Source: an uncultured Gammaproteobacteria bacterium (GTDB lineage: Bacteria > Patescibacteriota > Patescibacteriia > UBA1558 > GWA2-36-10). Taken from it: a stretch of DNA of 61,208 nucleotides. The first letter of the stretch is position 1, and the number at the start of each line of letters is the position of its first letter. Below, piece after piece: positions 1 to 61,208 of the stretch. Below the pieces are notes generated by a model. That model did no database searches, had not been told where the DNA came from, and worked only from the letters and a program-made list of their open reading frames with translations. Where the stretch lies: contig CAZWIT010000002.1 of NCBI GenBank assembly GCA_964633905.1, forward strand, positions 1-61,208, written 5' to 3'. Both the position numbers and the translations under genes were made by a program.

Positions 1-90
1 TGGCGGAAGGTGAGGGATTCGAACCCTCGGAGGTTTTGACACCTCGCACGCTTTCCAAGCGTGTGCACTCGACCACTATGCGAACCTTCC
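1..90 (-). tRNA. tRNA-Ser(GGA)
   Basis: Reverse complement folds as a cloverleaf: GGAAGGT acceptor, CACGC-TTGGAAA-GCGTG anticodon arm, long variable arm, GGTTCGAATCC T-loop, encoded CCA. Confidence 0.97.
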
Positions 91-330
91 AGGATTAACT
101 AATTTTTTAAATGCTTCTCCACTCTTATATTTTTTTATTTGTTTTTCTCTTAACCATGCTTGGTTTTTGTTCGGAAATATTTCTTGATAAACTAATATCC
201 ACGGTCCTTTATTTTTAGTAGATTTATTAGCCCCAGAATTATGATGTTTTATTCTCTGATTAATATCAGAAGTAATACCAATGTAGTATTTTTTTGTTTT
301 TAAACTTTGAATTATATAAACAATACACAT
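76..330 (-). CDS. Solo GIY-YIG nuclease (84 aa)
   Basis: VYIIQS..YYIGIT..R..HN.G..T....PW..VY.E.......LREKQIK motifs. Stop codon TAG lies at tRNA-Ser nt 13-15. Confidence 0.88.
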   Translation of the reverse strand: MCIVYIIQSLKTKKYYIGITSDINQRIKHHNSGANKSTKNKGPWILVYQEIFPNKNQAWLREKQIKKYKSGEAFKKLVNPGRFA

Positions 331-342
331 ACTTTATTTTAA

Positions 343-418
343 GCTTTTCCCGCCTTTGGCGGGACCCCGCCGTAGGCGGTGGCCAAGCGTGTGCACTCGA
401 CCACTATGCGAACCTTCC
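343..418 (-). pseudogene. tRNA-Ser 5' fragment interrupted in the anticodon loop by a 35-nt insert
   Basis: 383..418 is identical to 55..90 (36 bp). AAAGC at 347..343 continues the tRNA sequence after the insert. Confidence 0.9.
348..382 (-). repeat. Double-hairpin mini-insert, copy 1 (CCACCGCCTACGGCGGGGTCCCGCCAAAGGCGGGA)
   Basis: Hairpins CCGCC/GGCGG and CCCGCC/GGCGGG. Homologous to 26967..26999. Confidence 0.85.
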
Positions 419-433
419 TAAAAAACCAACTAT

Positions 434-486
434 GTTTACCCCGTAAATTAAGACGAATGTCATGAGGAAAAATTGTACGGGGTGAC
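434..486. repeat. ACCCYGT-family imperfect inverted repeat
   Basis: gtttaccccgtaaatt (434-449) versus aattgtacggggtgac (471-486). Confidence 0.65.
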
Positions 487-623
487 CTCTCCCAACTTAG
501 TTTTCCAAAAGACTTAATTTTTAACCTTCGAGGTTGATTTTAAAAAATCCCTATAAATATAATAGATCAAGGTAAAATAGTCAATTTTTCTAGTCTTAAG
601 GCATTTTTTTTGTTATAATATTA

Positions 624-1862
624 GTGTTTATGTTAACTAGAATCTTAAGAGTAGCTCCTAGGTATCAAAATGGCCAATTAAAATTGACCATGATTTTAGG
701 TTTATTTATATTATTTTGGGCATTATTTGATAGTGTAGTTACTTATATCACTCCAATCTTAATTGAAGAGCAGGGCTATTCAGAAACAATGTTAGGTTTA
801 ATTATTGGCAGTAGTTCTTTGATTGGCGGTTTATTTGATTTTGTTTTAAGTAAATTTATGAAGCGCGTTGACTTTCGTCGCTTCTTTTTGTTGATGTTAG
901 CTTTGTCATTTTTACATCCAATAGTTTTATCTCAAGCTCATGGCCTTGGTATTTGGCTACTAGCGATGGCTATTTGGGGACTCTATTATGATTTTTATGG
1001 TTTTGGTCTTTTTGATTATGTTGGTCGTCATAGTAGCATTAATCTGCATGCTCTTAATTTTGGTATTATTCAAACATTTAGATCTTTGGCAGGCGTGATT
1101 GGCCCATTGATAGTTGGCCTCTTGATTGTAGATGGTATTGGTTTAAAAGTTTTTGCTTATCAGTGGCTATTTTTATTAACTAGCACTATTTTTTTAGTAA
1201 GTTTCATTGTTTTGTATAATCGTAAGCCATTAGAATTAAAAGTTAGAAAAATAAAAAATAAACCTTTTTATTTAGAATTAAAATTATGGCGTCGTATTAG
1301 TAAAACTTTATTGCCAGTTTTAATTTTGACTTTGTTTATTTTTATGCAAGAGGCATTTTTTTGGACTTTGGCACCTATTTTTGGAGAAGGGCATCATTGG
1401 GGTGGATTATTTTTGGCAGCTTTTACCTTGCCAAGTTTATTATTGAGTTGGTATGTTGGCACTGTTACTAAAAAGTTCGGTAAAAAAAGAACAGCTTTTG
1501 TAAGTTTACTTTTAGGTTCTAGCATTTTGTCATTTTTTGCTTTGATGCAAAATCATTGGTGGGTGATGATTTTAATTTTTGTATCAGCTTGTTTTTTTAG
1601 CTTTACTTTGCCAGCCATTGATGGTGCTTATGCTGATTATATTAGTGAGACGCCTAGAGTTGAGAAGGAAATTATTGCTTTAGAGGATTTAGCCTTTAAC
1701 ATTGCTTATATTATTGGTCCGATTTTGGCTGGCATTTTAGCAGATATTTTTGATATTGCTAAAGCGTTTAGCATTATTGGCGTTATTGGTGTTTTGGTGT
1801 CTATTATTTTATTAAAAATAACGCCAAAGAGTATCAACATTAATTTAACTAAATTATCATAG
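624..1862 (+). CDS. MFS transporter
   Basis: 412 aa, about 12 hydrophobic segments, motif-A-like VTKKFGKKR. Start may be ATG at 630. Confidence 0.85.
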   Translation: MFMLTRILRVAPRYQNGQLKLTMILGLFILFWALFDSVVTYITPILIEEQGYSETMLGLIIGSSSLIGGLFDFVLSKFMKRVDFRRFFLLMLALSFLHPIVLSQAHGLGIWLLAMAIWGLYYDFYGFGLFDYVGRHSSINLHALNFGIIQTFRSLAGVIGPLIVGLLIVDGIGLKVFAYQWLFLLTSTIFLVSFIVLYNRKPLELKVRKIKNKPFYLELKLWRRISKTLLPVLILTLFIFMQEAFFWTLAPIFGEGHHWGGLFLAAFTLPSLLLSWYVGTVTKKFGKKRTAFVSLLLGSSILSFFALMQNHWWVMILIFVSACFFSFTLPAIDGAYADYISETPRVEKEIIALEDLAFNIAYIIGPILAGILADIFDIAKAFSIIGVIGVLVSIILLKITPKSININLTKLS

Positions 1863-1905
1863 CCTATTTGCTAGCTTAGCCTTATTTGTCTATAATGTGA
1901 ATATT

Positions 1906-2073
1906 ATGTTAGAAGATAAAAAAGTAAATTATCAAGAGAAAACAGACGAACACTTGGTTATTTTAGACACTTTTTTGATAATAGTAGCAGCTTTGGTTGA
2001 TCCTAAAACAGCTTTAGTTTTAGCTGGAGCTTCTTTGTTATTTTTTTATTTGTATAATTTAGCTAAAAAATAA
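1906..2073 (+). CDS. Small membrane protein (55 aa; not in ORF track)
   Basis: MLEDKKVNYQEKTDEHLVILDTFLIIVAALVDPKTALVLAGASLLFFYLYNLAKK; TATAAT at 1891-1896 upstream, terminator downstream. Confidence 0.6.
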   Translation: MLEDKKVNYQEKTDEHLVILDTFLIIVAALVDPKTALVLAGASLLFFYLYNLAKK

Positions 2074-2103
2074 TTTTTAAATGATAATTAGCTGTCAGCG
2101 AGT

Positions 2104-2122
2104 CCGCTTAAAGCGGTTTTTT
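2104..2122 (+). terminator. Intrinsic terminator
   Basis: ccgc-ttaaa-gcgg followed by tttttt. Confidence 0.5.
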
Positions 2123-2246
2123 AGTCCTAGTCAGGCCTAAAATGCTATGCTATTATTGTTAGTTCGGTGGCTAGTCATGCTCGTCAGCAGATGCCGAGTA
2201 GCTGGCCTAGAAATAATAGAAAATCTTAATTTATATTTTTTAATTT

Positions 2247-2951
2247 ATGCTTAAGAATCTTAAAGATGATTTAAGAAAATCATCTAGTCGGACTAGAGCT
2301 ATTAGCTCTTTACGTTTTTTTAAGACAGGCAAAGGACAGTATGGCGAGGGCGATAATTTTATTGGTGTGCCAGTGCCAACAGTCAGAAAAATAGCTAAAC
2401 AATATTTAGATTTGCCACTTAAAGAAGTTATTTTATTATTACATTCTAAAATTCACGAGGAGCGTCTTTGTGCCCTACTTATATTAGTAGATCAATACCA
2501 AAAAGGGGACAGCAAAAAACAAAAACAGATCTTTGATTTATATTTAAAAAATTATAAATTTATAAATAATTGGGATTTGATAGATTTGACGGCGCCACGG
2601 ATAGTCGGAGCTTATTTATTTGATAAGCCAAAAGGTATTTTATCTAAATTAGCAAAAAGTAAAAATTTGTGGCAGAGGCGAGTAGCAATTTTAGCCACTT
2701 TTCAATTTATTTATTATGGTCAAAGTAAAGAAACTATTAAAATTAGCAAAATATTATTACAAGATGAACATGATTTAATCCAAAAGGCAGTTGGCTGGAT
2801 GCTACGGGAAGTTGGTAAGCGAGTTGATGAAAAGATATTGCTTGATTTTTTAAATAAATACTACAAAGTCATGCCACGGACAATGTTGCGCTATGCCATT
2901 GAAAGATTGCCAGAAAAACTGAGAAAAAAATATTTATTAGGTCAGATTTAA
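2247..2951 (+). CDS. alkD: DNA alkylation repair protein, AlkD family
   Basis: NNWDLID, WQRR and KAVGWMLREVGK motifs. Confidence 0.88.
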   Translation: MLKNLKDDLRKSSSRTRAISSLRFFKTGKGQYGEGDNFIGVPVPTVRKIAKQYLDLPLKEVILLLHSKIHEERLCALLILVDQYQKGDSKKQKQIFDLYLKNYKFINNWDLIDLTAPRIVGAYLFDKPKGILSKLAKSKNLWQRRVAILATFQFIYYGQSKETIKISKILLQDEHDLIQKAVGWMLREVGKRVDEKILLDFLNKYYKVMPRTMLRYAIERLPEKLRKKYLLGQI

Positions 2952-3094
2952 ACTAATTTTTTATTAAAAAATTAGTTTTATTATTTTTTACTAGCTGAAT
3001 TTAGCTGGTATTTTTTATTAACATATTATTGTTATGATTTTAGGTAACTTTGTGTTATAATATAGTGGACAAAAATTAAAAATAAATAATATTT

Positions 3095-6000
3095 ATGTAC
3101 AAGCAAGCCTTGCCATCTTGGCGTTTTAGACCTTCTGTTCAAACCAAGCAAAGAATTATAAAAACAGTAGAATTATTCTTTTACTTTCTAGTTTGGCTGG
3201 TTAAAATTGTTAGTTCAGTACTCACAGCTATTGGTTATATTTTATTTATAAGCCTAGTATTTATTACTAAAAATACTTGGCAGTTAATGCCACCATTATT
3301 ACGTTGGCTTCGTTTTAAATCTGCACCTTATTTGCTTAATATTTTACGTTTAACCCTTAAGTTAATTAAAGCTAGCTTTTTATTCATTGGTCGCAAGATA
3401 CCAGTTTTAGAGTTAGCACTACGTTGGCTTTTTAAAAATATTTTTTTAGCTTTTTTCTACGCATTTAAAGGAATTTATTTAGTGCTAGCTACTATATTGA
3501 AAATTATTTGGTATGGTTTTACTATTTTCTTTGTCAAATTTTTAGGATTTTTTGGACCCAAAGCTAGTTATTTGTATGATAATCGGGCAGAAATCAAAGT
3601 CAGGGCAAATAAACAAGTTAAAGAATATAAATTATTTTTACTATGGCTTGCTAAGCCATTTTTACATTTCTTGCCTAAAAAATACGAAAAGAAAATATTA
3701 CCTAAAACTAAGAAAATAAATCAGGCCTTATCTCCAGTTATTGGCTTGTCGGATTTTAAGCATTTATTGCGTGAACCAAAACAAATTTTATTAAGACGGG
3801 CCATTGCCTCTTGGCTGGTATTTTTCTTAGTGATTTCTACCTTTGGTGTGGCTTCTTTAACTCCTTTGTTTAATTGGCTGTTTAGAGACAGACAGCCAGC
3901 TTACGCAGCTACTTTTACTGGTGCAGTTAAAGTTTCAGCTGGCAGCACTACTTTGTCAACTAATGGTAGTTGGTATACGGCCATGGCTTATTCGGGAGAC
4001 GGGATCAATGGTGATGCAGAAGCTGGGACTTTTAATCCTATTCATCCTGGTCCATCAGCAACTGACGGCGCAGCTGGGGCTTTGGCTCTAGGCCACGTAT
4101 CAGTAGCTGCAACTGCGACTTATGCGGCTGCTCAATTTATTGGTTTTAAGCCTAGTGATACTGGTAATTTGAGAGGAGTCCAGTTAATTTTAGAGAATTT
4201 AACTATTACTTCATTGTCAAATGTTGATATAGTAGTCGAACTTTTGAGTTTTCCCACAGCTTCTTGTACTACTTCTTGTACAAATTATGTGACTGGCACG
4301 CAAGGTGCCTATACCTATCCGAGCGATACTGTAGTTTTAAGAAGAGCAGTTAAACAGTTTAATCAAGGATTATCTGGTGAAAATTTAGCCCCTGGACAAT
4401 ATGGTCGTGGTACTTTTGATTTTCGTTTTGATCCAGAAGTGGCAGTCACTGCTGGGGCTCATTATGGTTTTAGGATTATCAATATGGGTGCTGGTACGCC
4501 AGTTTTTGGTACTTGGGCAGCCAACGCTCCTTATGGTGATTTTCCAACGGTTAATGGCACTATTAGGACTATTGGTGCTAATGACATTGATTTGACTAAT
4601 GCGCCCACAATTAATATGCCAAAAGTGTTAGCGGCACATAATGGCTTGACTGCCGCTGCCATGGTGGCTGCCAATTCAGCTGCTGGCGTGGGCTTGCCGA
4701 CAGTAAGGCGTACTCAAAATGAGCATTGGACAGCTACTTATTCTAGCGCTAATGCTAATTGGACTTTGACTGGAACTGTGTCTGGTACTCAGACTAATAA
4801 ATTAACAACACCTACAACTGGCGGAACAGGTGCTGCTTGGGTAAATGATGGTGTTCCGTTTACTACTTTAACAGCTGCTTCTACTGCTAGCACTGTTTTA
4901 TGTGTGGCCTCTACTAGTGGTTTTGCTACTAATCAAACTATTAATTTATGGGATGCAGATACTGCCACTGTTTCTTTGACAGTAGCTTCAGTTACTAATT
5001 CTCATGCTAGCTGTAGTGATGGTCCAGCTATTATAACTACTGCAGCTACGGTAGTTGGGTTTACTCCAGAAAAAAATGCCTCAGTTGCGCAGGCTATTTG
5101 GAAAAATCGTATTGTCCAAGGAGCAATGACTACTTTAACAGCCGATTCAGCTGTATCTACTCGTGTTTGTGTAGCTAGTATTGATGGTTTTTCGGCAGCA
5201 GTTGGTACAGCAGCTAGCGTTCAAATTTGGGACAACGATACAGCGCCAATTGTGACGCATCGTATTGCTAGTACTAATGCTTCGGATGGAGCTTGTCCGG
5301 CTAGTGGTCCGTCTATTATTTTAGCAGCAAATTTAACTACAGCTTTTACAGTAGCTCAAGGAGCTATGATTTCAGAAATCTCAGCTAATATTTCAAATAT
5401 CGGCACACCTTCAGATGGTGATGTCTTACGTTTTACTTCTTATAATTTTACCCAAAATCCGATTGGGTTAAATTCTCAATTAGCACGTACAACTTCAGTA
5501 GTTTTAGCTTATGCTAAGAGTCAAGCTTTGGCTACTTCAAATACTAATTATCCTTTTTTATCCAATCGACATATTTATTTTGTCGCTTATGGTGATGCTA
5601 ATACTACGGCTCCAGCTGATGGAGATATTGTGATAGTAGGTAATGGTAAAAGTAATGCTGATCCTTATGACTCTACAAATTTAACTAATGACTATACTTG
5701 GTTGGCTAAAGAGCAGCACGTGGTCAGTATTGATCGCTCCTGGGACGCGGCCTTAGCTTATACTGGTAATTATGGTGCAGCTATTGGCGATGGCGCTGGT
5801 ACTCGTGGTAATTTTGCTGCTTATTCATTTAATGGCGGTTGGGTTTCAGCTGTTATTACGCCAGGTTCAAAATTAACAATTGCTGATAATACTAATAAAC
5901 ATTATCGTCTGACTATTCCTGGTAAAATAGTTTTGGATTCGGATGCAATTTTAGCCTTTGGGGATAGTACTGATCCATTGCCAGCTTCTACACATGCTGA

Positions 6001-9000
6001 TATTTATTTTGATAATGTCTCACCGGCAGTTTCTTCAAATTTAGGCTCAGACTCAGCCGCTTCTACATCCTTGACCGTAGTATCAACCACTGGTTTTGCG
6101 CCAGGCGATACTATAGTTATTGATGACAATGATTCGCCAGCTATTACCAGGATTATAGCGGCTATTGAAAATTCTACCACCTTGACTCTGACAGCTGCAG
6201 CTGTCACTGGCTATACCACAGCTCAAAGTGCTTTTGCTGCTAAGGGACCACAAACCGAATTACCTACAGGTTCAGATAGAAGAGCGGGCGTTTATACTAT
6301 GACTGGTTTGACTGGCACTGGTGCTGGTACGCAGGATAATAATAGAACTGGTAGAGTTAATATTTATGGTCAAGGCAGCGATAATTTTCGTACCATGAAA
6401 AGCGATTTGGCAGTTGATATTGACGGTAATATTGATACTGGTTATTTGGGAAACAATTCAACCGATGCTGGTAATACTTGGGTTGATGTCAAAGATAATG
6501 TAGTAGGTAATTGGCAGCCACTAGATAATATTGCGGTAGCGGGAGCTACTAATCAAGTAGTAGATAATAATTTGTCTTCCGTAAGAATGGGCGGTAATGA
6601 TGATGCTAGCCAATTTCCAGTTTGGACAGGTCTAGCTGGTTTAGGTCGTAATGCTTTGCCAACTTCTAATATGGAAGTTGCAGAAATTGGCACAGTACCA
6701 ATTACTAATGTTTATAATGCTGATTATAACGGTGGTTCACCTTTGTATTCAGTAAATTATGCTACATCTACTACTTGGACATTGTTTGGTGATGGGGCAA
6801 ACTCTGAACTTAATGATGCGATTTATTTTGGTGATCAGGGTACAAATATGATGTATTCATTGGAAGCTAATCTCGGCACCCTAATGAATGCTTCGGCAAT
6901 TTTTACTTGGGAGTTTTATAATGGAGCTGGTTGGACTGCTTTTACACCGCGTGATGCTTATAAATATCAGACACGTACTGGTCATACCATACCATTGTCA
7001 GCTAATACTACCAGAAATTCATATACAGTATCAGTCACCTCTGGTAATCAGGCAAACTTTGGGGTGGATCAAGTAGTCATGATTGACGATAATGATTCTA
7101 GCCCTATTTATCGGCGCATCAGTGCCGTGGCAGCTGGCGTAATTACTTTTACAGAGCCAGTAACAGCTGATTATACTACTGCTCAATCGGCCAGTATTTC
7201 GCGGCTCAATGGAGGTCAATGGAAATCTTTTGACCCTAGTAATTTTTTTACAGAAAATGGTAATGCTCCGCGTCGTATTTTGAGCTGGACACCTTATGAC
7301 TTGTCTGGTACGCCAGCTAAAACTACCATCAATGGTGTAAATGCTTATTGGGTCAGAGTGAGAATTTCTGGCTTTACTTCTTGGACTACTTCTCCAGTCA
7401 ATCAAAATACTCCAATTGGTATGAGCGGAATCGAGCGTATAGATTCAGGAGCTTTAAATGTGTCTAGCGGTAGTCAAGAAGCAAAAATTAGCCAAATTAC
7501 CACTGGCTTAAGCTATGACCCTAATGAAACATTTACTTTAGAATATGGTAATTCACCCGGCTGGATAGAAACACATAAATATTCAGCTGCTGCCATTGTG
7601 CCGCCCTCAGCTCCCTATGTTTGGCATATTCAGAATGGTCAACTAAATATTAATGAGACTAACTTAACTCATCTTAATATTCAAAATACTAATGTAGACA
7701 CCACTGATTATACAATGTCAGGTTTGGTGTATATGGATATGGTAGCTGATGCTACTAGTCGTCGTCTAGGATTTCTGATGCGCCAAAGTCTTGATGGTAA
7801 TGGTTATGCTGCTTTAATCACTAAAACCAATGCCGCTAATACAGTTGGCTTTTATACAACTTTGGCTGGTGTGCCAACAGTGATTGGAACGCCTACTTCC
7901 AAAGCATTTTCTGACAGTACTTGGTATTGTTTAAAATCACAGGTCTCAGGCACAACTTTGAATGTCAAATTTTGGGCAACGACCGATTGTAATAGTGGTG
8001 AACCTGGCTCGTGGGATTTTACTACTACTAATAGTACTTATACTAGTGGTAAAGCGGGCGTCTATGCAGGCTCTGCGACTTCTGGCTCTGGTACTAAAGC
8101 TATTTTTGACAGCATTAGTTCTGATACTGGCTGGACGGACAATTTTGATGATGTTGATTATTGGCGCTTAACAGGCTCTAGCGCTAGTGTAATTGGTAAT
8201 GCTTATCCAAGTGTTCCTTTTACTAGCTCTTATTTGAATTTTACTATTAAGCATAAAGGCGGCTGGAATGGCACAGTCAGGCCAGAAATAGGAGATAAAA
8301 TATATATTAGTTCTACGGCTATTAGAAGCTACAAAGGCTTGGATAGTTCTGTTGGTATTACTACTAATAATACTAATACTAAATACGAAGTATGGGATTT
8401 CGAATGGAATCCAGCAGCCTCCAACTATACTGTGACTGGTAGCGCTACGGGTGCGGCTGGTACAGCTACGCCAGGAACAACCTATACGGCACCTGATAAT
8501 AAAGTTTCTTTGCGTATTAATTCTGGTACACCAACAGCGACCAAGTTTGGTGATCGGATGTTGCTTTTACAAAATAATTATTTGCGTAATAATGGCGCCT
8601 GGACAGGTGTTAATGGCATGGGTAGTGCGGTTTTGATGCCGCCTACTTGGACTCTGACTGGTAGTCCTATCGCTACTAGATATAATATAGAGGGTATCAG
8701 TGGTACAGCTACAGCTAGACAACACGGTACTATTGATTTTTGGTTTAAGACTAATTATAGTGGTTCACCAGCAACTTCTACCAGTCCTTTTGGGCAGTAT
8801 TTACTGGATTACGCAGCCAATGGTGATACGGATCGTTTGTTTATTAGACATAATACTAATGGCAAATTAGAGGTAGCTATTTATGCTGGCGCTGCTCAGG
8901 GTACTTTGTTACAACAGACTTTTTCGGCTACTGCTGGTCAGTGGTATCACTTGCGTGTGGCTTGGCGTGAAGCAGCTACTGCTTTTAAACGCGCTTGGCT

Positions 9001-12000
9001 AGATGGTGTAGCTTTTGAAACTAACCAGGGTACTACTTTGGGTACTAGAGGTGCTAACGCTGGTTTATTGCGTATAGGTAATAATTGGCAATACAATGGT
9101 GCTTTTGATGGAGCTATAGATGAGTTTAATATTTTTGATGCTGAACTCGATACCTCTGGCTCTTGTAATTGGGGCAATTTTGATGTGCCGACTACGGTTT
9201 GGACAGGGGGTGCTACTCCTGCTAATTGTCCTTCGGCTACTGGTGCTAATATTTATCGAGCTAGTTTTGATACGGCTATGAATCCTCAAGAAGGCTGGGT
9301 TTGGGCAGACTATGCCTATGGCAGTCCTAATATGATTTTTACTAATGGTGCTGATACTGGTAATGAAAGAATCAGAGTTATTACTTATCCGCAGAGAACT
9401 AGAGTGTGGGTAGATAATACTGGAGAAAAGTATACGCCTTCAGCACGTATAAAATATGGTTCTGGTCACGAAGAAAATGGTACGGCCGCTACTCTAGCTG
9501 GTTGGGCGCATAATTTTACTTATCATCATAAAGCTGCTCGTGACTCTAGCTCTGCGCCTACCTATTCACCAGTTTTGAATCTCAAACGTAGTACGCATAT
9601 CTGGTCAGATGAAGAGATTAGTTATACAGGTGCTACTTTAGTAGCTGCCAATATCGTTAATCAGGGTCTTGGTTTTGGCGTATCAGCCGTTGGTTTGGCA
9701 GGTTTATCCAATATGAACTTGAGTCATCTATCAATGGAAAACCAATATAATAATTTTGCCGTGACTACTAACCCTTATACTTCAGTGACGCCTTATCCAT
9801 CACAGACTATTTCCAAATCAGTATTTTATAATTACTTTGATCGTGCCTATACTGTGGTCAGTAAAACTCAGGGTTCGAATATGGTTGGTGCTTATTTTGT
9901 GACTACTCACGTGGGAGCTGCCAATATTGGTACAGGTTATAATGCTTTTACTAGTCAAAATGTTGGTATTGATGGCAGTATTTTTATGGGGCATCGTAAT
10001 GCCTATGTGACTGTGCCACCAGCTGCTGCTGGTGGTGCGGCGACATTTGTGTCTGGTCGTCTTTATACCGTAGCTAATTCCGAATTTTATAATAATGGTG
10101 TGACTGGTGCTGGTACATCAGGAGCTTTAAATTTTGGTGTTGGTGTCGCTAAAGTAAATATTAATAATAATAAGTTTTCTATTAATACTAATGGCATTAG
10201 ATTACATGGTAATGCTTTTGTGGCTATGTCCGATAATGTACTTGACGGGCATGTTTCTGATGGCGCAGTAACAGTTGGGGCTGAATATGGCTCGGGTATT
10301 AGGTCACATCCTTCTTATTCTTCGGTATCAGTGACTGATGATGGTAGTATTTATGGTCGTGGTATGTGGAATGAAGCCGACATTAGTATGCCACCCAATA
10401 CTACTACTTTTGAAGCCGAATCTTTGTTACAGTTTACCGGAGTTGATACCCAGATTTTAAGTCCAGTATTTTTTGGCACCCAAGATTATAATAATATGTC
10501 TCGCTTGGGTGATCATTATATGGCTAGCACTATACCAGGCACTGACATTCGTATTAATTATTCTAGCAGTACTAAAGACATAGTTAATCAAAGTACTTTT
10601 GGTAATATGCGCACTACTGGCGCTGGACTTATAGATACCACTGTGCATACAGCCGGCGGTTACGCTTGGCGTATGGAACCGCAGAGTTCGGATGTGCCAT
10701 TAGAATATAGCGCTAAAGTTATTGGTGTGGCTAATGAACCCTTGGCTGTTACTGGTTATATTCGTGTTAATAGTTATTATGGTTCTAGTAATTTACCAAC
10801 AGTTACTTTGTCGGGCCTTGGCATGACGGGAGCTAATTTAACTTGGACAGCAGCCAATTCAGCTAACGAATGGCAACAATTTGTAGTGTCAGGAACACCA
10901 AATGAATCAGCTTTAGCAGATTTAACTATTTCTAGTCAATCATCTTTCGTAGTGGAAGATGAAGGTAGTAGTGAAGTAATTTTTAATCCGCTAGGTAATT
11001 ATTTACCGCCATGGGTAGAAGATGTAGATAAATCTTGGACACCAAATCAATGGGTTGGTTATTTATTTAAAGATACTTATGGTCGTATTTTTGAAGTAGT
11101 GAAAAATACACCTACTATATTATTTTTGAAGGGCATAGTAGCTCCGCATCTAAAGAGTACAACCATGACTAATGCTACGGCTGGTGATTATCAGCTTTTC
11201 AGGAGACCTTATGTTTATTTGGATGATGTATCGGTTTTATCAGGTACAGTAGATACTGGTACTTTAGATTTTTTCTCAGCTGGGCAGCCAGTTTCACCAT
11301 GGTTATCAACTGGTTTAACAGCTTCTAGTATTTGGGGAGCGCAAATTGGTTCATTTGCTGATATTGATGGCTCGTTTGGACAATTATTAAATGATCGTTT
11401 GGCAGTAAAAAGAGGTTTGGTGAGCGATGTGGCTGCCTCGACAACTTCTTTTGTCACAGATTTAACACAGGCTACATCTAATTTTTATCAAAATCAGACA
11501 GTAGTAATGATGAGTGGTCAAAATGCTGGTATTTCTCGCCGTATTTCTAGTTATAACGGAACAACTAAAGCGATTACTGTAGATGCGGCCTTGCCTTTTG
11601 CTCCGGCTTTTAACGATGAATTTGTTATTTTGAGTCAATATACCAATATTAGTAGTAGTGGCGGTGGTGCTTCAGCTGAAGAAATTGCCCAAGCAGTTTG
11701 GGAATATGTTGATCGAAAATTAACTAGTGCTACTTTGACTAGTGGTGGGGCTTTAGCTACTAGTGCTGAAATTGCCGCTTTGCAGGCTGACGTTACTTAT
11801 ATTAGAAATAAAGTAGATGATATTTATACAGACACTCAATATATTAGTGGTATTGTTGATGATATTTTGGCTAAGTGGGGTATTTATAGTGCGGCTGATA
11901 TTAATACTAGTTTAAACACTGTCTTAACTAGAATCGGGGAGCACACAGATTTATCAAGTGCCAATACTTTATTTGGTCGTAGTAAATATTTGCAAGAAAA

Positions 12001-15000
12001 GTGGGGAACGCAAACAGCTGATACAATTTTTAATAAAGCAGACGATGCTTATAATAAGATTAATTCCGTGCAAACAGAATTGGGTTATAATGGTCAGTCA
12101 ACTACCGCTTATCAAGACTTGCAATCAGTATTGGCTTATGTTGATCAAATGGAGGGCTATGTTGATACTTTAGAAACTTTAGTTGGTTCGCCAGCCGATT
12201 TATCTAGTGCGGATACTTTGTTTGGCAGAATCAAAAAAAATTACGAGGCTATTGAAGCTTTGAATAATTTGTCGGCCCAACAAGTTTGGGAGTATGGTAC
12301 ACGTACTTTGACCGGTGGGGTGACACTTGATGATCCTACTCAGATTTGGGACGTGGCTTCTGCTTTGCTTTCCAATTCTAGTTCAATCGGTAAATTAATT
12401 GTTGATAATTTAGATACTACTATTTCTTCACGCGGCACTAGCAACCTAACAGCAGCTGATGTGTGGTCAGCGGCTACTAGGACTATTACTAATATCGAAA
12501 ATGATGGTTTGGCAGCTTTAGCTGCAGCGGTTTGGGCTAATTCCACCAGGGAATTAACAGCTGGTGATTTAACTGCGCAAAGAGTTTGGGATACTTTATT
12601 AACTTCGATTAATACTATTGGTAGTATTGGCGTATTGTTAGGTACTAATATTGATACTACTATTTCTTCTCGAGCTTCCGCGGCTGATTTAGCTAGCTTG
12701 CAAAGCACATTAAATGGTTTAATTAGTAATTTAATTGTTGCTCAAAAAGCTGTTAACGATCCTAACCCTTCGGCAACAGAGTTTATTACAACTTTGACTA
12801 ATGCTAATGATGATTTTTATAATGATGGTGTCTTGGTCTTTACTTCGGGTGCCAATGCTGGACAGGTTAGAAGGATTACTAATTATGATGGAGCAACTAA
12901 AACAGTTACCGTTGATCCAGCTTTAAATATAGAACCAAATAGTAGTGATACTTTTACGATTTTAGCGTCAACTGCCAATGCTTCTTTAGACCCAGCAGCC
13001 ATTTGGACTTATGCTAATCGTCGTTTGACCAGTGGTAATTTAGATGTAGGTAGTTTGGCTACTTTGTCTGATTTAGAATCTAGCGAAGCAGCTTTAGGAG
13101 CTCAACTGGATACTTTGATTAATAATTTGATTATTACCCAAAAATCTATTAGCGATGCCAACCCTTCTACTACTTCTTTTGTTACTACTTTAACAAATTC
13201 AACTAGTGATTTTTATAAGGATGAAGTCTTAGTCTTTACAACTGGTGCTAATGCTGGGCAAGTTAGGCGTATTAGTAGCTATAATGGAGCTACCAAGTCT
13301 CTTACTATTACTCCAGCTTTATCCAATACACCGACTGATGGTGATGATTTTACTATTTTGGCTTCAACTGCCAATGCATCTTTAGATGCCACAGCAATCT
13401 GGGCTTATGCTAATCGTACTTTGACGGCCGGCACTTTAGATTCTGGTAGTCTGGCGACTCTATCTGATTTGCAATTAACTGAAACTAATTTAACTGACAA
13501 GATTAATGAAAATCAAACTCGTTTGGATAAGATTATTAGTAGCTTAATTGTTGCCGAAAAAGCAGTTAATGATGCCTCGGCTTCTAATGTGACATTTATT
13601 ACTACTTTAGCTAGTGCAGTGGATGATTTTTATAATGATGGTGTCTTGGTCTTCACCTCGGGTGCCAATGCCGGACAGGTGAGAAGGATTACTAATTATG
13701 ATGGGGCAACTAAAACAATTACCGTTGATCCAGTTTTAAGCCTTGCTCCTGGCAATGGAGATACCTTTACTATTCTAGCAGCTACAGCTTCAGCTAGTGC
13801 TAGCTTGGATGCAGCCGCAGTTTGGAATTATGCAACGAGGCGCTTGTCAGACGGCACTTTAGATTCCGGTAGTCTAGCAACTTTAGCTGATTTGCAATCA
13901 ACTGAAGATAACTTAGATCTTAGCATTACAGCGGTAGCTAATGCAGTTGATTTGTTAAGTGATGATTTAATTTCTATTAGGTCAACTGTTAATGAAAATA
14001 CAACCTCCAGCACACTAGCTAGTTTTGCTACTAATTTAAGTTCTTCGGTTAACGATTTATATAATAATGCCCTGATCACTTTTACTACTGGTAATAATGC
14101 CGGTGTAGCACGACGTATCGAAGACTATAATGGTACTACTAAAATTTTGACGATTGAGCCAGACTTGACGACACCACCATTACACGGTGACGGTTTTACT
14201 ATTTTAAAGACTTTAGCGGTGCCAGTTACTAAGATTGATACTATTGGCACTGATGTTGCAGGCATCAAAGATGATGTTAGTACTATCAAGGCTGATATTG
14301 CTTTGATTAAATCTCGTTTAGATAATATTGATGCCAATATTATAGCTTTGGAAACAGCAGTTGATAACATTGAAGTGAGTAGCAGTGGTAGTACTGTTAA
14401 TAATATTACTCGTGTTTATGAAATAAAACCGGAAGAAATGTTTAGCTCCATGAATTCAATTGCTTCCTCTATCCAAAACATAAACTCTACTTTAGGGAGA
14501 TTAGATAACAATACTTTGAGCAATATTTTATCTGTTGCTCAAGAAAATACCACAGATTTAAAATATGTACGCAATAAATTAGCTGACTTTAGGGCAGTAA
14601 GTACAGTGCAGCGACAAGTTTTAGATAATGTTGCAGTACCAGTTGTAAATACTTGGTACACATCTGGTTCGGTTGATCTCAATATTATGGTTTCTAATCC
14701 TGCTCAAACTCCTCAAAAAGTACCATTTAAAATTTATTTACCCAAAGAAGCAAAGTTAGAGCATATTATGGATGATGGCGGATTTAATATTCAGTATGAT
14801 ATTCAGCTAGATACTTTGTATGCTAGTGGTGAATTAGAGCTAGCGCCCGGTGAGTCGGTCAAGAAATTTATAAAGATGCGGGATATTTGGCAGATTCCTG
14901 AAGACGAGACAAAATTAGCTAAATCTCAAGCAGATGAATTTTATAAAAAATTAGTTAAGGGCGCATATTCTTCGCAAGCTTTACTTTTAAAAAATGACAT

Positions 15001-15997
15001 TGATACTAGAGTAGAAAAAATTGTTCGTACTCAGGAAGAAAACATTGCTTCGCCGCAAGACAAAATTATGTCTTATCGTGAAAATAAAGAGAGCTTAGCG
15101 GCAGTAAAAAGTGATTTAGAAGAATTAAAAGCTTTAATAGCACAGGCGGATTCTTCTAAAGGATTTTTAGGTGCCTTAGGTGGCATTCAGACTATTTCAG
15201 TTTGGGGTATCATAATTGCTTTCGTTACAGGTTTTGGTTTATTGGTAGCTATTTTGTTTTCAATGTGGAAACATCAAATGGCTATTGCTAGTGGTCAAAT
15301 GGCCTTGCAGTCACATTTGATGGGCAATAAAGCGATTAATTCAGAAAGAGGCTCTAGTGCTAAAAAGAAAAAGAAAAAAACAAATAGCAAAATTAGGCAA
15401 GAGCAAGTAGCAGCAGATTCTCAAAATCAAGAAACGATTAAGGTAGCTACTAATTTTAAGACTTATGTAAAACAAGCCTTTTCTAAATTATTTGGTAAAA
15501 ATAAAGTATCATTATTAGTATTATTGGCACTATTACTAATATATTTTGCTATTAGGCAATTTAATCTTTGGTCAGTGGTAGCCGGCTTAAATAATAAGCC
15601 AGTTAGCGAAAATCAAATAACAACAGAAACTTCTAGCCCTGATTGGCAGGATAAAACTACGGCTAATTTAAGTGCCGATGATGTTAATCTTTCTTTTGGC
15701 AATGAAGAAGGAGCTCTGGCTACTACTTCTAATCCTAGTATGCTCGCAACTACCACTGTTCCAGAAGAGTCTACTTTATATATTAATATAAAATCTACGC
15801 CCACGGGTTGGTTAAATGTGCGCAAGAGTGCTAGTAAAACTGCAGAAATCTTGACGCAAGTAAATAGTGGTGATAGATTTGAATCTATAGAGAAAAAGAG
15901 TGTTATTGGCGATGATTATGATTGGTATAAAATAAATTTTTCCAAAGACCAATCGGGTTGGGTTTATGGGCAGTATGTTGCGGAGATAGAGGGGTGA
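3095..15997 (+). CDS. Giant (4300 aa) membrane-anchored surface protein: ConA/LamG-like and beta-helix-like regions, internal repeats, coiled coil, two C-terminal TM helices, SH3b
   Basis: Uninterrupted ORF. LamG-like GTIDFW..WYHLRVAW..FDGAIDEFNIFD; C-terminal WLNVR..WYKI..GWVYGQYV (SH3b); five FYN..G.NAG..RRI..Y.G.TK repeats. Confidence 0.85.
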   Translation: MYKQALPSWRFRPSVQTKQRIIKTVELFFYFLVWLVKIVSSVLTAIGYILFISLVFITKNTWQLMPPLLRWLRFKSAPYLLNILRLTLKLIKASFLFIGRKIPVLELALRWLFKNIFLAFFYAFKGIYLVLATILKIIWYGFTIFFVKFLGFFGPKASYLYDNRAEIKVRANKQVKEYKLFLLWLAKPFLHFLPKKYEKKILPKTKKINQALSPVIGLSDFKHLLREPKQILLRRAIASWLVFFLVISTFGVASLTPLFNWLFRDRQPAYAATFTGAVKVSAGSTTLSTNGSWYTAMAYSGDGINGDAEAGTFNPIHPGPSATDGAAGALALGHVSVAATATYAAAQFIGFKPSDTGNLRGVQLILENLTITSLSNVDIVVELLSFPTASCTTSCTNYVTGTQGAYTYPSDTVVLRRAVKQFNQGLSGENLAPGQYGRGTFDFRFDPEVAVTAGAHYGFRIINMGAGTPVFGTWAANAPYGDFPTVNGTIRTIGANDIDLTNAPTINMPKVLAAHNGLTAAAMVAANSAAGVGLPTVRRTQNEHWTATYSSANANWTLTGTVSGTQTNKLTTPTTGGTGAAWVNDGVPFTTLTAASTASTVLCVASTSGFATNQTINLWDADTATVSLTVASVTNSHASCSDGPAIITTAATVVGFTPEKNASVAQAIWKNRIVQGAMTTLTADSAVSTRVCVASIDGFSAAVGTAASVQIWDNDTAPIVTHRIASTNASDGACPASGPSIILAANLTTAFTVAQGAMISEISANISNIGTPSDGDVLRFTSYNFTQNPIGLNSQLARTTSVVLAYAKSQALATSNTNYPFLSNRHIYFVAYGDANTTAPADGDIVIVGNGKSNADPYDSTNLTNDYTWLAKEQHVVSIDRSWDAALAYTGNYGAAIGDGAGTRGNFAAYSFNGGWVSAVITPGSKLTIADNTNKHYRLTIPGKIVLDSDAILAFGDSTDPLPASTHADIYFDNVSPAVSSNLGSDSAASTSLTVVSTTGFAPGDTIVIDDNDSPAITRIIAAIENSTTLTLTAAAVTGYTTAQSAFAAKGPQTELPTGSDRRAGVYTMTGLTGTGAGTQDNNRTGRVNIYGQGSDNFRTMKSDLAVDIDGNIDTGYLGNNSTDAGNTWVDVKDNVVGNWQPLDNIAVAGATNQVVDNNLSSVRMGGNDDASQFPVWTGLAGLGRNALPTSNMEVAEIGTVPITNVYNADYNGGSPLYSVNYATSTTWTLFGDGANSELNDAIYFGDQGTNMMYSLEANLGTLMNASAIFTWEFYNGAGWTAFTPRDAYKYQTRTGHTIPLSANTTRNSYTVSVTSGNQANFGVDQVVMIDDNDSSPIYRRISAVAAGVITFTEPVTADYTTAQSASISRLNGGQWKSFDPSNFFTENGNAPRRILSWTPYDLSGTPAKTTINGVNAYWVRVRISGFTSWTTSPVNQNTPIGMSGIERIDSGALNVSSGSQEAKISQITTGLSYDPNETFTLEYGNSPGWIETHKYSAAAIVPPSAPYVWHIQNGQLNINETNLTHLNIQNTNVDTTDYTMSGLVYMDMVADATSRRLGFLMRQSLDGNGYAALITKTNAANTVGFYTTLAGVPTVIGTPTSKAFSDSTWYCLKSQVSGTTLNVKFWATTDCNSGEPGSWDFTTTNSTYTSGKAGVYAGSATSGSGTKAIFDSISSDTGWTDNFDDVDYWRLTGSSASVIGNAYPSVPFTSSYLNFTIKHKGGWNGTVRPEIGDKIYISSTAIRSYKGLDSSVGITTNNTNTKYEVWDFEWNPAASNYTVTGSATGAAGTATPGTTYTAPDNKVSLRINSGTPTATKFGDRMLLLQNNYLRNNGAWTGVNGMGSAVLMPPTWTLTGSPIATRYNIEGISGTATARQHGTIDFWFKTNYSGSPATSTSPFGQYLLDYAANGDTDRLFIRHNTNGKLEVAIYAGAAQGTLLQQTFSATAGQWYHLRVAWREAATAFKRAWLDGVAFETNQGTTLGTRGANAGLLRIGNNWQYNGAFDGAIDEFNIFDAELDTSGSCNWGNFDVPTTVWTGGATPANCPSATGANIYRASFDTAMNPQEGWVWADYAYGSPNMIFTNGADTGNERIRVITYPQRTRVWVDNTGEKYTPSARIKYGSGHEENGTAATLAGWAHNFTYHHKAARDSSSAPTYSPVLNLKRSTHIWSDEEISYTGATLVAANIVNQGLGFGVSAVGLAGLSNMNLSHLSMENQYNNFAVTTNPYTSVTPYPSQTISKSVFYNYFDRAYTVVSKTQGSNMVGAYFVTTHVGAANIGTGYNAFTSQNVGIDGSIFMGHRNAYVTVPPAAAGGAATFVSGRLYTVANSEFYNNGVTGAGTSGALNFGVGVAKVNINNNKFSINTNGIRLHGNAFVAMSDNVLDGHVSDGAVTVGAEYGSGIRSHPSYSSVSVTDDGSIYGRGMWNEADISMPPNTTTFEAESLLQFTGVDTQILSPVFFGTQDYNNMSRLGDHYMASTIPGTDIRINYSSSTKDIVNQSTFGNMRTTGAGLIDTTVHTAGGYAWRMEPQSSDVPLEYSAKVIGVANEPLAVTGYIRVNSYYGSSNLPTVTLSGLGMTGANLTWTAANSANEWQQFVVSGTPNESALADLTISSQSSFVVEDEGSSEVIFNPLGNYLPPWVEDVDKSWTPNQWVGYLFKDTYGRIFEVVKNTPTILFLKGIVAPHLKSTTMTNATAGDYQLFRRPYVYLDDVSVLSGTVDTGTLDFFSAGQPVSPWLSTGLTASSIWGAQIGSFADIDGSFGQLLNDRLAVKRGLVSDVAASTTSFVTDLTQATSNFYQNQTVVMMSGQNAGISRRISSYNGTTKAITVDAALPFAPAFNDEFVILSQYTNISSSGGGASAEEIAQAVWEYVDRKLTSATLTSGGALATSAEIAALQADVTYIRNKVDDIYTDTQYISGIVDDILAKWGIYSAADINTSLNTVLTRIGEHTDLSSANTLFGRSKYLQEKWGTQTADTIFNKADDAYNKINSVQTELGYNGQSTTAYQDLQSVLAYVDQMEGYVDTLETLVGSPADLSSADTLFGRIKKNYEAIEALNNLSAQQVWEYGTRTLTGGVTLDDPTQIWDVASALLSNSSSIGKLIVDNLDTTISSRGTSNLTAADVWSAATRTITNIENDGLAALAAAVWANSTRELTAGDLTAQRVWDTLLTSINTIGSIGVLLGTNIDTTISSRASAADLASLQSTLNGLISNLIVAQKAVNDPNPSATEFITTLTNANDDFYNDGVLVFTSGANAGQVRRITNYDGATKTVTVDPALNIEPNSSDTFTILASTANASLDPAAIWTYANRRLTSGNLDVGSLATLSDLESSEAALGAQLDTLINNLIITQKSISDANPSTTSFVTTLTNSTSDFYKDEVLVFTTGANAGQVRRISSYNGATKSLTITPALSNTPTDGDDFTILASTANASLDATAIWAYANRTLTAGTLDSGSLATLSDLQLTETNLTDKINENQTRLDKIISSLIVAEKAVNDASASNVTFITTLASAVDDFYNDGVLVFTSGANAGQVRRITNYDGATKTITVDPVLSLAPGNGDTFTILAATASASASLDAAAVWNYATRRLSDGTLDSGSLATLADLQSTEDNLDLSITAVANAVDLLSDDLISIRSTVNENTTSSTLASFATNLSSSVNDLYNNALITFTTGNNAGVARRIEDYNGTTKILTIEPDLTTPPLHGDGFTILKTLAVPVTKIDTIGTDVAGIKDDVSTIKADIALIKSRLDNIDANIIALETAVDNIEVSSSGSTVNNITRVYEIKPEEMFSSMNSIASSIQNINSTLGRLDNNTLSNILSVAQENTTDLKYVRNKLADFRAVSTVQRQVLDNVAVPVVNTWYTSGSVDLNIMVSNPAQTPQKVPFKIYLPKEAKLEHIMDDGGFNIQYDIQLDTLYASGELELAPGESVKKFIKMRDIWQIPEDETKLAKSQADEFYKKLVKGAYSSQALLLKNDIDTRVEKIVRTQEENIASPQDKIMSYRENKESLAAVKSDLEELKALIAQADSSKGFLGALGGIQTISVWGIIIAFVTGFGLLVAILFSMWKHQMAIASGQMALQSHLMGNKAINSERGSSAKKKKKKTNSKIRQEQVAADSQNQETIKVATNFKTYVKQAFSKLFGKNKVSLLVLLALLLIYFAIRQFNLWSVVAGLNNKPVSENQITTETSSPDWQDKTTANLSADDVNLSFGNEEGALATTSNPSMLATTTVPEESTLYINIKSTPTGWLNVRKSASKTAEILTQVNSGDRFESIEKKSVIGDDYDWYKINFSKDQSGWVYGQYVAEIEG
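12809..13733 (+). repeat. Intragenic 112-bp near-identical direct repeat (12809-12920 and 13622-13733)
   Basis: 6 mismatches by eye, 5 synonymous. Confidence 0.9.
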
Positions 15998-16013
15998 AAT
16001 TAATTCAATTTTT

Positions 16014-16985
16014 ATGAATAAAAAATTTTTATACATATTATACATCTTTTTGTTTTTGTCACTTTTATTTAATATTTTATTATTATTTAAGTTGAAACAA
16101 GAACGGGTTGCCTACTCTAAAAAAGATTTAGAGTATAAAAATTTGTTTAATGGTTACAATCTGTTGAGTGATGATATTAAGGTTTTGCCAATTGATAGTA
16201 ATCAAGACCCAGACAGGATTTTGTTGCATTTCGTGCCCCTAAAAGAAAAGATTGTTAATAAAATTAAGAAATATGGTGATAGCAAGAATGTTGGTATTTA
16301 TATTCAAGACTCTACTTCTGGCTCTTGGTTAGGTATTAATGAAGATAATACTTTTGTGCCAGCTAGTTTATTAAAAGTACCTATTGCTATGGCCACCTAT
16401 AAAAGATTTGAAGCTGTTGAAATTAATTTAGATGATCAGTTAATAGTTAGGGAAGAGGATATAGATAAACAAGCTGGCGTGCCAGATCGTTATATTATTG
16501 GCAATAGCTATAAAGTACGTGAGCTTTTAGAATGGATGTTAAAGATTTCTGATAATACCGCTAAAAATATTTTAAAGCGTAATTTAAGTCCAGAAGAATT
16601 AAATTCAGTTTTTACTCACGTGGGTATTCCTAATCCATATACGGAAATTAGTGATAATCAAAATGTTACTCCGCGTCAGTACGAGCGTATATTTAAATCT
16701 TTATATTTTAGTACTTATCTTAAACCAGAAAATTCCCAGGTCTTATTGAATATGATGACTGACACTAGGGTCGAGGGTTTATTATCGGCTAAGTTACCTT
16801 GGGAAATACAAGTATCTCATAAGTATGGAGAACGGCCAGATGCTCTGCATGATTGTGGCATTATTTATAATAAAGATAAACCATATTTTATTTGTGCCAT
16901 GACTGCTAATATAGAAATGGAAAAAGCTAGAGATTTGATTAGTGATATTTCATTAGATGTATATAATTATTTTAATAATAATTAG
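16014..16985 (+). CDS. Class A beta-lactamase-like serine hydrolase with N-terminal anchor
   Basis: SxxK (ASLLK), SDN, HKYG in place of KTG. Confidence 0.85.
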   Translation: MNKKFLYILYIFLFLSLLFNILLLFKLKQERVAYSKKDLEYKNLFNGYNLLSDDIKVLPIDSNQDPDRILLHFVPLKEKIVNKIKKYGDSKNVGIYIQDSTSGSWLGINEDNTFVPASLLKVPIAMATYKRFEAVEINLDDQLIVREEDIDKQAGVPDRYIIGNSYKVRELLEWMLKISDNTAKNILKRNLSPEELNSVFTHVGIPNPYTEISDNQNVTPRQYERIFKSLYFSTYLKPENSQVLLNMMTDTRVEGLLSAKLPWEIQVSHKYGERPDALHDCGIIYNKDKPYFICAMTANIEMEKARDLISDISLDVYNYFNNN

Positions 16986-17462
16986 GTGCCTAAATCAGTT
17001 AGAAATTTAAAATTAAAAAAGGTCACCTTAGTGGAGGATAGTGATAATGCTACTAAAATTGTTATTTTAACAATTGTTTCTTTAATTTCAATATTTTTTT
17101 TAATATTTCTAGAAAAGACAATTTTACCTTGGCCTTGGCTAGTAGAGGAGTTAGCCAAGGCAATTATAATATTTTTTTTCATTTTGCCCATAAATTGTGG
17201 TTTTTGTCGCTGGTTGGGAGTTTTTATTTTTGCTTTAACTTTTGCTATATCAGAAAACATTTTTTATTTTTTAAATTTTATTAATAATAATGATCCTAGT
17301 ATTTATTGGCAACGTTTTGTCTGGCCTTTAGCCATGCATTTGTTAACTACTTTGATAATATTTAGCAGCGTCTTGAAAAAGAAAAAATGGTGGTATTTAG
17401 GTTTAGTTTTAGCTATGGCTATTCACTGGTATTATAATAGTTTTTTGGTAATCAATTTATAA
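16986..17462 (+). CDS. PrsW-like intramembrane metalloprotease family protein
   Basis: VEELAK, FAISEN and HLLT motifs in a polytopic protein; GTG start directly after the upstream stop. Confidence 0.7.
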   Translation: MPKSVRNLKLKKVTLVEDSDNATKIVILTIVSLISIFFLIFLEKTILPWPWLVEELAKAIIIFFFILPINCGFCRWLGVFIFALTFAISENIFYFLNFINNNDPSIYWQRFVWPLAMHLLTTLIIFSSVLKKKKWWYLGLVLAMAIHWYYNSFLVINL

Positions 17463-17468
17463 CACCTT

Positions 17469-18200
17469 ATGTTAAGTGTTAAAGAATTAAAATTTTTACA
17501 AAGTTTGCAAACTAAAAAAGATCGCGATTTAGCAGGGCAATTTTTAGTTGATAATCCCAAAGTAATAGCTGAGAATCTTAAATCCAAGTATTTTAAGAGT
17601 TTATATGTTACGGAAGAAGCAGGCTTAAAGTATCGCGAATATTGGAAAAATGTTAATTATATTACTGTTAGTAATAGTGAAATAAAAAAAATTTCTCCCA
17701 GCAGTACACCACAAGGGGCAGTAGCAGTTTTTGATTTTTTACCAGTTAAAAAGTTTTCTTATCAAGCAGATACGATCCTTTTATTGGATGGTATTCAAGA
17801 TCCCGGCAATGTAGGTACAATTTTGCGTAGTGCTGATTGGTTTGGGGTGAAGGATATATTTTTAAATTTAAATTGTGCTGATATTTATAATTCTAAAACA
17901 GTAGCTAGCTCTATGGGTTCTATTTTTAATATTAATTTTTACCAAAATCAAGACTTAATCAAGCTAGTTCAGGATTTAAAAAAACACGATTACCAAATTA
18001 TCGCTGCCGATAGTCATGGCCAAGATCAATTTAAATCAAAACCAAAGACAGCTATAATTATTGGCAGTGAAGCGCATGGTGTGAGTGAAAGTTTATTAGC
18101 CTTGACTGATTTACGTTATAAAATAAAAGGACAAGGTAAAGCCGAGTCTTTGAATGCAGCTGTGGCAGCAGGCATTATTCTTTATCAATTAAATAAATAA
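17469..18200 (+). CDS. TrmH/SpoU family RNA methyltransferase
   Basis: IQDPGNVGTILRSA, IGSEAHGVS, ESLNAAVAAGI. Confidence 0.93.
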   Translation: MLSVKELKFLQSLQTKKDRDLAGQFLVDNPKVIAENLKSKYFKSLYVTEEAGLKYREYWKNVNYITVSNSEIKKISPSSTPQGAVAVFDFLPVKKFSYQADTILLLDGIQDPGNVGTILRSADWFGVKDIFLNLNCADIYNSKTVASSMGSIFNINFYQNQDLIKLVQDLKKHDYQIIAADSHGQDQFKSKPKTAIIIGSEAHGVSESLLALTDLRYKIKGQGKAESLNAAVAAGIILYQLNK

Positions 18201-18207
18201 TAAATAT

Positions 18208-19116
18208 ATGACAAAAAACAATTCACCAAAATTTGCTTTTTGGTACTTACTATCATTAGTGGCTTTAGTTTTTGTTGCTTTTTCAGTGGGGGCTATTATT
18301 TTCCAGATTATTAATAAATATGTAGCCGATGTCGTGACCAATGTTTATGAATCAAGGGTTTCGATGGATCTATTAAAATTTGCAATTTCTGCCTTGATTG
18401 TAGCAACGCCTTTATATTTTTGGATGCAGAGCTTAATTTTTAAAAATCTAAAATCTGGCGAACTAGATAAAGAAATGGGAGTGCGTAAATGGTTAACTTA
18501 CTTTATCTTATTGATAGCAGCAATAGTAGTTTTAGGCTATTTGATTGCTGTGATTAATAGTTTACTTGATGGGGAAGTAAAAACTAAATTTATTTTTAAG
18601 ACTTTGACTGTTATTGCTATTGCCGCTATAGTATTTTCCTTTTATTTTTATGATATTAAAAGAGAAAATGTTACTCAGGGTAAAGATAAATTGATTATTA
18701 CTTATTTATTTGGTTCTTTGTTTATTATCATTGCTGCTTTAAGTTTTGCTTTTTTAGTTATTGAATCACCTAAAGAAGCTAGAAATAGAAGGATTGATCG
18801 TCAGGTTGTTGATAATTTTTATACAATTAATTCAGCAGTTGATAATTATTATATTGCTAATAAAAAATTACCTGAAAATTTACAAATGTTATTAGAAGTT
18901 GATAATAATTCGTTAATGGAAAGTCAATTAGTCAACCCTCTTAGTAAAAAGAATATAGAATATAAAGTAGTGTCAGATATTCAGTATGATTTATGTACGG
19001 ATTTTTTGACGGACTCTAATCAAGATGAATATCGTACAGAATGGAAATATAAAATTGGTTATGATTGTATTACCATGACAGTTTACAGTGCGCAAGTGCA
19101 GCCAATGATAAAATAA
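18208..19116 (+). CDS. DUF5671-like membrane protein
   Basis: YLLSLVAL..; RKWLTYFILLIA; ESPKEARNRRID pattern. Confidence 0.7.
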   Translation: MTKNNSPKFAFWYLLSLVALVFVAFSVGAIIFQIINKYVADVVTNVYESRVSMDLLKFAISALIVATPLYFWMQSLIFKNLKSGELDKEMGVRKWLTYFILLIAAIVVLGYLIAVINSLLDGEVKTKFIFKTLTVIAIAAIVFSFYFYDIKRENVTQGKDKLIITYLFGSLFIIIAALSFAFLVIESPKEARNRRIDRQVVDNFYTINSAVDNYYIANKKLPENLQMLLEVDNNSLMESQLVNPLSKKNIEYKVVSDIQYDLCTDFLTDSNQDEYRTEWKYKIGYDCITMTVYSAQVQPMIK

Positions 19117-19117
19117 A

Positions 19118-19576
19118 ATGTCTAAATATTTTCAAGATTATTTAAACACACCACTTGGTCTGTTAGCAATTATTGCTACAGACCAATTTGTTTTAGGTGT
19201 TGATTTTGTAAAACGAAAAGATAATACTCTGCCTAATAAAATTACCAAACAAGCCAAGCGAGAATTAGCAGAGTATTTTAAGGGGACTAGAAAAAAATTT
19301 TCTGTACCAATAAAATTAATTGGCTCTGCTTGGCAAAGTTTAGTTTGGCAAAAATTATTAAGTGTGTCCTATGGTTACGTTATTTCTTATCAAGATTTAG
19401 CAAATGCTATTGGCAAAGCGCAGGCAGCGCGCGCTATTGGTGGGGCAGTAAATAAAAATCCCATTGCTATTATTGTGCCTTGCCATCGCGTAGTGGGAGC
19501 TAAGGGGGATTTAGTTGGTTATGCCGGGGGGATGAATAAGAAAAAATATTTGCTTGATTTAGAAAATAAAGTATAG
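19118..19576 (+). CDS. ogt: Methylated-DNA-protein cysteine methyltransferase
   Basis: ARAIGGAVNKNP and IVPCHRV active-site motif. Confidence 0.95.
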   Translation: MSKYFQDYLNTPLGLLAIIATDQFVLGVDFVKRKDNTLPNKITKQAKRELAEYFKGTRKKFSVPIKLIGSAWQSLVWQKLLSVSYGYVISYQDLANAIGKAQAARAIGGAVNKNPIAIIVPCHRVVGAKGDLVGYAGGMNKKKYLLDLENKV

Positions 19577-19652
19577 TTATTTGACAAAAACTATTATTTT
19601 GCTATTTTTAAGATAGTATCCTATTGTCCCTTGCCACTTAAGGAGGTCCGTA

Positions 19653-19820
19653 ATGAAAAGTCGGCTACTAAGCACTTTGAGAGAGGCGTGTGTTGCCATT
19701 GGTGGGGCACTGTTAAGCCTTATTTTCTGTCTGGGTTATGTTGGTTTTATCGTTTTGATGTGGGCGTTGATGTTCATGATTTTTGGCTTTGAAGATTCTT
19801 TTTTGCCGGGCTCACCTTAG
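19653..19820 (+). CDS. SD-led small hydrophobic protein (55 aa; not in ORF track)
   Basis: AGGAGGT at 19641-19647; MKSRLLSTLREACVAIGGALLSLIFCLGYVGFIVLMWALMFMIFGFEDSFLPGSP; TTGACA at 19581 upstream, terminator downstream. Confidence 0.6.
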   Translation: MKSRLLSTLREACVAIGGALLSLIFCLGYVGFIVLMWALMFMIFGFEDSFLPGSP

Positions 19821-19852
19821 AGCATACTTTCATTATGATAATGATTTTTTGT

Positions 19853-19878
19853 AACCGACCATATTGGTCGGTTTTTTT
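19853..19878 (+). terminator. Intrinsic terminator
   Basis: aaccgacc-atatt-ggtcggtt plus T run. Confidence 0.8.
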
Positions 19879-19886
19879 CATAAGTT

Positions 19887-19915
19887 TTGACTAAAAGCCT
19901 TATTTCACCTAAGAT
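19887..19915 (+). promoter_or_regulatory. Sigma70 promoter of dnaG-rpoD
   Basis: TTGACT-17 nt-TAAGAT; the in-frame ATG at 19922 is 6 nt downstream. Confidence 0.6.
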
Positions 19916-21709
19916 ATGAGTATGAATCCCAGTGAAGAAATAAAAGAAAAATTAGATATTGTAGATGTTATTGGGGGCTATTTGCATTTGACTTTGACGG
20001 GCGGTAATTATAAAGCGCCTTGTCCTTTTCATAATGAAAAAACACCTAGTTTTATGGTGTCCCGCGAAAAACAGATTTGGCATTGTTTTGGCTGTGGTAA
20101 GGGTGGAGATATTATTAGCTTTGTCCAAGAATATGAAGGTTTAAGTTTTCCTGAAGCTTTACGTTTGTTAGCGCAAAAAGCTAATATTGTTTTACCAGAT
20201 TTTAAAGATGTTCCTAAAGAAGACCATAGTCGTTTGTATCAGATGAATCAGTTGGCTACTGAGTTTTATCAGCAAAAATTATTTAGTAATTCTACAGTTG
20301 CCAAAAAAGTTTTAGATTATATTAGCAATCGTAAAATAACAGAAGCCAGCATCAAGCAATGGAATTTAGGTTTGTCAGGCGAAGATTGGGATGAATTATT
20401 ATTATTTTTAAAAAGTAAAAATTATCAAGAAGCAGAAATTTTTGCGGCGGGTTTGATAGTGCGCAAAAAATCAGGTGCCGGTTATGTTGATCGTTTTCGT
20501 AAGCGTTTAATGTTTCCAATTGCTGATGCGAGTGGTCGCGTAGTTGCTTTTACTTCGCGAACTTTGACTGGCATTGTTTATCAAGATGAAGATTTTGGTG
20601 GCAAATATATCAATAGTCCACAAACTGCTATTTATGATAAAAGTAAAATTTTATACGGCTGGCATTTAGCCAAAGAAGCGGTTCGCCATAAACAATACTT
20701 GATTATTGTCGAGGGTAATATGGATGCTATTGCTAGTCAGCAAGCAGGAGCTATTAATACCGTGGCCGTATCAGGCACAGCTCTTACTATTGATCAATTA
20801 AAATTAGTAAAAAGATATACCAATAATATTATTTTAGCTTTTGATGGCGATACAGCCGGTAGCCAGGCTGTATTTAGGAGTATTACTTTAGGCTGGGGTC
20901 TTGATTTTAATATTAAAGTTTTGATTTTACCAAAAGATTCTGATCCAGCTGATATGGTCAAAAAAGATATTCAAGCTTGGCGTCAGGCCATAAAAGATTC
21001 TGTTCCGGTTATGGATTATTATTTATCTAGGGTGCTTTCGGGGGTTGATTTAAATCGGGCTGACCACAAAAAAATAGCCGTACAAAAATTATTGCCAATT
21101 ATTAAATTTTTGAAAAGCCAAGTAGAACAAGCGCATTACTTAAAATTACTTTCAGAAAAGATTCAAATTCCTTTGGCTATTTTGCAAAGTGATTTAGCCG
21201 TTAGCAAAGATTTTATTGATAAGCAAGAAAAAACTTGGCAACATTCCTTAGATCAAAAGAAGAATACTTGGCAGCTTTTGAGTGAGCAATTATTATCTTT
21301 GGTGTTTTATAAAACGGAATATTTAAATAAATTAATTGATGATTTGGAGGCAGACTTTATTTTTATGGACCTGCAGCCTCTTTACAAAAAAGTAATAATT
21401 TATTATACTAAGCAACGTAGTTTAGATAATTTTGGCAATAGTTTAGATTTAGAAGGTTTAGAGAAAAATGATTGGGTAAGGCTAGCTGTTACCGGTGAGA
21501 AAGATTGGCGTGAATTAAATGAGCTAGAGCTTAACAATAATTTTAATTATTTAGTTAAGCAACTAAAACAGACTATCTGGCGCAAAGAACGTCAAGGTTT
21601 AATAGATGAATTGCGTCAAGCAGAGTTAAAAAAAGATACAGAATTAGTTGATAATATTAGTCATAAAATCAATATTTTAAATAAAGAAATAAATAATTTG
21701 CAGAATTAA
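19916..21709 (+). CDS. dnaG: DNA primase
   Basis: [17 protein letters not shown] zinc finger, KYINSP, VEGNMD, TOPRIM FDGD. Start may be 19922. Confidence 0.97.
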
Positions 21710-23004
21710 TGCAAAAGAAAACCGGGCTTAAGCCCAAGAAAAAATTGAATAAAACTCACAAAAGTACTGTTAAACACAGTGCTCGTAAAGCACCAAAAGT
21801 GCATCGCTTGGCGAGCAAGCCAACGAAAAAAACTAGCGTCAAAAGTGCGCTCAAAAAACAAAAGAAAATCAACAGTCCTAAAGCTAAAGCTGTCAAAGTA
21901 AAGACAAGTAGCAAGGGAGAGCTAGACAATAGTTTAGTAGATATGTTGATTCGCAAAGCTAACTCACGTGGCTTTATTACTGAAGAAGAGGTCTTGCGGG
22001 TCTTTTCTGAATTAGAGGATTATATACCTAATTTAGAAACTTTCTTAGACAAGCTAGAAGACATGGCTGTCCAGGTTATTATTACCGATGGTAATATTTT
22101 GGATACCAAGAATAAAGGCCAAGAGTTTTTGTCAAAAGCTGGCGTTAGCAATGATCAGCGTCGTGGCGATTTAACTGATATTGCCGCTGATAGTATTCAA
22201 ATGTATTTGCGAGAAATTGGCAAAGTACCACTCTTAAAGCAAGAAGAAGAGATGATGTATGCCAAGCGCAAAGAAAAAGGAGAACTAGAGGCTAAGAAGA
22301 AATTAATTGAATCTAATTTGCGTTTAGTAGTTTCGATTGCTAAAAAATTTACTGGACGCTCTCTTACTTTATTGGACTTGATCCAAGAAGGTAATATTGG
22401 TTTATTTAGAGCAGTAGAAAAATTTGATTATCGCAAAGGTTATAAATTTTCTACTTATGCGACTTGGTGGATTAGGCAGGCAATTACTAGGGCTCTGGCC
22501 GACCAATCACGTACTATTCGTATTCCAGTGCACATGGTAGAAACCATTAATCGTTTTAATCAAATTGAAAGACGCTTAGTCCAAGAATTAGGTAGAGATC
22601 CATTGCCAGAAGAAATTGCTGCTGAAATGGGAGAGGATATTGATAAAATTAGACAGATTATAAAAATTTCTCAAGAAACAGTATCGCTAGAAGCCTCAGT
22701 GGGTGATGATGATGAAGATAGTACTTTGGGGGACTTTATTGAAGATGAAAAAAATATTGGTCCAGACAGGGTAGCTGCCATGAAATTATTGTCTGATCAT
22801 GTGCGTAAAGTAATTCAAGATTTGACACCACGTGAGCAGAAAATTTTAGAAATGCGTTTTGGCCTAACTGATGGAGTAGCACATACTCTAGAAGAAGTTG
22901 GTCAAGAGTTTGGCGTTACTCGTGAACGTATTCGTCAGATAGAAGCAAAAGCTTTAGAACGAATCAAAAAACACGAGGATATGCGCAAATTGCGAGATTA
23001 TTAA
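21709..23004 (+). CDS. rpoD: Primary sigma factor
   Basis: [54 protein letters not shown]. Confidence 0.97.
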
Positions 23005-23018
23005 TAAAAATTAAATTT

Positions 23019-23477
23019 ATGTTCATTACTCCGCATACAGCGGTCGCTTTATGGTTGTCAACTAAAACGGGCAATCCTTACTTAGGCTTTACCTATGGCT
23101 TAGTTTCTCATTTTATTATAGATATTATTCCTCACGGTGATGAAAAAATGGGTTATCATATTGAAGATGAGAAAAAAAGAAGAAATTATATTTTAAAAAT
23201 TGGTTTTGTTGATGTTAGTTTAGCTTTTATTTTGTTATATTTAGTTTGGTTTCGGACTGACATGTGGTCAATCGTTGCTTTTTGGACAGTAGCAGGGGCC
23301 TGGATGCCAGATGGAATTTGGTTGTTAGCAACGGTGATTAAGAGTAAATTAATAAAAAAGTTAGCTCATTTTCATCACCAGACTCATCATTTATTAAATA
23401 AAGAAATAGGCATTAAATCGGGAGTCTTATTGCAATTTGCTTTTACAGTCTTCTTTTTACTTTTGATACTAAAATAA
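23019..23477 (+). CDS. Membrane protein, putative metal-dependent hydrolase
   Basis: N-terminal PHT, SHFIIDIIPH, MPD and HHQTHH within hydrophobic segments. Confidence 0.55.
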   Translation: MFITPHTAVALWLSTKTGNPYLGFTYGLVSHFIIDIIPHGDEKMGYHIEDEKKRRNYILKIGFVDVSLAFILLYLVWFRTDMWSIVAFWTVAGAWMPDGIWLLATVIKSKLIKKLAHFHHQTHHLLNKEIGIKSGVLLQFAFTVFFLLLILK

Positions 23478-23487
23478 TTATAAAATT

Positions 23488-23524
23488 AAAAAACACCGCC
23501 AATAAATTTTAGGGGGTGTTTTTT
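23488..23524. terminator. Bidirectional terminator
   Basis: aaaaaacacc...ggtgtttttt between convergent genes. Confidence 0.65.
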
Positions 23525-23586
23525 AATTTGACCTAAGGTCATCAAGTGGTCCAGGGTGATCTTTTTCCATCCCTTTACATTAATGA

Positions 23587-23859
23587 TTAGATTTTGTCGG
23601 CAAGCATCTTTTCTTTTTTAGTATTTTGCCAACTAAAGTAAGCAGTTGTCAGCATTGTGCCTAAAGCACAGCCGGCTGCATATTGGATAATTACTTGGGC
23701 GTTGGTAATATTATTGACTACGGTTTCTAAGACATAATACCAAATCAATACGTTAACCACTGTTACTAGGCCGCTTAAGATAATTTTAGTTTCGGTAACG
23801 GCTTTATTCCAAGTAGAAATTATTACCATCTCGATGACCCCAATGAAAAATAAAATCAT
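23587..23859 (-). CDS. Small membrane protein (DUF5698-like)
   Basis: FFIGVIEM..YAAGCALGT pattern, three hydrophobic segments. Confidence 0.6.
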   Translation of the reverse strand: MILFFIGVIEMVIISTWNKAVTETKIILSGLVTVVNVLIWYYVLETVVNNITNAQVIIQYAAGCALGTMLTTAYFSWQNTKKEKMLADKI

Positions 23860-24069
23860 AAGGGTTTTTTTCTTAATGGTTTATTAAAACGACCTTTTTA
23901 CCAGACAAAAAAACGCCACTATTGCGTTAGACGTTTATTTTTAGGTACCCCATACTATAGCACGTAAAAGCTTATTTTGTCAATTATTAATAGTACTAGA
24001 CAAATAGCTTGTTTACATAGTGCTTAAAAAGTATTATAATATTAGTGTAAATAAAAATAAATAAATAAT

Positions 24070-24456
24070 ATGTCCAACAAAAAACAAACGAGCAATAAGA
24101 GTCGTGGTCAGAGTTGGTCTCTTTTAAGAGATTGGCTTTTTTTAACGCTGATAATCATGGTAGTATCTTTTATATTACCTGGCGTTGAAGTAGTTAGTTT
24201 TTCGGCAGCCCTAGCCGCCGCATTAATTTTAGGTATTTTAAATGCTGTGTTAAAGCCATTAATGCTATTTTTAACACTACCTATTAATTTTTTAACACTA
24301 GGTCTATTTACCTGGGTAATTAATGCTATTTTAATTGTGATAGTAGCAGCTTTAGTGCCAGGATTCACAGTGTTTAACATTGGCTACGCCATAGTATTTA
24401 GTATCTTTGTTTCAATGTTTACTTATTTAGTTTCTCATCTTTTTAGCACTAGATAA
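24070..24456 (+). CDS. YvlD/4-TMS phage-holin-family membrane protein
   Basis: LGILNAVLKPL..LTLPINFLTLGLFTWVINA signature. Confidence 0.85.
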   Translation: MSNKKQTSNKSRGQSWSLLRDWLFLTLIIMVVSFILPGVEVVSFSAALAAALILGILNAVLKPLMLFLTLPINFLTLGLFTWVINAILIVIVAALVPGFTVFNIGYAIVFSIFVSMFTYLVSHLFSTR

Positions 24457-24477
24457 TTATTGTTTAAATTTAATTCA

Positions 24478-24508
24478 AAAAAACTACTAGCCTGTCTAGT
24501 AGTTTTTT
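24478..24508. terminator. Bidirectional terminator
   Basis: aaaaaactactag-cctgt-ctagtagtttttt. Confidence 0.85.
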
Positions 24509-24523
24509 AGTTAATATTTTTTA

Positions 24524-26035
24524 TTATGATCTAATAAAATTAAATCCGTAAAATTTAAAATTATTAATTTCACTAATATCAGCTTGATAATAATTTTCAA
24601 TGCAGAGAGCTGAGCAATGCCCCTCTAGGTTTATACCAGTAGGTTTGCTACTAGGGTGTAAATATTCGCCTAAAATAATTATTTTTTTGATAGAATTATC
24701 AAAATAAATTTGATTACTATTTCTTTGCTGATAACGGTAATTTTTAGCTTCAAAATATAGATTTTTGACACCAACTAAGTCATAAATTTTATATTGTGGT
24801 AAATAACTAGATAATATCCGAGCATCATCATATTTATAGCTATTTACTTTTTTTTCTTCATCATAATATTGACCACGCAAGCTAATGATCAAAGTGTCTG
24901 CTGGATTTTGTAATTTAGAAATATATAAATAGGTTTTAATGCGTTTATCATGTTCGGAAGTAGCGGCATAACTTAGTCTATTAATGTCTTTATTTTTGAT
25001 AAAGCTTACGGGGATTATAAAAAAATATATTTCAGCAATTATAATAATAGCAACTATTAGATAAGCGAAATAATGTTGAAATATTTTTTGCCAAAAGTTT
25101 AATGATAATAATAAAACAAGGGGGATTAAAGATAGCATGTAGCCGACAACACCTAGGTGTGAAAAAAAGTAAAAAATTAGTACTAAACAAAATAGAGCAA
25201 TGGTAGTTATGCCGATTAAGCGGTTATTTTTTTTAAATGGACCAGCCAAGATTGGTAATATTATAAATGGCCCAGCTGTTACTATAAAACTTTTATAATA
25301 AAAATTAATTAGATTTTGATCAGTAAAAGTTTTTGTTAAGCTAGAGTATTGGTTTTTTAGGATGGTCAGGTAATTATTTATACCATTTGAAAATACCATC
25401 AAAGGAATCAGCCAAGCTAAGCTTAAGATTACAAAAATAACACTTGCCCATAATCCAAAATATTTTTTTCTTTTTATTAAAAGAAAGTTAAAAAATAATA
25501 AAGGTAGGGAAATAATAATTAGTGATGGCCTAAAACCAATTAAAGTAGCAGTTAAGGCAGTGTGAATTAAAAAGTATTTTCCTTGTTTTGCTGTATTTAT
25601 TTTTTGTAAAAAATATAAACCAAGTAGAGGAGCCAGCACTTCAAAGCTATAAGTCAAAGCCACGCTACGGTAGTGCCAAAAGATAGGATGAAAAATTAAT
25701 ATTAAGGAAATTGCAAAAGCAATTTTGTTGTCATAACTTAGATTTTTTGTAATTTTATAAATCAGTAGCGCGCTTAAAGTGCTTACTAAGGCATTAATAA
25801 AAATAAGAGAAAAATTAATATCACGAAAAATAAAGCTAAAAAGCCAGCCTAAAAATAAAAATAAAGGATAGCCAGGAGGGTGGGGTTGGTAGCTATTAAG
25901 ATCAAAATGTTGAATGCCTAGAGCTAGTTGGGCGCTGTCCCAGGCATAGAGATAATGAGAGGCAAAAAATAAGCTACTAGCAAAAGCTAGTATTATTAAA
26001 CTTAGTTCAGCCTTGTATTTATGCCATGATTTCAT
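24524..26035 (-). CDS. GT-C fold membrane glycosyltransferase (DUF2723/PMT-like)
   Basis: WDSAQLAL..QPHPPGYPLF motif, polytopic. Start moved to ATG 26035 (TGTTATAAT 6 nt upstream); the track's extension overlaps tRNA-Asn. Confidence 0.75.
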   Translation of the reverse strand: MKSWHKYKAELSLIILAFASSLFFASHYLYAWDSAQLALGIQHFDLNSYQPHPPGYPLFLFLGWLFSFIFRDINFSLIFINALVSTLSALLIYKITKNLSYDNKIAFAISLILIFHPIFWHYRSVALTYSFEVLAPLLGLYFLQKINTAKQGKYFLIHTALTATLIGFRPSLIIISLPLLFFNFLLIKRKKYFGLWASVIFVILSLAWLIPLMVFSNGINNYLTILKNQYSSLTKTFTDQNLINFYYKSFIVTAGPFIILPILAGPFKKNNRLIGITTIALFCLVLIFYFFSHLGVVGYMLSLIPLVLLLSLNFWQKIFQHYFAYLIVAIIIIAEIYFFIIPVSFIKNKDINRLSYAATSEHDKRIKTYLYISKLQNPADTLIISLRGQYYDEEKKVNSYKYDDARILSSYLPQYKIYDLVGVKNLYFEAKNYRYQQRNSNQIYFDNSIKKIIILGEYLHPSSKPTGINLEGHCSALCIENYYQADISEINNFKFYGFNFIRS

Positions 26036-26072
26036 GTTGTAATTATAACAAAAATAAGTTAAATAAAAAACC

Positions 26073-26196
26073 ACCAAGCAAGGTTGATGATTTCTTAATG
26101 GCTCCGGCAGAAAATTTGGAGTAAAAAATAATTTTCTGCACTTCGCCAAGATTAAAAAAATACCAACTAAGGTTGATATTCTTTTAATGGCTCCGG
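26073..26196 (-). repeat. Degenerate tandem duplication of tRNA-Asn 3' end plus terminator (89-bp offset)
   Basis: ttaatggctccgg at 26095-26107 and 26184-26196; aaggttgat at 26080-26088 and 26169-26177. Confidence 0.75.
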
Positions 26197-26262
26197 GGGA
26201 GGGATTCGAACCCACGACCAATTGGTTAACAGCCAACTGCGCTACCACTGCGCTACCCCGGA
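26188..26262 (-). tRNA. tRNA-Asn(GTT)
   Basis: GTTGG-CTGTTAA-CCAAT anticodon arm, GGTTCGAATCC, CCA; no intron. Confidence 0.97.
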
Positions 26263-26510
26263 ATAAAATTTTTAATAAGATTTTCTTTTTTATTTTTTTT
26301 CCACTTTTTAATTTGTGCTTCGCGCCTCATAGCCTCTATCTTATTTGTAAATCTTTCAAAATATACTATTTTTACTGGTTTTCTATGCTTGGTGTATTTA
26401 GCTCCATTACCACTATTATGTTTTTCTTCCCTTTGTTTTATGTTAGTTGTGTAGCCGGCATAGAGCGTATTGTCTTTGCAGCGCGCAAGGTAGAAAAAAT
26501 ATTTTTGCAT
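26253..26510 (-). CDS. Solo GIY-YIG nuclease (85 aa, UPF0213/YhbQ-like)
   Basis: FFYLARCKDNTLYAGYT..R..KHNSG.GAKYT..RKPV..VY.E....AMRREAQIK. Stop TAG is tRNA-Asn nt 8-10. Confidence 0.9.
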   Translation of the reverse strand: MQKYFFYLARCKDNTLYAGYTTNIKQREEKHNSGNGAKYTKHRKPVKIVYFERFTNKIEAMRREAQIKKWKKNKKENLIKNFIPG

Positions 26511-26542
26511 ATCATTTTTTGAGGTCGTTTTTGTATATACAC

Positions 26543-26673
26543 AATGTCCTTCGGCTCACTCTGTTCGCTCAGGACATTCGCCTCGTCTTTCTTGATGAGG
26601 GGTTGAGGCACTGAACAAAGTGAAGTGCCGAAACCATGAGCGAGGAGGAATGAAATGACGACGAGTCGAATGG
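26543..26673. repeat. REP-like palindrome cluster on the tRNA-Met 3' trailer
   Basis: gtcc-TTCGGCT-N9-CGCTCA-ggac; ggcac...gtgcc hairpin; 40-bp CCA-TTCGACT-N21-CGCTCA-TGG unit (minus strand) at 26634-26673. Confidence 0.75.
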
Positions 26674-26748
26674 TAGCAGGGGTGGGGGTCGAACCCACGA
26701 CCTCGGGCTTATGAGTCCCACGCTCTAACCAAGCTGAGCTACCCTGCC
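26671..26748 (-). tRNA. tRNA-Met(CAT), elongator type (Ile2 not excluded)
   Basis: CTCATAA loop, paired position 1-72, ends TACCA. Confidence 0.9.
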
Positions 26749-26840
26749 ACGAACTATTCGCTACGCTCAAGTTCGTGGCCAAGCCTCTTGGTTTAATACT
26801 AAGTGGCTGTGCCAAAAACCCGAACGAAGTGAGTGGTTTT
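26746..26840. repeat. REP-like palindromes between tRNA-fMet and tRNA-Met
   Basis: ccacgaact-attcgctacgctca-agttcgtgg; aaaacc-cgaacgaagtgagt-ggtttt. Confidence 0.7.
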
Positions 26841-26916
26841 TGGTAGCGGGAGCCGGACTCGAACCGGCGACCTCCAGGTTATGGGCCTGGCGAGCTGCCA
26901 ACTGCTCTATCCCGCG
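26841..26916 (-). tRNA. Initiator tRNA-fMet(CAT)
   Basis: CGCGGGA acceptor with unpaired C1:T72; anticodon arm CCAGG-CCCATAA-CCTGG. Confidence 0.9.
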
Positions 26917-26945
26917 TCGTAAAAAATTTGGCTTAATAATTCATA

Positions 26946-27006
26946 TGGTCGGGGCGAGAGGACTTGCCACCGCCTTTGGCGGGGTCCCGCTCCGCGGGAA
27001 ACCTCT
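26946..27006 (-). pseudogene. tRNA-Pro-type 3' fragment interrupted in the T-loop by a 33-nt insert
   Basis: Removing 26967-26999 gives AGAGG-TTCAAGT-CCTCT-CGCCCCG-ACCA: a perfect T-arm, acceptor 3' strand and CCA. Confidence 0.85.
26967..26999 (+). repeat. Double-hairpin mini-insert, copy 2 (CCACCGCCTTTGGCGGGGTCCCGCTCCGCGGGA)
   Basis: Same stems and ends as 348..382; only the loop regions differ. Confidence 0.85.
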
Positions 27007-27042
27007 TATTATAAATACAGTAAACCTTGTAAAAACTACTCT

Positions 27043-27119
27043 TGGTCGGGGTGACCCGGCTTGAACGGGCGACCTCACGCACCCCATGCGTGCGCGCTAG
27101 CCAACTGCGCCACACCCCG
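27043..27119 (-). tRNA. tRNA-Pro(GGG)
   Basis: CGGGGTG acceptor; CACGC-ATGGGGT-GCGTG; CCA. Confidence 0.95.
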
Positions 27120-27130
27120 TGGACATTTGC

Positions 27131-27237
27131 TGTGCCCTTCGGCTACGCTCAGGGCATTCGACGACCACTATTCTAATTAAATTTAAGCGGTCGAAGACCA
27201 TGAGCGAAGTTTCACAAAGTGAAACGGAGTCGAATGG
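27131..27237. repeat. REP-like palindrome cluster on the tRNA-Ala 3' trailer
   Basis: gccc-TTCGGCT-A-CGCTCA-gggc; 40-bp CCA-TTCGACT-N21-CGCTCA-TGG unit (minus strand) at 27198-27237. Confidence 0.75.
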
Positions 27238-27311
27238 TGGACCGTACAGGGCTTGAACCTGCGACCTCTTCCATGCCATGGAAGCGCTCTAGCCAACTGA
27301 GCTAACGGCCC
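27235..27311 (-). tRNA. tRNA-Ala(GGC)
   Basis: G3:U70 pair; CTTCC-ATGGCAT-GGAAG; CCA. Confidence 0.97.
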
Positions 27312-27335
27312 TTGTAAAAATTTTGGCGGTAAGAA

Positions 27336-27422
27336 TGGTACCGAAGAGAGGACTTGAACCTCCACGACCTTGCGGTCACTGGATTTTGAGTCCAGCGCGT
27401 CTACCAGTTCCGCCACTTCGGC
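27336..27422 (-). tRNA. tRNA-Leu(CAA)
   Basis: CTGGA-CTCAAAA-TCCAG, long variable arm, CCA. Confidence 0.97.
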
Positions 27423-27537
27423 TCTTGTATGATATATATGTTTATCTAATAAACACAGATGATTTTACAATATAAATAATATAAAGTCAATACTAATACT
27501 TTATATTATTTAGTAATTTTTAGGTTTTAAGTAGCCC

Positions 27538-27756
27538 TTAACGTTCTATTTTTCCATATCTAATGGCAAAGGCTTGCTCTTTAGCACTAGCTGGCGTAAT
27601 ACTTCCGTTTTTAACAGCTTCACTTAGTTGTCTAAGTAAATCAAATTCAGAATCGTTATTTCCCATTTGATTACATTCTTGCATCATTAAAGCAATGTAA
27701 TCTAAGGTTTCTTGCATCTCTATTGAGGTAGTTGTTTGTTCAAATTTTTCAGGCAT
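27538..27756 (-). CDS. Small hypothetical protein (72 aa)
   Basis: Fills the intergenic space; TATAAT 10 nt upstream; helical composition. Confidence 0.65.
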   Translation of the reverse strand: MPEKFEQTTTSIEMQETLDYIALMMQECNQMGNNDSEFDLLRQLSEAVKNGSITPASAKEQAFAIRYGKIER

Positions 27757-27887
27757 ATTAAATTTAATTATAATAAGATGATTATATCTGATATTTAATA
27801 TTTTGTCATATTGATTAAATTAAAAATTATGTTATACTAGGATTTCCTTTGTCCTTTTGCTTCGTTTAAACAAAGGAGGTCCGGGTC

Positions 27888-28082
27888 ATGCCTGAGCAGA
27901 CAACTCATCATTCTGGTACTTGGTGGATTTGTACTTGCTCTTGTCATAAAGATGATACTATTAGTTTGAAAAGGCAACATAATCATCACTGTTGTAGTGA
28001 ATGTTCGCAGTGCCATTTAAATATTGCTGGTAGTCTCCAGGTGCATCTGGAAGAATCTCATTCTCGGGTAGCCTCTTCTTGA
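27888..28082 (+). CDS. SD-led Cys/His-rich small protein (64 aa)
   Basis: AGGAGGT at 27874-27880; CTCSCH...HNHHCCSECSQCH; promoter upstream, terminator downstream. Confidence 0.65.
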   Translation: MPEQTTHHSGTWWICTCSCHKDDTISLKRQHNHHCCSECSQCHLNIAGSLQVHLEESHSRVASS

Positions 28083-28090
28083 ATTTTATG

Positions 28091-28121
28091 AACTCGCTCT
28101 GCTTTAGAGGGCGGGTTTTTT
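28091..28121 (+). terminator. Intrinsic terminator
   Basis: aactcgctct...agagggcgggtt plus T run. Confidence 0.7.
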
Positions 28122-28138
28122 GTGCTATAATAATTAAT

Positions 28139-28252
28139 ATGCGCAGTCAACATAAAACAGGTAATCGTAAAGGTAGACCAGCTTTTCGTACGCCCGCTAC
28201 TTTTATTATTAGACGTAGTTTAAAAAATAGACAAAATAAAATAAAAAAATAA
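28139..28252 (+). CDS. Putative 37-aa basic peptide (not in ORF track)
   Basis: MRSQHKTGNRKGRPAFRTPATFIIRRSLKNRQNKIKK; TGcTATAAT 7 nt upstream; stop 1 nt before the xth ATG. Confidence 0.45.
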   Translation: MRSQHKTGNRKGRPAFRTPATFIIRRSLKNRQNKIKK

Positions 28253-28253
28253 C

Positions 28254-29018
28254 ATGGCTACTTTAAATATCATATCTTTTAATGTAAATGGTGTTCGAGC
28301 AATTCAGAAAAAAGGTTTTGGTGATTTTTTAAAAAAATATCAACCAGATATTATTTGTTTACAAGAAACTAAAATATCGGATTCTGCTCGAGAGCAAGCT
28401 AAATTTGATTGGGTTGATTTTCAGGAGTTTTGGCATTCAGCTCTACGGCCGGGCTATAGTGGCACGGCTACTTTAGCCAAAGTAAATTTAAAAGTAGCCA
28501 AAGTTGCCAAGTTGCCCTGGGATAAAGAAGGTAGAGTCCAGGTTTTAGATTTGGGTAAATATTATTTAGTAAATATTTATTTTCCCAATGCTCAAGATGA
28601 TTTAAGGCGCCTGACTTGGAAAATGGATTGGAATAATAAATTATTAGTTTATTTAAAAAGACTAGATAAACAAAAACCATTAATAATTTGTGGCGATTAT
28701 AATGTTGCTCATCAAGAAATTGACTTAGCGCGTCCCAAAGCTAATACTGGCTCGGCTGGTTTTACTCCTCAAGAAAGAGCTTGGATGGATAGATTTTTAG
28801 CTAGCGGTTTCAAGGATACTTTTCGTGAGCTTAATCCTCAAAAAATACAGTATTCTTGGTGGAGCTATCGAGCCGCTGCTAGAAGTAGAAATGTAGGTTG
28901 GCGCATAGATTATTTTTGTGTTTCTAGTAGAATTTTAACTAAAATAAAACAGGCCTATATTTTAAATGAGGTATTAGGCTCTGATCATTGCCCAGTTGGC
29001 ATAGAAATAGAATTTTGA
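28254..29018 (+). CDS. xth: Exodeoxyribonuclease III
   Basis: SFNVNGVRA, CLQETK, GYSGTA, CGDYNVAH, WRIDYF, SDHCP. Confidence 0.96.
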   Translation: MATLNIISFNVNGVRAIQKKGFGDFLKKYQPDIICLQETKISDSAREQAKFDWVDFQEFWHSALRPGYSGTATLAKVNLKVAKVAKLPWDKEGRVQVLDLGKYYLVNIYFPNAQDDLRRLTWKMDWNNKLLVYLKRLDKQKPLIICGDYNVAHQEIDLARPKANTGSAGFTPQERAWMDRFLASGFKDTFRELNPQKIQYSWWSYRAAARSRNVGWRIDYFCVSSRILTKIKQAYILNEVLGSDHCPVGIEIEF

Positions 29019-29107
29019 TGTATCTTGACTAAAGAGAAAATAGTGGTTATATTAGGGTGTAGTTTTGTTTATTATAAAGTTACCTTAACAAGGGAGGGGC
29101 AGTACTC

Positions 29108-29365
29108 ATGTCTAGTAATGCGCGTCCAGTTCGCCCTAAAATCGTTTGTGTCTTAAAAGTAGGCGATTTTGAATCTTGGGATTTGTTTGTAGAATTGTTG
29201 AATCTAGGATTCAGGGTTGATTGTATGCTCAGTTATGATAACGAGTCTTGTCTTACGTCTCATGGCTATACTTATAGAGGATCGCAGTCTTTTCATATGG
29301 CTGCCAGGGGCCTAATCAATGAAATGTTGTCCAGGAAAAATAAAAGACAAAGATCATTATTTTAA
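29108..29365 (+). CDS. SD-led small hypothetical protein (85 aa)
   Basis: GGGAGG upstream; TTGACT-17-TATATT at 29025-29053; hairpin at 29383-29408. Confidence 0.55.
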   Translation: MSSNARPVRPKIVCVLKVGDFESWDLFVELLNLGFRVDCMLSYDNESCLTSHGYTYRGSQSFHMAARGLINEMLSRKNKRQRSLF

Positions 29366-29382
29366 TAAGAATCTTGTTAGGT

Positions 29383-29415
29383 AGTTCTGTGCCAAGGTGC
29401 ACAGAACTTTTATTT
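29383..29415. terminator. Intrinsic terminator
   Basis: agttctgtgc-caaggt-gcacagaact followed by T-rich tract. Confidence 0.7.
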
Positions 29416-30519
29416 TATAAAAATAAAATCAGGATAATAGTTGCGAGCATTCCATAAAAGCCAGCCAGTAGTAGAGCTGGCATTTTCAGTAGCTTTGATT
29501 TGAGCTTCAATTTTATTTTTATCATAAACTGCTCCAATAGAAAAAGCTTGTAGCCAAGGACGGACACTTGCTCGTTTATTTTGCCAGGTGGCCGTAGTAG
29601 TAGCTAAACCATAGCGAATGACCTCTCCTGGATAATCAGCTGGATTTTTAAACCCCAAATAATTATTGGCATAATGGGACGGATACATCATGGGGCAAAT
29701 ATAATCAAAATTGTCAAAAGCAGTTATCAAACGTTGGCCAATACCTAAGTCATATTGAGTATTTATATTATCCATTACTAGGCCAAACATATCGATTGAG
29801 ATGGGGCTCAGATGAGATAGTTGTTGAGATAAGTATTGATAAAATTTTTCTAAAGCCTGACTTTTAGTTTCGTTATTTTCTAGATCATAATTAATGTTAG
29901 CTATATTACCGTCAGAAGGATAACGCATATAGTCAAAATTAATTTCATCAAAACCTAGGCTAATAGCTTCCTGGGCAATAGCTACATTGTATTCCCAAAC
30001 CCCTTTTTCTTTTGGGTCAAGCCAGGCTAAATTATTTTTATCTTTCCAGATCGTTCCAGATTTGGTACTTAGAGCTAAGTCGGGACGTAGGGGTGCAAGC
30101 ACTGGATCCTGAAATACAGTTTGCCGGGCTATTACATAGATATTAATATCGTGAAAATCTTTTATAACATCAGCTACGTTCATTATTTTTTTAAAAGCTT
30201 TGTATTCACGGACACTAGGCACTTGACTATCATATAGTATATAACCAGAATAATCTTTAATATCAATAACAACCGTATTAATTCGGCTGTCTTTCATTTT
30301 AGTAATTAATTGTTGGCGCAATTTGTCATTGCCAGCTGTGGCAGCAGTTAGATAAATACCGCGCACATAGCTTGGTTGGTAAGATTTTTTTGCTTCTAAT
30401 TTAGAAATATCTGTTATTTGTGACGGAGCCTGGACAGGTAAACAGAGTAGTAAAAACACTCCGCCTAAAGTCAGTAACGATAGGCTAATATGGGTAATTT
30501 TAACAGTTGTCCTAAACAT
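29410..30519 (-). CDS. Putative glycoside hydrolase (DUF4015-like TIM barrel)
   Basis: VRGIYLT, INTVVIDIKD, GFDEINFDYMRYP, PMMYPSHY, RPWLQAF. Confidence 0.85.
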   Translation of the reverse strand: MFRTTVKITHISLSLLTLGGVFLLLCLPVQAPSQITDISKLEAKKSYQPSYVRGIYLTAATAGNDKLRQQLITKMKDSRINTVVIDIKDYSGYILYDSQVPSVREYKAFKKIMNVADVIKDFHDINIYVIARQTVFQDPVLAPLRPDLALSTKSGTIWKDKNNLAWLDPKEKGVWEYNVAIAQEAISLGFDEINFDYMRYPSDGNIANINYDLENNETKSQALEKFYQYLSQQLSHLSPISIDMFGLVMDNINTQYDLGIGQRLITAFDNFDYICPMMYPSHYANNYLGFKNPADYPGEVIRYGLATTTATWQNKRASVRPWLQAFSIGAVYDKNKIEAQIKATENASSTTGWLLWNARNYYPDFIFIK

Positions 30520-30584
30520 GCTTATATTATAGCAAATCTATAAAAATTTGCCCAAAAGCTAAAATTTTTGCTACAATATAATTC

Positions 30585-31808
30585 ATGCGTTTAAGTAAAT
30601 CTTTTTTTATTATTTTAGGCATAGTTGTAGTGGGTGGAGCCGCCTATTTTTTTATTTTACCAAAAATTAATTTGAATAAAGAAGTTATTTCTAAACCAGA
30701 AGCACAAGCAGAAACTCTAGATAAAGTTGTGGTAGTGACCGTAGAACCAGATATGACTTTTTCGATTGTTACAGAAAATGCCGGTTTAGATAAAAATTTA
30801 AGTCAGGCATTATTTACCGCTGCGGAATCTGTTTATGATCTTAGCAAAATTCGTGTAGGCCGAGAATTAAAGTTTATCTTTGATCATGATGATACTTTGC
30901 TTAAGCAAGTTGTATATCCGATTGATAGTGAAGAAGAATTATATATTGATAAGCAAGCAGATAGTACTTGGTTGGCTAGTCGTAAGCAGATTGATTATGA
31001 GGTTAAGATAAAAACAGTTAGCGGTACGATCGATTCATCTTTATACGAATCGGCTTTAGCTCAAAATATTGATGAACGAGCAGTGATTGCTTTGGCTGAT
31101 GTTTTTGCGTGGAGCATTGATTTTGGTATGGGTATTTATAAAGGTGATAGTTATAAATTTATTTACGAAGAAAGATATCGTAATGGCGAGTATATAATGC
31201 CGGGGAAAATTTTAGCAGCTCGCTTTATTAATGATGGCAATACAGTAGAGGGTTTTTATTTTTCGGAAGGTAAAGATAAAGACGGGGAATTGATTGAAGG
31301 TTATTTTGCACCCGACGGTAATTCACTACAAAAAATGTTTTTAAAAAATCCAGTAGATTTTCGCTACATTAGTTCTGGTTTTACTACTGGTAAGCGTTAT
31401 ATTTCGGCTTTTAATATTTCGACTGGTCATCGGGCAATTGATTATGCGGCAGCTTTAGGCACGCCCATTAAAGCGGTCGGTGATGGTAAGGTAACTTTTG
31501 CGGGTTGGAGTAGTGCTGGTTATGGAAATTTAGTTAGTATTCGTCATAATTCAACTTATAGCACCAACTATGCTCATCAAAGTAAAATTTTAGTTAAAGT
31601 CGGACAAAGTGTAAAGCAAGGACAGGTGATTGGTAAGGTTGGCTCTACAGGTTTATCGACTGGACCGCATCTGCATTTTGAGATAGTGCAAAATGGTACC
31701 AAGGTTAATCCGATGACAGTTGATATACCAGCTGGTAAAGCAGTAACTAATGATAAAATGGAAGAGTTTAAAAAAGTAGCTCAAGATTATCAAAAACAAT
31801 TAGATTAA
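30585..31808 (+). CDS. M23 family metallopeptidase (MepM-like)
   Basis: HRAIDYAA, YAHQS, STGPHLHFE; N-terminal TM. Confidence 0.93.
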   Translation: MRLSKSFFIILGIVVVGGAAYFFILPKINLNKEVISKPEAQAETLDKVVVVTVEPDMTFSIVTENAGLDKNLSQALFTAAESVYDLSKIRVGRELKFIFDHDDTLLKQVVYPIDSEEELYIDKQADSTWLASRKQIDYEVKIKTVSGTIDSSLYESALAQNIDERAVIALADVFAWSIDFGMGIYKGDSYKFIYEERYRNGEYIMPGKILAARFINDGNTVEGFYFSEGKDKDGELIEGYFAPDGNSLQKMFLKNPVDFRYISSGFTTGKRYISAFNISTGHRAIDYAAALGTPIKAVGDGKVTFAGWSSAGYGNLVSIRHNSTYSTNYAHQSKILVKVGQSVKQGQVIGKVGSTGLSTGPHLHFEIVQNGTKVNPMTVDIPAGKAVTNDKMEEFKKVAQDYQKQLD

Positions 31809-31813
31809 TTTTT

Positions 31814-32077
31814 ATGGCCTACAAACCACCACTGCATATTATTCAAAAAGATAAAGTAGCTCCAGTTGATAAAACAGTAAAACTAGTCAGCAATGAAACA
31901 AAGATATTTAATTTTACCTTATCTTATAGCATCAAAGGCATGGCAATAGGTATTGCTTTATCCTGGTTTTATTGTTATTTTTGGTTAGGAAATTTTTCAC
32001 CTAAGTATTTAATTGCGGGTCCTTTACTTGGTTGGCTTATGGGTTGGTTAGTGGGTAGATTTTTTTATCGAGATTAA
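31814..32077 (+). CDS. Small membrane protein
   Basis: Two C-terminal hydrophobic helices; follows the M23 gene. Confidence 0.65.
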   Translation: MAYKPPLHIIQKDKVAPVDKTVKLVSNETKIFNFTLSYSIKGMAIGIALSWFYCYFWLGNFSPKYLIAGPLLGWLMGWLVGRFFYRD

Positions 32078-32112
32078 TTTTTATTTGTATATTTAGCTTA
32101 AAAATTGTATAA

Positions 32113-32176
32113 TTTACCCCGTGGAATAGCTGCGCATAAGCGCAGCTGCCACTTTGTGGCATTCCACAAGGGTAAA
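32113..32176. repeat. ACCCYGT-family three-way-junction palindrome in the parA leader
   Basis: tttaccccgtggaat/attccacaagggtaaa enclosing agctgcgc-ataa-gcgcagct and gccac-ttt-gtggc. Confidence 0.85.
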
Positions 32177-32193
32177 GGTTGATTTTAGTTTTT

Positions 32194-32961
32194 ATGGCAC
32201 GTATTATCTCGGTAGTTAATCAAAAAGGTGGGGTAGGCAAAACTACTACTACTATTAATTTAGCAGCTTGGCTAGCGGGGTTTGGTCAAAGAGTTTTGGT
32301 AGTTGATATTGATCCTCAGGGCAATGCTTCTTCTGGTTTGGGTTTTAGTCCCCGAGAGCTTGATAAGGGTATTTACGAAGTTTTGATTGATCCGAATATG
32401 CGTTTGACCGATGCGGTCAAATCTTATCAGGCTAATTTTCATCTTGTACCATCAACTCCTGATTTAGCTGGAGCCACAGTTGATTTGGTAGCGCTTGATA
32501 ATCGAGAATATAAATTACAAGAAAATTTACAAGAAGTAGCCGATCTTTATGATTATATTTTGATTGATAATCCGCCATCTTTGGGTCTTTTGACTATCAA
32601 TGGTTTAGTAGCGGCCCGAGAAGTATTGATTCCAGTGCAGTGTGAATATTATGCTCTAGAAGGTTTGTCTCAACTTCTAAATACTATCAATTTGATTAAA
32701 GAGCATTTACAACCAGATTTAAAAATTTTAGGGGCAGTTATGACTATGTATGATAGTCGTAATCGTTTATCTAATGCAGTTTTTCAAGAATTATATAAAT
32801 TTTTTCCAGCCCGTATTTTCCGTTCAGTGATACCGCGCAATGTGCGTATGGCCGAAGCGCCATCACACGGTAAAACAATTAGAGATTATGATCCAGAATC
32901 CCAAGGGTCAAAAGCCTATAAGCGTTTAGCACAAGAGATTATGTGGAATCCTTTTGAATAA
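32194..32961 (+). CDS. parA: ParA/Soj ATPase
   Basis: NQKGGVGKTTT, DIDPQGNAS, PVQCEYYALEG, IPRNVRMAEAPSHG. Start set at ATG 32194. Confidence 0.96.
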   Translation: MARIISVVNQKGGVGKTTTTINLAAWLAGFGQRVLVVDIDPQGNASSGLGFSPRELDKGIYEVLIDPNMRLTDAVKSYQANFHLVPSTPDLAGATVDLVALDNREYKLQENLQEVADLYDYILIDNPPSLGLLTINGLVAAREVLIPVQCEYYALEGLSQLLNTINLIKEHLQPDLKILGAVMTMYDSRNRLSNAVFQELYKFFPARIFRSVIPRNVRMAEAPSHGKTIRDYDPESQGSKAYKRLAQEIMWNPFE

Positions 32962-32964
32962 TAA

Positions 32965-33099
32965 TTCACCCTGTTAAATAATTTTTAAACCCCAGTTTAA
33001 AAATTAAATTTATAGTAATATTAATAGCCTACATAAATAGAAATATATTAAATAAAATATCCCCCTGTATTTTTAAATAAATTTATTTAACAGGGTAAA
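32965..33099. mobile_element. MITE-like element, copy 1 (135 bp)
   Basis: TTCACCCTGTTAAATA ... TATTTAACAGGGTAAA termini; AT-rich non-coding core. Confidence 0.65.
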
Positions 33100-33110
33100 C
33101 AAAAACAAAT

Positions 33111-34001
33111 ATGCCAGCCTTAGGTAAAGGTTTAGGGTCGTTAATACCCAATAAAAGTAAAAATGTTCAAGCCTCGCGTGATTTTTTTTCAGCTAAAGTT
33201 TTTTCTGATGATGAAGAAACATTAGATTTGGATAATAAAAAAATAATTTATTTAGCCTTAGATAAAGTTAAAGCTAATCCTTGGCAGCCGCGTACTAATT
33301 TTGATCACGATAAATTGGCAGAACTAGCTGAGTCTATTAAAAAACACGGCATCATCCAACCACTAGTAGTTACAAAAGAAGCAGGGGGTTACCAGTTGAT
33401 AGCAGGCGAGCGTCGTTTAAAGGCAGCCCAGATTTTAGGATTAACAGAAGTTCCGGTAATAGTAAAAGAAGCTAGTGACCGTGAAAAATTAGAGCTTTCA
33501 ATTATTGAAAATATTCAGCGTCATGATCTTAATGTTTTAGAAGAAGCCAATAGTTATAAAAGATTAATTGAAGAATTTGGATTGTCTCAAGAAGATATAG
33601 CTAAACAAGTTGGCAAAAGTTTATCGACAATTTCTAACATTTTGCGTTTATTAAATTTGCCGATCGCTATTAAAGAAGCCTTGAGTGAAGGTAAAATTAC
33701 TTTTTCGCATGCTAAGGTAATTTTAAGCTACCCTACTAAACAAGAACAAATCAATATTTTTAAAAAGATTTTAAAATCAGATCTGACGGTTAAGCAGTTA
33801 GATGATTTGGCGCATCGGACAGTTTTGCGGGATAAGCTAATAAAAAAACAAGATCCGATTTTAATATCTTATGAGGATAAATTAACTAAAAATTTAGGAG
33901 CTAAAGTGCATATCAACAAACGCGGAGAAAGAGGACAGATCCAAATAGATTTTTATTCTCATGAAGAATTAAAACATTTGTTAGATCGTTTGCAAAAATA
34001 A
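33111..34001 (+). CDS. parB: ParB/Spo0J
   Basis: NPWQPR, GIIQPL, IAGERRLKA, ENIQRHDLN, HTH. Confidence 0.96.
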   Translation: MPALGKGLGSLIPNKSKNVQASRDFFSAKVFSDDEETLDLDNKKIIYLALDKVKANPWQPRTNFDHDKLAELAESIKKHGIIQPLVVTKEAGGYQLIAGERRLKAAQILGLTEVPVIVKEASDREKLELSIIENIQRHDLNVLEEANSYKRLIEEFGLSQEDIAKQVGKSLSTISNILRLLNLPIAIKEALSEGKITFSHAKVILSYPTKQEQINIFKKILKSDLTVKQLDDLAHRTVLRDKLIKKQDPILISYEDKLTKNLGAKVHINKRGERGQIQIDFYSHEELKHLLDRLQK

Positions 34002-34009
34002 GATAAATA

Positions 34010-34059
34010 AAAAACCGCCCGCCCGCCACTGCTTATGCAGGGCGAGGCGGGCGGTTTTT
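34010..34059. terminator. Bidirectional terminator with nested GC-rich hairpin
   Basis: aaaaaccgcccgcc...ggcgggcggttttt between convergent parB and rel. Confidence 0.8.
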
Positions 34060-34070
34060 AGATAGTTAGA

Positions 34071-35516
34071 TTAATTTTTATTTTTTAATTGGCTGCGGAT
34101 TTTATTTTTAGCAAGATTGGTAGCAACAATATTTAGCCAATCTGGGTTAGGATATTTACGAGATTTATTGGTAATAATTTCAATTAGATCGCCAGATTTT
34201 AAAGCTGTGTCTAAGGAAACAATATGGTCGTTTACTTTAGCACCGATGCATTGATTGCCGATATCAGTGTGGATATGATAAGCAAAATCTAGAGGGGTAG
34301 AATTTTCTGGCAATTCAATAACATCACCCTTGGGCGTAAAAACAAAAATCTGATTTAAGAAGAAGTCAGTTTTAATGTGTTTGATAAACTCAGCGTTATC
34401 AGTAATAGTTTTTTGGATTTCAATTAAATTTTTAAGCCACTTGGGTGGATTTTTACGCTTTCCTAAAATACCAATTTCTTTGTAGCGTGAGTGAGCAGCG
34501 ACACCATATTCAGCTTCTTCATCCATGCTCAAGCTGCGGATTTGAAATTCAGCCACTTTACCAAATTCGGTAAAGACAGAGGTATGGAGTGATTGATAGC
34601 CATTTGGTTTTGGTTGAGCAATATAGTCTTTAACCCTACCTTTTAAAGGGGTCCAGCGTTTATGAATCACACCCAGGGCTAAATAACAATCAGCTACTTC
34701 AGGCACGACAATACGTAAGGCAATCAAGTCATAAATTTTATTAATGTCACGACCTTTTTCTAAAAGTTTTTGATACAAGCTGTATAAACTTTTTACTCGG
34801 CCCTTAATTGAGATAAAAGGTACATCATTTTTAGCTAAATCTTTTTGAGCAATTTTTTTTATTTTTTCAATATATTTAGCTTCACTTTTTAAACGATCTT
34901 GAACCAGCTCATTTACCCAAGTATATTCAGAGGGATAAACATAAGGGAAGGCCAGATCTTCTAATTGAACTTTAATACGAAACATGCCCAAACGATTGGC
35001 AATGGGCGCAAAAATGTCTAAAGTTTCGTGGGCAATACGCAAACGTTTTTCTGGCCGCACTCCTTCTAAAGTTTCCATATTATGGAGACGGTCAGCTAAT
35101 TTGATAATAATTACCCGCAAGTCTTTGGACATAAACAAAAACATCTTGCGTAAATTTTCGGCATATCTTTCTAAGCCGCGGTATTTTAAAGTGCCAAGTT
35201 TAGTAACGCCTTTTACTAGGTAATAAACTTCATTACCAAAATTATTTTTAATATCATCATAAGTAAAGTCAGTATCCTCTGGCACATCATGTAAAAGTCC
35301 AGCCGTAATAGTGGGGATATCCATTTTCATTTTAGCTAGATTATAGGCAGTAGCTAGAGCATGATAAATATAATCTTCGCCAGTGCGGCGTTTTTGGCCA
35401 CGGTGCGCTTCGGAGGCAAAATGAAAAGCTTTAATAACTGGACCCAAATCAGCACCATGGTGGTTGGCTTCTAATATTTCTTTTAAATCTTCAAATGTAG
35501 TTAAATTTTCAGCCAT
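34071..35516 (-). CDS. rel: Short RelA/SpoT homolog (HD hydrolase + synthetase + TGS)
   Basis: LLHDVPEDT, KLADRLHNM, YDLIALR, PKPNGYQSLHT, VFTPKGD, DFAYHIHT. Confidence 0.93.
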   Translation of the reverse strand: MAENLTTFEDLKEILEANHHGADLGPVIKAFHFASEAHRGQKRRTGEDYIYHALATAYNLAKMKMDIPTITAGLLHDVPEDTDFTYDDIKNNFGNEVYYLVKGVTKLGTLKYRGLERYAENLRKMFLFMSKDLRVIIIKLADRLHNMETLEGVRPEKRLRIAHETLDIFAPIANRLGMFRIKVQLEDLAFPYVYPSEYTWVNELVQDRLKSEAKYIEKIKKIAQKDLAKNDVPFISIKGRVKSLYSLYQKLLEKGRDINKIYDLIALRIVVPEVADCYLALGVIHKRWTPLKGRVKDYIAQPKPNGYQSLHTSVFTEFGKVAEFQIRSLSMDEEAEYGVAAHSRYKEIGILGKRKNPPKWLKNLIEIQKTITDNAEFIKHIKTDFFLNQIFVFTPKGDVIELPENSTPLDFAYHIHTDIGNQCIGAKVNDHIVSLDTALKSGDLIEIITNKSRKYPNPDWLNIVATNLAKNKIRSQLKNKN

Positions 35517-35569
35517 ATATTATACTATAGTATTTTTGGGCTAAAAGTTCAAATGGAGCAGTATTAGTA

Positions 35570-35598
35570 TTGACAAAATATATATTATATGCTATAAT
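35570..35598 (+). promoter_or_regulatory. Consensus sigma70 promoter
   Basis: TTGACA-17 nt-(TGc)TATAAT. Confidence 0.8.
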
Positions 35599-35736
35599 TA
35601 TTTATTAAATTAGCACATTATAAATTAGCCGATTTATAGCCTTAGCAGCTAGAATATATCAATTATTATGTAATTTAGCTGCTACGGCTATTAACACACG
35701 GACGTAGCTCTAAACCCGATTCCCAGGAGGAAAGAA

Positions 35737-35805
35737 ATGAAGAAGCTGTTTACCCTCGTCGTCATCGCCCTGCTGACCAGCGCTCTCCAGACCGGCAAGA
35801 AGTAA
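35737..35805 (+). CDS. 22-aa hydrophobic peptide, type I toxin-like (not in ORF track)
   Basis: AGGAGG at 35725-35730; MKKLFTLVVIALLTSALQTGKK; 20 of 22 codons end in G/C. Confidence 0.6.
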   Translation: MKKLFTLVVIALLTSALQTGKK

Positions 35806-35830
35806 CGGCAACAACGCCGCTGCTTGATGT

Positions 35831-35887
35831 GAGGCTGGTCTCAATTCACTCGATCCTGAGTGAAGCGAGACCAGCCTCTTTTTCTTT
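35831..35887 (+). terminator. Long hairpin terminator
   Basis: gaggctggtctc/gagaccagcctc plus tcactc/gagtga, then T run. Confidence 0.85.
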
Positions 35888-35938
35888 TTTTAAAAAATAA
35901 AAAAGCCAGCCGCGTTAAACACGGCGGGCTTTAATTTT

Positions 35939-38134
35939 TTATTTAGTATAATCGCAGGCTTCACACTTGATACTATCCTTTGGTCCTAAGATTAAAAGTT
36001 GTTTACAATTAGGACAAAGTTCACCAGTGGGTTTTGACCAAACAATGTGTTCACATTTTGGATACTGATCACAAGAGTAAAAGAATTTACCACCGCGGCC
36101 TTTGCGAGCAGACATTTCACCTTCGCCACACTTTGGGCATTTGACGCCTGTGCCTTGATTCACACGTTTAGTAGTTTTACAAGTAGGATAATTGGAGCAA
36201 GCTAAGAATTTGCCAAAACGACCATGTTTGAAAATCATTGGACTAGAACAATTAGGGCAGACTTCTTTTGTTTCTTCTGGCGCTTCGGCTTTGCCATCAT
36301 CGCCAATCTGTTTAGTATTTTTACATTCTGGATAATTAGAGCAAGCTAAAAATTTACCAAAGCGACCAAGCTTAATCACCATGGGTGATTTACATTTTTC
36401 GCAAACTTCATCAGTAGCAGTTTCAGTAATTTCTTTTTTGTCTAAAATTTGTTCTTTTTCTTTTAAATTTTTAGCAAAAGGCATATAAAATTCTTTAATA
36501 ATTGGTTGCCATTTTTTTTCACCATTGGCGACGGCGTCCAAATCATCTTCCATTTGGGCAGTAAAATTATAATCAACAATATCTGGAAAATGTTCAACTA
36601 ATAAATTATTTACAATAATGCCAATTTCAGTAGGCGTTAAGCGCTTATCAATTTTTTCAATATATTTACGGTTAACTAAAGTAGCAATAGTAGGGGCATA
36701 AGTAGAAGGACGACCAATGCCTTTTGTTTCCATAGCATGTACTAGGCCAGCTTCAGAATAGCGAGCGGGTGGCGTAGTAAAATGCTGTAAAGCATCTATT
36801 GATTCTAATTGTAGTTTATCACCAGTTTCTAGTTTTGGTAAAATTTGTTCTTCAGATTTGGTTTGATAAACTTTTTGCCAACCAGAGAATTTGATTACTG
36901 AACCAGTTGTTTTTAAAGTCCAAGGAGTGTCTTGAGCTTCTATTATAATAGTAGTAGTTTCAATAATAGCATTGGTCATTTGGGAAGCAAGAGCTCTTTG
37001 CCAAATCAAAGTATAGACTTTTAATTGTTTACTATCTAAATGATCTTTAATAGATTCAGGAGTGTTATTTAGATCAGTAGGGCGAATAGCCTCATGCGCT
37101 TCTTGAGCTAGTTTGGCTTTTTTAGTATGTATTCTACCGCCCTTGGTCACAAAATCAGCACCAAAATTATCTTTAATATAGTCTTCAGCACTAGCTGTAA
37201 ATTCAGGGGAAAGATTATGTGAATCAGTACGCATGTAAGTAATTAAACCAACATGGCCAGCACTGCCTAAAGCAATACCTTCATACAGTTGTTGAGCTAA
37301 CATCATAGTTTGGCGAGCAGAGTAACCAAAGCGACGGTTAGCTTCTTGTTGTAAAGTAGAGGTAGTAAAAGGAGCAGGGGCATTTTTACTCATTTCTTTA
37401 GCACCAACTTCAGCGATTATTAGTTGAGCATTTTTAATGTCAGCGACTGCCTGGTCAGCTTGGTTTTTGTCTAAATCAAATTTATCTAAAGTTTTATGAT
37501 CCTTTTGCCAAACAGTAGCTTTAAAAGCATCAGCTTGGTCTTTTTTAACTAAGCCTTCTACTGTCCAGTATTCTTGTACTTTAAAATTATTACGTTCATT
37601 TTCACGATCAACTATCAAGCGTAAAGCAGCTGATTGAACGCGACCAGCTGATAAGCCTTTGGCCACTTTTTTCCAAAGCAAAGGTGAAAGTTTATAACCA
37701 ACTAAACGATCTAAAATACGACGTGCTTGCTGAGCGTCAACTAAATTAATATCCAAATCCCGTGGGTGTTCAAGCGCCGCTAAAATTGCTTTTTTGGTAA
37801 TTTCATGAAAGGCAATTCTTTTTTGTTTTTTGGCTGGTACTTTTAGTAAGTATTGTAAGTGCCAAGAAATAGCTTCTCCTTCGCGGTCTTCGTCAGTCGC
37901 GAAGTAGACATTATCAGCTTTAGCAGCTAAAGTTTTTAGCTTGGTAACAACTTTTTTAGCTTTCATCGGCACAGCGTAAGTTGGCTCAAAATTATTTTCA
38001 ACATCAACGCCTAGTTTGCTCTTAGGTAAATCGCGGACATGACCAAAACTAGATTCTATTTTGTAACCCTTGCCCAAAAAACCGCTAATAGTTTTAGCTT
38101 TAGTGGGGGACTCAACTATAATTAAATCAGACAT
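35939..38134 (-). CDS. topA: DNA topoisomerase I with C-terminal zinc ribbons
   Basis: IVESPTKA, ATDEDREGE, SAGRVQS, ITYMRTDS, AHEAIRPT, CPxC repeats. Confidence 0.97.
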   Translation of the reverse strand: MSDLIIVESPTKAKTISGFLGKGYKIESSFGHVRDLPKSKLGVDVENNFEPTYAVPMKAKKVVTKLKTLAAKADNVYFATDEDREGEAISWHLQYLLKVPAKKQKRIAFHEITKKAILAALEHPRDLDINLVDAQQARRILDRLVGYKLSPLLWKKVAKGLSAGRVQSAALRLIVDRENERNNFKVQEYWTVEGLVKKDQADAFKATVWQKDHKTLDKFDLDKNQADQAVADIKNAQLIIAEVGAKEMSKNAPAPFTTSTLQQEANRRFGYSARQTMMLAQQLYEGIALGSAGHVGLITYMRTDSHNLSPEFTASAEDYIKDNFGADFVTKGGRIHTKKAKLAQEAHEAIRPTDLNNTPESIKDHLDSKQLKVYTLIWQRALASQMTNAIIETTTIIIEAQDTPWTLKTTGSVIKFSGWQKVYQTKSEEQILPKLETGDKLQLESIDALQHFTTPPARYSEAGLVHAMETKGIGRPSTYAPTIATLVNRKYIEKIDKRLTPTEIGIIVNNLLVEHFPDIVDYNFTAQMEDDLDAVANGEKKWQPIIKEFYMPFAKNLKEKEQILDKKEITETATDEVCEKCKSPMVIKLGRFGKFLACSNYPECKNTKQIGDDGKAEAPEETKEVCPNCSSPMIFKHGRFGKFLACSNYPTCKTTKRVNQGTGVKCPKCGEGEMSARKGRGGKFFYSCDQYPKCEHIVWSKPTGELCPNCKQLLILGPKDSIKCEACDYTK

Positions 38135-38195
38135 ATTATGATATTTTTTGTTAAATTAGTGCTGACTATACAATAAATTGTTTTTTTTGGCAAGG

Positions 38196-39275
38196 CTAGC
38201 TAAGCTCTACTTGATTAAATATGTTTATTTTAACTAAGCCTTTTAGCTCTAAATTAGAGATAATCGTTTGTAAATCAGCTAGGCTAAATTGTAGTTTTTG
38301 GGCAATAATTTCTTTAGGTAAGGCTTCAATTTCTAATATTTTAATAATTTTTTGTTCAATAGGGTTTAAGTTAGGATTTGGGTTTTTATTATTATTTAGC
38401 TTATAGAAACTTAAAATATCATTAGCATCTAGTAGTATTTGTGCACCTTGGGCAATTAATTGATTTGGACCTTGGCTTAAAATCTGATTAATATTACCAG
38501 GCAGAGCGTAGACTTCACGGCCAGCATCTAAGGCAAGTTGAGCAGTGATTAAGGTACCGGATTTTTTGGCTCCAGAAATAATAATAGTTAAAGGGCTAAG
38601 GCCTGCTAGGATACGATTACGTTTAGGAAATTGATAAGTAGCAGCTTCAGTGTCTGGCGGGTACTCGCTTAATATTAGTCCATTTTGGGCAATGATTTTT
38701 TTTGTTAATTCAAAATTACTTTTTGGGTAAAGTACCTGTGGAGCAAAGCCAGATCCTAAGACAGCAATGGTGGCTAGATTATTTTCCAAAGCAGATTTAT
38801 GTACCTGGGTATCAATACCTAGAGCTAAACCACTTACTAAAACTAGAGGAGTGCCTTGCAGTTGGCTAATAATTTTTTGACTTAAAATTTGGTGATAGGA
38901 GCAAAAAGTACGTGAGCCAACAATAGTCAGTAGATAATTACTGGTTAACAATTTTTTATTACCTTGGTAAAATAAAAATAGCGGTGGGTCATAAATATTT
39001 TTTAGAAGTCGCGGATAATCAGAGTCTAAAATAGTACAGTAATCAACGTTGATCTGGGACCATTCTATTTTTGTATTTTTAATAAAATTTTTGTCTTGCT
39101 GTTTTTCCTGAATAATAACAATAGTTTTTTTGTCTAGGAGTTTATTATTTTCTAGTACAGCTAAATAAAATTTTTCAGCACTGCCAAAAATTTGTAAGTA
39201 GTGGTAAATAGTTTTTAAACCTAGGCCTTTTAGTTTGTAAAAGAAAAATAAAAAATAATCGTTTTTCTTGTTCAT
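38196..39275 (-). CDS. dprA: DNA-processing protein
   Basis: IVGSR, VSGLALGID, FPKRNRILAGL, SGTLITA, GPNQLI. Confidence 0.95.
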   Translation of the reverse strand: MNKKNDYFLFFFYKLKGLGLKTIYHYLQIFGSAEKFYLAVLENNKLLDKKTIVIIQEKQQDKNFIKNTKIEWSQINVDYCTILDSDYPRLLKNIYDPPLFLFYQGNKKLLTSNYLLTIVGSRTFCSYHQILSQKIISQLQGTPLVLVSGLALGIDTQVHKSALENNLATIAVLGSGFAPQVLYPKSNFELTKKIIAQNGLILSEYPPDTEAATYQFPKRNRILAGLSPLTIIISGAKKSGTLITAQLALDAGREVYALPGNINQILSQGPNQLIAQGAQILLDANDILSFYKLNNNKNPNPNLNPIEQKIIKILEIEALPKEIIAQKLQFSLADLQTIISNLELKGLVKINIFNQVELS

Positions 39276-39435
39276 CCTTTTAAGATTAATTATTAAAGGA
39301 TGCCTGTTTTTTATTTAATAATCAAATAATAATACAAATGAATTTATTTGTAAAATTTGAACATTTTACTTTTAGGTTTAAAATTGCTATTATTAAAACA
39401 ATTAAATTATTATTATTTATAAAATTTTTAAAATT

Positions 39436-39954
39436 ATGCCTCGTGCTAAAACTACAGCCGCTGTCAAAGCTGCTCCTAAAAATTCCGCAGATTTAATGGA
39501 CTTTGATCAATTTGTTTCTCAAAAAGTTTCATCTAAATCAGCTAAAAAATCTTACAATCTATTGGCCTATATTTTAGTTTTTATCGTTTTACTTTTATTG
39601 GGAATGATGTGGTGGTCAATGGAAAAACAATCTAAAGTAGCAAAGATTTTGCCTTATAAGGTAGTTTATCTAGACAATAATCAGTATTACTATGCTAAAG
39701 TTGCCAAAGAAGATGCAAACTATATTTATTTAGATGATGTTTATTATTTGCAGACTGAGCAAAAAACTATCCCAGCCGAAAAAGAAGGCGATGAACCGCA
39801 GGTAGTGGAAGTGCCAGTTTTAGTCCGCCGTGGCCAAGAAGTGCATCAACCTACTGGTTTGTTGCAAATCAGTCACGATCGAGTAGTGGCTATAGAAGAG
39901 ATTGGCACTAGTTCAGAAATCTATAAAGAAATAATTAAAAGCAAAGGGCAATAA
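39436..39954 (+). CDS. Single-TM hypothetical protein
   Basis: TM then VYLDNNQYYYAKV..LDDVYYLQ..LVRRGQEVHQP; pattern recalled from CPR conserved proteins. Confidence 0.75.
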   Translation: MPRAKTTAAVKAAPKNSADLMDFDQFVSQKVSSKSAKKSYNLLAYILVFIVLLLLGMMWWSMEKQSKVAKILPYKVVYLDNNQYYYAKVAKEDANYIYLDDVYYLQTEQKTIPAEKEGDEPQVVEVPVLVRRGQEVHQPTGLLQISHDRVVAIEEIGTSSEIYKEIIKSKGQ

Positions 39955-39984
39955 TTTTTAGTTGCCCTTTATTTATTTTTTACA

Positions 39985-40720
39985 GTGAAAAAGGACAATC
40001 TCAATACTAAATTAGTTTTTACTACTACCAAGGTAAAATTAATCTTGCATATTTTTTTTATAATTTTACCAATTTTATTATTATCTCTATTTTTTGATTT
40101 TCGTTTACGTCAAAATATACAATATCGTGCTAGTGAAAATTTCTTGAGTGTTATCCAAATTTTATCCAAACAACACGAGCAGTCGATTCACGATGCTCAA
40201 CAATTATTACACGTTCTCTCCCACACATGTTTTGGTAGCTTCTCTAGATTTGGAATGGATCAATAAAAGTGTGGCCAACTTTAATTTACCTAGCAACCGT
40301 TCTTTATTAATACTAGATAAGAGTGGTAATATTTTAGGTGGTTTTTGGTCTGAAGAAAAATTAATCGGGCACTCCTTAGCACAAACAACTATCTTTAAAA
40401 ATGTGGTTAACTTAGGTGGAGAGGGATCTTTGGAGAGTTCGGAGCTAGATGGAATTGACAAGTTGTTTATCTTTACCAATTTAAAGGGCTTGCCTAATGA
40501 TCACAAGATTTATATGCTTTTGGGTATTCCACAAAAAGAAATAAATGAATTATCAAGAGTTAGCTATTTTAACCAATTGATTGCTTGGCTCTTGGGTTTA
40601 TGTTTGTTATTTTTGGTTGTTTATATAAGTATCAAGTTTATCATGGATCATTACTTTGTTGGTTTAATAGAGCGTCATGATAATCAAGATTTTAGTATAG
40701 TCAAGAAGAAAAAATCTTAA
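39985..40720 (+). pseudogene. Frameshifted, internally deleted Cache-type sensor remnant
   Basis: Frame 1 gives TM1 plus ..AQQLLHVLS; frame 2 gives VLVASLDLEWI..LLILDKSGNIL..TM2. No output domain. Confidence 0.6.
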
Positions 40721-40770
40721 ATTAATTTTTAACAACTAGCCCAGCTTGTATTAAAGGCTGGGTTTTTTAT

Positions 40771-40830
40771 TTATCCACAACCATAAAGTATAAAGTAGCA
40801 CTTTACACTTTATAGTTTATGTTTTATAAT
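40771..40830 (+). promoter_or_regulatory. Promoter/operator of the MerR-type gene plus one DnaA box
   Basis: TTATCCACA 40771-40779; palindrome 40783-40813; TTTACA-17-TATAAT. Confidence 0.6.
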
Positions 40831-40842
40831 TATATTGCTTTT

Positions 40843-41082
40843 ATGGTCAAAGTAGGGGATAAAAATAATCTAGTAAAAATTGGCGAGCTAGCTCGTCGTT
40901 TTTCTGTTTTGCCTTCTACTATTCATTTTTATACTCAAGAAGGATTACTCAAGGCCGATAGTGTAAGTAAAGGTGGTTATCGTCTTTATAATCCTGATAA
41001 AGCCTTAGCCCGTCTACGTAAAATTGAATGGCTACAAAGCAAAAAACGTCTCACCATTGGTGAGATCAAAAAGTTGCTATAA
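40843..41082 (+). CDS. MerR-family HTH protein (DNA-binding domain only)
   Basis: KIGELARR..STIHFYTQEGLL..GGYRLY. Start set at ATG 40843, downstream of the -10. Confidence 0.88.
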   Translation: MVKVGDKNNLVKIGELARRFSVLPSTIHFYTQEGLLKADSVSKGGYRLYNPDKALARLRKIEWLQSKKRLTIGEIKKLL

Positions 41083-41085
41083 ATG

Positions 41086-41126
41086 CCTCTTAAAGCTTCC
41101 TACCATGCTTCGGGAGCTTTAAGAGG
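41086..41126. terminator. 15-bp-stem hairpin after the MerR gene
   Basis: cctcttaaagcttcc / gggagctttaagagg. Confidence 0.6.
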
Positions 41127-41337
41127 TTTATAGATATATATTTTATAAAATTTATGCGTAAAAAATTAGACAAAATTTTTTCTCTACCCACTAATTGCCA
41201 GCCCAAAGTTTATGTAGCCAGGGGCAAGAAAAAACAAAAAAAGAGCTGGTGGCAGCAAGTTTATTCTTTATTTTTTTAAGTTGTCAAACTCGTCTTTTTG
41301 GGTTAAAATAAGCAACACTTAATAAATATTATATATT

Positions 41338-44307
41338 ATGGTAAATTTTTCAGAAAAAGAACAGGCAATTCTTAAATTTTGGCAAGATCAAGATATTTTT
41401 CAAAAGACATTGACTAAAGATAATAGTCGGGGCAATTTTGTTTTTTATGAAGGACCACCGACAGCTAATGGTAGGCCAGGCATTCATCACATTTTAGCTA
41501 GATCATTTAAGGACGCTATTCCCAGGTTTAAAACCATGCAAGGGTATAAAGTAGAGCGTAAAGCTGGTTGGGATACGCATGGTTTGCCAGTGGAACTAGA
41601 AGTAGAAAAAAAATTAGGTTTAAAAAATAAACTTGATTTAGAAACTTATGGTATTAAAGAATTTAATGAGCAATGTAAAGCAAGTGTTTGGCAGTATCAG
41701 GAGGAATGGGAGAGACTCACTAATCGCATTGCTTATTGGATTGATTTAAAAAATCCTTATATTACTTATAACAATGATTATATCGAATCTTTGTGGTGGA
41801 TCATCAAACAGATTCACGCTAAAGGTTATTTGTATAAGGGCTACAAGGTAGTACCACAATGTCCGCGTTGTGAAACCGCCTTATCTTCTCATGAAGTAGC
41901 ACAAGGCTATAAAAATGTTAAAGAAGATTCAGTTTATATTAAATTTAAAATAAAAAATAAGGCAGATGAATTTATTTTAGCTTGGACTACTACTCCCTGG
42001 ACCTTGCCAGGCAATGTGGCTTTGGCAGTCGGTGAAAATATTGATTATGTAAAAGTTAAAGATCATTTTATTGAAGGTCAAAACATTGAAGCATTATCTA
42101 ATACAAATCCACCTAGTTTAGATAATAAAGTTGTATATTACATTTTAGCTAAAGAAAGACTTCCTCTGTTAAAGGATAAATTTAAAAATGCAAAAATAGA
42201 AGATTTTATAGTAGAAAAATTTAAAGGTAAAGATTTAGTAGGTTTAGAATATGAGCCGCTTTTCCCAGGAGTGATTAAAGAAACAGATCAGAATTTTCAA
42301 AACGCTTTTAAAGTTTATGCGGCTGATTTTGTGTCTACCGAAGATGGTACTGGTATTGTGCATACGGCCGTGATGTATGGAGTTGATGATTATAATTTAG
42401 GAGAAAAAATCGGACTACCTAAAGTGCATTCCGTAAATCTAAATGGTACCTTTAATGAATTGGTGCCTCAGTGGCAAGGTAAATTTGTTAAAAGTGTAGA
42501 ACCAGAAATTATTCAAGATTTGCGGAGCAGAGATTTATTATTTAATGTTGTGCCTTATGAGCATGACTATCCTTTTTGTTGGCGTTGCAGTACTCCCTTA
42601 TTATACTATGCAAAAAATTCTTGGTATTTTAAGATGAGTGCTTTGGCCAAACAATTATTGGCAAGCAATCAACAAATTAATTGGGTACCAGAACACATTA
42701 AAGATGGTCGTTTTGGTGAATGGCTAAAAGACGTAAAAGATTGGGCAATTTCTCGAGAAAGATATTGGGGTACGCCTATGCCAATTTGGCAGTGTGCTAA
42801 ATGCGATAATATTAAAGTAATTGGTTCGCGTGAAGAATTAAAGTTAGCTAAAGATTTTGATTTACATCGACCTTTTATTGATGAAATTAAATTAAGCTGT
42901 GACTGTGGTGGGGAGATGAAGCGGGTTTTAGAAGTCATGGATTGTTGGTTTGATTCGGGAGCTATGCCTTTTGCTCAAGTGCATTATCCTTTTGAAAATA
43001 AGGAATTAATTGACAATGGTCAGGCCTATCCAGCTGATTTTATTTCGGAAGCAGTTGATCAGACTAGGGGTTGGTTTTATACCTTACTAGCTGTGGCTAC
43101 ACTTTTGGATAAACCGGCACCTTATAAAAATGTGATTTGCTTAGGGCATATTTTGGATAAAAATGGCCAGAAAATGTCTAAATCAAAAGGTAATGTAGTT
43201 GATCCTTGGTTGATGATTGATAAATACGGAGCAGATAGTTTGCGTTGGCATTTTTATACTATCAATCAACCAGGTGAACCAAAACGTTTTGATGAGCAAG
43301 CGCTAAAAGAAACCACTAAAACATTTATGACCTTGCTTAATGTTTTTAGATTTTATCAGATGTTTGCCCAGGAAGCCAAAGAAGTTTTAGTAATCAAAGA
43401 TGTAAATTCTTTAAGTCATGTTTTGAATAAATGGATAATTTCCAAAACTAATATATTAATCAAGGAAGTGACTGATAAATTAGAGCAATATGACATTATC
43501 AGCGCTACCAGAAAGATTGAAGAATTTATCGATGATCTTTCGGTTTGGTATATTAGGCGTTCGCGTGATGCCTTTAAAGATAAGGAGTCTGGTGCTAGTC
43601 AAGAATTTATTGGCACTTTAGGTAAAGTATTATTTGATTTGGTTAGATTAATGGCTCCTTTTGTTCCTTTTATTAGTGAGGATATTTATCAGCAGTTAAA
43701 TAAAAATTGTGGTAGCTTAAAGGAATCTGTGCATTTGGAAGATTGGCCAGTGGCTAACAATGATTTTATTGATCATCAAGTTTTGGATCAGATGCTTTTA
43801 GTCAGACAAGTAGTCGAAAGATCGCATGCTTTGCGCGCTGGTGCTGGTATTAAAGTCCGACAACAGTTGGCTACCTTGCAAATTCAGTTAAGTGAAACTA
43901 CCAAATTAACCGAGGATTATCTGGGTATTTTAGAGGACGAAATTAATGTGGAGCAAGTTGAGTTGGTAACTAAATTGAATAAAGCGACTGGTTGGCAAAT
44001 AGATGAACAGGGTTTGGCGATTGCTTTAGACACCAATATTACACCCGAATTAAAAGATAAGGGAGTAATTAGAGAAATTATCCGTACGATTAATGCTTTG
44101 CGTAAAGCTGCTGGCTTGCAACCTCAAGATAAACCAGTAGAAGTTTATCAAACTGATTCTCAATATCTTAAAACTTTGGTAGAAAAATATCAGGCAGAGT
44201 TAATCAAAGGAACTTCGGCTGGAGATTTAGTATTAATGAATGAAAAACCCACTCATCAAAGTGAGCTAGAAATTGAGGGGGAGAAAATTATTTTAGGAAT
44301 TAAATAA
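41338..44307 (+). CDS. ileS: Isoleucine-tRNA ligase (type 2)
   Basis: FYEGPPTANG.PGIHH, GWDTHGLPVE, WTTTPWTLP, DQTRGWFY, KMSKSKGN. Confidence 0.97.
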   Translation: MVNFSEKEQAILKFWQDQDIFQKTLTKDNSRGNFVFYEGPPTANGRPGIHHILARSFKDAIPRFKTMQGYKVERKAGWDTHGLPVELEVEKKLGLKNKLDLETYGIKEFNEQCKASVWQYQEEWERLTNRIAYWIDLKNPYITYNNDYIESLWWIIKQIHAKGYLYKGYKVVPQCPRCETALSSHEVAQGYKNVKEDSVYIKFKIKNKADEFILAWTTTPWTLPGNVALAVGENIDYVKVKDHFIEGQNIEALSNTNPPSLDNKVVYYILAKERLPLLKDKFKNAKIEDFIVEKFKGKDLVGLEYEPLFPGVIKETDQNFQNAFKVYAADFVSTEDGTGIVHTAVMYGVDDYNLGEKIGLPKVHSVNLNGTFNELVPQWQGKFVKSVEPEIIQDLRSRDLLFNVVPYEHDYPFCWRCSTPLLYYAKNSWYFKMSALAKQLLASNQQINWVPEHIKDGRFGEWLKDVKDWAISRERYWGTPMPIWQCAKCDNIKVIGSREELKLAKDFDLHRPFIDEIKLSCDCGGEMKRVLEVMDCWFDSGAMPFAQVHYPFENKELIDNGQAYPADFISEAVDQTRGWFYTLLAVATLLDKPAPYKNVICLGHILDKNGQKMSKSKGNVVDPWLMIDKYGADSLRWHFYTINQPGEPKRFDEQALKETTKTFMTLLNVFRFYQMFAQEAKEVLVIKDVNSLSHVLNKWIISKTNILIKEVTDKLEQYDIISATRKIEEFIDDLSVWYIRRSRDAFKDKESGASQEFIGTLGKVLFDLVRLMAPFVPFISEDIYQQLNKNCGSLKESVHLEDWPVANNDFIDHQVLDQMLLVRQVVERSHALRAGAGIKVRQQLATLQIQLSETTKLTEDYLGILEDEINVEQVELVTKLNKATGWQIDEQGLAIALDTNITPELKDKGVIREIIRTINALRKAAGLQPQDKPVEVYQTDSQYLKTLVEKYQAELIKGTSAGDLVLMNEKPTHQSELEIEGEKIILGIK

Positions 44308-45041
44308 TGGCTTTTAAGACTGAGGCTTTTGTTTTGCGTAGTCGGCCTATGTCACGGGCAGATCGATTTTATGATTTATATTTGCCCCAAGAAGGAATCG
44401 TATCGGTAATTTTGCGTTCGGCTGCCAAACCAGGTAATAAACTAGCGGGACATATGTTGCCTTTTGCTAAAGTTAGAGTAATGATTGGCAGAGGCAAGCG
44501 TGATCATTTAGCAGGAGTTACTATCTTAAAAGATTTTAATAATTTGCGGACAGATTTAAAGCTTTTGACTTTAGCTTCGGCAGTGGTTGAAATGCTTTTG
44601 CATGATCATAGCTTAGGGCATAAATTTAAGGAATTTTTATTAGTAGATAATATTTTAAATTTATTGAATGAAACCGAATTATCGCTTACTAAAAAAAATT
44701 TATTAGTACGTACTTTTTTATGGAAATATCTCGGCCTCTTGGGTTATGCTCAGCAATTAGATAAGTGTTTGGTTTGTGGTAAAGCACGTCCAGAGCAGAC
44801 TAACTATTATATGCCTGGTCGTGGTATAATATGTCAGGAACATGGTCAGGGTCAGGTTTGGCCAATTAGTCAAGATTTAGTTGTTTGGCTAAAAAATATT
44901 TTACAGCAAGATTGGCGGGAACTCCTAGATTCTGATTTATCACTTAGTTTAAATAAAGAGTGGGGACAGATATCACAAATTTATTATCAAACTGTTTTTG
45001 AAAGTTCACCGCAAAGTTTTAAACTACTAGCTTACGTATAA
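44307..45041 (+). CDS. recO: DNA repair protein RecO
   Basis: TEAFVLRS..ADR..; CxxC..CxxH zinc motif. Confidence 0.88.
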   Translation: MAFKTEAFVLRSRPMSRADRFYDLYLPQEGIVSVILRSAAKPGNKLAGHMLPFAKVRVMIGRGKRDHLAGVTILKDFNNLRTDLKLLTLASAVVEMLLHDHSLGHKFKEFLLVDNILNLLNETELSLTKKNLLVRTFLWKYLGLLGYAQQLDKCLVCGKARPEQTNYYMPGRGIICQEHGQGQVWPISQDLVVWLKNILQQDWRELLDSDLSLSLNKEWGQISQIYYQTVFESSPQSFKLLAYV

Positions 45042-45054
45042 TATATATAAAATA

Positions 45055-45194
45055 TTCACCCTGTTAAATAAAATTTAAACATAGTTTAAATTTTAAATTT
45101 AATTTGTGGCTATTAAAATCATTTTAGTTTATAATTTAAATATTAATTTATAAATCTTCCAATATATTAAATTAAATTTATTTAACAGGGTAAA
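45055..45194. mobile_element. MITE-like element, copy 2 (140 bp)
   Basis: Same 16-bp termini as 32965..33099. Confidence 0.65.
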
Positions 45195-45195
45195 T

Positions 45196-46965
45196 ATGGG
45201 CAAAAATTTAGATGGAGTAAAAGTAAATACTAGTCGCAGAAGTAAAATTCAGGAAAAAGAAATTAAGCGGCCAGTTCCTAGTGAATATAGATCGCTAGTT
45301 AAGCCAAAGCGGAACCGTGCTGGTTGTTTGTGGTTTTTATTTTTATTATTTATTGCGGCTGTTGGTGGTTTTTATTATTGGAATCAGCGTCCAGCAATCA
45401 AAATTAATGATAGTTTAGAGTTAATAGTAACAGGTCCTAGTGAGATTATTTCTGGCGATCAGGCTGTTTATAAAATTAAATACAAGAATTTGGATTTAGT
45501 GCCATTAAAGAAAATGGAATTAAGCGTTAAATGGCCGGCTGGTTTTTATTTTGATGAAAGTACTATTGAGCCTAGCGATATTAATGCCACTACTTGGGAT
45601 CTAAAAGATTTAAACCCAGGTCAAGAAATGGAATTTGAAATCAAGGGACAATTAGTTGGTAATAAGGATGAGGAACTGCTAGCTAATTTTATTATGTATT
45701 ATCAGCCTGATAATTTTTCTTCTGATTTTAATTTAGGGCAAGAGCTTAGTACTAAAATTAAGGATAGCAAATTATCTTTAAGCCTTGAGGGGCCAGATAA
45801 GACTTTGATTAATACGGAACAAGAATTTCAGGTTAAATATAAAAATTTAACTAATGAAATAATCACCGGCTTATCTTTAGATATTTTATATCCAGCTGAT
45901 TTGGAAATAAAAGAAGTCAGTCAAAATAAAGAAGGTGATTATTGGCCAGTGGAACTACAGCCCAACGAAGAGAAAGTAGTGACAATTAAAGGTAGCTTTA
46001 GTTCTGATGCTAAGCCTGAGCAAAAATTTGTAGCGGAATTAGGTAGTAAAGTCAATGATAAATTTCGTCGTTTAAGTAGGTCAGAAAAAAATATTGCCAT
46101 TATTAATCCACAATTTACCGTTAATTTAAAAATAAATAATCGTCCAGATAATCAGACTGTTAATTGGGGGGATACTTTACGCTATGAGCTGGAGGTAGTT
46201 AATAATAGTGATACGGATATTAATGATGTGGTAATTTCTGCTCTGCTTGATGGTTTGGTTTTAGATTGGTCAAGTCTAGATACTATTGCCCAACATGATG
46301 GTTCTAAATTAGTTTGGGATAAACAAGTAGATAAAGAGTTGTCTACTTGGAGCAAGGGGCAGACTAAAAATTTTACTTGGCTGGTAAAGGTGGTTGCTAA
46401 TCCGCAAGCTGATCGTATGTTAGATAATATTATTAAAATAAATATTGAGGGCTTGCCTGCCTGGGAGCAAGTTGGCGAACCAGTGACTTTAACAGTGGGC
46501 GAGAGCATTACTTTTAATAATGGTATTTATTGGGATTTAGCAGGTCGGCGCGTGGGCAGCGGCTTGGTGCCACCACAAGTAGGTGTAGAAACTCGTTATC
46601 TAGTAGTTTGGTCTTTAAGTGAACAGACTGGTGATTTTGACACAGTTAAAGTAGAAAGTACTTTGCCACCCAATGTTTCTTTTGTAGAAGTAACTGATGT
46701 ACAGGAGGGCGAGCTGAGCTTTGATTCTGATACTAGAAATCTAGTTTGGGATTTGCCTAAATTTGATAAAGTAATTTTGCCGACGGCTGTTTCTTTTTTG
46801 ATTGAGATTAAGCCAAGCGCAGAAGACCAGGGTCAGGCTATGTCATTACTAAATTCTACTATTGTTACAGCTTCTGGCTTGGAAGAAGTAAAAATTAGAT
46901 CAAAATTATTAAAAACTTCTGATGTAGTTTCAAATAGCTCAGAGCCAATTGGTATTGTTAGATAA
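45196..46965 (+). CDS. Single-TM exported protein with Ig-like (DUF11-like) repeats
   Basis: TM then repeated GDxxxYxIxYxN..LPxxxxF beta-sandwich patterns. Confidence 0.7.
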   Translation: MGKNLDGVKVNTSRRSKIQEKEIKRPVPSEYRSLVKPKRNRAGCLWFLFLLFIAAVGGFYYWNQRPAIKINDSLELIVTGPSEIISGDQAVYKIKYKNLDLVPLKKMELSVKWPAGFYFDESTIEPSDINATTWDLKDLNPGQEMEFEIKGQLVGNKDEELLANFIMYYQPDNFSSDFNLGQELSTKIKDSKLSLSLEGPDKTLINTEQEFQVKYKNLTNEIITGLSLDILYPADLEIKEVSQNKEGDYWPVELQPNEEKVVTIKGSFSSDAKPEQKFVAELGSKVNDKFRRLSRSEKNIAIINPQFTVNLKINNRPDNQTVNWGDTLRYELEVVNNSDTDINDVVISALLDGLVLDWSSLDTIAQHDGSKLVWDKQVDKELSTWSKGQTKNFTWLVKVVANPQADRMLDNIIKINIEGLPAWEQVGEPVTLTVGESITFNNGIYWDLAGRRVGSGLVPPQVGVETRYLVVWSLSEQTGDFDTVKVESTLPPNVSFVEVTDVQEGELSFDSDTRNLVWDLPKFDKVILPTAVSFLIEIKPSAEDQGQAMSLLNSTIVTASGLEEVKIRSKLLKTSDVVSNSSEPIGIVR

Positions 46966-46967
46966 TT

Positions 46968-48071
46968 ATGTTTAAGTTAATTAAAAGTTCAAATAAATCT
47001 CAAGCAAGAATCGGGGTGCTTACTACGGCTCACGGCAGTATCAACACTCCTTTTTTTATGCCCATTGCCACCAAAGCAGCAATTAAAAGTTTGACTGTAA
47101 ATGAAGTAAAAGATTTGGGTGCGGAAATTATTTTATCTAATACTTATCATAATTATTTACGGCCCGGTCTAAAAATTTTTAAAAAATTTGGGGGTTTACA
47201 TGAATTTATGGACTGTTCTTTGCCGATTTTGACTGACTCGGGCGGTTATCAAGTTTTTAGCTTGTCCAAAATGAGAGAGATTAAAGGTGAGAATATTACT
47301 TTTACTTCTTATCTTGATGGCTCAAAGCATATTTTAAATCCCAAAAAAGTAATTGATATCCAAGTTGCTTTAGGTAGCGATATTATGATGGTCTTAGACG
47401 AGTGCGTTGGTTTACCTAGTACTAAAGAAAAAATAATGCAAGCTCTAGAGCGTACCAGTGATTGGGCGCTTAAGGCTTATTACTATAAAAAAAGTTTAGA
47501 GAAAAAAAATAAAAAAGTAAAAAAACAATTATTATTTGGTATTGTCCAAGGTGGCGACGATAAGATTTTACGGGAACGTTCAGCTCAAGAACTGACCCAG
47601 ATAGCTTTCGATGGTTTTGCAGTAGGCGGACTGGCAGTTGGCGAAAGTAATGAAACAATGTATCAAGTTTTAGATTATACTGTACCATTATTGCCTGTTA
47701 ATAAACCCCGGTATTTAATGGGGGTTGGTTATCCAGAAAATATTTTAGAAGCAGTTAAAAAAGGCATTGATATGTTTGATTGCGTTATTCCGACTCGTGA
47801 AGCGCGGCATGGCAGATTGTATTTATGGAAGCAGAAAGATTTAAGCAAAAAAAATTTTTACGAAACTATCAATATCACTAATGCTAAATTTACTAATGAT
47901 TTGACGCCGATTAATCATACTAATTTAAAACAATATTCTCGGGGCTATTTGCATCACTTATTTAAATCTCAAGAACCATTAGCTCTGCGTCTGGCAACTC
48001 TAAATAATTTGGCTTTTTATCTAGATTTGATGAAGGAGATTAGAATTGGCATTAATAGTAAAAAAATATAA
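46968..48071 (+). CDS. tgt: Queuine tRNA-ribosyltransferase
   Basis: NTYH, TDSGGYQVFS, FGIVQGG, RYLMGVG, DMFDCVIPTR. Confidence 0.96.
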   Translation: MFKLIKSSNKSQARIGVLTTAHGSINTPFFMPIATKAAIKSLTVNEVKDLGAEIILSNTYHNYLRPGLKIFKKFGGLHEFMDCSLPILTDSGGYQVFSLSKMREIKGENITFTSYLDGSKHILNPKKVIDIQVALGSDIMMVLDECVGLPSTKEKIMQALERTSDWALKAYYYKKSLEKKNKKVKKQLLFGIVQGGDDKILRERSAQELTQIAFDGFAVGGLAVGESNETMYQVLDYTVPLLPVNKPRYLMGVGYPENILEAVKKGIDMFDCVIPTREARHGRLYLWKQKDLSKKNFYETINITNAKFTNDLTPINHTNLKQYSRGYLHHLFKSQEPLALRLATLNNLAFYLDLMKEIRIGINSKKI

Positions 48072-48136
48072 CACTATTTGCTAATTTACCAAAAAGAGCA
48101 AAATATGTTATTATATAGGTAATTAGTAAAAATACT

Positions 48137-48973
48137 ATGCTTACTAAAAAAATAAATAAATGTCCTCGTTGTACTATGCGTAAAAAATGTGTTTGGCATA
48201 AAAATGTATTAGGCTTCAATTTAATTGAGCTAATTATAGTTGTGGCTGTGGCTGCTATTTTGATGGCCGCTATCTTCTTAAATGAAGATCCTTTGGCAAG
48301 AGTTGGTAAGGCAAAAGATGCGGAAAGATTACAAGAGGTGCAGAGCATTGCAAAGGCTATAGAGATTTATGGACTTGATAATGGTAGTATTCCTTCTGAT
48401 CTTAATAGCACTAATATTAGCCAGGGTGAAATTTTAGTATTATGTAGTGCGGCTGGTACAGCCGAATGTGCTGGTCATTCGAGAGAGTGTTTAGTAGTGA
48501 GTGATGCTAATTTTTTGAAATATTTAAATACTTTACCAGTTGACCCGGAAAAGACTTCGACAACTAATACTGGTTATTATATTACCAGAACAGCTAGTAA
48601 TGCCGTTAAGGTTGGCGCTTGTAATTCTTATGATGCTGATTTGGAAATTTCGGTAGTAGCTAAAGCTACTTTACCAGCCGAAACATCCACTTGCGGTAAC
48701 GGTGTTGTAGAAGGTGCAGAGGTTTGCGATGATGGTAATAATATTAAAGAACAGTGTAGCGACGGAGTAGTGCAAGTCGGTGCTTATTGTAGGCATGATT
48801 GTTTAGCTATTATAAACCTTAATGAAGTTTGTGATTATTATCAATGGACTCACGATTGTGATTATAATGGTGGTGAATACACTATTTCAGATGTTGGTGT
48901 TGGCGATTTTTGTAAGGATGATTGTTCAGAAACTACCGTAAGTTGCAATATACCACAGGTACCAGAGCCTTAA
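48137..48973 (+). CDS. Type IV pilin-like protein with C-terminal Cys-rich repeat
   Basis: G|FNLIELIIVV class III signal; LPVDP; CGNGVVEGAEVCDDGN. Confidence 0.85.
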   Translation: MLTKKINKCPRCTMRKKCVWHKNVLGFNLIELIIVVAVAAILMAAIFLNEDPLARVGKAKDAERLQEVQSIAKAIEIYGLDNGSIPSDLNSTNISQGEILVLCSAAGTAECAGHSRECLVVSDANFLKYLNTLPVDPEKTSTTNTGYYITRTASNAVKVGACNSYDADLEISVVAKATLPAETSTCGNGVVEGAEVCDDGNNIKEQCSDGVVQVGAYCRHDCLAIINLNEVCDYYQWTHDCDYNGGEYTISDVGVGDFCKDDCSETTVSCNIPQVPEP

Positions 48974-49004
48974 ATATTTAATTTTATTATCTTAGATATT
49001 TTGT

Positions 49005-49934
49005 ATGTTTAAGCCTAGATTAGCCTTTAGCTTACTAGAGGTTATTATTGTGGTAGCTATCGTAGTAGCAATGGCTAGCTATTTTTATGTTTCTGCTAAG
49101 CCAGCTAAGCGTCTAGGTGAAGCTGCTGATCTGCAGCGCAAATATGATGTTGAATCTATTGAAAAGGCAATTAAATTAGTGGCTACTGATAGCGGTAGTT
49201 TGGCAGCTGCCTTAAGTGACTTAAATGATGCTACTCCTTATATGCTTGTAAAAGCTGGAGGTGATACGGTAGGTACTTATACTTGTACGGCAACGGGCAC
49301 TAGTATAGCAAAAGCTGATATTTCTACGGCCATTTCTTCAGTTATGCCTAATTTACCAGTTGATCCTGATTTAATAGAGTCAAGTAACGACACTGGTTAT
49401 TATTTAGTTAAAAATGGCAATAGTTATAATATTGAAGCTTGTGATAGTTATGAGTTAGCCGCTACTATTGGCAATAAACAACAATGTGGTGATGGCTATT
49501 GTGGCAATACGGAGTCTTGTAGTACTTGTACAATAGATTGTGGCGATTGCGCTGTGCCCGTCTGTGGTAATGGTATAGCCGAAGCTGGCGAGCAGTGTGA
49601 TGATGGCAATTTAGTTAATACGGATGATTGTCTTAATACTTGTTTGACTCCGACTTGTGGTGATAGCTATGTTTGGGCTGGCAATGAGACCTGTGACGAT
49701 GGTAATGCTGTTACGGAAACTCAAACCTGTGGTAATGCTATAAAAGAAAATGGTAGTTATTGCAATGCTTCTTGTTCTGGCAGCATAACTTTAACTGAAG
49801 CCTGTGATTATGTCGGTGATAGTCATTGTGGTAGCGGGATTCCTAGTAATCCTTATGAGAACGCTGTTGGTTGTGCCTCAGCTAATTACTGCAATGTAGG
49901 CTGTGGTTCATGTGTTAAGACTTGTCCGCTGTAA
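49005..49934 (+). CDS. Type IV pilin-like protein with Myxococcus-type Cys-rich (DUF4215-like) repeats
   Basis: A|FSLLEVIIVV; LPVDP; CGNGIAEAGEQCDDGN, CGDSYVWAGNETCDDGN. Confidence 0.85.
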   Translation: MFKPRLAFSLLEVIIVVAIVVAMASYFYVSAKPAKRLGEAADLQRKYDVESIEKAIKLVATDSGSLAAALSDLNDATPYMLVKAGGDTVGTYTCTATGTSIAKADISTAISSVMPNLPVDPDLIESSNDTGYYLVKNGNSYNIEACDSYELAATIGNKQQCGDGYCGNTESCSTCTIDCGDCAVPVCGNGIAEAGEQCDDGNLVNTDDCLNTCLTPTCGDSYVWAGNETCDDGNAVTETQTCGNAIKENGSYCNASCSGSITLTEACDYVGDSHCGSGIPSNPYENAVGCASANYCNVGCGSCVKTCPL

Positions 49935-50016
49935 AACTTTATATAAAATTTAATATTTAAAAAGTTAATATTAGCTTAACTTTTTTTATTTTACTAAAAA
50001 TGTTATAATTTAAGTA

Positions 50017-50397
50017 ATGTCAAACAATATTTTGATCAAAGCTTTTAAGGCATTATTTCTAGATTTAGTAGCGGAGATTTTGTATTTCCCTTTGTGGTGG
50101 TATAGTGTAGGTCTTAAAAGTATCTTGCTTAATTTTTTTGCTAACTTGAGAGAAGCTCAAAGAAACTTGGGCTTAGGCTTATTATTTAGAAACATGTTTC
50201 AGCCTATGTTTGGTCAATCTGATCGGGCGGGTAGGATTATTAGTTTTTTTATGCGTTTGCTGATTGTGGCTTATAAATCTATTTTGTTTTTGGCACAATT
50301 TATTTTATATTTTACGATTGTAATATTTTGGGCGGCTTTGCCAGCTTTAGTAGTAGTTGGCTTACTTTATAATGCAGTTGGTATATGGCAGAAATAA
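50017..50397 (+). CDS. Membrane protein overlapping the Clp ATPase start
   Basis: YFPLWWY..; QPMFGQ.D..GRIISFFMR; hydrophobic C-terminus. Confidence 0.75.
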   Translation: MSNNILIKAFKALFLDLVAEILYFPLWWYSVGLKSILLNFFANLREAQRNLGLGLLFRNMFQPMFGQSDRAGRIISFFMRLLIVAYKSILFLAQFILYFTIVIFWAALPALVVVGLLYNAVGIWQK

Positions 50398-53072
50398 GAT
50401 TACAAGCATGTGAAAATTGTCAGGGCTTGGGTCAAGTAAATAATAAATCTTGCCCAGCTTGTTTTGGCTACAGACGTTTTTATTTTACTAATAATAATTT
50501 TTATTATTGGGACCACCCGATTGATTATTTACATATTTTTGTACGCGAGCTTAAAGAAACTGTTAATTTAATAATAAATATTTTTTTAATTGGCGCTAGC
50601 GTTTTTACTATGATTTTATTGTACTTGATTCTAAACCAAGTACAGTTTGATCCAATGCGTTTAGTTGATTTTTTTTCAAAGCCGCAAGTTGATAGTTTTT
50701 GGTTGTTTATTTTAGTGGCTTTAGATATGTATCTATATTATCGTTTGAAATATCCACTCTTAAGAGAAGAAGCTAGACAGAAAAAATTAAAAAGTAGTGA
50801 TGTTTTTATAAAACATAATTTAGCCAGCAGTTTAAATAAAGAAACCATTTTAGTTTTGGACAAAGCTTGGCTGTATGCTCAGTATAAAAAAGTTTTTCCA
50901 GTTGGCGTTTGGCAAGTCTTATATGAATTACTTAACGATAAAGACATTAAATTAGTTTTGGCGCGGCTTGGTCTAGGGTCTGAAAATTTGCAGCAAGTGA
51001 TTAATGATAATATTACTAAGCTTGTTAAAATTGATGGTGATAATGAAGTTTTACACGCAGATTTAAAAGATGCCTTACTTAATGCTTATTTACACATGTT
51101 GAGTCGGCGTGATCAGAGGATTATTGAAGTAGATTTATTATATGGCCTAGTTGTTTCTAGTTCAGAAATTCGTAACTTTTTTTATGATTTTAATGTTGAT
51201 GAAGATAAGATTGATAATGTTATTGCCTGGCTTACTATCAATAAGGAATTGTATAAAAATTATCAACTTTTTCGAAGCCGTGCTCGTTATAAGCCAAAGG
51301 GTAATGTTAATCGGGCTTGGACCGCTATTGCTACGCCAATTTTAGATGCTTTTTCTGAAGATTTGACCATGCAATCTCGAGCTGGTCGTTTGGGTATTTG
51401 TGTGGCTAGAGATAAAGAAATTGGTGCTATTTTGGAAACAGCCGAGAGCGGTATTTCTAGTGTTATTTTGGTAGGTCCACCAGGAGTTGGTAAGACCAAT
51501 ATTATTGAAGGCCTGGCTAATTTAATGACAGCTGAAGAAGTGCCAAGCTTATTTCAAGATAAAAGATTGGTATCTATTTCAGTGCCATCCTTAGTTTCTG
51601 GTGCATCTGGCGCTGGTCAAATGGAAGAAAGGCTACTTGCTATTTTGCAGGAAGTGGCTATTTCGGGGAATATTATTTTATTTATTGATAATATTCATAA
51701 TTTAATAGGCGTATCTTCGCAGAGCAATAAAGGTATTGATTTGTCAGAAGTTTTGGCTAGCGAAATTAGGCAAAATAAGATCATAGTGCTGGCTACTACC
51801 ACCCAAAAACATTATGTTGAAACAATTGAAAATACCGAGCTAGGCAATTCTTTTAAAAAGATTATAGTAGGCGAGCCAGATAAAAATCAGACAATCAAAA
51901 TAATGGAGGCGCACGTTGGTCAAGTAGAAAATAAAAATAATGTTTATTTTACTTATGAGGCTTTAGAAAAGATTTATGAATTGTCTAATCGCTATATGCC
52001 TGATAGTGCCTTACCACAAAAAGCAATTGAGCTTTTAGACGAGGTTGGTATTATGATAGCGCAAACGCGTCGTCCTAATAAATTAATTAGCGCTGAAGAT
52101 GTAGCTAAGCTTGTGAGTAAAAAAACAAACATACCATTAACTCAAGTTACTACTCAAGAGTCAGCTAAATTATTAAATATCGAAGCAGAAATTCATCAGC
52201 GCATCATTGGTCAGGACGAAGCGGTTAAGTATGTGTCTTCAGCCTTACGTCGGGCTCGGGCAGAACTTAGGGATAAGAAAAGACCAATTGTTAACTTATT
52301 ATTTTTGGGGCCAACTGGTGTCGGTAAAACAGAACTAGCAAAAACCGTAGCTCAAGTTTATTTTGGTGACGAAAAAAATATGATCCGTCTTGATATGTCA
52401 GAATATCAGACGCAGAGTTCTTTGCCTCGTTTGATTGGCGCTTTAGAAAATGGTGTGCCAGGGCTGCTTACAGAAATGGTGCGCCACAAGCCTTTTGCTT
52501 TGTTGCTTTTAGATGAAATTGAAAAAGCTCACAAGGATATTTTAAATATATTTTTGCAAGTTATGGACGATGGTCGCTTAACTGATGCTTTGGGTCGCAC
52601 GGTTGATTTTACTAATTTAATTGTGGTTGCCACTTCAAACGCTGGCACTTCTTATATTCAAGATCGTATTAATGAAGGCAAAACTGTTGATAGTTTTAAA
52701 GATGATTTAATTAAAAATGAAATTCGGCCGATTTTTAGCCCAGAATTTATCAATCGTTTTGATGGTGTCATTGTTTTTAAACCTTTAAACACTGAAGAAA
52801 TATTTAAGATTACTGGTTTAATGATCAAACAAGTTAAACAGCGTTTAGAATCTAAAGGTATTTTCTTTGAGATTACTGAAGAAGCCCAAAGAGAATTAGC
52901 TACAATTGGTTTTGATCCAGTTTTTGGTGCTCGGCCTTTACGCCGTGTAATTCAGGAAAGGGTAGATGATGCTTTGGCTAACTTTTTATTGACTGGTAAA
53001 GTTGGTCGGCGCGATATTATTATGTATGATGTAGGTGGCAAGATTACTGTTAAAAAAGTACAAGGCTATTAA
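50385..53072 (+). CDS. Membrane-anchored ClpA/B-family AAA+ ATPase (degenerate D1)
   Basis: CENCQGLG..CPACFG, two TM segments, GPPGVGKT, GPTGVGKT, LLLDEIEKAH, GARPLRR. Confidence 0.9.
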   Translation: MAEIRLQACENCQGLGQVNNKSCPACFGYRRFYFTNNNFYYWDHPIDYLHIFVRELKETVNLIINIFLIGASVFTMILLYLILNQVQFDPMRLVDFFSKPQVDSFWLFILVALDMYLYYRLKYPLLREEARQKKLKSSDVFIKHNLASSLNKETILVLDKAWLYAQYKKVFPVGVWQVLYELLNDKDIKLVLARLGLGSENLQQVINDNITKLVKIDGDNEVLHADLKDALLNAYLHMLSRRDQRIIEVDLLYGLVVSSSEIRNFFYDFNVDEDKIDNVIAWLTINKELYKNYQLFRSRARYKPKGNVNRAWTAIATPILDAFSEDLTMQSRAGRLGICVARDKEIGAILETAESGISSVILVGPPGVGKTNIIEGLANLMTAEEVPSLFQDKRLVSISVPSLVSGASGAGQMEERLLAILQEVAISGNIILFIDNIHNLIGVSSQSNKGIDLSEVLASEIRQNKIIVLATTTQKHYVETIENTELGNSFKKIIVGEPDKNQTIKIMEAHVGQVENKNNVYFTYEALEKIYELSNRYMPDSALPQKAIELLDEVGIMIAQTRRPNKLISAEDVAKLVSKKTNIPLTQVTTQESAKLLNIEAEIHQRIIGQDEAVKYVSSALRRARAELRDKKRPIVNLLFLGPTGVGKTELAKTVAQVYFGDEKNMIRLDMSEYQTQSSLPRLIGALENGVPGLLTEMVRHKPFALLLLDEIEKAHKDILNIFLQVMDDGRLTDALGRTVDFTNLIVVATSNAGTSYIQDRINEGKTVDSFKDDLIKNEIRPIFSPEFINRFDGVIVFKPLNTEEIFKITGLMIKQVKQRLESKGIFFEITEEAQRELATIGFDPVFGARPLRRVIQERVDDALANFLLTGKVGRRDIIMYDVGGKITVKKVQGY

Positions 53073-53098
53073 AGTAATAAATATTTTTAAAACATAAG

Positions 53099-53132
53099 AC
53101 CGTCATTTAGTCAATTCTTGATAAATGGCGGT
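53099..53132. terminator. Hairpin after the Clp gene
   Basis: accgtcattta / taaatggcggt. Confidence 0.55.
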
Positions 53133-53178
53133 TAATTAGTTATAATTTCGTTATTAGTTAATCAGTTTTAAAGCTATT

Positions 53179-54561
53179 ATGGCAGCAGAAAATAAATTTG
53201 ATAAAATCGTAAATTTAGCTAAACAACGAGGATTTATCTATCCTTCTTCCGAAATTTATGGTGGTTTAAGCGCCGCTTATGACTACGGTCCTTTAGGTGT
53301 GGAGCTAAAAAATAACATCAAACAAGCTTGGTGGCAGATGTTTGTGACTAATCGATCAGACATGGTCGGTCTTGATGCTGCTATTATTATGAATCCTAAG
53401 GTTTGGGAGGCCTCTGGTCATTTAGAAAATTTTTCTGATCCTTTGGTAGACTGTAAAAATTGTCATCATCGTTTTCGTCAAGACCATTTATTAGAAGATA
53501 AAGGTTCACAGCCAGCTTATGATAAATCAAAGCCGCGTGCTCCTAAGGATTTAAAATGTCCTGATTGTGGTGGTGAGCTTACTGCCTCTCGACAATTTAA
53601 CTTAATGCTAAAAACTTTTTTAGGGCCAGTGGAAGATAGCGCTAATATTGCTTATTTACGTCCCGAGACGGCTGGCGGCATTTTTGTGAATTTTAAGAAT
53701 GTTTTAGAAAGCATGCGTCTTAAATTACCTTTTGGCATTGCTCAAGTTGGTAAATCTTTTCGTAATGAAATCACTACTGAAAATTTTATTTTTAGGACTC
53801 GTGAGTTTGATCAATTAGAAATAGAATATTTTATCAAAGCGGAAAATTGGGAACAACATTTTAGTGAGTGGCAAAAAGTAATGAAGAATTGGTGTCTATT
53901 TTTAGGTTTGTCCCAAGATGACTTAGTGGAGCATGAAATCTCTGCTAAAGATCGGGCTTTTTATTCTAAACGTACTATTGATTTTGAATATAAATTTCCT
54001 TTTGGACAAAAAGAACTATATGGCTTAGCCTATCGCACTGATTATGATTTAAAACAGCATCAGCAATTTTCAGGAGCAGATTTGTCTTATACTGACCCAA
54101 TCACTAAGGGAAAATTTATTCCCCACGTCATTGAACCTTCTTTGGGCTTAGATCGAACAGTGCTGGCAGTTTTATGCGCGGCTTATGATGAAGTGCAAGG
54201 TGGTCGTAGTACTACTACTGAATCAATTAAAGAGGCAGAAGTAGTTTTGCGTTTGCCTTATAGGTTGGCACCAGTAAAAGTCGCGGTTTTGCCATTATCC
54301 AAAAAAGAAAATTTATCAGAATTATCACGCAGTATTTTGTTGGATCTCAAGAAAAAATGGAACAGTGTTTATGATGAGACTGGCAGCATTGGTAAACGTT
54401 ATCGTCGGCAAGATGAAATTGGTACACCTTATTGCGTAACAGTTGATTTTGAAAGTTTAGAGGATAAAAAGGTTACTGTTCGTGATCGCGATACTATGCA
54501 ACAAGAAAGGATAGCTATTGTTGAACTGGCAGCTTATTTAGAAAATAAATTTAATTTTTAG
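53179..54561 (+). CDS. glyQS: Glycine-tRNA ligase (alpha2 type)
   Basis: YDYGPLG, YLRPETA, FRNEIT, FRTREF, SIGKRYRRQDEIGTP. Confidence 0.96.
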   Translation: MAAENKFDKIVNLAKQRGFIYPSSEIYGGLSAAYDYGPLGVELKNNIKQAWWQMFVTNRSDMVGLDAAIIMNPKVWEASGHLENFSDPLVDCKNCHHRFRQDHLLEDKGSQPAYDKSKPRAPKDLKCPDCGGELTASRQFNLMLKTFLGPVEDSANIAYLRPETAGGIFVNFKNVLESMRLKLPFGIAQVGKSFRNEITTENFIFRTREFDQLEIEYFIKAENWEQHFSEWQKVMKNWCLFLGLSQDDLVEHEISAKDRAFYSKRTIDFEYKFPFGQKELYGLAYRTDYDLKQHQQFSGADLSYTDPITKGKFIPHVIEPSLGLDRTVLAVLCAAYDEVQGGRSTTTESIKEAEVVLRLPYRLAPVKVAVLPLSKKENLSELSRSILLDLKKKWNSVYDETGSIGKRYRRQDEIGTPYCVTVDFESLEDKKVTVRDRDTMQQERIAIVELAAYLENKFNF

Positions 54562-54575
54562 TTATTTTATAATAT

Positions 54576-55841
54576 ATGTTTAAACGTTTGGTAAGAAAAG
54601 ACGGGAGTGTAGTTTTGTTGGTCCCTAAAAAAGATACGCAGGCTACTACTTTTGAAGTATTATATAAAGTTGGTTCTCGACAAGAGCCAGCTCATTTAAG
54701 TGGTGTTTCTCATTTTATTGAGCATCTAATGTTTAAAGGCACGGTCAAACGTCCGCATACAGCTGATATTGCCAGAGAACTTGATAGCGTAGGCGCAGAG
54801 TATAATGCTTTTACTGGTAAGGAACACACTGGTTATTATGTTATGGCTGATCACGGCCATTTACCTATGGCTATGGATACGCTGTCTGACATGCTGCATA
54901 ATTCTAAATTGGATATTGAAGAAATAAATCGAGAAAGAGGTGTGATTATTGAGGAGATTAATATGTATGAAGATAACCCCTTAATGTATATTGATGATGT
55001 GTTTGAAAATTTATTATATCAAGCTTCGGTTTTAGGGCGATCTATTGCTGGCACTAGGGAGATTATTAAAGGAGTATCAAGACAGTCTCTGTGGAATTAT
55101 TATCAAAAATATTATTATCATGGCAATGCTGTTTTTGGTGTAGCTGGTAATTTTGATCAAGCAAAATTTTTACGTCTTTTAGATAAGTTATTTCCAATTA
55201 GCAAAAAACAAGCTCGTACTACAATTAAGCCAGTTAGAATTCCTAAACAAACAAAAGCAGCCTTGGCCTTGGTTAATCGCGAAGTAGAGCAAGTGCAATT
55301 AATGCTTGGCTTTAGGACCATGCCGGGTACTGACAAAAGATTTTTAGCTTTGCAGCTACTAGCTAATATTTTAGGTGGCACTATGAGTTCAAGGTTGTTT
55401 ATAAAAATTAGAGAACGTTCTGGTTTGTGTTATTTTATTCGCACCGAGGTTAATGCTTATGAAGATATTAGTTTAATGGCCGTGCATGCTGGCTTAAATA
55501 AGGATAAAATTTATGAAGCCTTGGAAGCTATAAAAGAAGAATTAAATCGAGTGCAAATCGAAGGAGTAACTCAAGCAGAATTACGTCAAGCCAAAGATAA
55601 TATTCGAGGTCGTTTAATTTTACGCTTAGAAAGTTCCCATAGTTATTTAAGCTTTTTATCAGCTCAAGAATTATGGCGTCAGCCAATTAAAGATTTAAAT
55701 GTTACCTTGAAAGAACTGGAGTCTGTGAGTTTAAGTCAGGTAAATAAATTAGCTAAAGATATTATTGCTTGGCCGCAGAGCAATTTAGCAGTTATTGGAC
55801 CTTTTGACTCTGATAATAAATTTTTAAAAATTTTAAAATAA
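54576..55841 (+). CDS. M16 family zinc peptidase
   Basis: SHFIEHLMFKGT (HxxEH), YNAFT, ERGVIIEE, MSSRLF. Confidence 0.93.
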   Translation: MFKRLVRKDGSVVLLVPKKDTQATTFEVLYKVGSRQEPAHLSGVSHFIEHLMFKGTVKRPHTADIARELDSVGAEYNAFTGKEHTGYYVMADHGHLPMAMDTLSDMLHNSKLDIEEINRERGVIIEEINMYEDNPLMYIDDVFENLLYQASVLGRSIAGTREIIKGVSRQSLWNYYQKYYYHGNAVFGVAGNFDQAKFLRLLDKLFPISKKQARTTIKPVRIPKQTKAALALVNREVEQVQLMLGFRTMPGTDKRFLALQLLANILGGTMSSRLFIKIRERSGLCYFIRTEVNAYEDISLMAVHAGLNKDKIYEALEAIKEELNRVQIEGVTQAELRQAKDNIRGRLILRLESSHSYLSFLSAQELWRQPIKDLNVTLKELESVSLSQVNKLAKDIIAWPQSNLAVIGPFDSDNKFLKILK

Positions 55842-55856
55842 TAATTAATTAAAATT

Positions 55857-56888
55857 ATGCCAAATAACAATCAATTGGCCATCACTAATGACACTATCTG
55901 GCGTTTCTTAGGGATAGTATTATTATTAGTTTTGGTATTTTTAGTCAAAGACGTTCTGGCTTTATTTTTTGTAGCCATTATTTTATCAGCTGCTTTTGAC
56001 CCTTGGGTAGATTATTTAACTAGGTTTAGGATACCTAGAGCCTTAGGTTTAGTTTTGGTTTATATTGTCTTTATTTTAGTGGTGGGGGGAGTAATTTATT
56101 TACTGACTGGTCCGATTGTTGAGCAGATCAAAGACATGTCGCGAGCTTTTCCAGATTTGTATTACAAAATTAATCACTGGTTAAAAGATTTAAATCGTTT
56201 GCCTGGTGATAATGTTAGTACTTTAACAGGGCCAAATTTAGCCGAAGTTACTAAATGGTTAAGTCAAGCTAGCTCCAGTTTATTTGGTTTTGTTAGCTCT
56301 TTATTTGGCGGTATTGTTAGTTTTTTTGCAATTTTAGTTATTACTTTTTACTTGACCGTTGAAGAAGACGCTAATAAAAAATTTATTGAAGCTTTAACTC
56401 CAGTTAAAAATAGAGTTTATATCAAACAATTGGTTGATAAAATGCAACTACGAATCGGCTATTGGTTTAGAGGTCAGCTTTTACTTTCAGCTATTATATT
56501 TACAGCTGTTTATATTGGTCTAAGTATTTTGCATGTAAAATATGCCTTATTGCTGGCACTACTAGCTGGTATTTTTGAAATCATTCCTTTTTTGGGACCA
56601 TGGTTAGCTGCTATTCCTGGTATCTTTTTTGCTTTTGCTGATAGCCCAATCAAGGCTTTTTGGGTAGCAATAGTTTATTTAGTCATTCAACAATTAGAAA
56701 ACCAATTGATTGTCCCTAAAGTGATGGGTAGAAGCACTGGCTTAAATCCTTTAGTTGTTATTTTAGTGATTTTAGCAGGCGGTAAACTAGCCGGCGTTAT
56801 GGGGGCACTACTGGCTGTGCCGGTAGCTACAGCTCTGGCAGTATATTTAGAAATTTTAATGGCTAAAAATAAAGATAGTAATTTATAA
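55857..56888 (+). CDS. AI-2E family transporter
   Basis: EIIPFLGP, QQLENQLIVPKVM, GALLAVP. Confidence 0.9.
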   Translation: MPNNNQLAITNDTIWRFLGIVLLLVLVFLVKDVLALFFVAIILSAAFDPWVDYLTRFRIPRALGLVLVYIVFILVVGGVIYLLTGPIVEQIKDMSRAFPDLYYKINHWLKDLNRLPGDNVSTLTGPNLAEVTKWLSQASSSLFGFVSSLFGGIVSFFAILVITFYLTVEEDANKKFIEALTPVKNRVYIKQLVDKMQLRIGYWFRGQLLLSAIIFTAVYIGLSILHVKYALLLALLAGIFEIIPFLGPWLAAIPGIFFAFADSPIKAFWVAIVYLVIQQLENQLIVPKVMGRSTGLNPLVVILVILAGGKLAGVMGALLAVPVATALAVYLEILMAKNKDSNL

Positions 56889-57565
56889 TGGCGAAACTTT
56901 ATATCATTGCTACGCCAATAGGCAATTTAGAAGATTTGACTTTACGAGCTTTACGTATTTTAAAAGAAGTTGATTTTGTTTTAGCTGAAGATAAAAGAGT
57001 AACTACTAAATTATTAAACTTTTATCAGCTAGATAAAAAATTATTAACTTGGCAACAACACAGCAAAGACACTGATTGGCAAGCAATTAAAAAGTTATTA
57101 GTTTCTGAAAAAGATTTGGCTTTGGTTTCTGATGCTGGTACGCCAGGTATTTCTGATCCAGGTGGAAAGTTAATTGAATTAATTTTAAGTGAACTACCAA
57201 GTGTTGAGATTATTCCTATTCCTGGGCCTTCGGCTTTGGCAGCTATTATATCAGTAGCTGGCGTGGCCATGGATAATTTTAGTTTTTATGGTTTTTTACC
57301 ACACAAAAAAGGTAGGCAAACTTTAATCAATGAAATAAAAAATTTAGATCAACCAGCTATATTTTTTGAATCAGTGCACCGAATTGAAAAAGCTTTAGAA
57401 CAATTATCCGATTGTAAAAAACAATTAATTGTCGGCAGAGAGCTGACCAAACAATTTGAAACAGTTTATCGTGGCACAGCGGAAAGTATTTTGAAGATCT
57501 TAAAAGATAAACCGCAGCAATTAAAAGGGGAGTTTGTAATTATTGTTGATAAAAAACAAGTATAA
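56888..57565 (+). CDS. rsmI: 16S rRNA C1402 2'-O-methyltransferase
   Basis: ATPIGNLED, VSDAGTPGISDPG, RELTK, KGEFV. Confidence 0.95.
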   Translation: MAKLYIIATPIGNLEDLTLRALRILKEVDFVLAEDKRVTTKLLNFYQLDKKLLTWQQHSKDTDWQAIKKLLVSEKDLALVSDAGTPGISDPGGKLIELILSELPSVEIIPIPGPSALAAIISVAGVAMDNFSFYGFLPHKKGRQTLINEIKNLDQPAIFFESVHRIEKALEQLSDCKKQLIVGRELTKQFETVYRGTAESILKILKDKPQQLKGEFVIIVDKKQV

Positions 57566-57582
57566 GCAAATAAAATAATTTT

Positions 57583-57861
57583 ATGAATGAAAATAATTTT
57601 TTTGAACAAAATCAAGTTCCAGAAAAATCCGATCATGAAAAAATTTTAGAAGAAGTTTTTGGTTGTTCAGTAGCTGATTTTATTACTAAAGTAAAAGCAG
57701 AATTGCCAGAAAATAGACAAAATAGAATACCATTTTTACTCACAGCTGCTATGCATATTTTGGATCAAGAGCAATTAATAAAAGGTGGCGAGCTGGCTGG
57801 TGATGCTAAAACTTTTGGTGCTATTTTACGGGAAGCTTTTGAAAATCATTTACAACAATAA
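57583..57861 (+). CDS. Hypothetical protein (92 aa)
   Basis: Fits between rsmI and the next gene without real overlap. Confidence 0.6.
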   Translation: MNENNFFEQNQVPEKSDHEKILEEVFGCSVADFITKVKAELPENRQNRIPFLLTAAMHILDQEQLIKGGELAGDAKTFGAILREAFENHLQQ

Positions 57862-57895
57862 TATGCCAAGCAATCATCGTGTAGCGAGATCCCGT

Positions 57896-58159
57896 ATGCG
57901 GGAAAAACAATTAGGTACTATCACTATTTTAATAGAGGATAGGCAGACGCATGCGGCTGATGTTCAGCAAATCTTAACTGATAATGGGCATTTGATCTTA
58001 GCCAGATTAGGTGTCAATGTTCAGCCAATGTGTATTGATCATTGTACTGGTTTAATAGTAGTAGCTATTGCTGCTACTAATAAACAGATTAAAGATTTAA
58101 CTAGTAAATTAAACAAATTGTACGGTATTGTAGCCAAGAGTAGTATCGTTAGTAAGTAA
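57896..58159 (+). CDS. TM1266-like ACT-fold protein (iron-only hydrogenase regulator family)
   Basis: LGTITILIEDR..VQQILT..ILARLGV..LTSKLNKL.GI pattern. Start 57896 or 57863 rather than 57785. Confidence 0.7.
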   Translation: MREKQLGTITILIEDRQTHAADVQQILTDNGHLILARLGVNVQPMCIDHCTGLIVVAIAATNKQIKDLTSKLNKLYGIVAKSSIVSK

Positions 58160-58160
58160 T

Positions 58161-59615
58161 ATGAAAAAAGATAAAGAAAAATTTTACATTAGCACACCTA
58201 TCTATTATATAAATGATAAGCCCCATATTGGTCATGCTTATACTACAGTAGTGGCTGATATCATGGCCCGGTATTATCGTTTAAAATTGGGTGATGCACA
58301 GACATATTTTTTGACTGGCACAGATGAGCATGGTATGAAGGTTGCAGAGGCAGCTAAAAAACAAAATTTAGCAGTGCCAGATTTTTGCGATAAGGTTAGC
58401 ACTCAGTTTAAAACAGCTTGGGAAAATTTAGATATTCACTATAATCATTTTATTCGCACTACGGATAAAGAACACGAAGCAATAGTTGTTGATATTTTAA
58501 ATAAACTAAAAGATAAAGGTGTTTTATACGAAGCAGATTATCATGGTTTGTATTGTGTTGCTTGTGAAAAATTTATTTTAGAAAGCGAATTAGTAGCTGG
58601 TTTGTGTCCAGATCATAAAATTGCCCCCCAACCACTTACGGAAAAAAATTGGTTTTTTAAACTAAGTGATTTTTTGCCAAGAATTAAAAAGGCTATTGAG
58701 GCTGAAGAGTTAGAAATTTATCCAAAAGTCCGTAAAAATGAAGTTTTGGGTTTAATTGACAAACAACACTTGCCAGATTTTTCTATTTCTCGCTCAGCTA
58801 AAAGTGTTTCTTGGGGTATTAATTTGCCTTGGGATAAAAATCAAAAAGTTTACGTTTGGATTGATGCATTGTCAAATTATATTACTGCTTTAAATTATCC
58901 TAAAGGTGCTGATTTTGAAAAATTCTGGCCAGCCGATATTCAGGTTTTGGGTTTAGATATTTTAAAATTTCACGCTCTATATTGGCCGGCAATATTACTA
59001 GCTTTAGATTTACCACTACCTAAGCGTCTAGCTATCCATGGTTATTTTACCATCAATGGTCAAAAGATGAGTAAAACAATCGGCAATGTAATTGACCCTA
59101 ATGAATTAGTAGCTAAATTTGGCGCTGAAGCGACTAAATATTTATTAGTATCACCATTTTCTTTTGGCTCGGAGTCAGATATTAAACAAAGCGACTTTGT
59201 TATTAAATATAATGCGGACTTAGTGAATGGTTTAGGTAATTTAGTAAATCGGGTTACTAATATGATCGAACAATATTTAGGTGGCGTTATTGATAAGCCG
59301 CTTACTAGTGACTTACCTGAGCAAGTGGGGCAATCTTTAGAACAATTAAAACTACGGGAAGCACTGCTGGCTATTTGGTCAGTGGTGCAGACTGCTAATG
59401 AAATTATTGATAAGCAACAACCTTGGGCTTTGTATAAAGCGGGCAAAACAGAAGAAGTTAAAAATATTTTGCAGAATTTAGCCAGTGACCTTTATAGCGT
59501 TGCTTTAGCTATTAAGCCATTTTTACCGCAAACAGCTTCTAGAATTGAGCAAATTATTTTAGCTTCTAAGGTAGTTAAACCAGTTGAACCATTATTTAAG
59601 CGACTAAATATTTAA
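58161..59615 (+). CDS. metG: Methionine-tRNA ligase (no C-terminal dimerisation domain)
   Basis: YYIND.PHIGHAY, GTDEHG, YVWIDAL, KMSKTIGN. Confidence 0.95.
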   Translation: MKKDKEKFYISTPIYYINDKPHIGHAYTTVVADIMARYYRLKLGDAQTYFLTGTDEHGMKVAEAAKKQNLAVPDFCDKVSTQFKTAWENLDIHYNHFIRTTDKEHEAIVVDILNKLKDKGVLYEADYHGLYCVACEKFILESELVAGLCPDHKIAPQPLTEKNWFFKLSDFLPRIKKAIEAEELEIYPKVRKNEVLGLIDKQHLPDFSISRSAKSVSWGINLPWDKNQKVYVWIDALSNYITALNYPKGADFEKFWPADIQVLGLDILKFHALYWPAILLALDLPLPKRLAIHGYFTINGQKMSKTIGNVIDPNELVAKFGAEATKYLLVSPFSFGSESDIKQSDFVIKYNADLVNGLGNLVNRVTNMIEQYLGGVIDKPLTSDLPEQVGQSLEQLKLREALLAIWSVVQTANEIIDKQQPWALYKAGKTEEVKNILQNLASDLYSVALAIKPFLPQTASRIEQIILASKVVKPVEPLFKRLNI

Positions 59616-59631
59616 TTTTAAATAAAAAATT

Positions 59632-60138
59632 ATGAATTTATTTGATGTAATTTTATTGGTAATTTTATTAATTTTTGTCTGGCAGGGATTTCGCACAGGC
59701 TTAATTGGTGCTATTGGTGGATTTTTTGGTATTATTGGCGGCATAGTCTTGGGTGGTCAATTTATGTCAGTATTAGGAGCAAATTTGGCCAAGTTGGTTA
59801 ATATTGATAATGTTAATTTAGCTAACATCTTAGCTTTTATCTTAATTTTTATTGGTGTTAATTTAGTGGTTAGTTTATTAGTAAAATTAATTAATACTAT
59901 TTTTCATATTATTCCTTTTATTGATTTAGTTAATAAATTATTAGGTGCGGTAGTTGGTTTGATCGGCGGTGTATTTGCAGTAGCGTCTATGGTTTATTTA
60001 ATTTCACTTTTCCCGATTAGCGAAACTATTAATAAGTCTTTAGTACAGTCTAGCGCTGCACCAGTAGTTAAAAATGTTTCAGTTGTAGTTAGACCATTTT
60101 TACCAGAAGCAGTAAAAAATTTAAAATCAATTTTATAA
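59632..60138 (+). CDS. cvpA: CvpA family protein
   Basis: N..DVILL..GFRTGLI; NKLLGAVVG. Confidence 0.85.
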   Translation: MNLFDVILLVILLIFVWQGFRTGLIGAIGGFFGIIGGIVLGGQFMSVLGANLAKLVNIDNVNLANILAFILIFIGVNLVVSLLVKLINTIFHIIPFIDLVNKLLGAVVGLIGGVFAVASMVYLISLFPISETINKSLVQSSAAPVVKNVSVVVRPFLPEAVKNLKSIL

Positions 60139-60147
60139 TAATTTTAA

Positions 60148-60957
60148 ATGTTATTTGATTCCCATAGTCATCTTAATTTTAAAGCTTTTGATGAAGACCG
60201 AGAGCAAGTGATTGAGCGTTGCCGACAAGCCGGCATGAGCGTGGTTAATGTTGGGGCAGCTTATGACACTAGTGAAAAGGCAGTGCAAATTGCTGACGCT
60301 AAGCAAATGTATGCCTCGATAGGCTTACACCCCATTCATGTATTTGATGAAGAATTTATTGTGACTGATTATCAAAAATTAATTGATGCCAATCAAGCTA
60401 AGGTAGTAGCCATGGGAGAAACGGGTCTTGATTATTTTCATTTAGACATGAGTTTTGCCAAGGGGGCAAAGTCTGTATCGGAAATAAAATCTTTACAAAA
60501 GCAAGTTTTTTTAAATCACTTAGAGCTAGCTAAAAAAAATAATTTGGCAGTTATCGTGCATGGACGCAATGGTAAAGATGAGCCAGAAGCTTATCAAGAT
60601 ATTTATCAAACGCTAAAAGATTTTGCTTATACTAGAGGCGTAGTGCATTGTTATGGTGGTAATTTAGCAGAAGCTAAAATGTTTGTAGATCTTGGATTTT
60701 ATTTAGGTTTTACGGGAATTGTCACCTTTGACAAAACTGGTGTTTTGGAGGAAATTATAAAATGGATGCCAATTGATAAAATCTTAATCGAAACTGATGC
60801 GCCCTATCTGTCTCCCGAACCATATCGAGGTAAAAGAAATGAGCCAATTTATGTGCAGTATGTGGCTGAAAAAATTGCTAAAATAAAAAGTCAAACTACA
60901 GCAGAAATAATAACTATCACGGGTAATAACGCGCTTAAATTATTTAACCTAAAATAA
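60148..60957 (+). CDS. tatD: TatD family nuclease
   Basis: DSHSHL, GLHP, GETGLDY, VHCY, ETDAPYL. Confidence 0.95.
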   Translation: MLFDSHSHLNFKAFDEDREQVIERCRQAGMSVVNVGAAYDTSEKAVQIADAKQMYASIGLHPIHVFDEEFIVTDYQKLIDANQAKVVAMGETGLDYFHLDMSFAKGAKSVSEIKSLQKQVFLNHLELAKKNNLAVIVHGRNGKDEPEAYQDIYQTLKDFAYTRGVVHCYGGNLAEAKMFVDLGFYLGFTGIVTFDKTGVLEEIIKWMPIDKILIETDAPYLSPEPYRGKRNEPIYVQYVAEKIAKIKSQTTAEIITITGNNALKLFNLK

Positions 60958-60958
60958 A

Positions 60959-61208
60959 ATGCAGACCTTTTCTTTGTTAGTATTTATCATATTATTAGTA
61001 GGCTTAGCTATAATAATTTATTTGTTAATGCAAAATCGTAAACCAAGCGATGATAAATCGTTATTGCTTTTGCAGTCGCAGATTTCCGATTTAACCAAGC
61101 AGTTAGGGGAGAAAATAGATTCCACTACCCATCAGTCCGCCAAAATGTTGCAGGATCAATTTATGGAAACTTCTCGTATTTCTAAAGACATGACGGAAAA
61201 ACTTTTGA
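60959..61208 (+). CDS. Partial ORF running off the window edge, possibly RmuC-family N-terminus
   Basis: MQTFSLLVFIILLVGLAIIIYLLMQ.. TM followed by coiled-coil-like LLLLQSQISDL; no stop before the edge. Confidence 0.45.
   Translation, partial: MQTFSLLVFIILLVGLAIIIYLLMQNRKPSDDKSLLLLQSQISDLTKQLGEKIDSTTHQSAKMLQDQFMETSRISKDMTEKLL

Follow-up and report, generated by a model that had tools for sequence, protein, structure and literature searches.

What are the hairpin-rich repeats that begin at the CCA ends of tRNA genes in this locus, and what ties them to the small GIY-YIG nuclease gene among them? The window, meaning the whole stretch of 61,208 nucleotides that was analysed, contains two element copies, E1 and E2, and a third, degenerate copy, E3, all in the tRNA operon. 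E1 and E2 are approximately 100-130 bp long and start exactly at the CCA end of a tRNA gene. The reading preferred here, though given somewhat less than an even chance, is that the element is a REPIN-like, strand-specific hairpin module and the cognate DNA-level partner of the GIY-YIG nuclease.

Composite elements in the tRNA operon

A preliminary description of this DNA reported short palindromic units of the pattern TTCGRCT-Nx-CGCTCA, and the pattern is as described. TTCGRCT-N(0-30)-CGCTCA has exactly 4 matches in the 61 kb, all in the tRNA operon. Chance is unlikely to account for them: the mean in shuffled sequence is 0.03, and 0 of 100 shuffles reach 4. Longer blocks common to the units, CGCTCAGGRCATTCG, CCATGAGCG and GAGTCGAATGG, are confined to these units within the window. 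The four units form the two composite elements, both on the minus strand. Each element has one tRNA-adjacent unit, and the minus-strand readings of the two are CCA-TTCGACT-CGTCGTCATTTCATTCCTCCT-CGCTCA-TGG and CCA-TTCGACT-CCGTTTCACTTTGTGAAACTT-CGCTCA-TGG. The opposite-orientation partners are gtcc-TTCGGCT-N9-CGCTCA-ggac (26547-26576) in E1 and gccc-TTCGGCT-A-CGCTCA-gggc (27134-27155) in E2. The covariance model R1, built from 22 elements that all come from other genomes, with the window sequences excluded, recovers E1 and E2 and has no other match in the 61 kb. The features of the operon, all on the minus strand, are as follows.

26253..26510, minus: GIY-YIG nuclease gene, 85 aa, UPF0213/Slx1-like (Pfam PF01541, PDB homologues, alignment)
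26542..26673, minus: element E1, whole, between tRNA-Met and the GIY-YIG gene (R1, 74.5 bits, E=9e-14)
26544..26579, minus: E1 c-unit, AAUGUCC-UGAGCGA-ACAGAGU-GAGCCGAA-GGACAUU (sequence and motif scan)
26575..26587, minus: E1 b', the 3' strand of helix S1, GACGAGGCGAAUG (inverted repeat)
26601..26635, minus: E1 s hairpin, GGUU/AACC then GGCAC/GUGCC (sequence reading and fold)
26634..26673, minus: E1 a-unit, CCA-TTCGACTC-N-TCGCTCA-TGG, the first 40-nt unit of the preliminary description
26660..26672, minus: E1 helix S1, 5' strand, CAUUCGACUCGUC, which takes in C75-A76 of the tRNA (inverted repeat)
26671..26748, minus: tRNA-Met(CAT), with the encoded CCA at 26671-26673 as E1 nucleotides 1-3 (ARAGORN; Rfam tRNA, 60.4 bits)
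26749..26843, minus: E3, a degenerate relative (sequence reading; fold z=-4.2)
27130..27237, minus: element E2, occupying the entire tRNA-Ala/tRNA-Pro spacer (R1, 75.8 bits, E=5e-14)
27133..27156, minus: E2 c-unit, UGCCC-UGA-GCGUAGC-CGAA-GGGCA, with a GCGNAGC mini-hairpin as its core
27155..27162, minus: E2 b', GUCGAAUG, pairing with 27229-27236, CAUUCGAC, at the tRNA junction (sequence reading)
27189..27200, minus: E2 s hairpin, UGGUC-UUC-GACC (sequence reading)
27198..27237, minus: E2 a-unit, with hairpin h1 GUUUCAC-UUU-GUGAAAC at 27210-27226 (sequence, motif scan and fold)
27235..27311, minus: tRNA-Ala(GGC), with the CCA at 27235-27237 as E2 nucleotides 1-3 (ARAGORN; Rfam)

The positions first assigned to the two tRNAs, 26634-26673 and 27198-27237, are those of the 40-nt units that overlap the tRNA CCA, whereas the tRNAs themselves lie at 26671-26748 and 27235-27311. 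E1 is composed, in order, of the CCA, the a-unit, the s hairpin, a linker, b' and the c-unit. Its s hairpin takes up the TGG downstream of TCGCTCA, and its c-unit combines a closing stem with tandem-GA internal loops and a mini stem-loop, x. The GIY-YIG gene starts about 37 nt past the c-unit of E1, and the last 10 nt of the gene overlap tRNA-Asn. E1 is homologous from end to end with the element upstream of the GIY-YIG gene in locus L026, where it follows tRNA-Tyr.

The related palindromes mentioned in the preliminary description do exist, at the position of E3, but they are diverged and undetected by R1. E3 carries CCAAAAACC-..-GGUUUUUGG directly after tRNA-Met (26841-26916), and has a c-like hairpin CACGAACU-UGAGCGUAGCGAA-UAGUUCGUG that ends at the next tRNA. 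In L006, the syntenic spacer that is the counterpart of E3 contains a canonical element.

All of the tRNA-operon spacers here fold into hairpin-rich structures. This is what an ordinary host feature would look like, with spacer hairpins serving as processing stems, terminators or insulators, and with the GIY-YIG gene as a coincidental neighbour, both favouring tRNA loci. Such an explanation is very improbable. Blocks of 8-19 nt recur almost unchanged from Patescibacteria to Acidobacteriota and Gammaproteobacteria, with variable stems, and the element is patchy, being present after some tRNAs only. An intrinsic terminator or simple trailer was rejected, as no U-tract follows the element and E2 has a tRNA of the same operon on either side.

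Architecture and covariation of the element

A conserved family of composite hairpin elements, found across phyla, includes both E1 and E2. Along the tRNA strand, the parts of an element are, in order, the tRNA ending in CCA, the a-unit (UUCGACUC, the variable hairpin h1 and UCGCUCA), a hairpin UGGNN..NNCCA, a variable linker, b' and the c-unit, whose consensus is YCC-UGAGCGA-[N or mini stem]-GAGYCGAA-GGR. Helix S1 forms at the tRNA junction, where b' (GAGUCGAAUG) folds back to pair with CA-UUCGACUC; in 38 of 38 relatives it is 8 bp or longer. The cattcg/cgaatg pairing proposed earlier for this junction is real, joining 26575-26587 to 26660-26672 in E1 (13 nt, 92% complementary) and 27155-27162 to 27229-27236 in E2. 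The a-unit is the hairpin module of the c-unit on the opposite strand, with the same core, and the element is therefore an inverted doublet, as had been claimed. The CCA had also been taken as a stem arm of the unit itself. Its CA does pair, but with CGAAUG in S1, and the 3-bp CCA/TGG closure is without covariation; the TGG is part of the small covarying hairpin.

The identical 40-nt length of the two tRNA-adjacent units, once thought significant, has no meaning, since the insert between the two motifs ranges from 9 to 37 nt in relatives and N21 is merely common in Parcubacteria-like genomes. The idea that the 21-nt cores are guides or spacers was rejected; they are mostly self-complementary stems of variable length, and neither 21-mer has an exact match among the viral contigs of IMG/VR. 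The single 3-mismatch match in the window, at 35725-35745, is purine-rich and resembles a ribosome-binding site with a start codon. Sequestration of the CCA and release of small RNAs, also raised in the preliminary description, are not supported.

The closing pair Y-R of the c-unit is a standard pair in every sequence of a 24-sequence alignment. The small hairpin UGGNN..NNCCA covaries in relatives, with C-G in 7 and U-A in 7 at pair 51-57. On the sense strand, 89.6% of cells are paired, compared with 28-41% after a shift of the 3' partners by 1-3 columns, and eight pairs have changes on both sides. RNAalifold picked only the conserved CGCUCA(U)GG / CC-UGAGCG pairing, which is without covariation and was kept as no more than a possible alternative or pseudoknot contact.

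Wobble pairs are unevenly divided between the strands. Hairpin h1 of the a-unit folds better antisense to the tRNA in 17 sequences and better in sense in 2 (equal in 17), and it has 12 G.U pairs antisense compared with 3 in sense. The closing pair of the c-unit on the tRNA strand is U-A in 15, C-G in 16, U.G in 11 and C.A in 0 (Fisher p=1.3e-4, with sequences counted regardless of kinship). Together, these asymmetries suggest that each unit is tuned for the strand whose core reads TGAGCG..AGYCGAA, a sign of strand-specific modules at the DNA level, though mutation bias or the repeated counting of related sequences could also produce them.

These observations bear on the main alternative to the DNA-level reading, in which the element acts as RNA, being both a structured tRNA 3' trailer and the 5' leader of the GIY-YIG mRNA. 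With the c-hairpin stacked on helix S1, the tRNA 3' end would be displayed as a defined cleavage junction, cut by the GIY-YIG protein itself acting on RNA or by a host RNase, and the c-hairpin would also control the stability or translation of the nuclease mRNA. This alternative is possible but rather unlikely. The well-kept sense structure, with its eight two-sided pairs, speaks for it, as does U.G in the c-unit closing stem on the sense strand only. However, the variable hairpin of the a-unit is tuned antisense, which a single sense transcript does not explain, and in sense the a-unit shows pyrimidine mismatches and A.C at the positions of G.A and G-Y in the c-unit.

Distribution and anchoring at tRNA and tmRNA genes

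By pattern scanning, the same element was recovered from 66 loci, 24 from a genome collection and 42 from metagenomes, belonging to Acidobacteriota, Gammaproteobacteria, Patescibacteria, Verrucomicrobiota, Planctomycetota and other phyla. The loci used for comparison were 1-15 kb each. The element nearly always starts as ...CCA|TTCGACTC of a tRNA or tmRNA gene. Outside the window, 33 distinct genes for tRNA or tmRNA, representing more than 14 identities, end ...CCA|TTCGACT, in agreement with the earlier claim that the units sit at tRNA 3' ends. The full element is present in 40 of 58 unique sites, and 27 of these 40 abut an ARAGORN-called tRNA or tmRNA at offset 0; most of the remaining full-element sites abut tmRNA ends or 3' fragments of tRNAs. 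Among the additional R1 copies checked in the loci, just two are without a CCA start (L070 4230 and L085 1800).

The CCA was thought to be the terminus of the tRNA itself. This holds for the tRNAs of the window, but in three tmRNA genes the CCA before the element is C71-C72 of the acceptor with discriminator A73 and not the RNA terminus. The junction can thus follow either CCA of tmRNA ...UCCACCA, which under the RNA-level alternative fits a cut defined by the element and then CCA addition. The element always has the same orientation as the tRNA and so must be transcribed with it. That it fills the spacers between tRNAs of an operon likewise means that it is transcribed, and this transcription and the invariant orientation and register to the tRNA count for the RNA-level alternative. 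Conversely, its sequence is kept across phyla that differ in their sets of RNases, which argues against recognition by a host RNase, and units also occur solo or in tandem away from tRNAs.

In Rfam 15, only tRNA and tmRNA models reach the gathering threshold in the window and 18 loci, in a search that included hammerhead, HDV-like, twister and GA-cis; 10 more loci, searched at E up to 0.1, match tmRNA models only. Below threshold, GA-cis overlaps best, with 18.9 bits where 34.7 are required. A self-cleaving ribozyme was considered because GA-[stem]-GA resembles stem II of the hammerhead, and it was rejected: the core is CUGAGCGA..GAGCC and not CUGANGA..GAAA, and no ribozyme model matches. Mimicry of the tRNA elbow was also rejected. 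TTCGACTC is T-loop-like and TCGCTCATGG is D-arm-like, but no stem closes the T-loop-like heptamer and the blocks come in permuted order; the likeness was kept as a resemblance and nothing more.

With blastn, an element had no match in PLSDB or INPHARED that would indicate a plasmid or phage origin. In viral contigs, no hit came from the c-unit pattern and 5 from the a-unit pattern; none of the 5 adjoins a called tRNA, tmRNA or GIY-YIG gene, and at least 2 are in apparently unrelated sequence. A literature search that included the motif strings themselves found no description of the element. The family is apparently undescribed and is found in many bacterial phyla.

The GIY-YIG gene and its link to the element

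The window protein matches Pfam PF01541 (E=5.8e-19) over residues 3-77 of its 85 aa, and phmmer against the PDB gives 1zg2 (BH0048, 7e-18) and 1ywl (EF2693, 2e-17), both UPF0213. Residues Y7, Y17, G19, R27, H31, N32 and E52, invariant in a 12-sequence alignment, are all present. By its sequence, it is clearly a member of the UPF0213/prokaryotic Slx1-like group, to which E. coli YhbQ also belongs, and is a stand-alone, minimal GIY-YIG domain. No linker with a C-terminal DNA-binding domain for site specificity was seen in the 85-aa protein, which is the catalytic domain, or in its homologues of 79-154 aa. The window protein has no exact entry in the contig index.

The element is the usual upstream neighbour of UPF0213/Slx1-like GIY-YIG genes. 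A GIY-YIG start lies 0-290 nt from the distal unit in 16 of the 58 unique sites found by pattern (~30%). In the reverse direction, 8 of 10 GIY-YIG homologues sampled regardless of the element have it between a tRNA and the start codon, so the association suspected at the outset is borne out. In the acidobacterial sample chosen by GIY-YIG gene, the element lies between tRNA-Leu and that gene for 6 of 6 proteins, which is further evidence against a coincidental neighbour, though L029-L031, where the gene is beside a tRNA and the element is absent, are in keeping with coincidence. In some loci, GAAGG of the c-unit lies 0-6 nt before the GIY-YIG start, as estimated by extrapolating the tblastn alignment to residue 1, and could be a sequestered ribosome-binding site, a point against the DNA-level reading. 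The pairing of the element with the small GIY-YIG gene suggests a repeat-nuclease partnership of a new kind.

GIY-YIG enzymes are DNA nucleases, and Slx1 is structure-specific. We know of no GIY-YIG RNase, which weighs against the RNA-level alternative. On the other side, a COG4123 methyltransferase recurs as neighbour or fusion partner of prokaryotic Slx1-like GIY-YIG genes, and one such gene is fused to a TrmH-like tRNA methyltransferase (PMC1564403). These links hint at an RNA role and count against the DNA-level reading.

Rearrangement and possible signs of mobility

The units occur in several arrangements, and this modularity counts for the DNA-level reading. In L005, a c-unit is nested within the hairpin of an a-unit; L008 and L018 have units in tandem, and L053 has whole elements in tandem. 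The module of element and GIY-YIG gene follows tRNA-Met in the window and tRNA-Tyr in L025 and L026. In L076, the GIY-YIG gene has no tRNA nearby and is embedded among related hairpin repeats. L056 and L058 differ in the presence of the element at the same tRNA-Val, with flanks that are ~98% identical; the difference is replacement of the entire spacer and not a clean insertion. The element has inverted ends, CCATTCGACTC and GAGCCGAAGG, and no direct target-site duplication was found at its junctions. E1 and E2, though in one genome, have only the motif blocks in common and are not recent copies of each other. Such divergence is more in line with purifying selection acting on a functional site than with active spread, and counts against the DNA-level reading.

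Some of these features would fit a homing site, with the element as the recognition or landing site and the GIY-YIG gene as a free-standing homing endonuclease gene. Gene-less copies of the element, or the tRNA flanks, would be cut and the gene copied in by repair. The element occurs with and without the gene at equivalent places, the arrangement E'-GIY-E of L085 supplies homology on both sides, and partial tRNA duplications lie beside acquired copies in L001, L013 and L058. There is precedent in T4 SegB (PMC2330249), a free-standing GIY-YIG homing endonuclease whose gene is packed among phage tRNA genes, is variably present between relatives and has tRNA genes as conserved flanks. Homing is nevertheless improbable here. 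SegB-type enzymes carry DNA-binding modules, whereas the proteins of this family are catalytic cores of 80-110 aa, a bare 85 aa in the window, that share with Seg/I-Tev-type enzymes the GIY-YIG domain and its conserved catalytic residues and not their DNA-binding domain. SegB is not known to have an accompanying conserved hairpin element, and the setting here is chromosomal and cross-phylum and not phage. In most loci with both, the upstream element is intact and not obviously immune to cutting. The position of the gene is kept in many acidobacterial contigs (at tRNA-Leu, and after secG in two), which fits vertical descent equally well.

Comparison with REPIN and IS200/IS605 systems

The DNA-level reading draws on the REP/BIME/REPIN repeats and their RAYT partners. 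Both systems have imperfect short palindromes whose motif blocks are conserved and whose stems vary, arranged as inverted doublets and in tandem or nested arrays, a single dedicated nuclease-type gene flanked by repeats, and a strand-specific hairpin signature. Unlike in REPIN-RAYT systems, the partner is a hydrolytic GIY-YIG protein and not a Y1 transposase, no GTAG-type tag is present, and copies sit at the CCA of tRNA or tmRNA genes instead of being scattered between genes. REP families are also species-specific, whereas the same motif blocks recur here across phyla. Tracking with a RAYT gene alone does not apply: no Y1_Tnp turned up when window ORFs of 100 aa or more (bar five overlapping longer ORFs or tRNA genes) and several shorter ones were scanned with Pfam, the 4300-aa ORF over its first 2000 aa.

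The ends of IS200/IS605 elements and PATEs are also similar, with strand-specific subterminal DNA hairpins, placement directly 3' of a short word in one orientation, and an internal TGG complementary to the flanking CCA. They differ in that no TnpA or TnpB is present here and the two hairpins are on opposite strands. GIY-YIG nucleases are hydrolytic and are not known transposases, and an enzyme of this kind is unable to perform HUH-type strand transfer.

Proposed mechanism

In the DNA-level reading, each unit would form a strand-specific single-stranded or cruciform hairpin with a GCGNAGC or tandem G.A core. The sequence d(GCGNAGC) forms unusually stable DNA mini-hairpins. A structure-specific nuclease would recognise and nick the hairpin, and nick- or break-induced recombination would copy, duplicate and rearrange units, with or without the nuclease gene, and place them at tRNA 3' ends. 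These ends may be suitable sites in that the CCA would complete the closing stem of the a-unit, the flank is conserved and transcription would be strong. That the GIY-YIG nuclease spreads the units is something we infer.

A further, unlikely proposal is that nucleic-acid structure, and not a protein domain, gives a bare Slx1-like GIY-YIG domain its specificity, in one of two forms. The first could be a mobile or 'addictive' module, with the element on the 3' ends of essential tRNA and tmRNA genes and the cognate nuclease needed for resolution; the cut would fall at the junction of S1 and the c-hairpin and release the tRNA end. The second could be a hairpin-guided DNA nicking system that copies itself to tRNA CCA ends.

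Significance for the UPF0213 family and for tRNA operons

The element is a cross-phylum structured element absent from Rfam, and in some Patescibacteria it makes up a large share of tRNA-operon spacers. In some tmRNA genes, it stands in place of the encoded CCA, which matters for how tRNA and tmRNA mature and for the annotation of genomes from uncultured lineages. UPF0213/Slx1-like GIY-YIG proteins are widespread and their structures date from two decades ago; no accepted function or substrate was found, nor was a nucleic-acid partner or genomic anchoring reported in the searchable literature. The family now gains a sequence-defined, conserved nucleic-acid partner located precisely in the genome, at the CCA end of tRNA and tmRNA genes, so that UPF0213 function becomes directly testable by binding and cleavage on a ~40-nt hairpin. 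If the first form of the proposal is true, this would be the first GIY-YIG enzyme in tRNA 3' maturation. If the second is true, it would be a repeat-nuclease replicator analogous to REPIN-RAYT but with different chemistry.

A composite element at tRNA 3' ends

The window is AT-rich (~33% GC) and carries the housekeeping genes dnaG, rpoD, parAB, topA, ileS and metG. Six tRNA genes form an operon on the minus strand in the order Leu-Ala-Pro-Met-Met-(GIY-YIG ORF)-Asn, and two of them are followed by an element (E1 and E2).

Features of the tRNA operon
27336-27422, minus strand, tRNA-Leu
27235-27311, minus strand, tRNA-Ala
27130-27237, minus strand, element E2
27043-27119, minus strand, tRNA-Pro
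26841-26916, minus strand, tRNA-Met
26671-26748, minus strand, tRNA-Met
26542-26673, minus strand, element E1
26253-26510, minus strand, GIY-YIG ORF (85 aa)
26188-26262, minus strand, tRNA-Asn

Directly 3' of tRNA-Met (26671) and of tRNA-Ala lies CCA-TTCGACT-N21-CGCTCA-TGG, with an inverted partner, TTCGGCT-N9/N1-CGCTCA, 60-90 nt further along. This confirms the units of the preliminary description. Their motif occurs 4 times in the 61 kb, where 0.03 matches would be expected, and the longer blocks common to E1 and E2 are absent from the rest of the window. Block-by-block alignment shows that E1 and E2 are two copies of one composite element. On the tRNA strand, its parts are CCA, UUCGACUC, a variable segment that forms a hairpin (h1), UCGCUCA, a small hairpin started by UGG, a variable linker, b', and the distal c-unit. 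The b' segment, (GAGU)CGAAUG, is complementary to CA-UUCGAC(UC) at the tRNA junction, and the c-unit reads YCC-UGAGCGA-x-GAGCCGAA-GGR, where x is a mini-stem.

The E1 core (26643-26663) reads AGGAGGAATGAAATGACGACG on the plus strand and resembles a ribosome-binding site with a start codon. Its sole near match in the window (35725-35745, 3 mismatches) is purine-rich, ribosome-binding-site-like, and intergenic, just upstream of a RelA/SpoT-family gene. CCUCCU, which resembles an anti-Shine-Dalgarno sequence, occurs on the tRNA strand in both E1 and the element of locus L026.

Elsewhere in the operon, the GIY-YIG ORF enters tRNA-Asn by 10 nt (26253-26262), so that the 5' end of the tRNA gene encodes the C-terminal KNFIPG of the protein; the homologue P0003 ends identically. 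A 44-nt direct repeat (26064-26107 and 26153-26196, 82% identical, copies 89 nt apart) consists of the final 9 nt of tRNA-Asn and its terminator-like trailer. It has the look of an old duplication of the tRNA-Asn 3' end, of att type or by slippage. The tRNA-Pro/tRNA-Met spacer holds a tRNA 3'-half-like fragment (..GGCAAGTCCTCTCGCCCCGACCA; 26946-27000, minus strand) that neither ARAGORN nor Rfam calls. Between the operon and xth, a non-coding stretch of ~285 nt (~27838-28122, plus strand; fold z-score -2.5) holds AAAGGAGGTCCGGGTC, similar to helix P4 of RNase P, and a terminator-like end. Rfam has no match in this stretch, which may encode an RNase P RNA of reduced size or some other ncRNA. Farther away is a 4300-aa ORF (3095-15997); Pfam gave no match for its first 2000 residues.

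Distribution and anchoring to CCA

Species-representative genomes were scanned with the partner-unit pattern alone, TTCGGCT-N0-12-CGCTCAGGRCATTCG, which carries no tRNA information. The scan gave 24 loci, in Acidobacteriota, Gammaproteobacteria, Patescibacteria, Peribacteria, Verrucomicrobiota, Phycisphaerae, Myxococcota and others, and a metagenome collection gave 42 further loci. After duplicate removal there were 58 sites, 40 with the full element. Zero-offset contact with a tRNA or tmRNA called by ARAGORN was found for 27 of the 40; the remaining full elements lie mostly at the ends of tmRNAs, at tRNAs truncated by the edge of the locus, or at 3' fragments of tRNAs (e.g., L001, L009, L013, L022, L043, L048, L062, and L075), and only L053 and L070 have no tRNA-like flank. 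The proposed link to tRNA 3' ends extends to 33 distinct tRNA or tmRNA genes that end in ...CCA|TTCGACT (Met, Ala, Gly, Leu, Lys, Arg, Ser, Thr, Tyr, Val, Asn, Phe, Ile, SeC, and tmRNA).

The CCA is not supplied by the element, because 29 of 30 neighboring element-free tRNAs also encode it. In L018, L049, and L064, whose tmRNA genes have no encoded terminal CCA, the element begins directly after discriminator A73, and the CCA before TTCGACTC is acceptor C71-C72 plus A73. In the tmRNA genes of L022, L043, and L062, by contrast, the junction follows the true CCA. It is therefore the word CCA beside an acceptor helix, rather than the end of the RNA, that sets the junction.

A covariance model of the element (R1), built from 22 elements of other genomes with the window sequences excluded, scored E2 at 75.8 bits (E=5e-14) and E1 at 74.5 bits (E=9e-14), with weak signals from the opposite strand of the two elements (22.4 and 19.1 bits). 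Across the whole 61 kb, nothing else was better than an E of about 3. Applied to the loci, the model found additional, non-seed copies; among those checked, only L070 4230 and L085 1800 start elsewhere than at a tRNA CCA. The palindromes at 26749-26843, previously taken as related, were missed by R1, although a canonical copy in the syntenic spacer of L006 marks them as a decayed relative.

Association with a GIY-YIG nuclease

The window GIY-YIG protein is a member of UPF0213 (PDB 1zg2 and 1ywl), the prokaryotic Slx1-like minimal GIY-YIG group, and has the residues invariant in the family alignment. With this protein as the tblastn query, a homologue was found in 10 of the first 24 loci. At 16 of the 58 unique sites, a homologue starts 0-290 nt past the c-unit, and these sites keep the window order of tRNA, element, and GIY-YIG gene. 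The suspected association also held when the gene was the starting point. Acidobacterial-type homologues, picked solely for long contigs, gave tRNA-Leu-CCA, element, and GIY-YIG gene in 6/6 cases (P0124, P0137, P0158, P0195, P0205, and P0224), with secG just upstream in two. Among Patescibacteria-type homologues, P0008 and P0030 lie in the order tRNA-Tyr, variant element, GIY-YIG gene, tRNA-Thr; P0034 follows tRNA-Tyr after 16 nt with the element absent, and P0104 has no tRNA and no element. Neither a RAYT nor a Y1 transposase came up in Pfam scans of the window's ORFs.

In the acidobacterial loci L082, L085, L086, and L087, the GIY-YIG start codon is preceded at about 5-20 nt by a conserved palindrome, GACGATGGCATCGTC, which is also present in L061 and L075 and could serve as an operator or translation signal. 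In L026-L031, a truncated tRNA-Thr 5' half directly follows the GIY-YIG gene, with an intact tRNA-Thr and a gene for a tyrosine integrase after it, as if an integrative element had entered tRNA-Thr beside the module.

Pairing and strand preference

Pairs were counted on the tRNA strand in a MAFFT alignment of 24 elements. The proposed structure pairs 89.6% of cells, against 28-41% with the 3' partners slid by 1-3 columns, and 0/500 shuffles reach the observed value. Eight pairs have changes on both sides. The helix between b' and the tRNA junction (S1) has at least 8 bp in 38/38 elements, often 10-23 bp, and its strands change together in variant subfamilies (e.g., CACUC/GAGUG in L026). The small hairpin covaries, with one pair as C-G (7) or U-A (7), and so does the x mini-stem, as G-C (7), A-U (4), and C-G (1). 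The c-unit closing pair is always paired in this alignment (C-G 10, U.G 8, U-A 6); a larger set gave U-A 15, C-G 16, U.G 11, and C.A 0 (Fisher p=1.3e-4, relatedness ignored). The c-unit core, UGA-GCG[N | A-stem-G]AGC-CGAA, forms a GCGNAGC mini-hairpin or tandem G.A pairs, with a second GA/GA loop flanking. The 3-bp CCA/UGG closure of the preliminary description did not stand, as it lacks covariation and competes with S1 and the small hairpin. An ordinary spacer is a very improbable reading of the element.

The tRNA-adjacent a-unit is the c-unit motif on the opposite strand. The h1 hairpin gains stability when read antisense to the tRNA (17 vs 2, equal in 17; G.U pairs 12 vs 3), and the whole element tends to fold better as antisense (27/40). 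The c-unit, by contrast, has its wobble pairs on the sense strand. The two units therefore each seem tuned for the strand reading TGAGCG..AGYCGAA, although mutation bias and related sequences could contribute to these asymmetries. A DNA hairpin or cruciform recognized strand-specifically, by analogy with REP and IS200-type systems, would explain such tuning, which a single sense transcript leaves unexplained. An RNA trailer or leader is the less likely reading. It is kept alive by PMC1564403, which described stand-alone prokaryotic Slx1-like GIY-YIG genes that recurrently adjoin a COG4123 methyltransferase or are fused to it, as well as a single fusion to a TrmH-like tRNA methyltransferase, and which suggested a role in RNA metabolism.

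Signs of turnover, and related repeats

The window's element and GIY-YIG module after tRNA-Met is homologous over its whole length to the tRNA-Tyr module in L025 and L026. L056 and L058 have an identical tRNA-Val and flanks ~98% identical, but one has the element and the other a 66-nt AT-rich spacer, with divergence beginning exactly after CCA. Other arrangements include an a-unit hairpin with a c-unit nested inside (L005), tandem units (L008 and L018), two elements in tandem (L053), and the order E'-GIY-E (L085). A homing-site model for the element and nuclease is improbable.

L076 has a GIY-YIG gene with no tRNA nearby and related repeats on both sides, of the type CCGTTCGYCC-TGAGC..TCGAA-GGRCGAACGG. 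Clustered GC-rich hairpin repeats (CCGTTCGYCC-TGAGC-YTG-TCGAA-GGRCGAACGG) occur in L016, L042, L054, L065, and L076, with solo c-units among them in the first four. These repeats and the c-unit have a common core, YCC-TGAGC..TCGAA-GGR.

Relation to known systems

No family in Rfam 15 corresponds to the element, BLAST against plasmids and phages gave no match, and a full-text literature search, motif strings included, found no description of it. Its closest analogues are REP/REPIN-RAYT and T4 SegB (PMC2330249). The first shares the logic but uses another enzyme and is not anchored at tRNAs. The second is likewise a GIY-YIG gene among clustered tRNA genes; it differs in carrying a DNA-binding domain and in lacking a hairpin element.

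Membership of the two units in a conserved element family that spans phyla, is anchored at CCA, and is tied to UPF0213 GIY-YIG genes is close to certain. We infer how this family works: somewhat short of an even chance, the element and a structure-specific GIY-YIG nuclease would be REPIN-like partners at the DNA level.

What the first reader, a model, noticed from the sequence alone, without database searches (positions are those of the whole stretch)
50017..53072. Membrane-anchored Hsp100 that has lost its threading loops and D1 catalysis, with a dedicated membrane partner, next to pilins
Seen versus the ClpA/B consensus: D1 Walker B is LFIDNIH (E to N), the D1 pore loop is GASGAG (no KYRG Tyr), and the D1 arginine fingers read GNSF (not ERRF). 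The D2 pore loop GYVG is absent (RLIGALENGVPG), and there is no M-domain and no IGF loop after TSNAG. D2 Walker A/B, R-finger and sensor 2 are intact. The N-terminus has a DnaJ-like CxxCxGxG..CxxCxG motif and two TM helices, and it overlaps a 126-aa membrane gene by 13 bp. Inference: not a canonical unfoldase or ClpP partner, but a single-active-ring membrane motor or scaffold, possibly for envelope or pilus assembly.
Basis: partly seen in the sequence, partly recalled or inferred. Interest (0 to 1): 0.66.

Follow-up and report, generated by a model that had tools for sequence, protein, structure and literature searches.

The report
Membrane-anchored Clp ATPase with obligate partner
A two-gene operon found only in the tiny "candidate phyla radiation" bacteria encodes a Clp/Hsp100-type ATPase that is anchored in the membrane, has one dead and one live motor ring, lacks the usual substrate-gripping loops and protease-docking loop, and always comes with a small uncharacterised membrane protein; the neighbouring pilin genes are incidental.

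Summary
ORFs 50017-50397 (126 aa) and 50385-53072 (895 aa) overlap by 13 nt. The large protein is a two-ring Clp/Hsp100 ATPase, closest to ClpC and ClpB. Its D1 ring has Walker B DN, pore loop GASGAG and GNSF in place of the ERRF arginine fingers. Its D2 ring is catalytically intact but has a pore loop 4 residues shorter and without tyrosine. There is no M-domain and no ClpP-docking loop. The N-terminus carries a Cys4 zinc ribbon and a transmembrane hairpin.

This is not local decay. More than 110 full-length orthologues (40-97% identity) exist, relatives occur in 319 GTDB species genomes, and every named hit is Patescibacteria. None has a D1 catalytic Glu, Arg finger or pore aromatic. All keep every D2 catalytic residue.

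New findings:
- The partner gene lies immediately upstream in 78/78 loci, and 64/65 partner loci have the ATPase downstream.
- About 11-14% of orthologues still keep a canonical D2 GY loop, which was lost several times independently.
- Pilin adjacency is lineage-specific.
- A canonical Hsp100 coexists beside the pair in two genomes.
- The pair is transcribed.

Verdict: an undescribed, CPR-specific membrane-integral variant of Hsp100, driven by D2 only and independent of ClpP. Its client is unknown, and a role in pilus assembly is not supported.

The parts
49962..49988 (+). Weak AT-rich hairpin (aagttaa-tattagc-ttaactt) followed by a T-run, after the stop of the upstream pilin-like gene. It is a possible terminator separating the pilin gene from the operon.
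   Evidence: Read directly from the sequence. It is below the tool's G+C threshold, so the scan did not list it. Inference only.
50001..50009 (+). Extended -10 promoter element TGTTATAAT, 7 nt before the partner ATG. It implies a leaderless or near-leaderless transcript.
   Evidence: Sequence. The metatranscriptome contig of a ~90% identical strain starts at 49980 and runs to 51122. Promoter function is inferred.
50017..50397 (+). Partner gene encoding a 126-aa small membrane protein of an uncharacterised family. It has the invariant motifs ILYFPLWWYSxGL (res 21-33) and FxPMFGQxDxxGRIISFFMR (res 61-80), a K/R-rich central loop, and a ~45-residue hydrophobic C-terminal helix or hairpin (res ~76-120).
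   Evidence: ORF. No Pfam, NCBIfam or PADLOC hit. 647 cluster representatives, nearly all stand-alone and 105-170 aa. Alignment A2. AF2 pLDDT 86.5. No structural match in the PDB. Hydropathy.
50385..53072 (+). The 895-aa membrane-anchored Clp/Hsp100-type double-AAA+ ATPase. It overlaps the partner gene by 13 nt.
50409..50462 (+). Cys4 zinc ribbon (C9, C12, C23, C26; CxxCxGxG...CxxCxG).
   Evidence: All four Cys are invariant in alignments A1 and A3. Weak DnaJ_CXXCXGXG hit. Beta strands in the AF2 model. Absent in a few early-branching members.
50556..50639 (+). Transmembrane helix 1 (res ~58-85).
   Evidence: Kyte-Doolittle >2. Family mean hydropathy peak. AF2 helix 48-85.
50691..50744 (+). 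Transmembrane helix 2 (res ~103-120, ending in the conserved DMYLYYR). The short loop 86-102 is poor in K/R and the flanks are rich in K/R, which gives an N-in/C-in hairpin.
   Evidence: Family hydropathy and charge counts. AF2 helix 102-136. Topology is inferred from the positive-inside rule.
50820..51284 (+). Divergent helical Clp_N-like N-domain (res ~146-300).
   Evidence: The NCBIfam ClpA model aligns from residue 157. Pfam Clp_N is below cutoff here (E 0.03) but is recorded for most orthologues. Foldseek aligns ~800-830 columns with full-length ClpC chains.
51270..51338 (+). Family-specific, highly conserved linker from the N-domain to D1: [FY]RxRAxFKPKGxxNRAYTAIATP (res 296-318). It is predicted to be disordered.
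   Evidence: Column counts. It was the most conserved peptide chosen by the search for related loci. pLDDT <50 at 307-312. Function unexplained.
51339..52139 (+). D1 AAA+ module (res 319-585), non-catalytic. Walker A GPPGVGKT is at 51474-51497, the pore loop SGASGAGQ at 51597-51620, Walker B ILFIDN at 51675-51692 and GNSF (in place of ERRF) at 51843-51854. There is no M-domain insertion.
52182..53024 (+). D2 AAA+ module (res 600-880), catalytically complete. Walker A is at 52308-52331, the shortened Tyr-less pore loop GALENGVPGL at 52437-52466, Walker B LLLLDE at 52500-52517, sensor-1 N752 at 52638-52640, Arg finger R791 at 52755-52757 and sensor-2 GARPLRR at 52926-52946. There is no ClpP-docking loop.
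   Evidence: D2 is the most conserved domain (75% mean identity, against 56% for D1 and 35-45% for the N-terminus).

Best explanation
The two overlapping genes encode an obligate two-component membrane AAA+ machine specific to Patescibacteria (CPR).

Shown:
- The ATPase derives from Clp/Hsp100.
- It carries an N-terminal zinc ribbon and a transmembrane hairpin ahead of a divergent Clp N-domain.
- Its D1 ring has lost the catalytic Glu, both Arg fingers and the pore-loop aromatic in every orthologue. Half of them have also lost the Walker-A Thr.
- Its D2 ring keeps every catalytic residue in every orthologue and is the most conserved part.
- It has no M-domain and no ClpP loop.
- It is always encoded with, and probably translationally coupled to, a small membrane protein of an unknown family.
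- The pair is transcribed.

Inferred:
- It forms a hexamer whose N-domain/D1 face is held against the cytoplasmic side of the membrane by six TM hairpins surrounded by partner subunits.
- D1 is a structural, at most nucleotide-binding, assembly ring. D2 is the only motor.
- Both rings of this protein have short, Gly/Pro/polar pore loops, and the D2 tyrosine was lost repeatedly in the family while the ATPase site stayed invariant. The conserved job therefore does not depend on processive tyrosine-mediated polypeptide threading.
- The most likely mode of action is ATP-driven remodelling or release of membrane-embedded or membrane-proximal client(s), presented by the partner, the zinc ribbon and the N-domain. 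It would work independently of ClpP, of DnaK and of MecA-type adaptors.

The client and physiological role remain unknown. The housekeeping synteny points to a core envelope or proteostasis function, not to pili or defence.
For: - Architecture and motifs.
- Family-wide states (114 orthologues): D1 Glu 0, Arg fingers 0, D1 pore aromatic 0, D1 Walker-A Thr/Ser 56; D2 K648, T649, D710, E711, N752, R791 and R850 all 114/114.
- Distribution: relatives in 319 GTDB species genomes, and every named hit is Patescibacteria.
- Partner adjacency: immediately upstream and on the same strand in 78/78 loci. Reciprocally, 64/65 loci found with the partner profile in metagenomes have the ATPase immediately downstream.
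- No ClpP loop anywhere in the family. No M-domain.
- Repeated loss of the D2 Tyr: 19/179 and 6/44 members keep it; at least 5 changes by parsimony and 9 Tyr-less clades under a loss-only model.
- Topology.
- Expression and co-transcription: RNA contigs span the gene junction (X7 at 100% identity, 50188-50545; X11 at ~90% identity, 49980-51122).
- A canonical Hsp100 with all motifs lies next to the pair in L069 and L080, so the atypical protein is an additional paralogue there.
- Established knowledge: pore-loop aromatics are needed for threading by Clp/Hsp100, and AAA2 is the main threading motor (PMC6593972, PMC8666677). Torsins, which are Clp-like, lack them and are thought not to thread (PMC5425593).
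Against: - No direct evidence exists for hexamer formation, for orientation, for physical contact with the partner or for any client.
- 11-14% of orthologues keep a canonical D2 GY loop, so the ancestral machine probably threaded. The window's clade could still translocate with a non-aromatic grip: position 694, next to the shortened loop, is hydrophobic in 110/114 members.
- According to a paper's description of its pore-loop mutants, ClpE has Ile at its AAA1 pore-loop position (I194A; PMC13125188).
- The NJ tree used to count losses has no support values.
- Coexistence with a canonical Hsp100 is shown for only two genomes, not for the window's organism.
- The RNA evidence comes from assembled metatranscriptome contigs, which can contain DNA.
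Confidence: 0.5

Rival explanations
1. It is still a threading translocase: a membrane-facing extractase or dislocase (FtsH-, Msp1- or Yme1-like in geometry). It would pull membrane or secreted proteins through the D2 ring using a degenerate, non-aromatic grip, with the partner acting as substrate adaptor or membrane gate.
For: - The TM hairpin precedes the N-domain, so the entry face should look at the membrane.
- The D2 motor is intact.
- 11-14% of orthologues keep the canonical APPGYxG loop, which suggests an ancestral threading function.
- Residue 694, next to the shortened loop, is hydrophobic in 110/114 members.
- A paper's description of its ClpE pore-loop mutants lists I194A for AAA1, an aliphatic residue (PMC13125188).
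Against: - In this protein and ~86-89% of the family the D2 loop is 4-6 residues shorter and made of Ser, Pro, Gly, Asn, Gln and Thr.
- The D1 loop is Gly/Ser/Ala in all members.
- The Tyr was lost several times independently while the catalytic residues stayed invariant. That pattern is not expected if grip were essential.
- There is no protease partner loop.
Confidence: 0.25
2. One reading: a motor or scaffold for type IV pilus or envelope-fibre assembly, functionally linked to the adjacent pilin genes.
For: - Two pilin-like genes lie directly upstream in the window.
- A pilin cluster lies near the pair in 25 of 80 loci, and is the immediate upstream neighbour in 16.
- Both products are membrane proteins.
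Against: - The adjacency is confined mainly to the close clade: 11/23 loci there against 3/31 in distant clades.
- Other clades have rnpA-yidD-yidC or TGT upstream, and GlyRS or a WecA-like gene downstream.
- The pair has its own promoter-like element after a terminator-like hairpin.
- In the four metatranscriptomes checked, RNA contigs cover the pair but none lies over the adjacent pilin ORF 49005-49934.
- Established knowledge: type IV pili use dedicated PilB/PilT ATPases.
Confidence: 0.07
3. It is the CPR replacement for the general disaggregase or unfoldase (ClpB/ClpC) and has merely drifted in a reduced genome, doing the same cytosolic job.
For: - The best sequence and structure matches are ClpC and ClpB.
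- Databases name it ClpC.
- It sits among housekeeping genes.
Against: - There is no M-domain, so no DnaK or MecA coupling.
- It has no ClpP loop, a dead D1 and no pore tyrosines in this protein.
- It is membrane-anchored with an obligate membrane partner.
- A fully canonical Hsp100 is encoded next to it in L069 and L080.
- Scores are far below the NCBIfam equivalog cutoffs: 548 against 1232 for ClpB and 499 against 993 for ClpA.
Confidence: 0.05
4. It is an anti-phage defence module (Dodola DolB-like or PDC-M37B-like ClpB-type ATPase with a membrane effector), or alternatively a decaying pseudogene.
For: PADLOC hits to PDC-M37B (E 6e-38) and DolB (E 6e-35). The membrane partner could in principle be an effector.
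Against: - The PADLOC hits cover only the D1 lid plus D2 (res 464-762), which is generic ClpB homology. The partner has no PADLOC hit and there is no DolA.
- Synteny with tRNA synthetases, TGT, RecO and yidC is stable across 319 species, unlike a defence island.
- The ORF is intact, conserved at 40-97% identity and transcribed, which rules out a pseudogene.
Confidence: 0.02

Closest known systems
ClpC (B. subtilis, S. aureus) and ClpC1 (M. tuberculosis)
   Same: Best sequence match (phmmer 436 bits) and best structural match (TM 0.84-0.86 over ~585 residues at ~40% identity). It shares the two-ring Hsp100 build with an N-domain, D1, D2 and a D2-small domain.
   Different: The window protein has no M-domain, no VGF/IGF ClpP loop, a dead D1 (DN, no Arg fingers) and no pore tyrosines. 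It adds a zinc ribbon, a TM hairpin and an obligate membrane partner.
ClpB/Hsp104 disaggregases
   Same: The D2 lacks a ClpP loop, and the TSN-to-PEF segment is of ClpB length (29-30 aa). The top NCBIfam hit is ClpB.
   Different: The score is 548 against a cutoff of 1232. There is no coiled-coil M-domain, so no DnaK docking. D1 is inactive, pore tyrosines are absent, and the protein is membrane-anchored.
ClpA
   Same: There is no M-domain between D1 and D2, so it aligns as a single stretch (res 318-873 to ClpA 167-725). In ClpA, D2 is likewise the main motor (PMC8666677).
   Different: The score is 499 against a cutoff of 993. It has no IGL loop for ClpP and no D1 catalysis, and the N-terminus differs.
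ClpE and ClpX (N-terminal zinc-binding domain)
   Same: A Cys4 zinc module sits at the extreme N-terminus of a Clp ATPase. That ClpE and ClpX carry such modules, and that in ClpX it binds substrates and adaptors, is from my own knowledge.
   Different: Here the zinc ribbon is followed by a TM hairpin. ClpE has an M-domain, a ClpP loop and active pore loops in both rings (PMC13125188).
Torsin ATPases with LAP1/LULL1
   Same: Both are Clp/Hsp100-related AAA+ proteins that lack aromatic pore loops, are membrane-associated through an N-terminal hydrophobic segment, and work with dedicated membrane cofactors. Torsins are thought not to thread substrates (PMC5425593).
   Different: Torsins have a single AAA ring, lack their own Arg finger (the cofactor supplies it) and reside in the ER lumen. 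Here the D2 Arg finger R791 is present in cis, there is a second pseudo-ATPase ring, and the partner is a small helical membrane protein, not an AAA-like fold. This is an analogy only; homology beyond the Clp D2 clade was not tested.
FtsH, Msp1/ATAD1 and Yme1 (membrane-anchored AAA+ extractases)
   Same: An N-terminal TM anchor places the entry face of the ring at the membrane.
   Different: Those are single-ring classic-clade AAA proteins with essential aromatic pore-1 loops, and FtsH and Yme1 carry a protease domain. None of these features is present here.
NSF D2, p97/Cdc48 D1 and Pex1/6 D1 (tandem AAA with one structural ring)
   Same: One ring is degenerate and used for assembly while the other does the work. 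This is from my own knowledge.
   Different: They belong to a different AAA clade, are soluble, and their active ring keeps aromatic pore loops.

Membership tests
Clp/Hsp100 class I (two-ring) AAA+ superfamily | Tandem AAA+ modules: D1 (AAA plus AAA_lid_9) and D2 (AAA_2 plus ClpB_D2-small). | tested here: met
   Pfam E 4e-27, 5e-12, 7e-53 and 1e-21. Foldseek probability 1.0 to ClpC and ClpB.
Clp/Hsp100 class I (two-ring) AAA+ superfamily | Clp_N repeat N-domain. | tested here: inconclusive
   Pfam Clp_N E 0.03, 14.9 bits against a cutoff of 20.7, in the window protein. PF02861 is recorded for most orthologues. The NCBIfam ClpA model aligns from residue 157.
Clp/Hsp100 class I (two-ring) AAA+ superfamily | Catalytic D1: Walker B Glu and trans-acting Arg fingers. 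| tested here: not met
   DN in place of DE and GNSF in place of ERRF. Glu is present in 0/114 orthologues and Arg in 0/114.
Clp/Hsp100 class I (two-ring) AAA+ superfamily | Aromatic pore-1 loops (KYRG in D1, GYVG in D2). | tested here: not met
   GASGAG in D1 (0/114 aromatic). The D2 loop is 4 residues shorter and has no aromatic. Only 19/179 and 6/44 family members keep GY in D2.
ClpB (TIGR03346 / PRK10865) | Score at or above the equivalog cutoff, and a long coiled-coil M-domain in D1. | tested here: not met
   548 bits against a cutoff of 1232.1, matched in two separate stretches. No long helix pair in the AF2 model between residues 545 and 625. ClpC residues ~409-465 are unmatched.
ClpA (TIGR02639) | Score at or above the equivalog cutoff, and an IGL/IGF ClpP-docking loop after sensor 1 of D2. 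| tested here: not met
   498.8 bits against a cutoff of 993. No [ILVM]G[FLM] loop; the segment is 29-30 aa in 150 members.
ClpC | Short M-domain (the MecA/McsB docking site) plus a VGF/IGF ClpP loop. | tested here: not met
   Both are absent in the alignment to B. subtilis ClpC and across the family.
ClpE | N-terminal zinc finger together with an M-domain and ClpP coupling. | tested here: not met
   The Cys4 ribbon is present, but the M-domain and ClpP loop are absent. PDB ClpE scores below ClpC and ClpB.
Torsin-type AAA+ (works-like comparison) | No aromatic pore loop, a missing Arg finger supplied by a membrane cofactor, and a single ring. | tested here: not met
   The pore-loop criterion is met. 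However, Arg finger R791 is present in 114/114 members and the protein has two rings. The cofactor's fold is a helical hairpin, not AAA-like.
Dodola DolB / PDC-M37B defence ATPases (PADLOC) | Full-length match plus the cognate partner gene (DolA) in a defence context. | tested here: not met
   The match covers residues 464-762 only. The partner has no PADLOC hit. The synteny is housekeeping.
New family proposed here (CPR membrane Hsp100 plus partner) | The partner gene with FPLWWY and GRIISFFMR motifs lies immediately upstream. The ATPase has a TM hairpin, the KPKxxxNRAYTAIATP linker, a dead D1 and an intact D2. | tested here: met
New family proposed here (CPR membrane Hsp100 plus partner) | Physical complex of ATPase and partner, and hexameric assembly at the membrane. 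| not testable with these tools
   No multimer prediction or experiment was available. The only evidence is gene overlap, strict co-occurrence, and one possible fusion protein, P0232.

The most novel reading that the evidence does not exclude
This would be the first integral-membrane Hsp100: a CPR-wide two-component machine in which a single live AAA+ ring (D2), stacked under a pseudo-ATPase ring and bolted to the membrane with a dedicated small membrane protein, does mechanical work on or in the membrane without threading polypeptides. It would be a bacterial counterpart of the Torsin-LAP1/LULL1 logic. The repeated, independent loss of the pore-loop tyrosine would capture the evolutionary transition from a threading to a non-threading AAA+ motor.
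Probability: 0.2. Interest if true: 0.85.

Novelty: new variant of a known kind. Interest (0 to 1): 0.62.

Why it matters
- **Departure from the Hsp100 paradigm.** Hsp100/Clp proteins are the model for substrate threading by aromatic pore loops. This is a large, conserved and expressed bacterial family that keeps a perfect ATPase site in one ring. It has discarded the other ring's catalysis, the protease and co-chaperone interfaces and, repeatedly, the pore tyrosine, and it has become membrane-integral with an obligate partner. It is a natural experiment on what an Hsp100 ring can do without threading.
- **A tractable comparison.** Tyr-keeping and Tyr-less orthologues that share the same partner can be compared directly.
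- **A misannotation.** Databases label a core, lineage-specific membrane machine of Patescibacteria as 'ClpC', which would mislead metabolic and proteostasis reconstructions of these organisms.
- **A new protein family.** The partner family (647 cluster representatives) has no Pfam or NCBIfam model.

Tried and rejected
- **Partner annotation.** There was no hit in Pfam (also at E up to 5 on all 49 aligned members), NCBIfam or PADLOC. Foldseek against the PDB gave nothing below E 1. The profile search of 1.84 billion representatives found only stand-alone homologues, apart from one ambiguous 414-aa fusion.
- **Third homologue search.** Querying with the N-terminal 320 aa alone returned only 4 fragments and added nothing.
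- **Literature.** Eight full-text searches (Patescibacteria/CPR/Parcubacteria with ClpB/ClpC/AAA+, membrane-anchored Hsp100, N-terminal transmembrane ClpB, and one for the Torsin comparison) found no description of this family. The library omits most subscription journals, so absence is not proof.
- **Defence-system reading.** The PADLOC DolB and PDC-M37B hits are generic D2 homology, so this was rejected.
- **Pilus reading.** Rejected as a family-level association.
- **Pseudogene or local decay.** Rejected.
- **Genome-wide co-occurrence with canonical ClpB/ClpC/ClpP/FtsH.** This could not be done because only +/-10 kb around each hit can be read. The only direct evidence is the canonical Hsp100 beside the pair in L069 and L080, and ClpP about 4 kb upstream in 7 loci.
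- **Terminator and promoter scan.** It gave no significant excess over shuffles. The promoter and hairpin cited were read by eye.
- **Homology with Torsin.** Not tested, because no Torsin sequence was at hand.

Full report
**1. What is at the coordinates.**

The window is low-GC DNA (about 0.33) with a CPR/Patescibacteria gene content. This includes IleRS, RecO, TGT, GlyRS, an M16 peptidase, an AI-2E-type permease, RsmI, ParAB, TopA, DprA, RelA/SpoT, DnaG and RpoD.

- Two same-strand ORFs occupy the finding: 50017-50397 (126 aa) and 50385-53072 (895 aa). They overlap by 13 nt (ATG at 50385, TAA at 50395-50397).
- Pfam finds AAA (360-479), AAA_lid_9 (500-582), AAA_2 (633-793) and ClpB_D2-small (801-877) in the large protein. 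It finds nothing in the small one.
- NCBIfam equivalogs for ClpB, ClpA, ClpK, ClpG and ClpV all match, but at less than half their cutoffs (548 against 1232 and 499 against 993).

**2.

The phmmer alignment to B. subtilis ClpC confirms every item.

| Feature | ClpC | Window protein |
|---|---|---|
| D1 pore loop | KYRG | SGAG |
| D1 Walker B | FIDELH | FIDNIH |
| D1 Arg fingers | ERRF | GNSF |
| D2 pore loop | [12 protein letters not shown] | ALENGV----PG |
| VGF ClpP loop | present | deleted |
| M-domain (~409-465) | present | no counterpart |

- ClpA, which has no M-domain, aligns as one stretch.
- D2 Walker A and B, sensor-1 N752, Arg finger R791 (NRFD) and sensor-2 GARPLRR are intact.
- The N-terminus has C9xxC12xGxG...C23xxC26xG, with a weak DnaJ_CXXCXGXG hit below cutoff.
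- There are two hydrophobic segments. The first (58-85) is strongly hydrophobic. The second (103-120) is moderately hydrophobic and ends in the conserved DMYLYYR.
- The short connecting loop is poor in Lys/Arg, whereas both flanks are rich in them. That fits an N-in/C-in hairpin with the zinc ribbon and the AAA+ body both cytoplasmic.
- The AF2 model (pLDDT 84, pTM 0.71) shows:
  - zinc-ribbon strands and helices 48-85 and 102-136;
  - a helical N-domain at 146-300 and a disordered linker;
  - D1 and D2 without a coiled-coil insertion.
- Foldseek matches ClpC, ClpC1 and ClpB at TM 0.84-0.86 over about 585 residues.

**3. Not local decay: a large conserved family.**

- A database search returned more than 110 full-length proteins at 40-97% identity. 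Those carrying a taxon name are all Patescibacteria (Komeili-, Kerfeld-, Falkow-, Nomura- and Parcubacteria). Where sources give a functional name, it is 'ClpC' or 'AAA family ATPase'.
- A scan of GTDB species genomes with N-terminal/D1 patterns found relatives in 319 genomes.
- Across 114 orthologues:
  - the D1 catalytic Glu is never present (N 73, D 38);
  - the two D1 Arg-finger positions are never Arg;
  - the D1 pore loop never holds an aromatic;
  - the D1 Walker-A Thr/Ser is kept in only 56.
- All seven D2 catalytic positions are kept in 114/114.
- D2 is the most conserved domain (75% mean identity to the query). D1 is at 56% and the N-terminal parts at 35-45%.
- No member has a ClpP-docking loop. 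The TSNxG-to-FxPEF segment is 29-30 residues throughout, as in ClpB.

**4.

- 19 of 179 members still have a full-length, near-canonical loop APPGY(A/S/G)G...GG[YF]LTE. The rest, including the window protein, have a 5-8-residue loop of Ser, Pro, Gly, Asn, Gln and Thr.
- An independent sample reached through the partner gene in metagenomes gives 6 of 44.
- On a neighbour-joining tree rooted with ClpC, the Tyr-keepers form one grade. Tyr-less members are nested among them and Tyr-less clades lie on both sides.
- Parsimony needs at least 5 changes. A loss-only model gives 9 Tyr-less clades. The tree has no support values.
- The Tyr-keepers have the same partner gene.
- The pore tyrosine is therefore under relaxed constraint while the ATPase site is under absolute constraint. 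I take this as the strongest indirect argument that the conserved function does not rely on tyrosine-mediated threading.
- A hydrophobic residue at position 694 (110/114) next to the shortened loop leaves room for a weaker grip.

**5. The partner.**

- A homologue of the 126-aa protein lies immediately upstream on the same strand, with a gap of -96 to +88 nt (mostly -12 to +8). This holds in all 78 loci that contain upstream DNA.
- Reciprocally, 64 of 65 metagenome loci found with the partner profile have the ATPase immediately downstream. The single exception is L148.
- The family has 647 representatives at 50% clustering, almost all stand-alone and 105-170 aa.
- It matches no Pfam, NCBIfam or PADLOC model and no PDB fold.
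- It has two near-invariant motifs: ILYFPLWWYSxGL and FxPMFGQxDxxGRIISFFMR. They flank a Lys/Arg-rich loop, presumably cytoplasmic, and are followed by about 45 hydrophobic residues.
- One protein, P0232, reads from the partner domain straight into an ATPase-type pre-TM/TM region. It is either a natural fusion or a frameshift artefact.

**6. Neighbourhood and the pilins.**

- Apart from the partner, no neighbour is universal.
- The commonest neighbours are housekeeping genes: TGT (46 loci), a DUF11 protein (42), GlyRS (39), IleRS (37), an M16 peptidase (35), a permease (35), RecO (33) and RsmI (31).
- A pilin cluster occurs in 25 loci, 20 of them in the close clade. A motif-based count gives 11/23 close-clade loci against 3/31 distant-clade loci within 3 kb.
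- In distant clades the pair follows rnpA-yidD-yidC and is followed by a WecA/MraY-type transferase.
- In the window, the pilin stop is followed by a weak hairpin plus a T-run. An extended -10 element (TGTTATAAT, 50001-50009) sits 7 nt before the partner ATG.
- The organism occurs in wastewater metagenomes.
- Metatranscriptome contigs span the partner/ATPase junction: X7 at 100% identity (50188-50545) and X11 at about 90% identity (49980-51122). No RNA contig lies over the adjacent pilin ORF 49005-49934 in those runs.
- The pair is therefore its own expressed, co-transcribed unit. The pilin adjacency is lineage synteny.

**7. Paralogue, not replacement.**

- In two early-branching, zinc-ribbon-less members (L069, L080), a fully canonical Hsp100 is encoded divergently 1.3-2 kb upstream of the pair. 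It has KFRG, FIDELH, ERRF, a long coiled-coil M-domain, GYIG and IGF.
- ClpP lies about 4 kb upstream in seven other loci.
- At least there, the atypical ATPase coexists with the standard machinery.
- Whether this holds for the window's genome could not be tested.

**8. How it most likely works.**

Shown:
- the architecture;
- family-wide inactivation of D1 and preservation of D2;
- absence of the ClpP, M-domain and adaptor interfaces;
- membrane segments;
- obligate genetic coupling to the partner;
- expression.

Inferred from established AAA+ knowledge (Hsp100 hexamers; D1 as assembly ring as in NSF D2 or p97 D1; pore-loop aromatics required for threading, PMC6593972 and PMC8666677):
- It forms a hexamer tethered by six TM hairpins, with its N-domain/D1 face against the membrane and ringed by partner subunits.
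- D1 is a structural ring. In this protein it probably binds ATP but does not hydrolyse it, since Walker A is intact but Walker B is DN.
- D2 is the sole motor.
- The channel is smooth and probably widened.

I commit to an ATP-driven, ClpP- and DnaK-independent remodelling or release activity on membrane-embedded or membrane-proximal clients. The clients would be presented by the partner, the zinc ribbon and the N-domain. My confidence is about 0.5 for the whole package. It is higher (about 0.8) for the architectural statements and lower (about 0.35) for 'non-threading'. The main rival is a membrane-facing extractase that still translocates with a degenerate grip (0.25).

**9. Comparison with what is known.**

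- By descent it belongs to the Clp/Hsp100 superfamily, but it fails the defining tests for ClpA, ClpB, ClpC and ClpE (see the membership table).
- It works most like a composite of three things:
  - tandem AAA proteins with one structural ring;
  - membrane-anchored AAA proteins such as FtsH and Msp1, in geometry only;
  - Torsins with LAP1/LULL1, which are Clp-related, lack aromatic pore loops and have membrane cofactors (PMC5425593). Unlike Torsin, this protein has its own Arg finger.
- Eight full-text searches found no description of the family. No curated model exists for the partner.

**10. Verdict.**

'Non-canonical, single active ring, membrane motor with dedicated partner' holds. 'Pilus assembly' does not. 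'Lost threading loops' applies only to most of the family.
- This is a new variant of a known kind.
- Interest is 0.62. It would be a real surprise for AAA+ specialists, and it offers a built-in comparative system of Tyr-keeping against Tyr-less orthologues. There is no functional evidence yet.

Noticed in passing
window 3095-15997 (+): A single 4300-aa ORF. Its only Pfam hits are Laminin_G_3 (res 1875-2018), a Phage_BR0599-like segment (3512-3562) and a C-terminal SH3_3. It is probably a giant surface protein.
   Followed up: partly
window 26188-27422 (-) and 1-90 (-): A cluster of six tRNA genes (Asn, Met, Met, Pro, Ala, Leu) explains the local rise in GC and the flat GC skew. A tRNA-Ser lies at the window edge.
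   Followed up: yes
window 48137-48973 and 49005-49934 (+): Two pilin-like proteins (prepilin N-terminal methylation motif) carry Cys-rich DUF4215/myxo_disulf repeats in their C-terminal halves. This is an unusual pilin decoration.
   Followed up: partly
window 51270-51338 (ATPase res 296-318): The linker from the N-domain to D1, [FY]RxRAxFKPKGxxNRAYTAIATP, is among the most conserved stretches of the family (T313 and T317 invariant). It is nevertheless predicted to be disordered, and canonical ClpC has no equivalent. Its function is unexplained.
   Followed up: partly
L069 5045-7759 (-) and L080 5605-8244 (-): A fully canonical Hsp100 lies divergently next to the atypical pair in two early-branching genomes. 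It combines a long ClpB-like coiled-coil M-domain with an IGF ClpP loop, and it has KFRG, FIDELH, ERRF and GYIG. It may be the source of the family by duplication.
   Followed up: partly
P0232 (414 aa, from the representative library): The partner domain (res 158-258) continues in frame into an ATPase-type pre-TM and TM region in a high-GC organism. It is either a natural fusion or a frameshift or gene-call artefact.
   Followed up: no
L037, L040, L047 and other distant-clade loci: In 12 loci the pair sits directly after rnpA-yidD-yidC, sometimes with an 86-aa ORF between. In at least 8 loci a WecA/MraY-type glycosyltransferase follows it. ClpP and RNase Y lie further upstream in 7 loci.
   Followed up: partly
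L148 3992-4363: This is the only partner gene of 65 without the ATPase downstream. It is followed by a 133-aa TM protein and a 673-aa protein with many GNVGIGTT repeats.
   Followed up: partly
L058, L066, L069, L076, L077, L080: These family members lack the N-terminal zinc ribbon but keep the TM region and the partner.
   Followed up: partly
L001, L003, L005 and many other loci (record titles): Many of these MAG records are titled 'uncultured Gammaproteobacteria bacterium', although their gene content and nearest named relatives are Patescibacteria. L001 is 96% identical to the window protein. These are probably placeholder labels.
   Followed up: no
window 16014-16985 (+) and 18208-19116 (+): A Beta-lactamase2-family protein and a DUF5671 membrane protein lie downstream of the giant ORF.
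   Followed up: no
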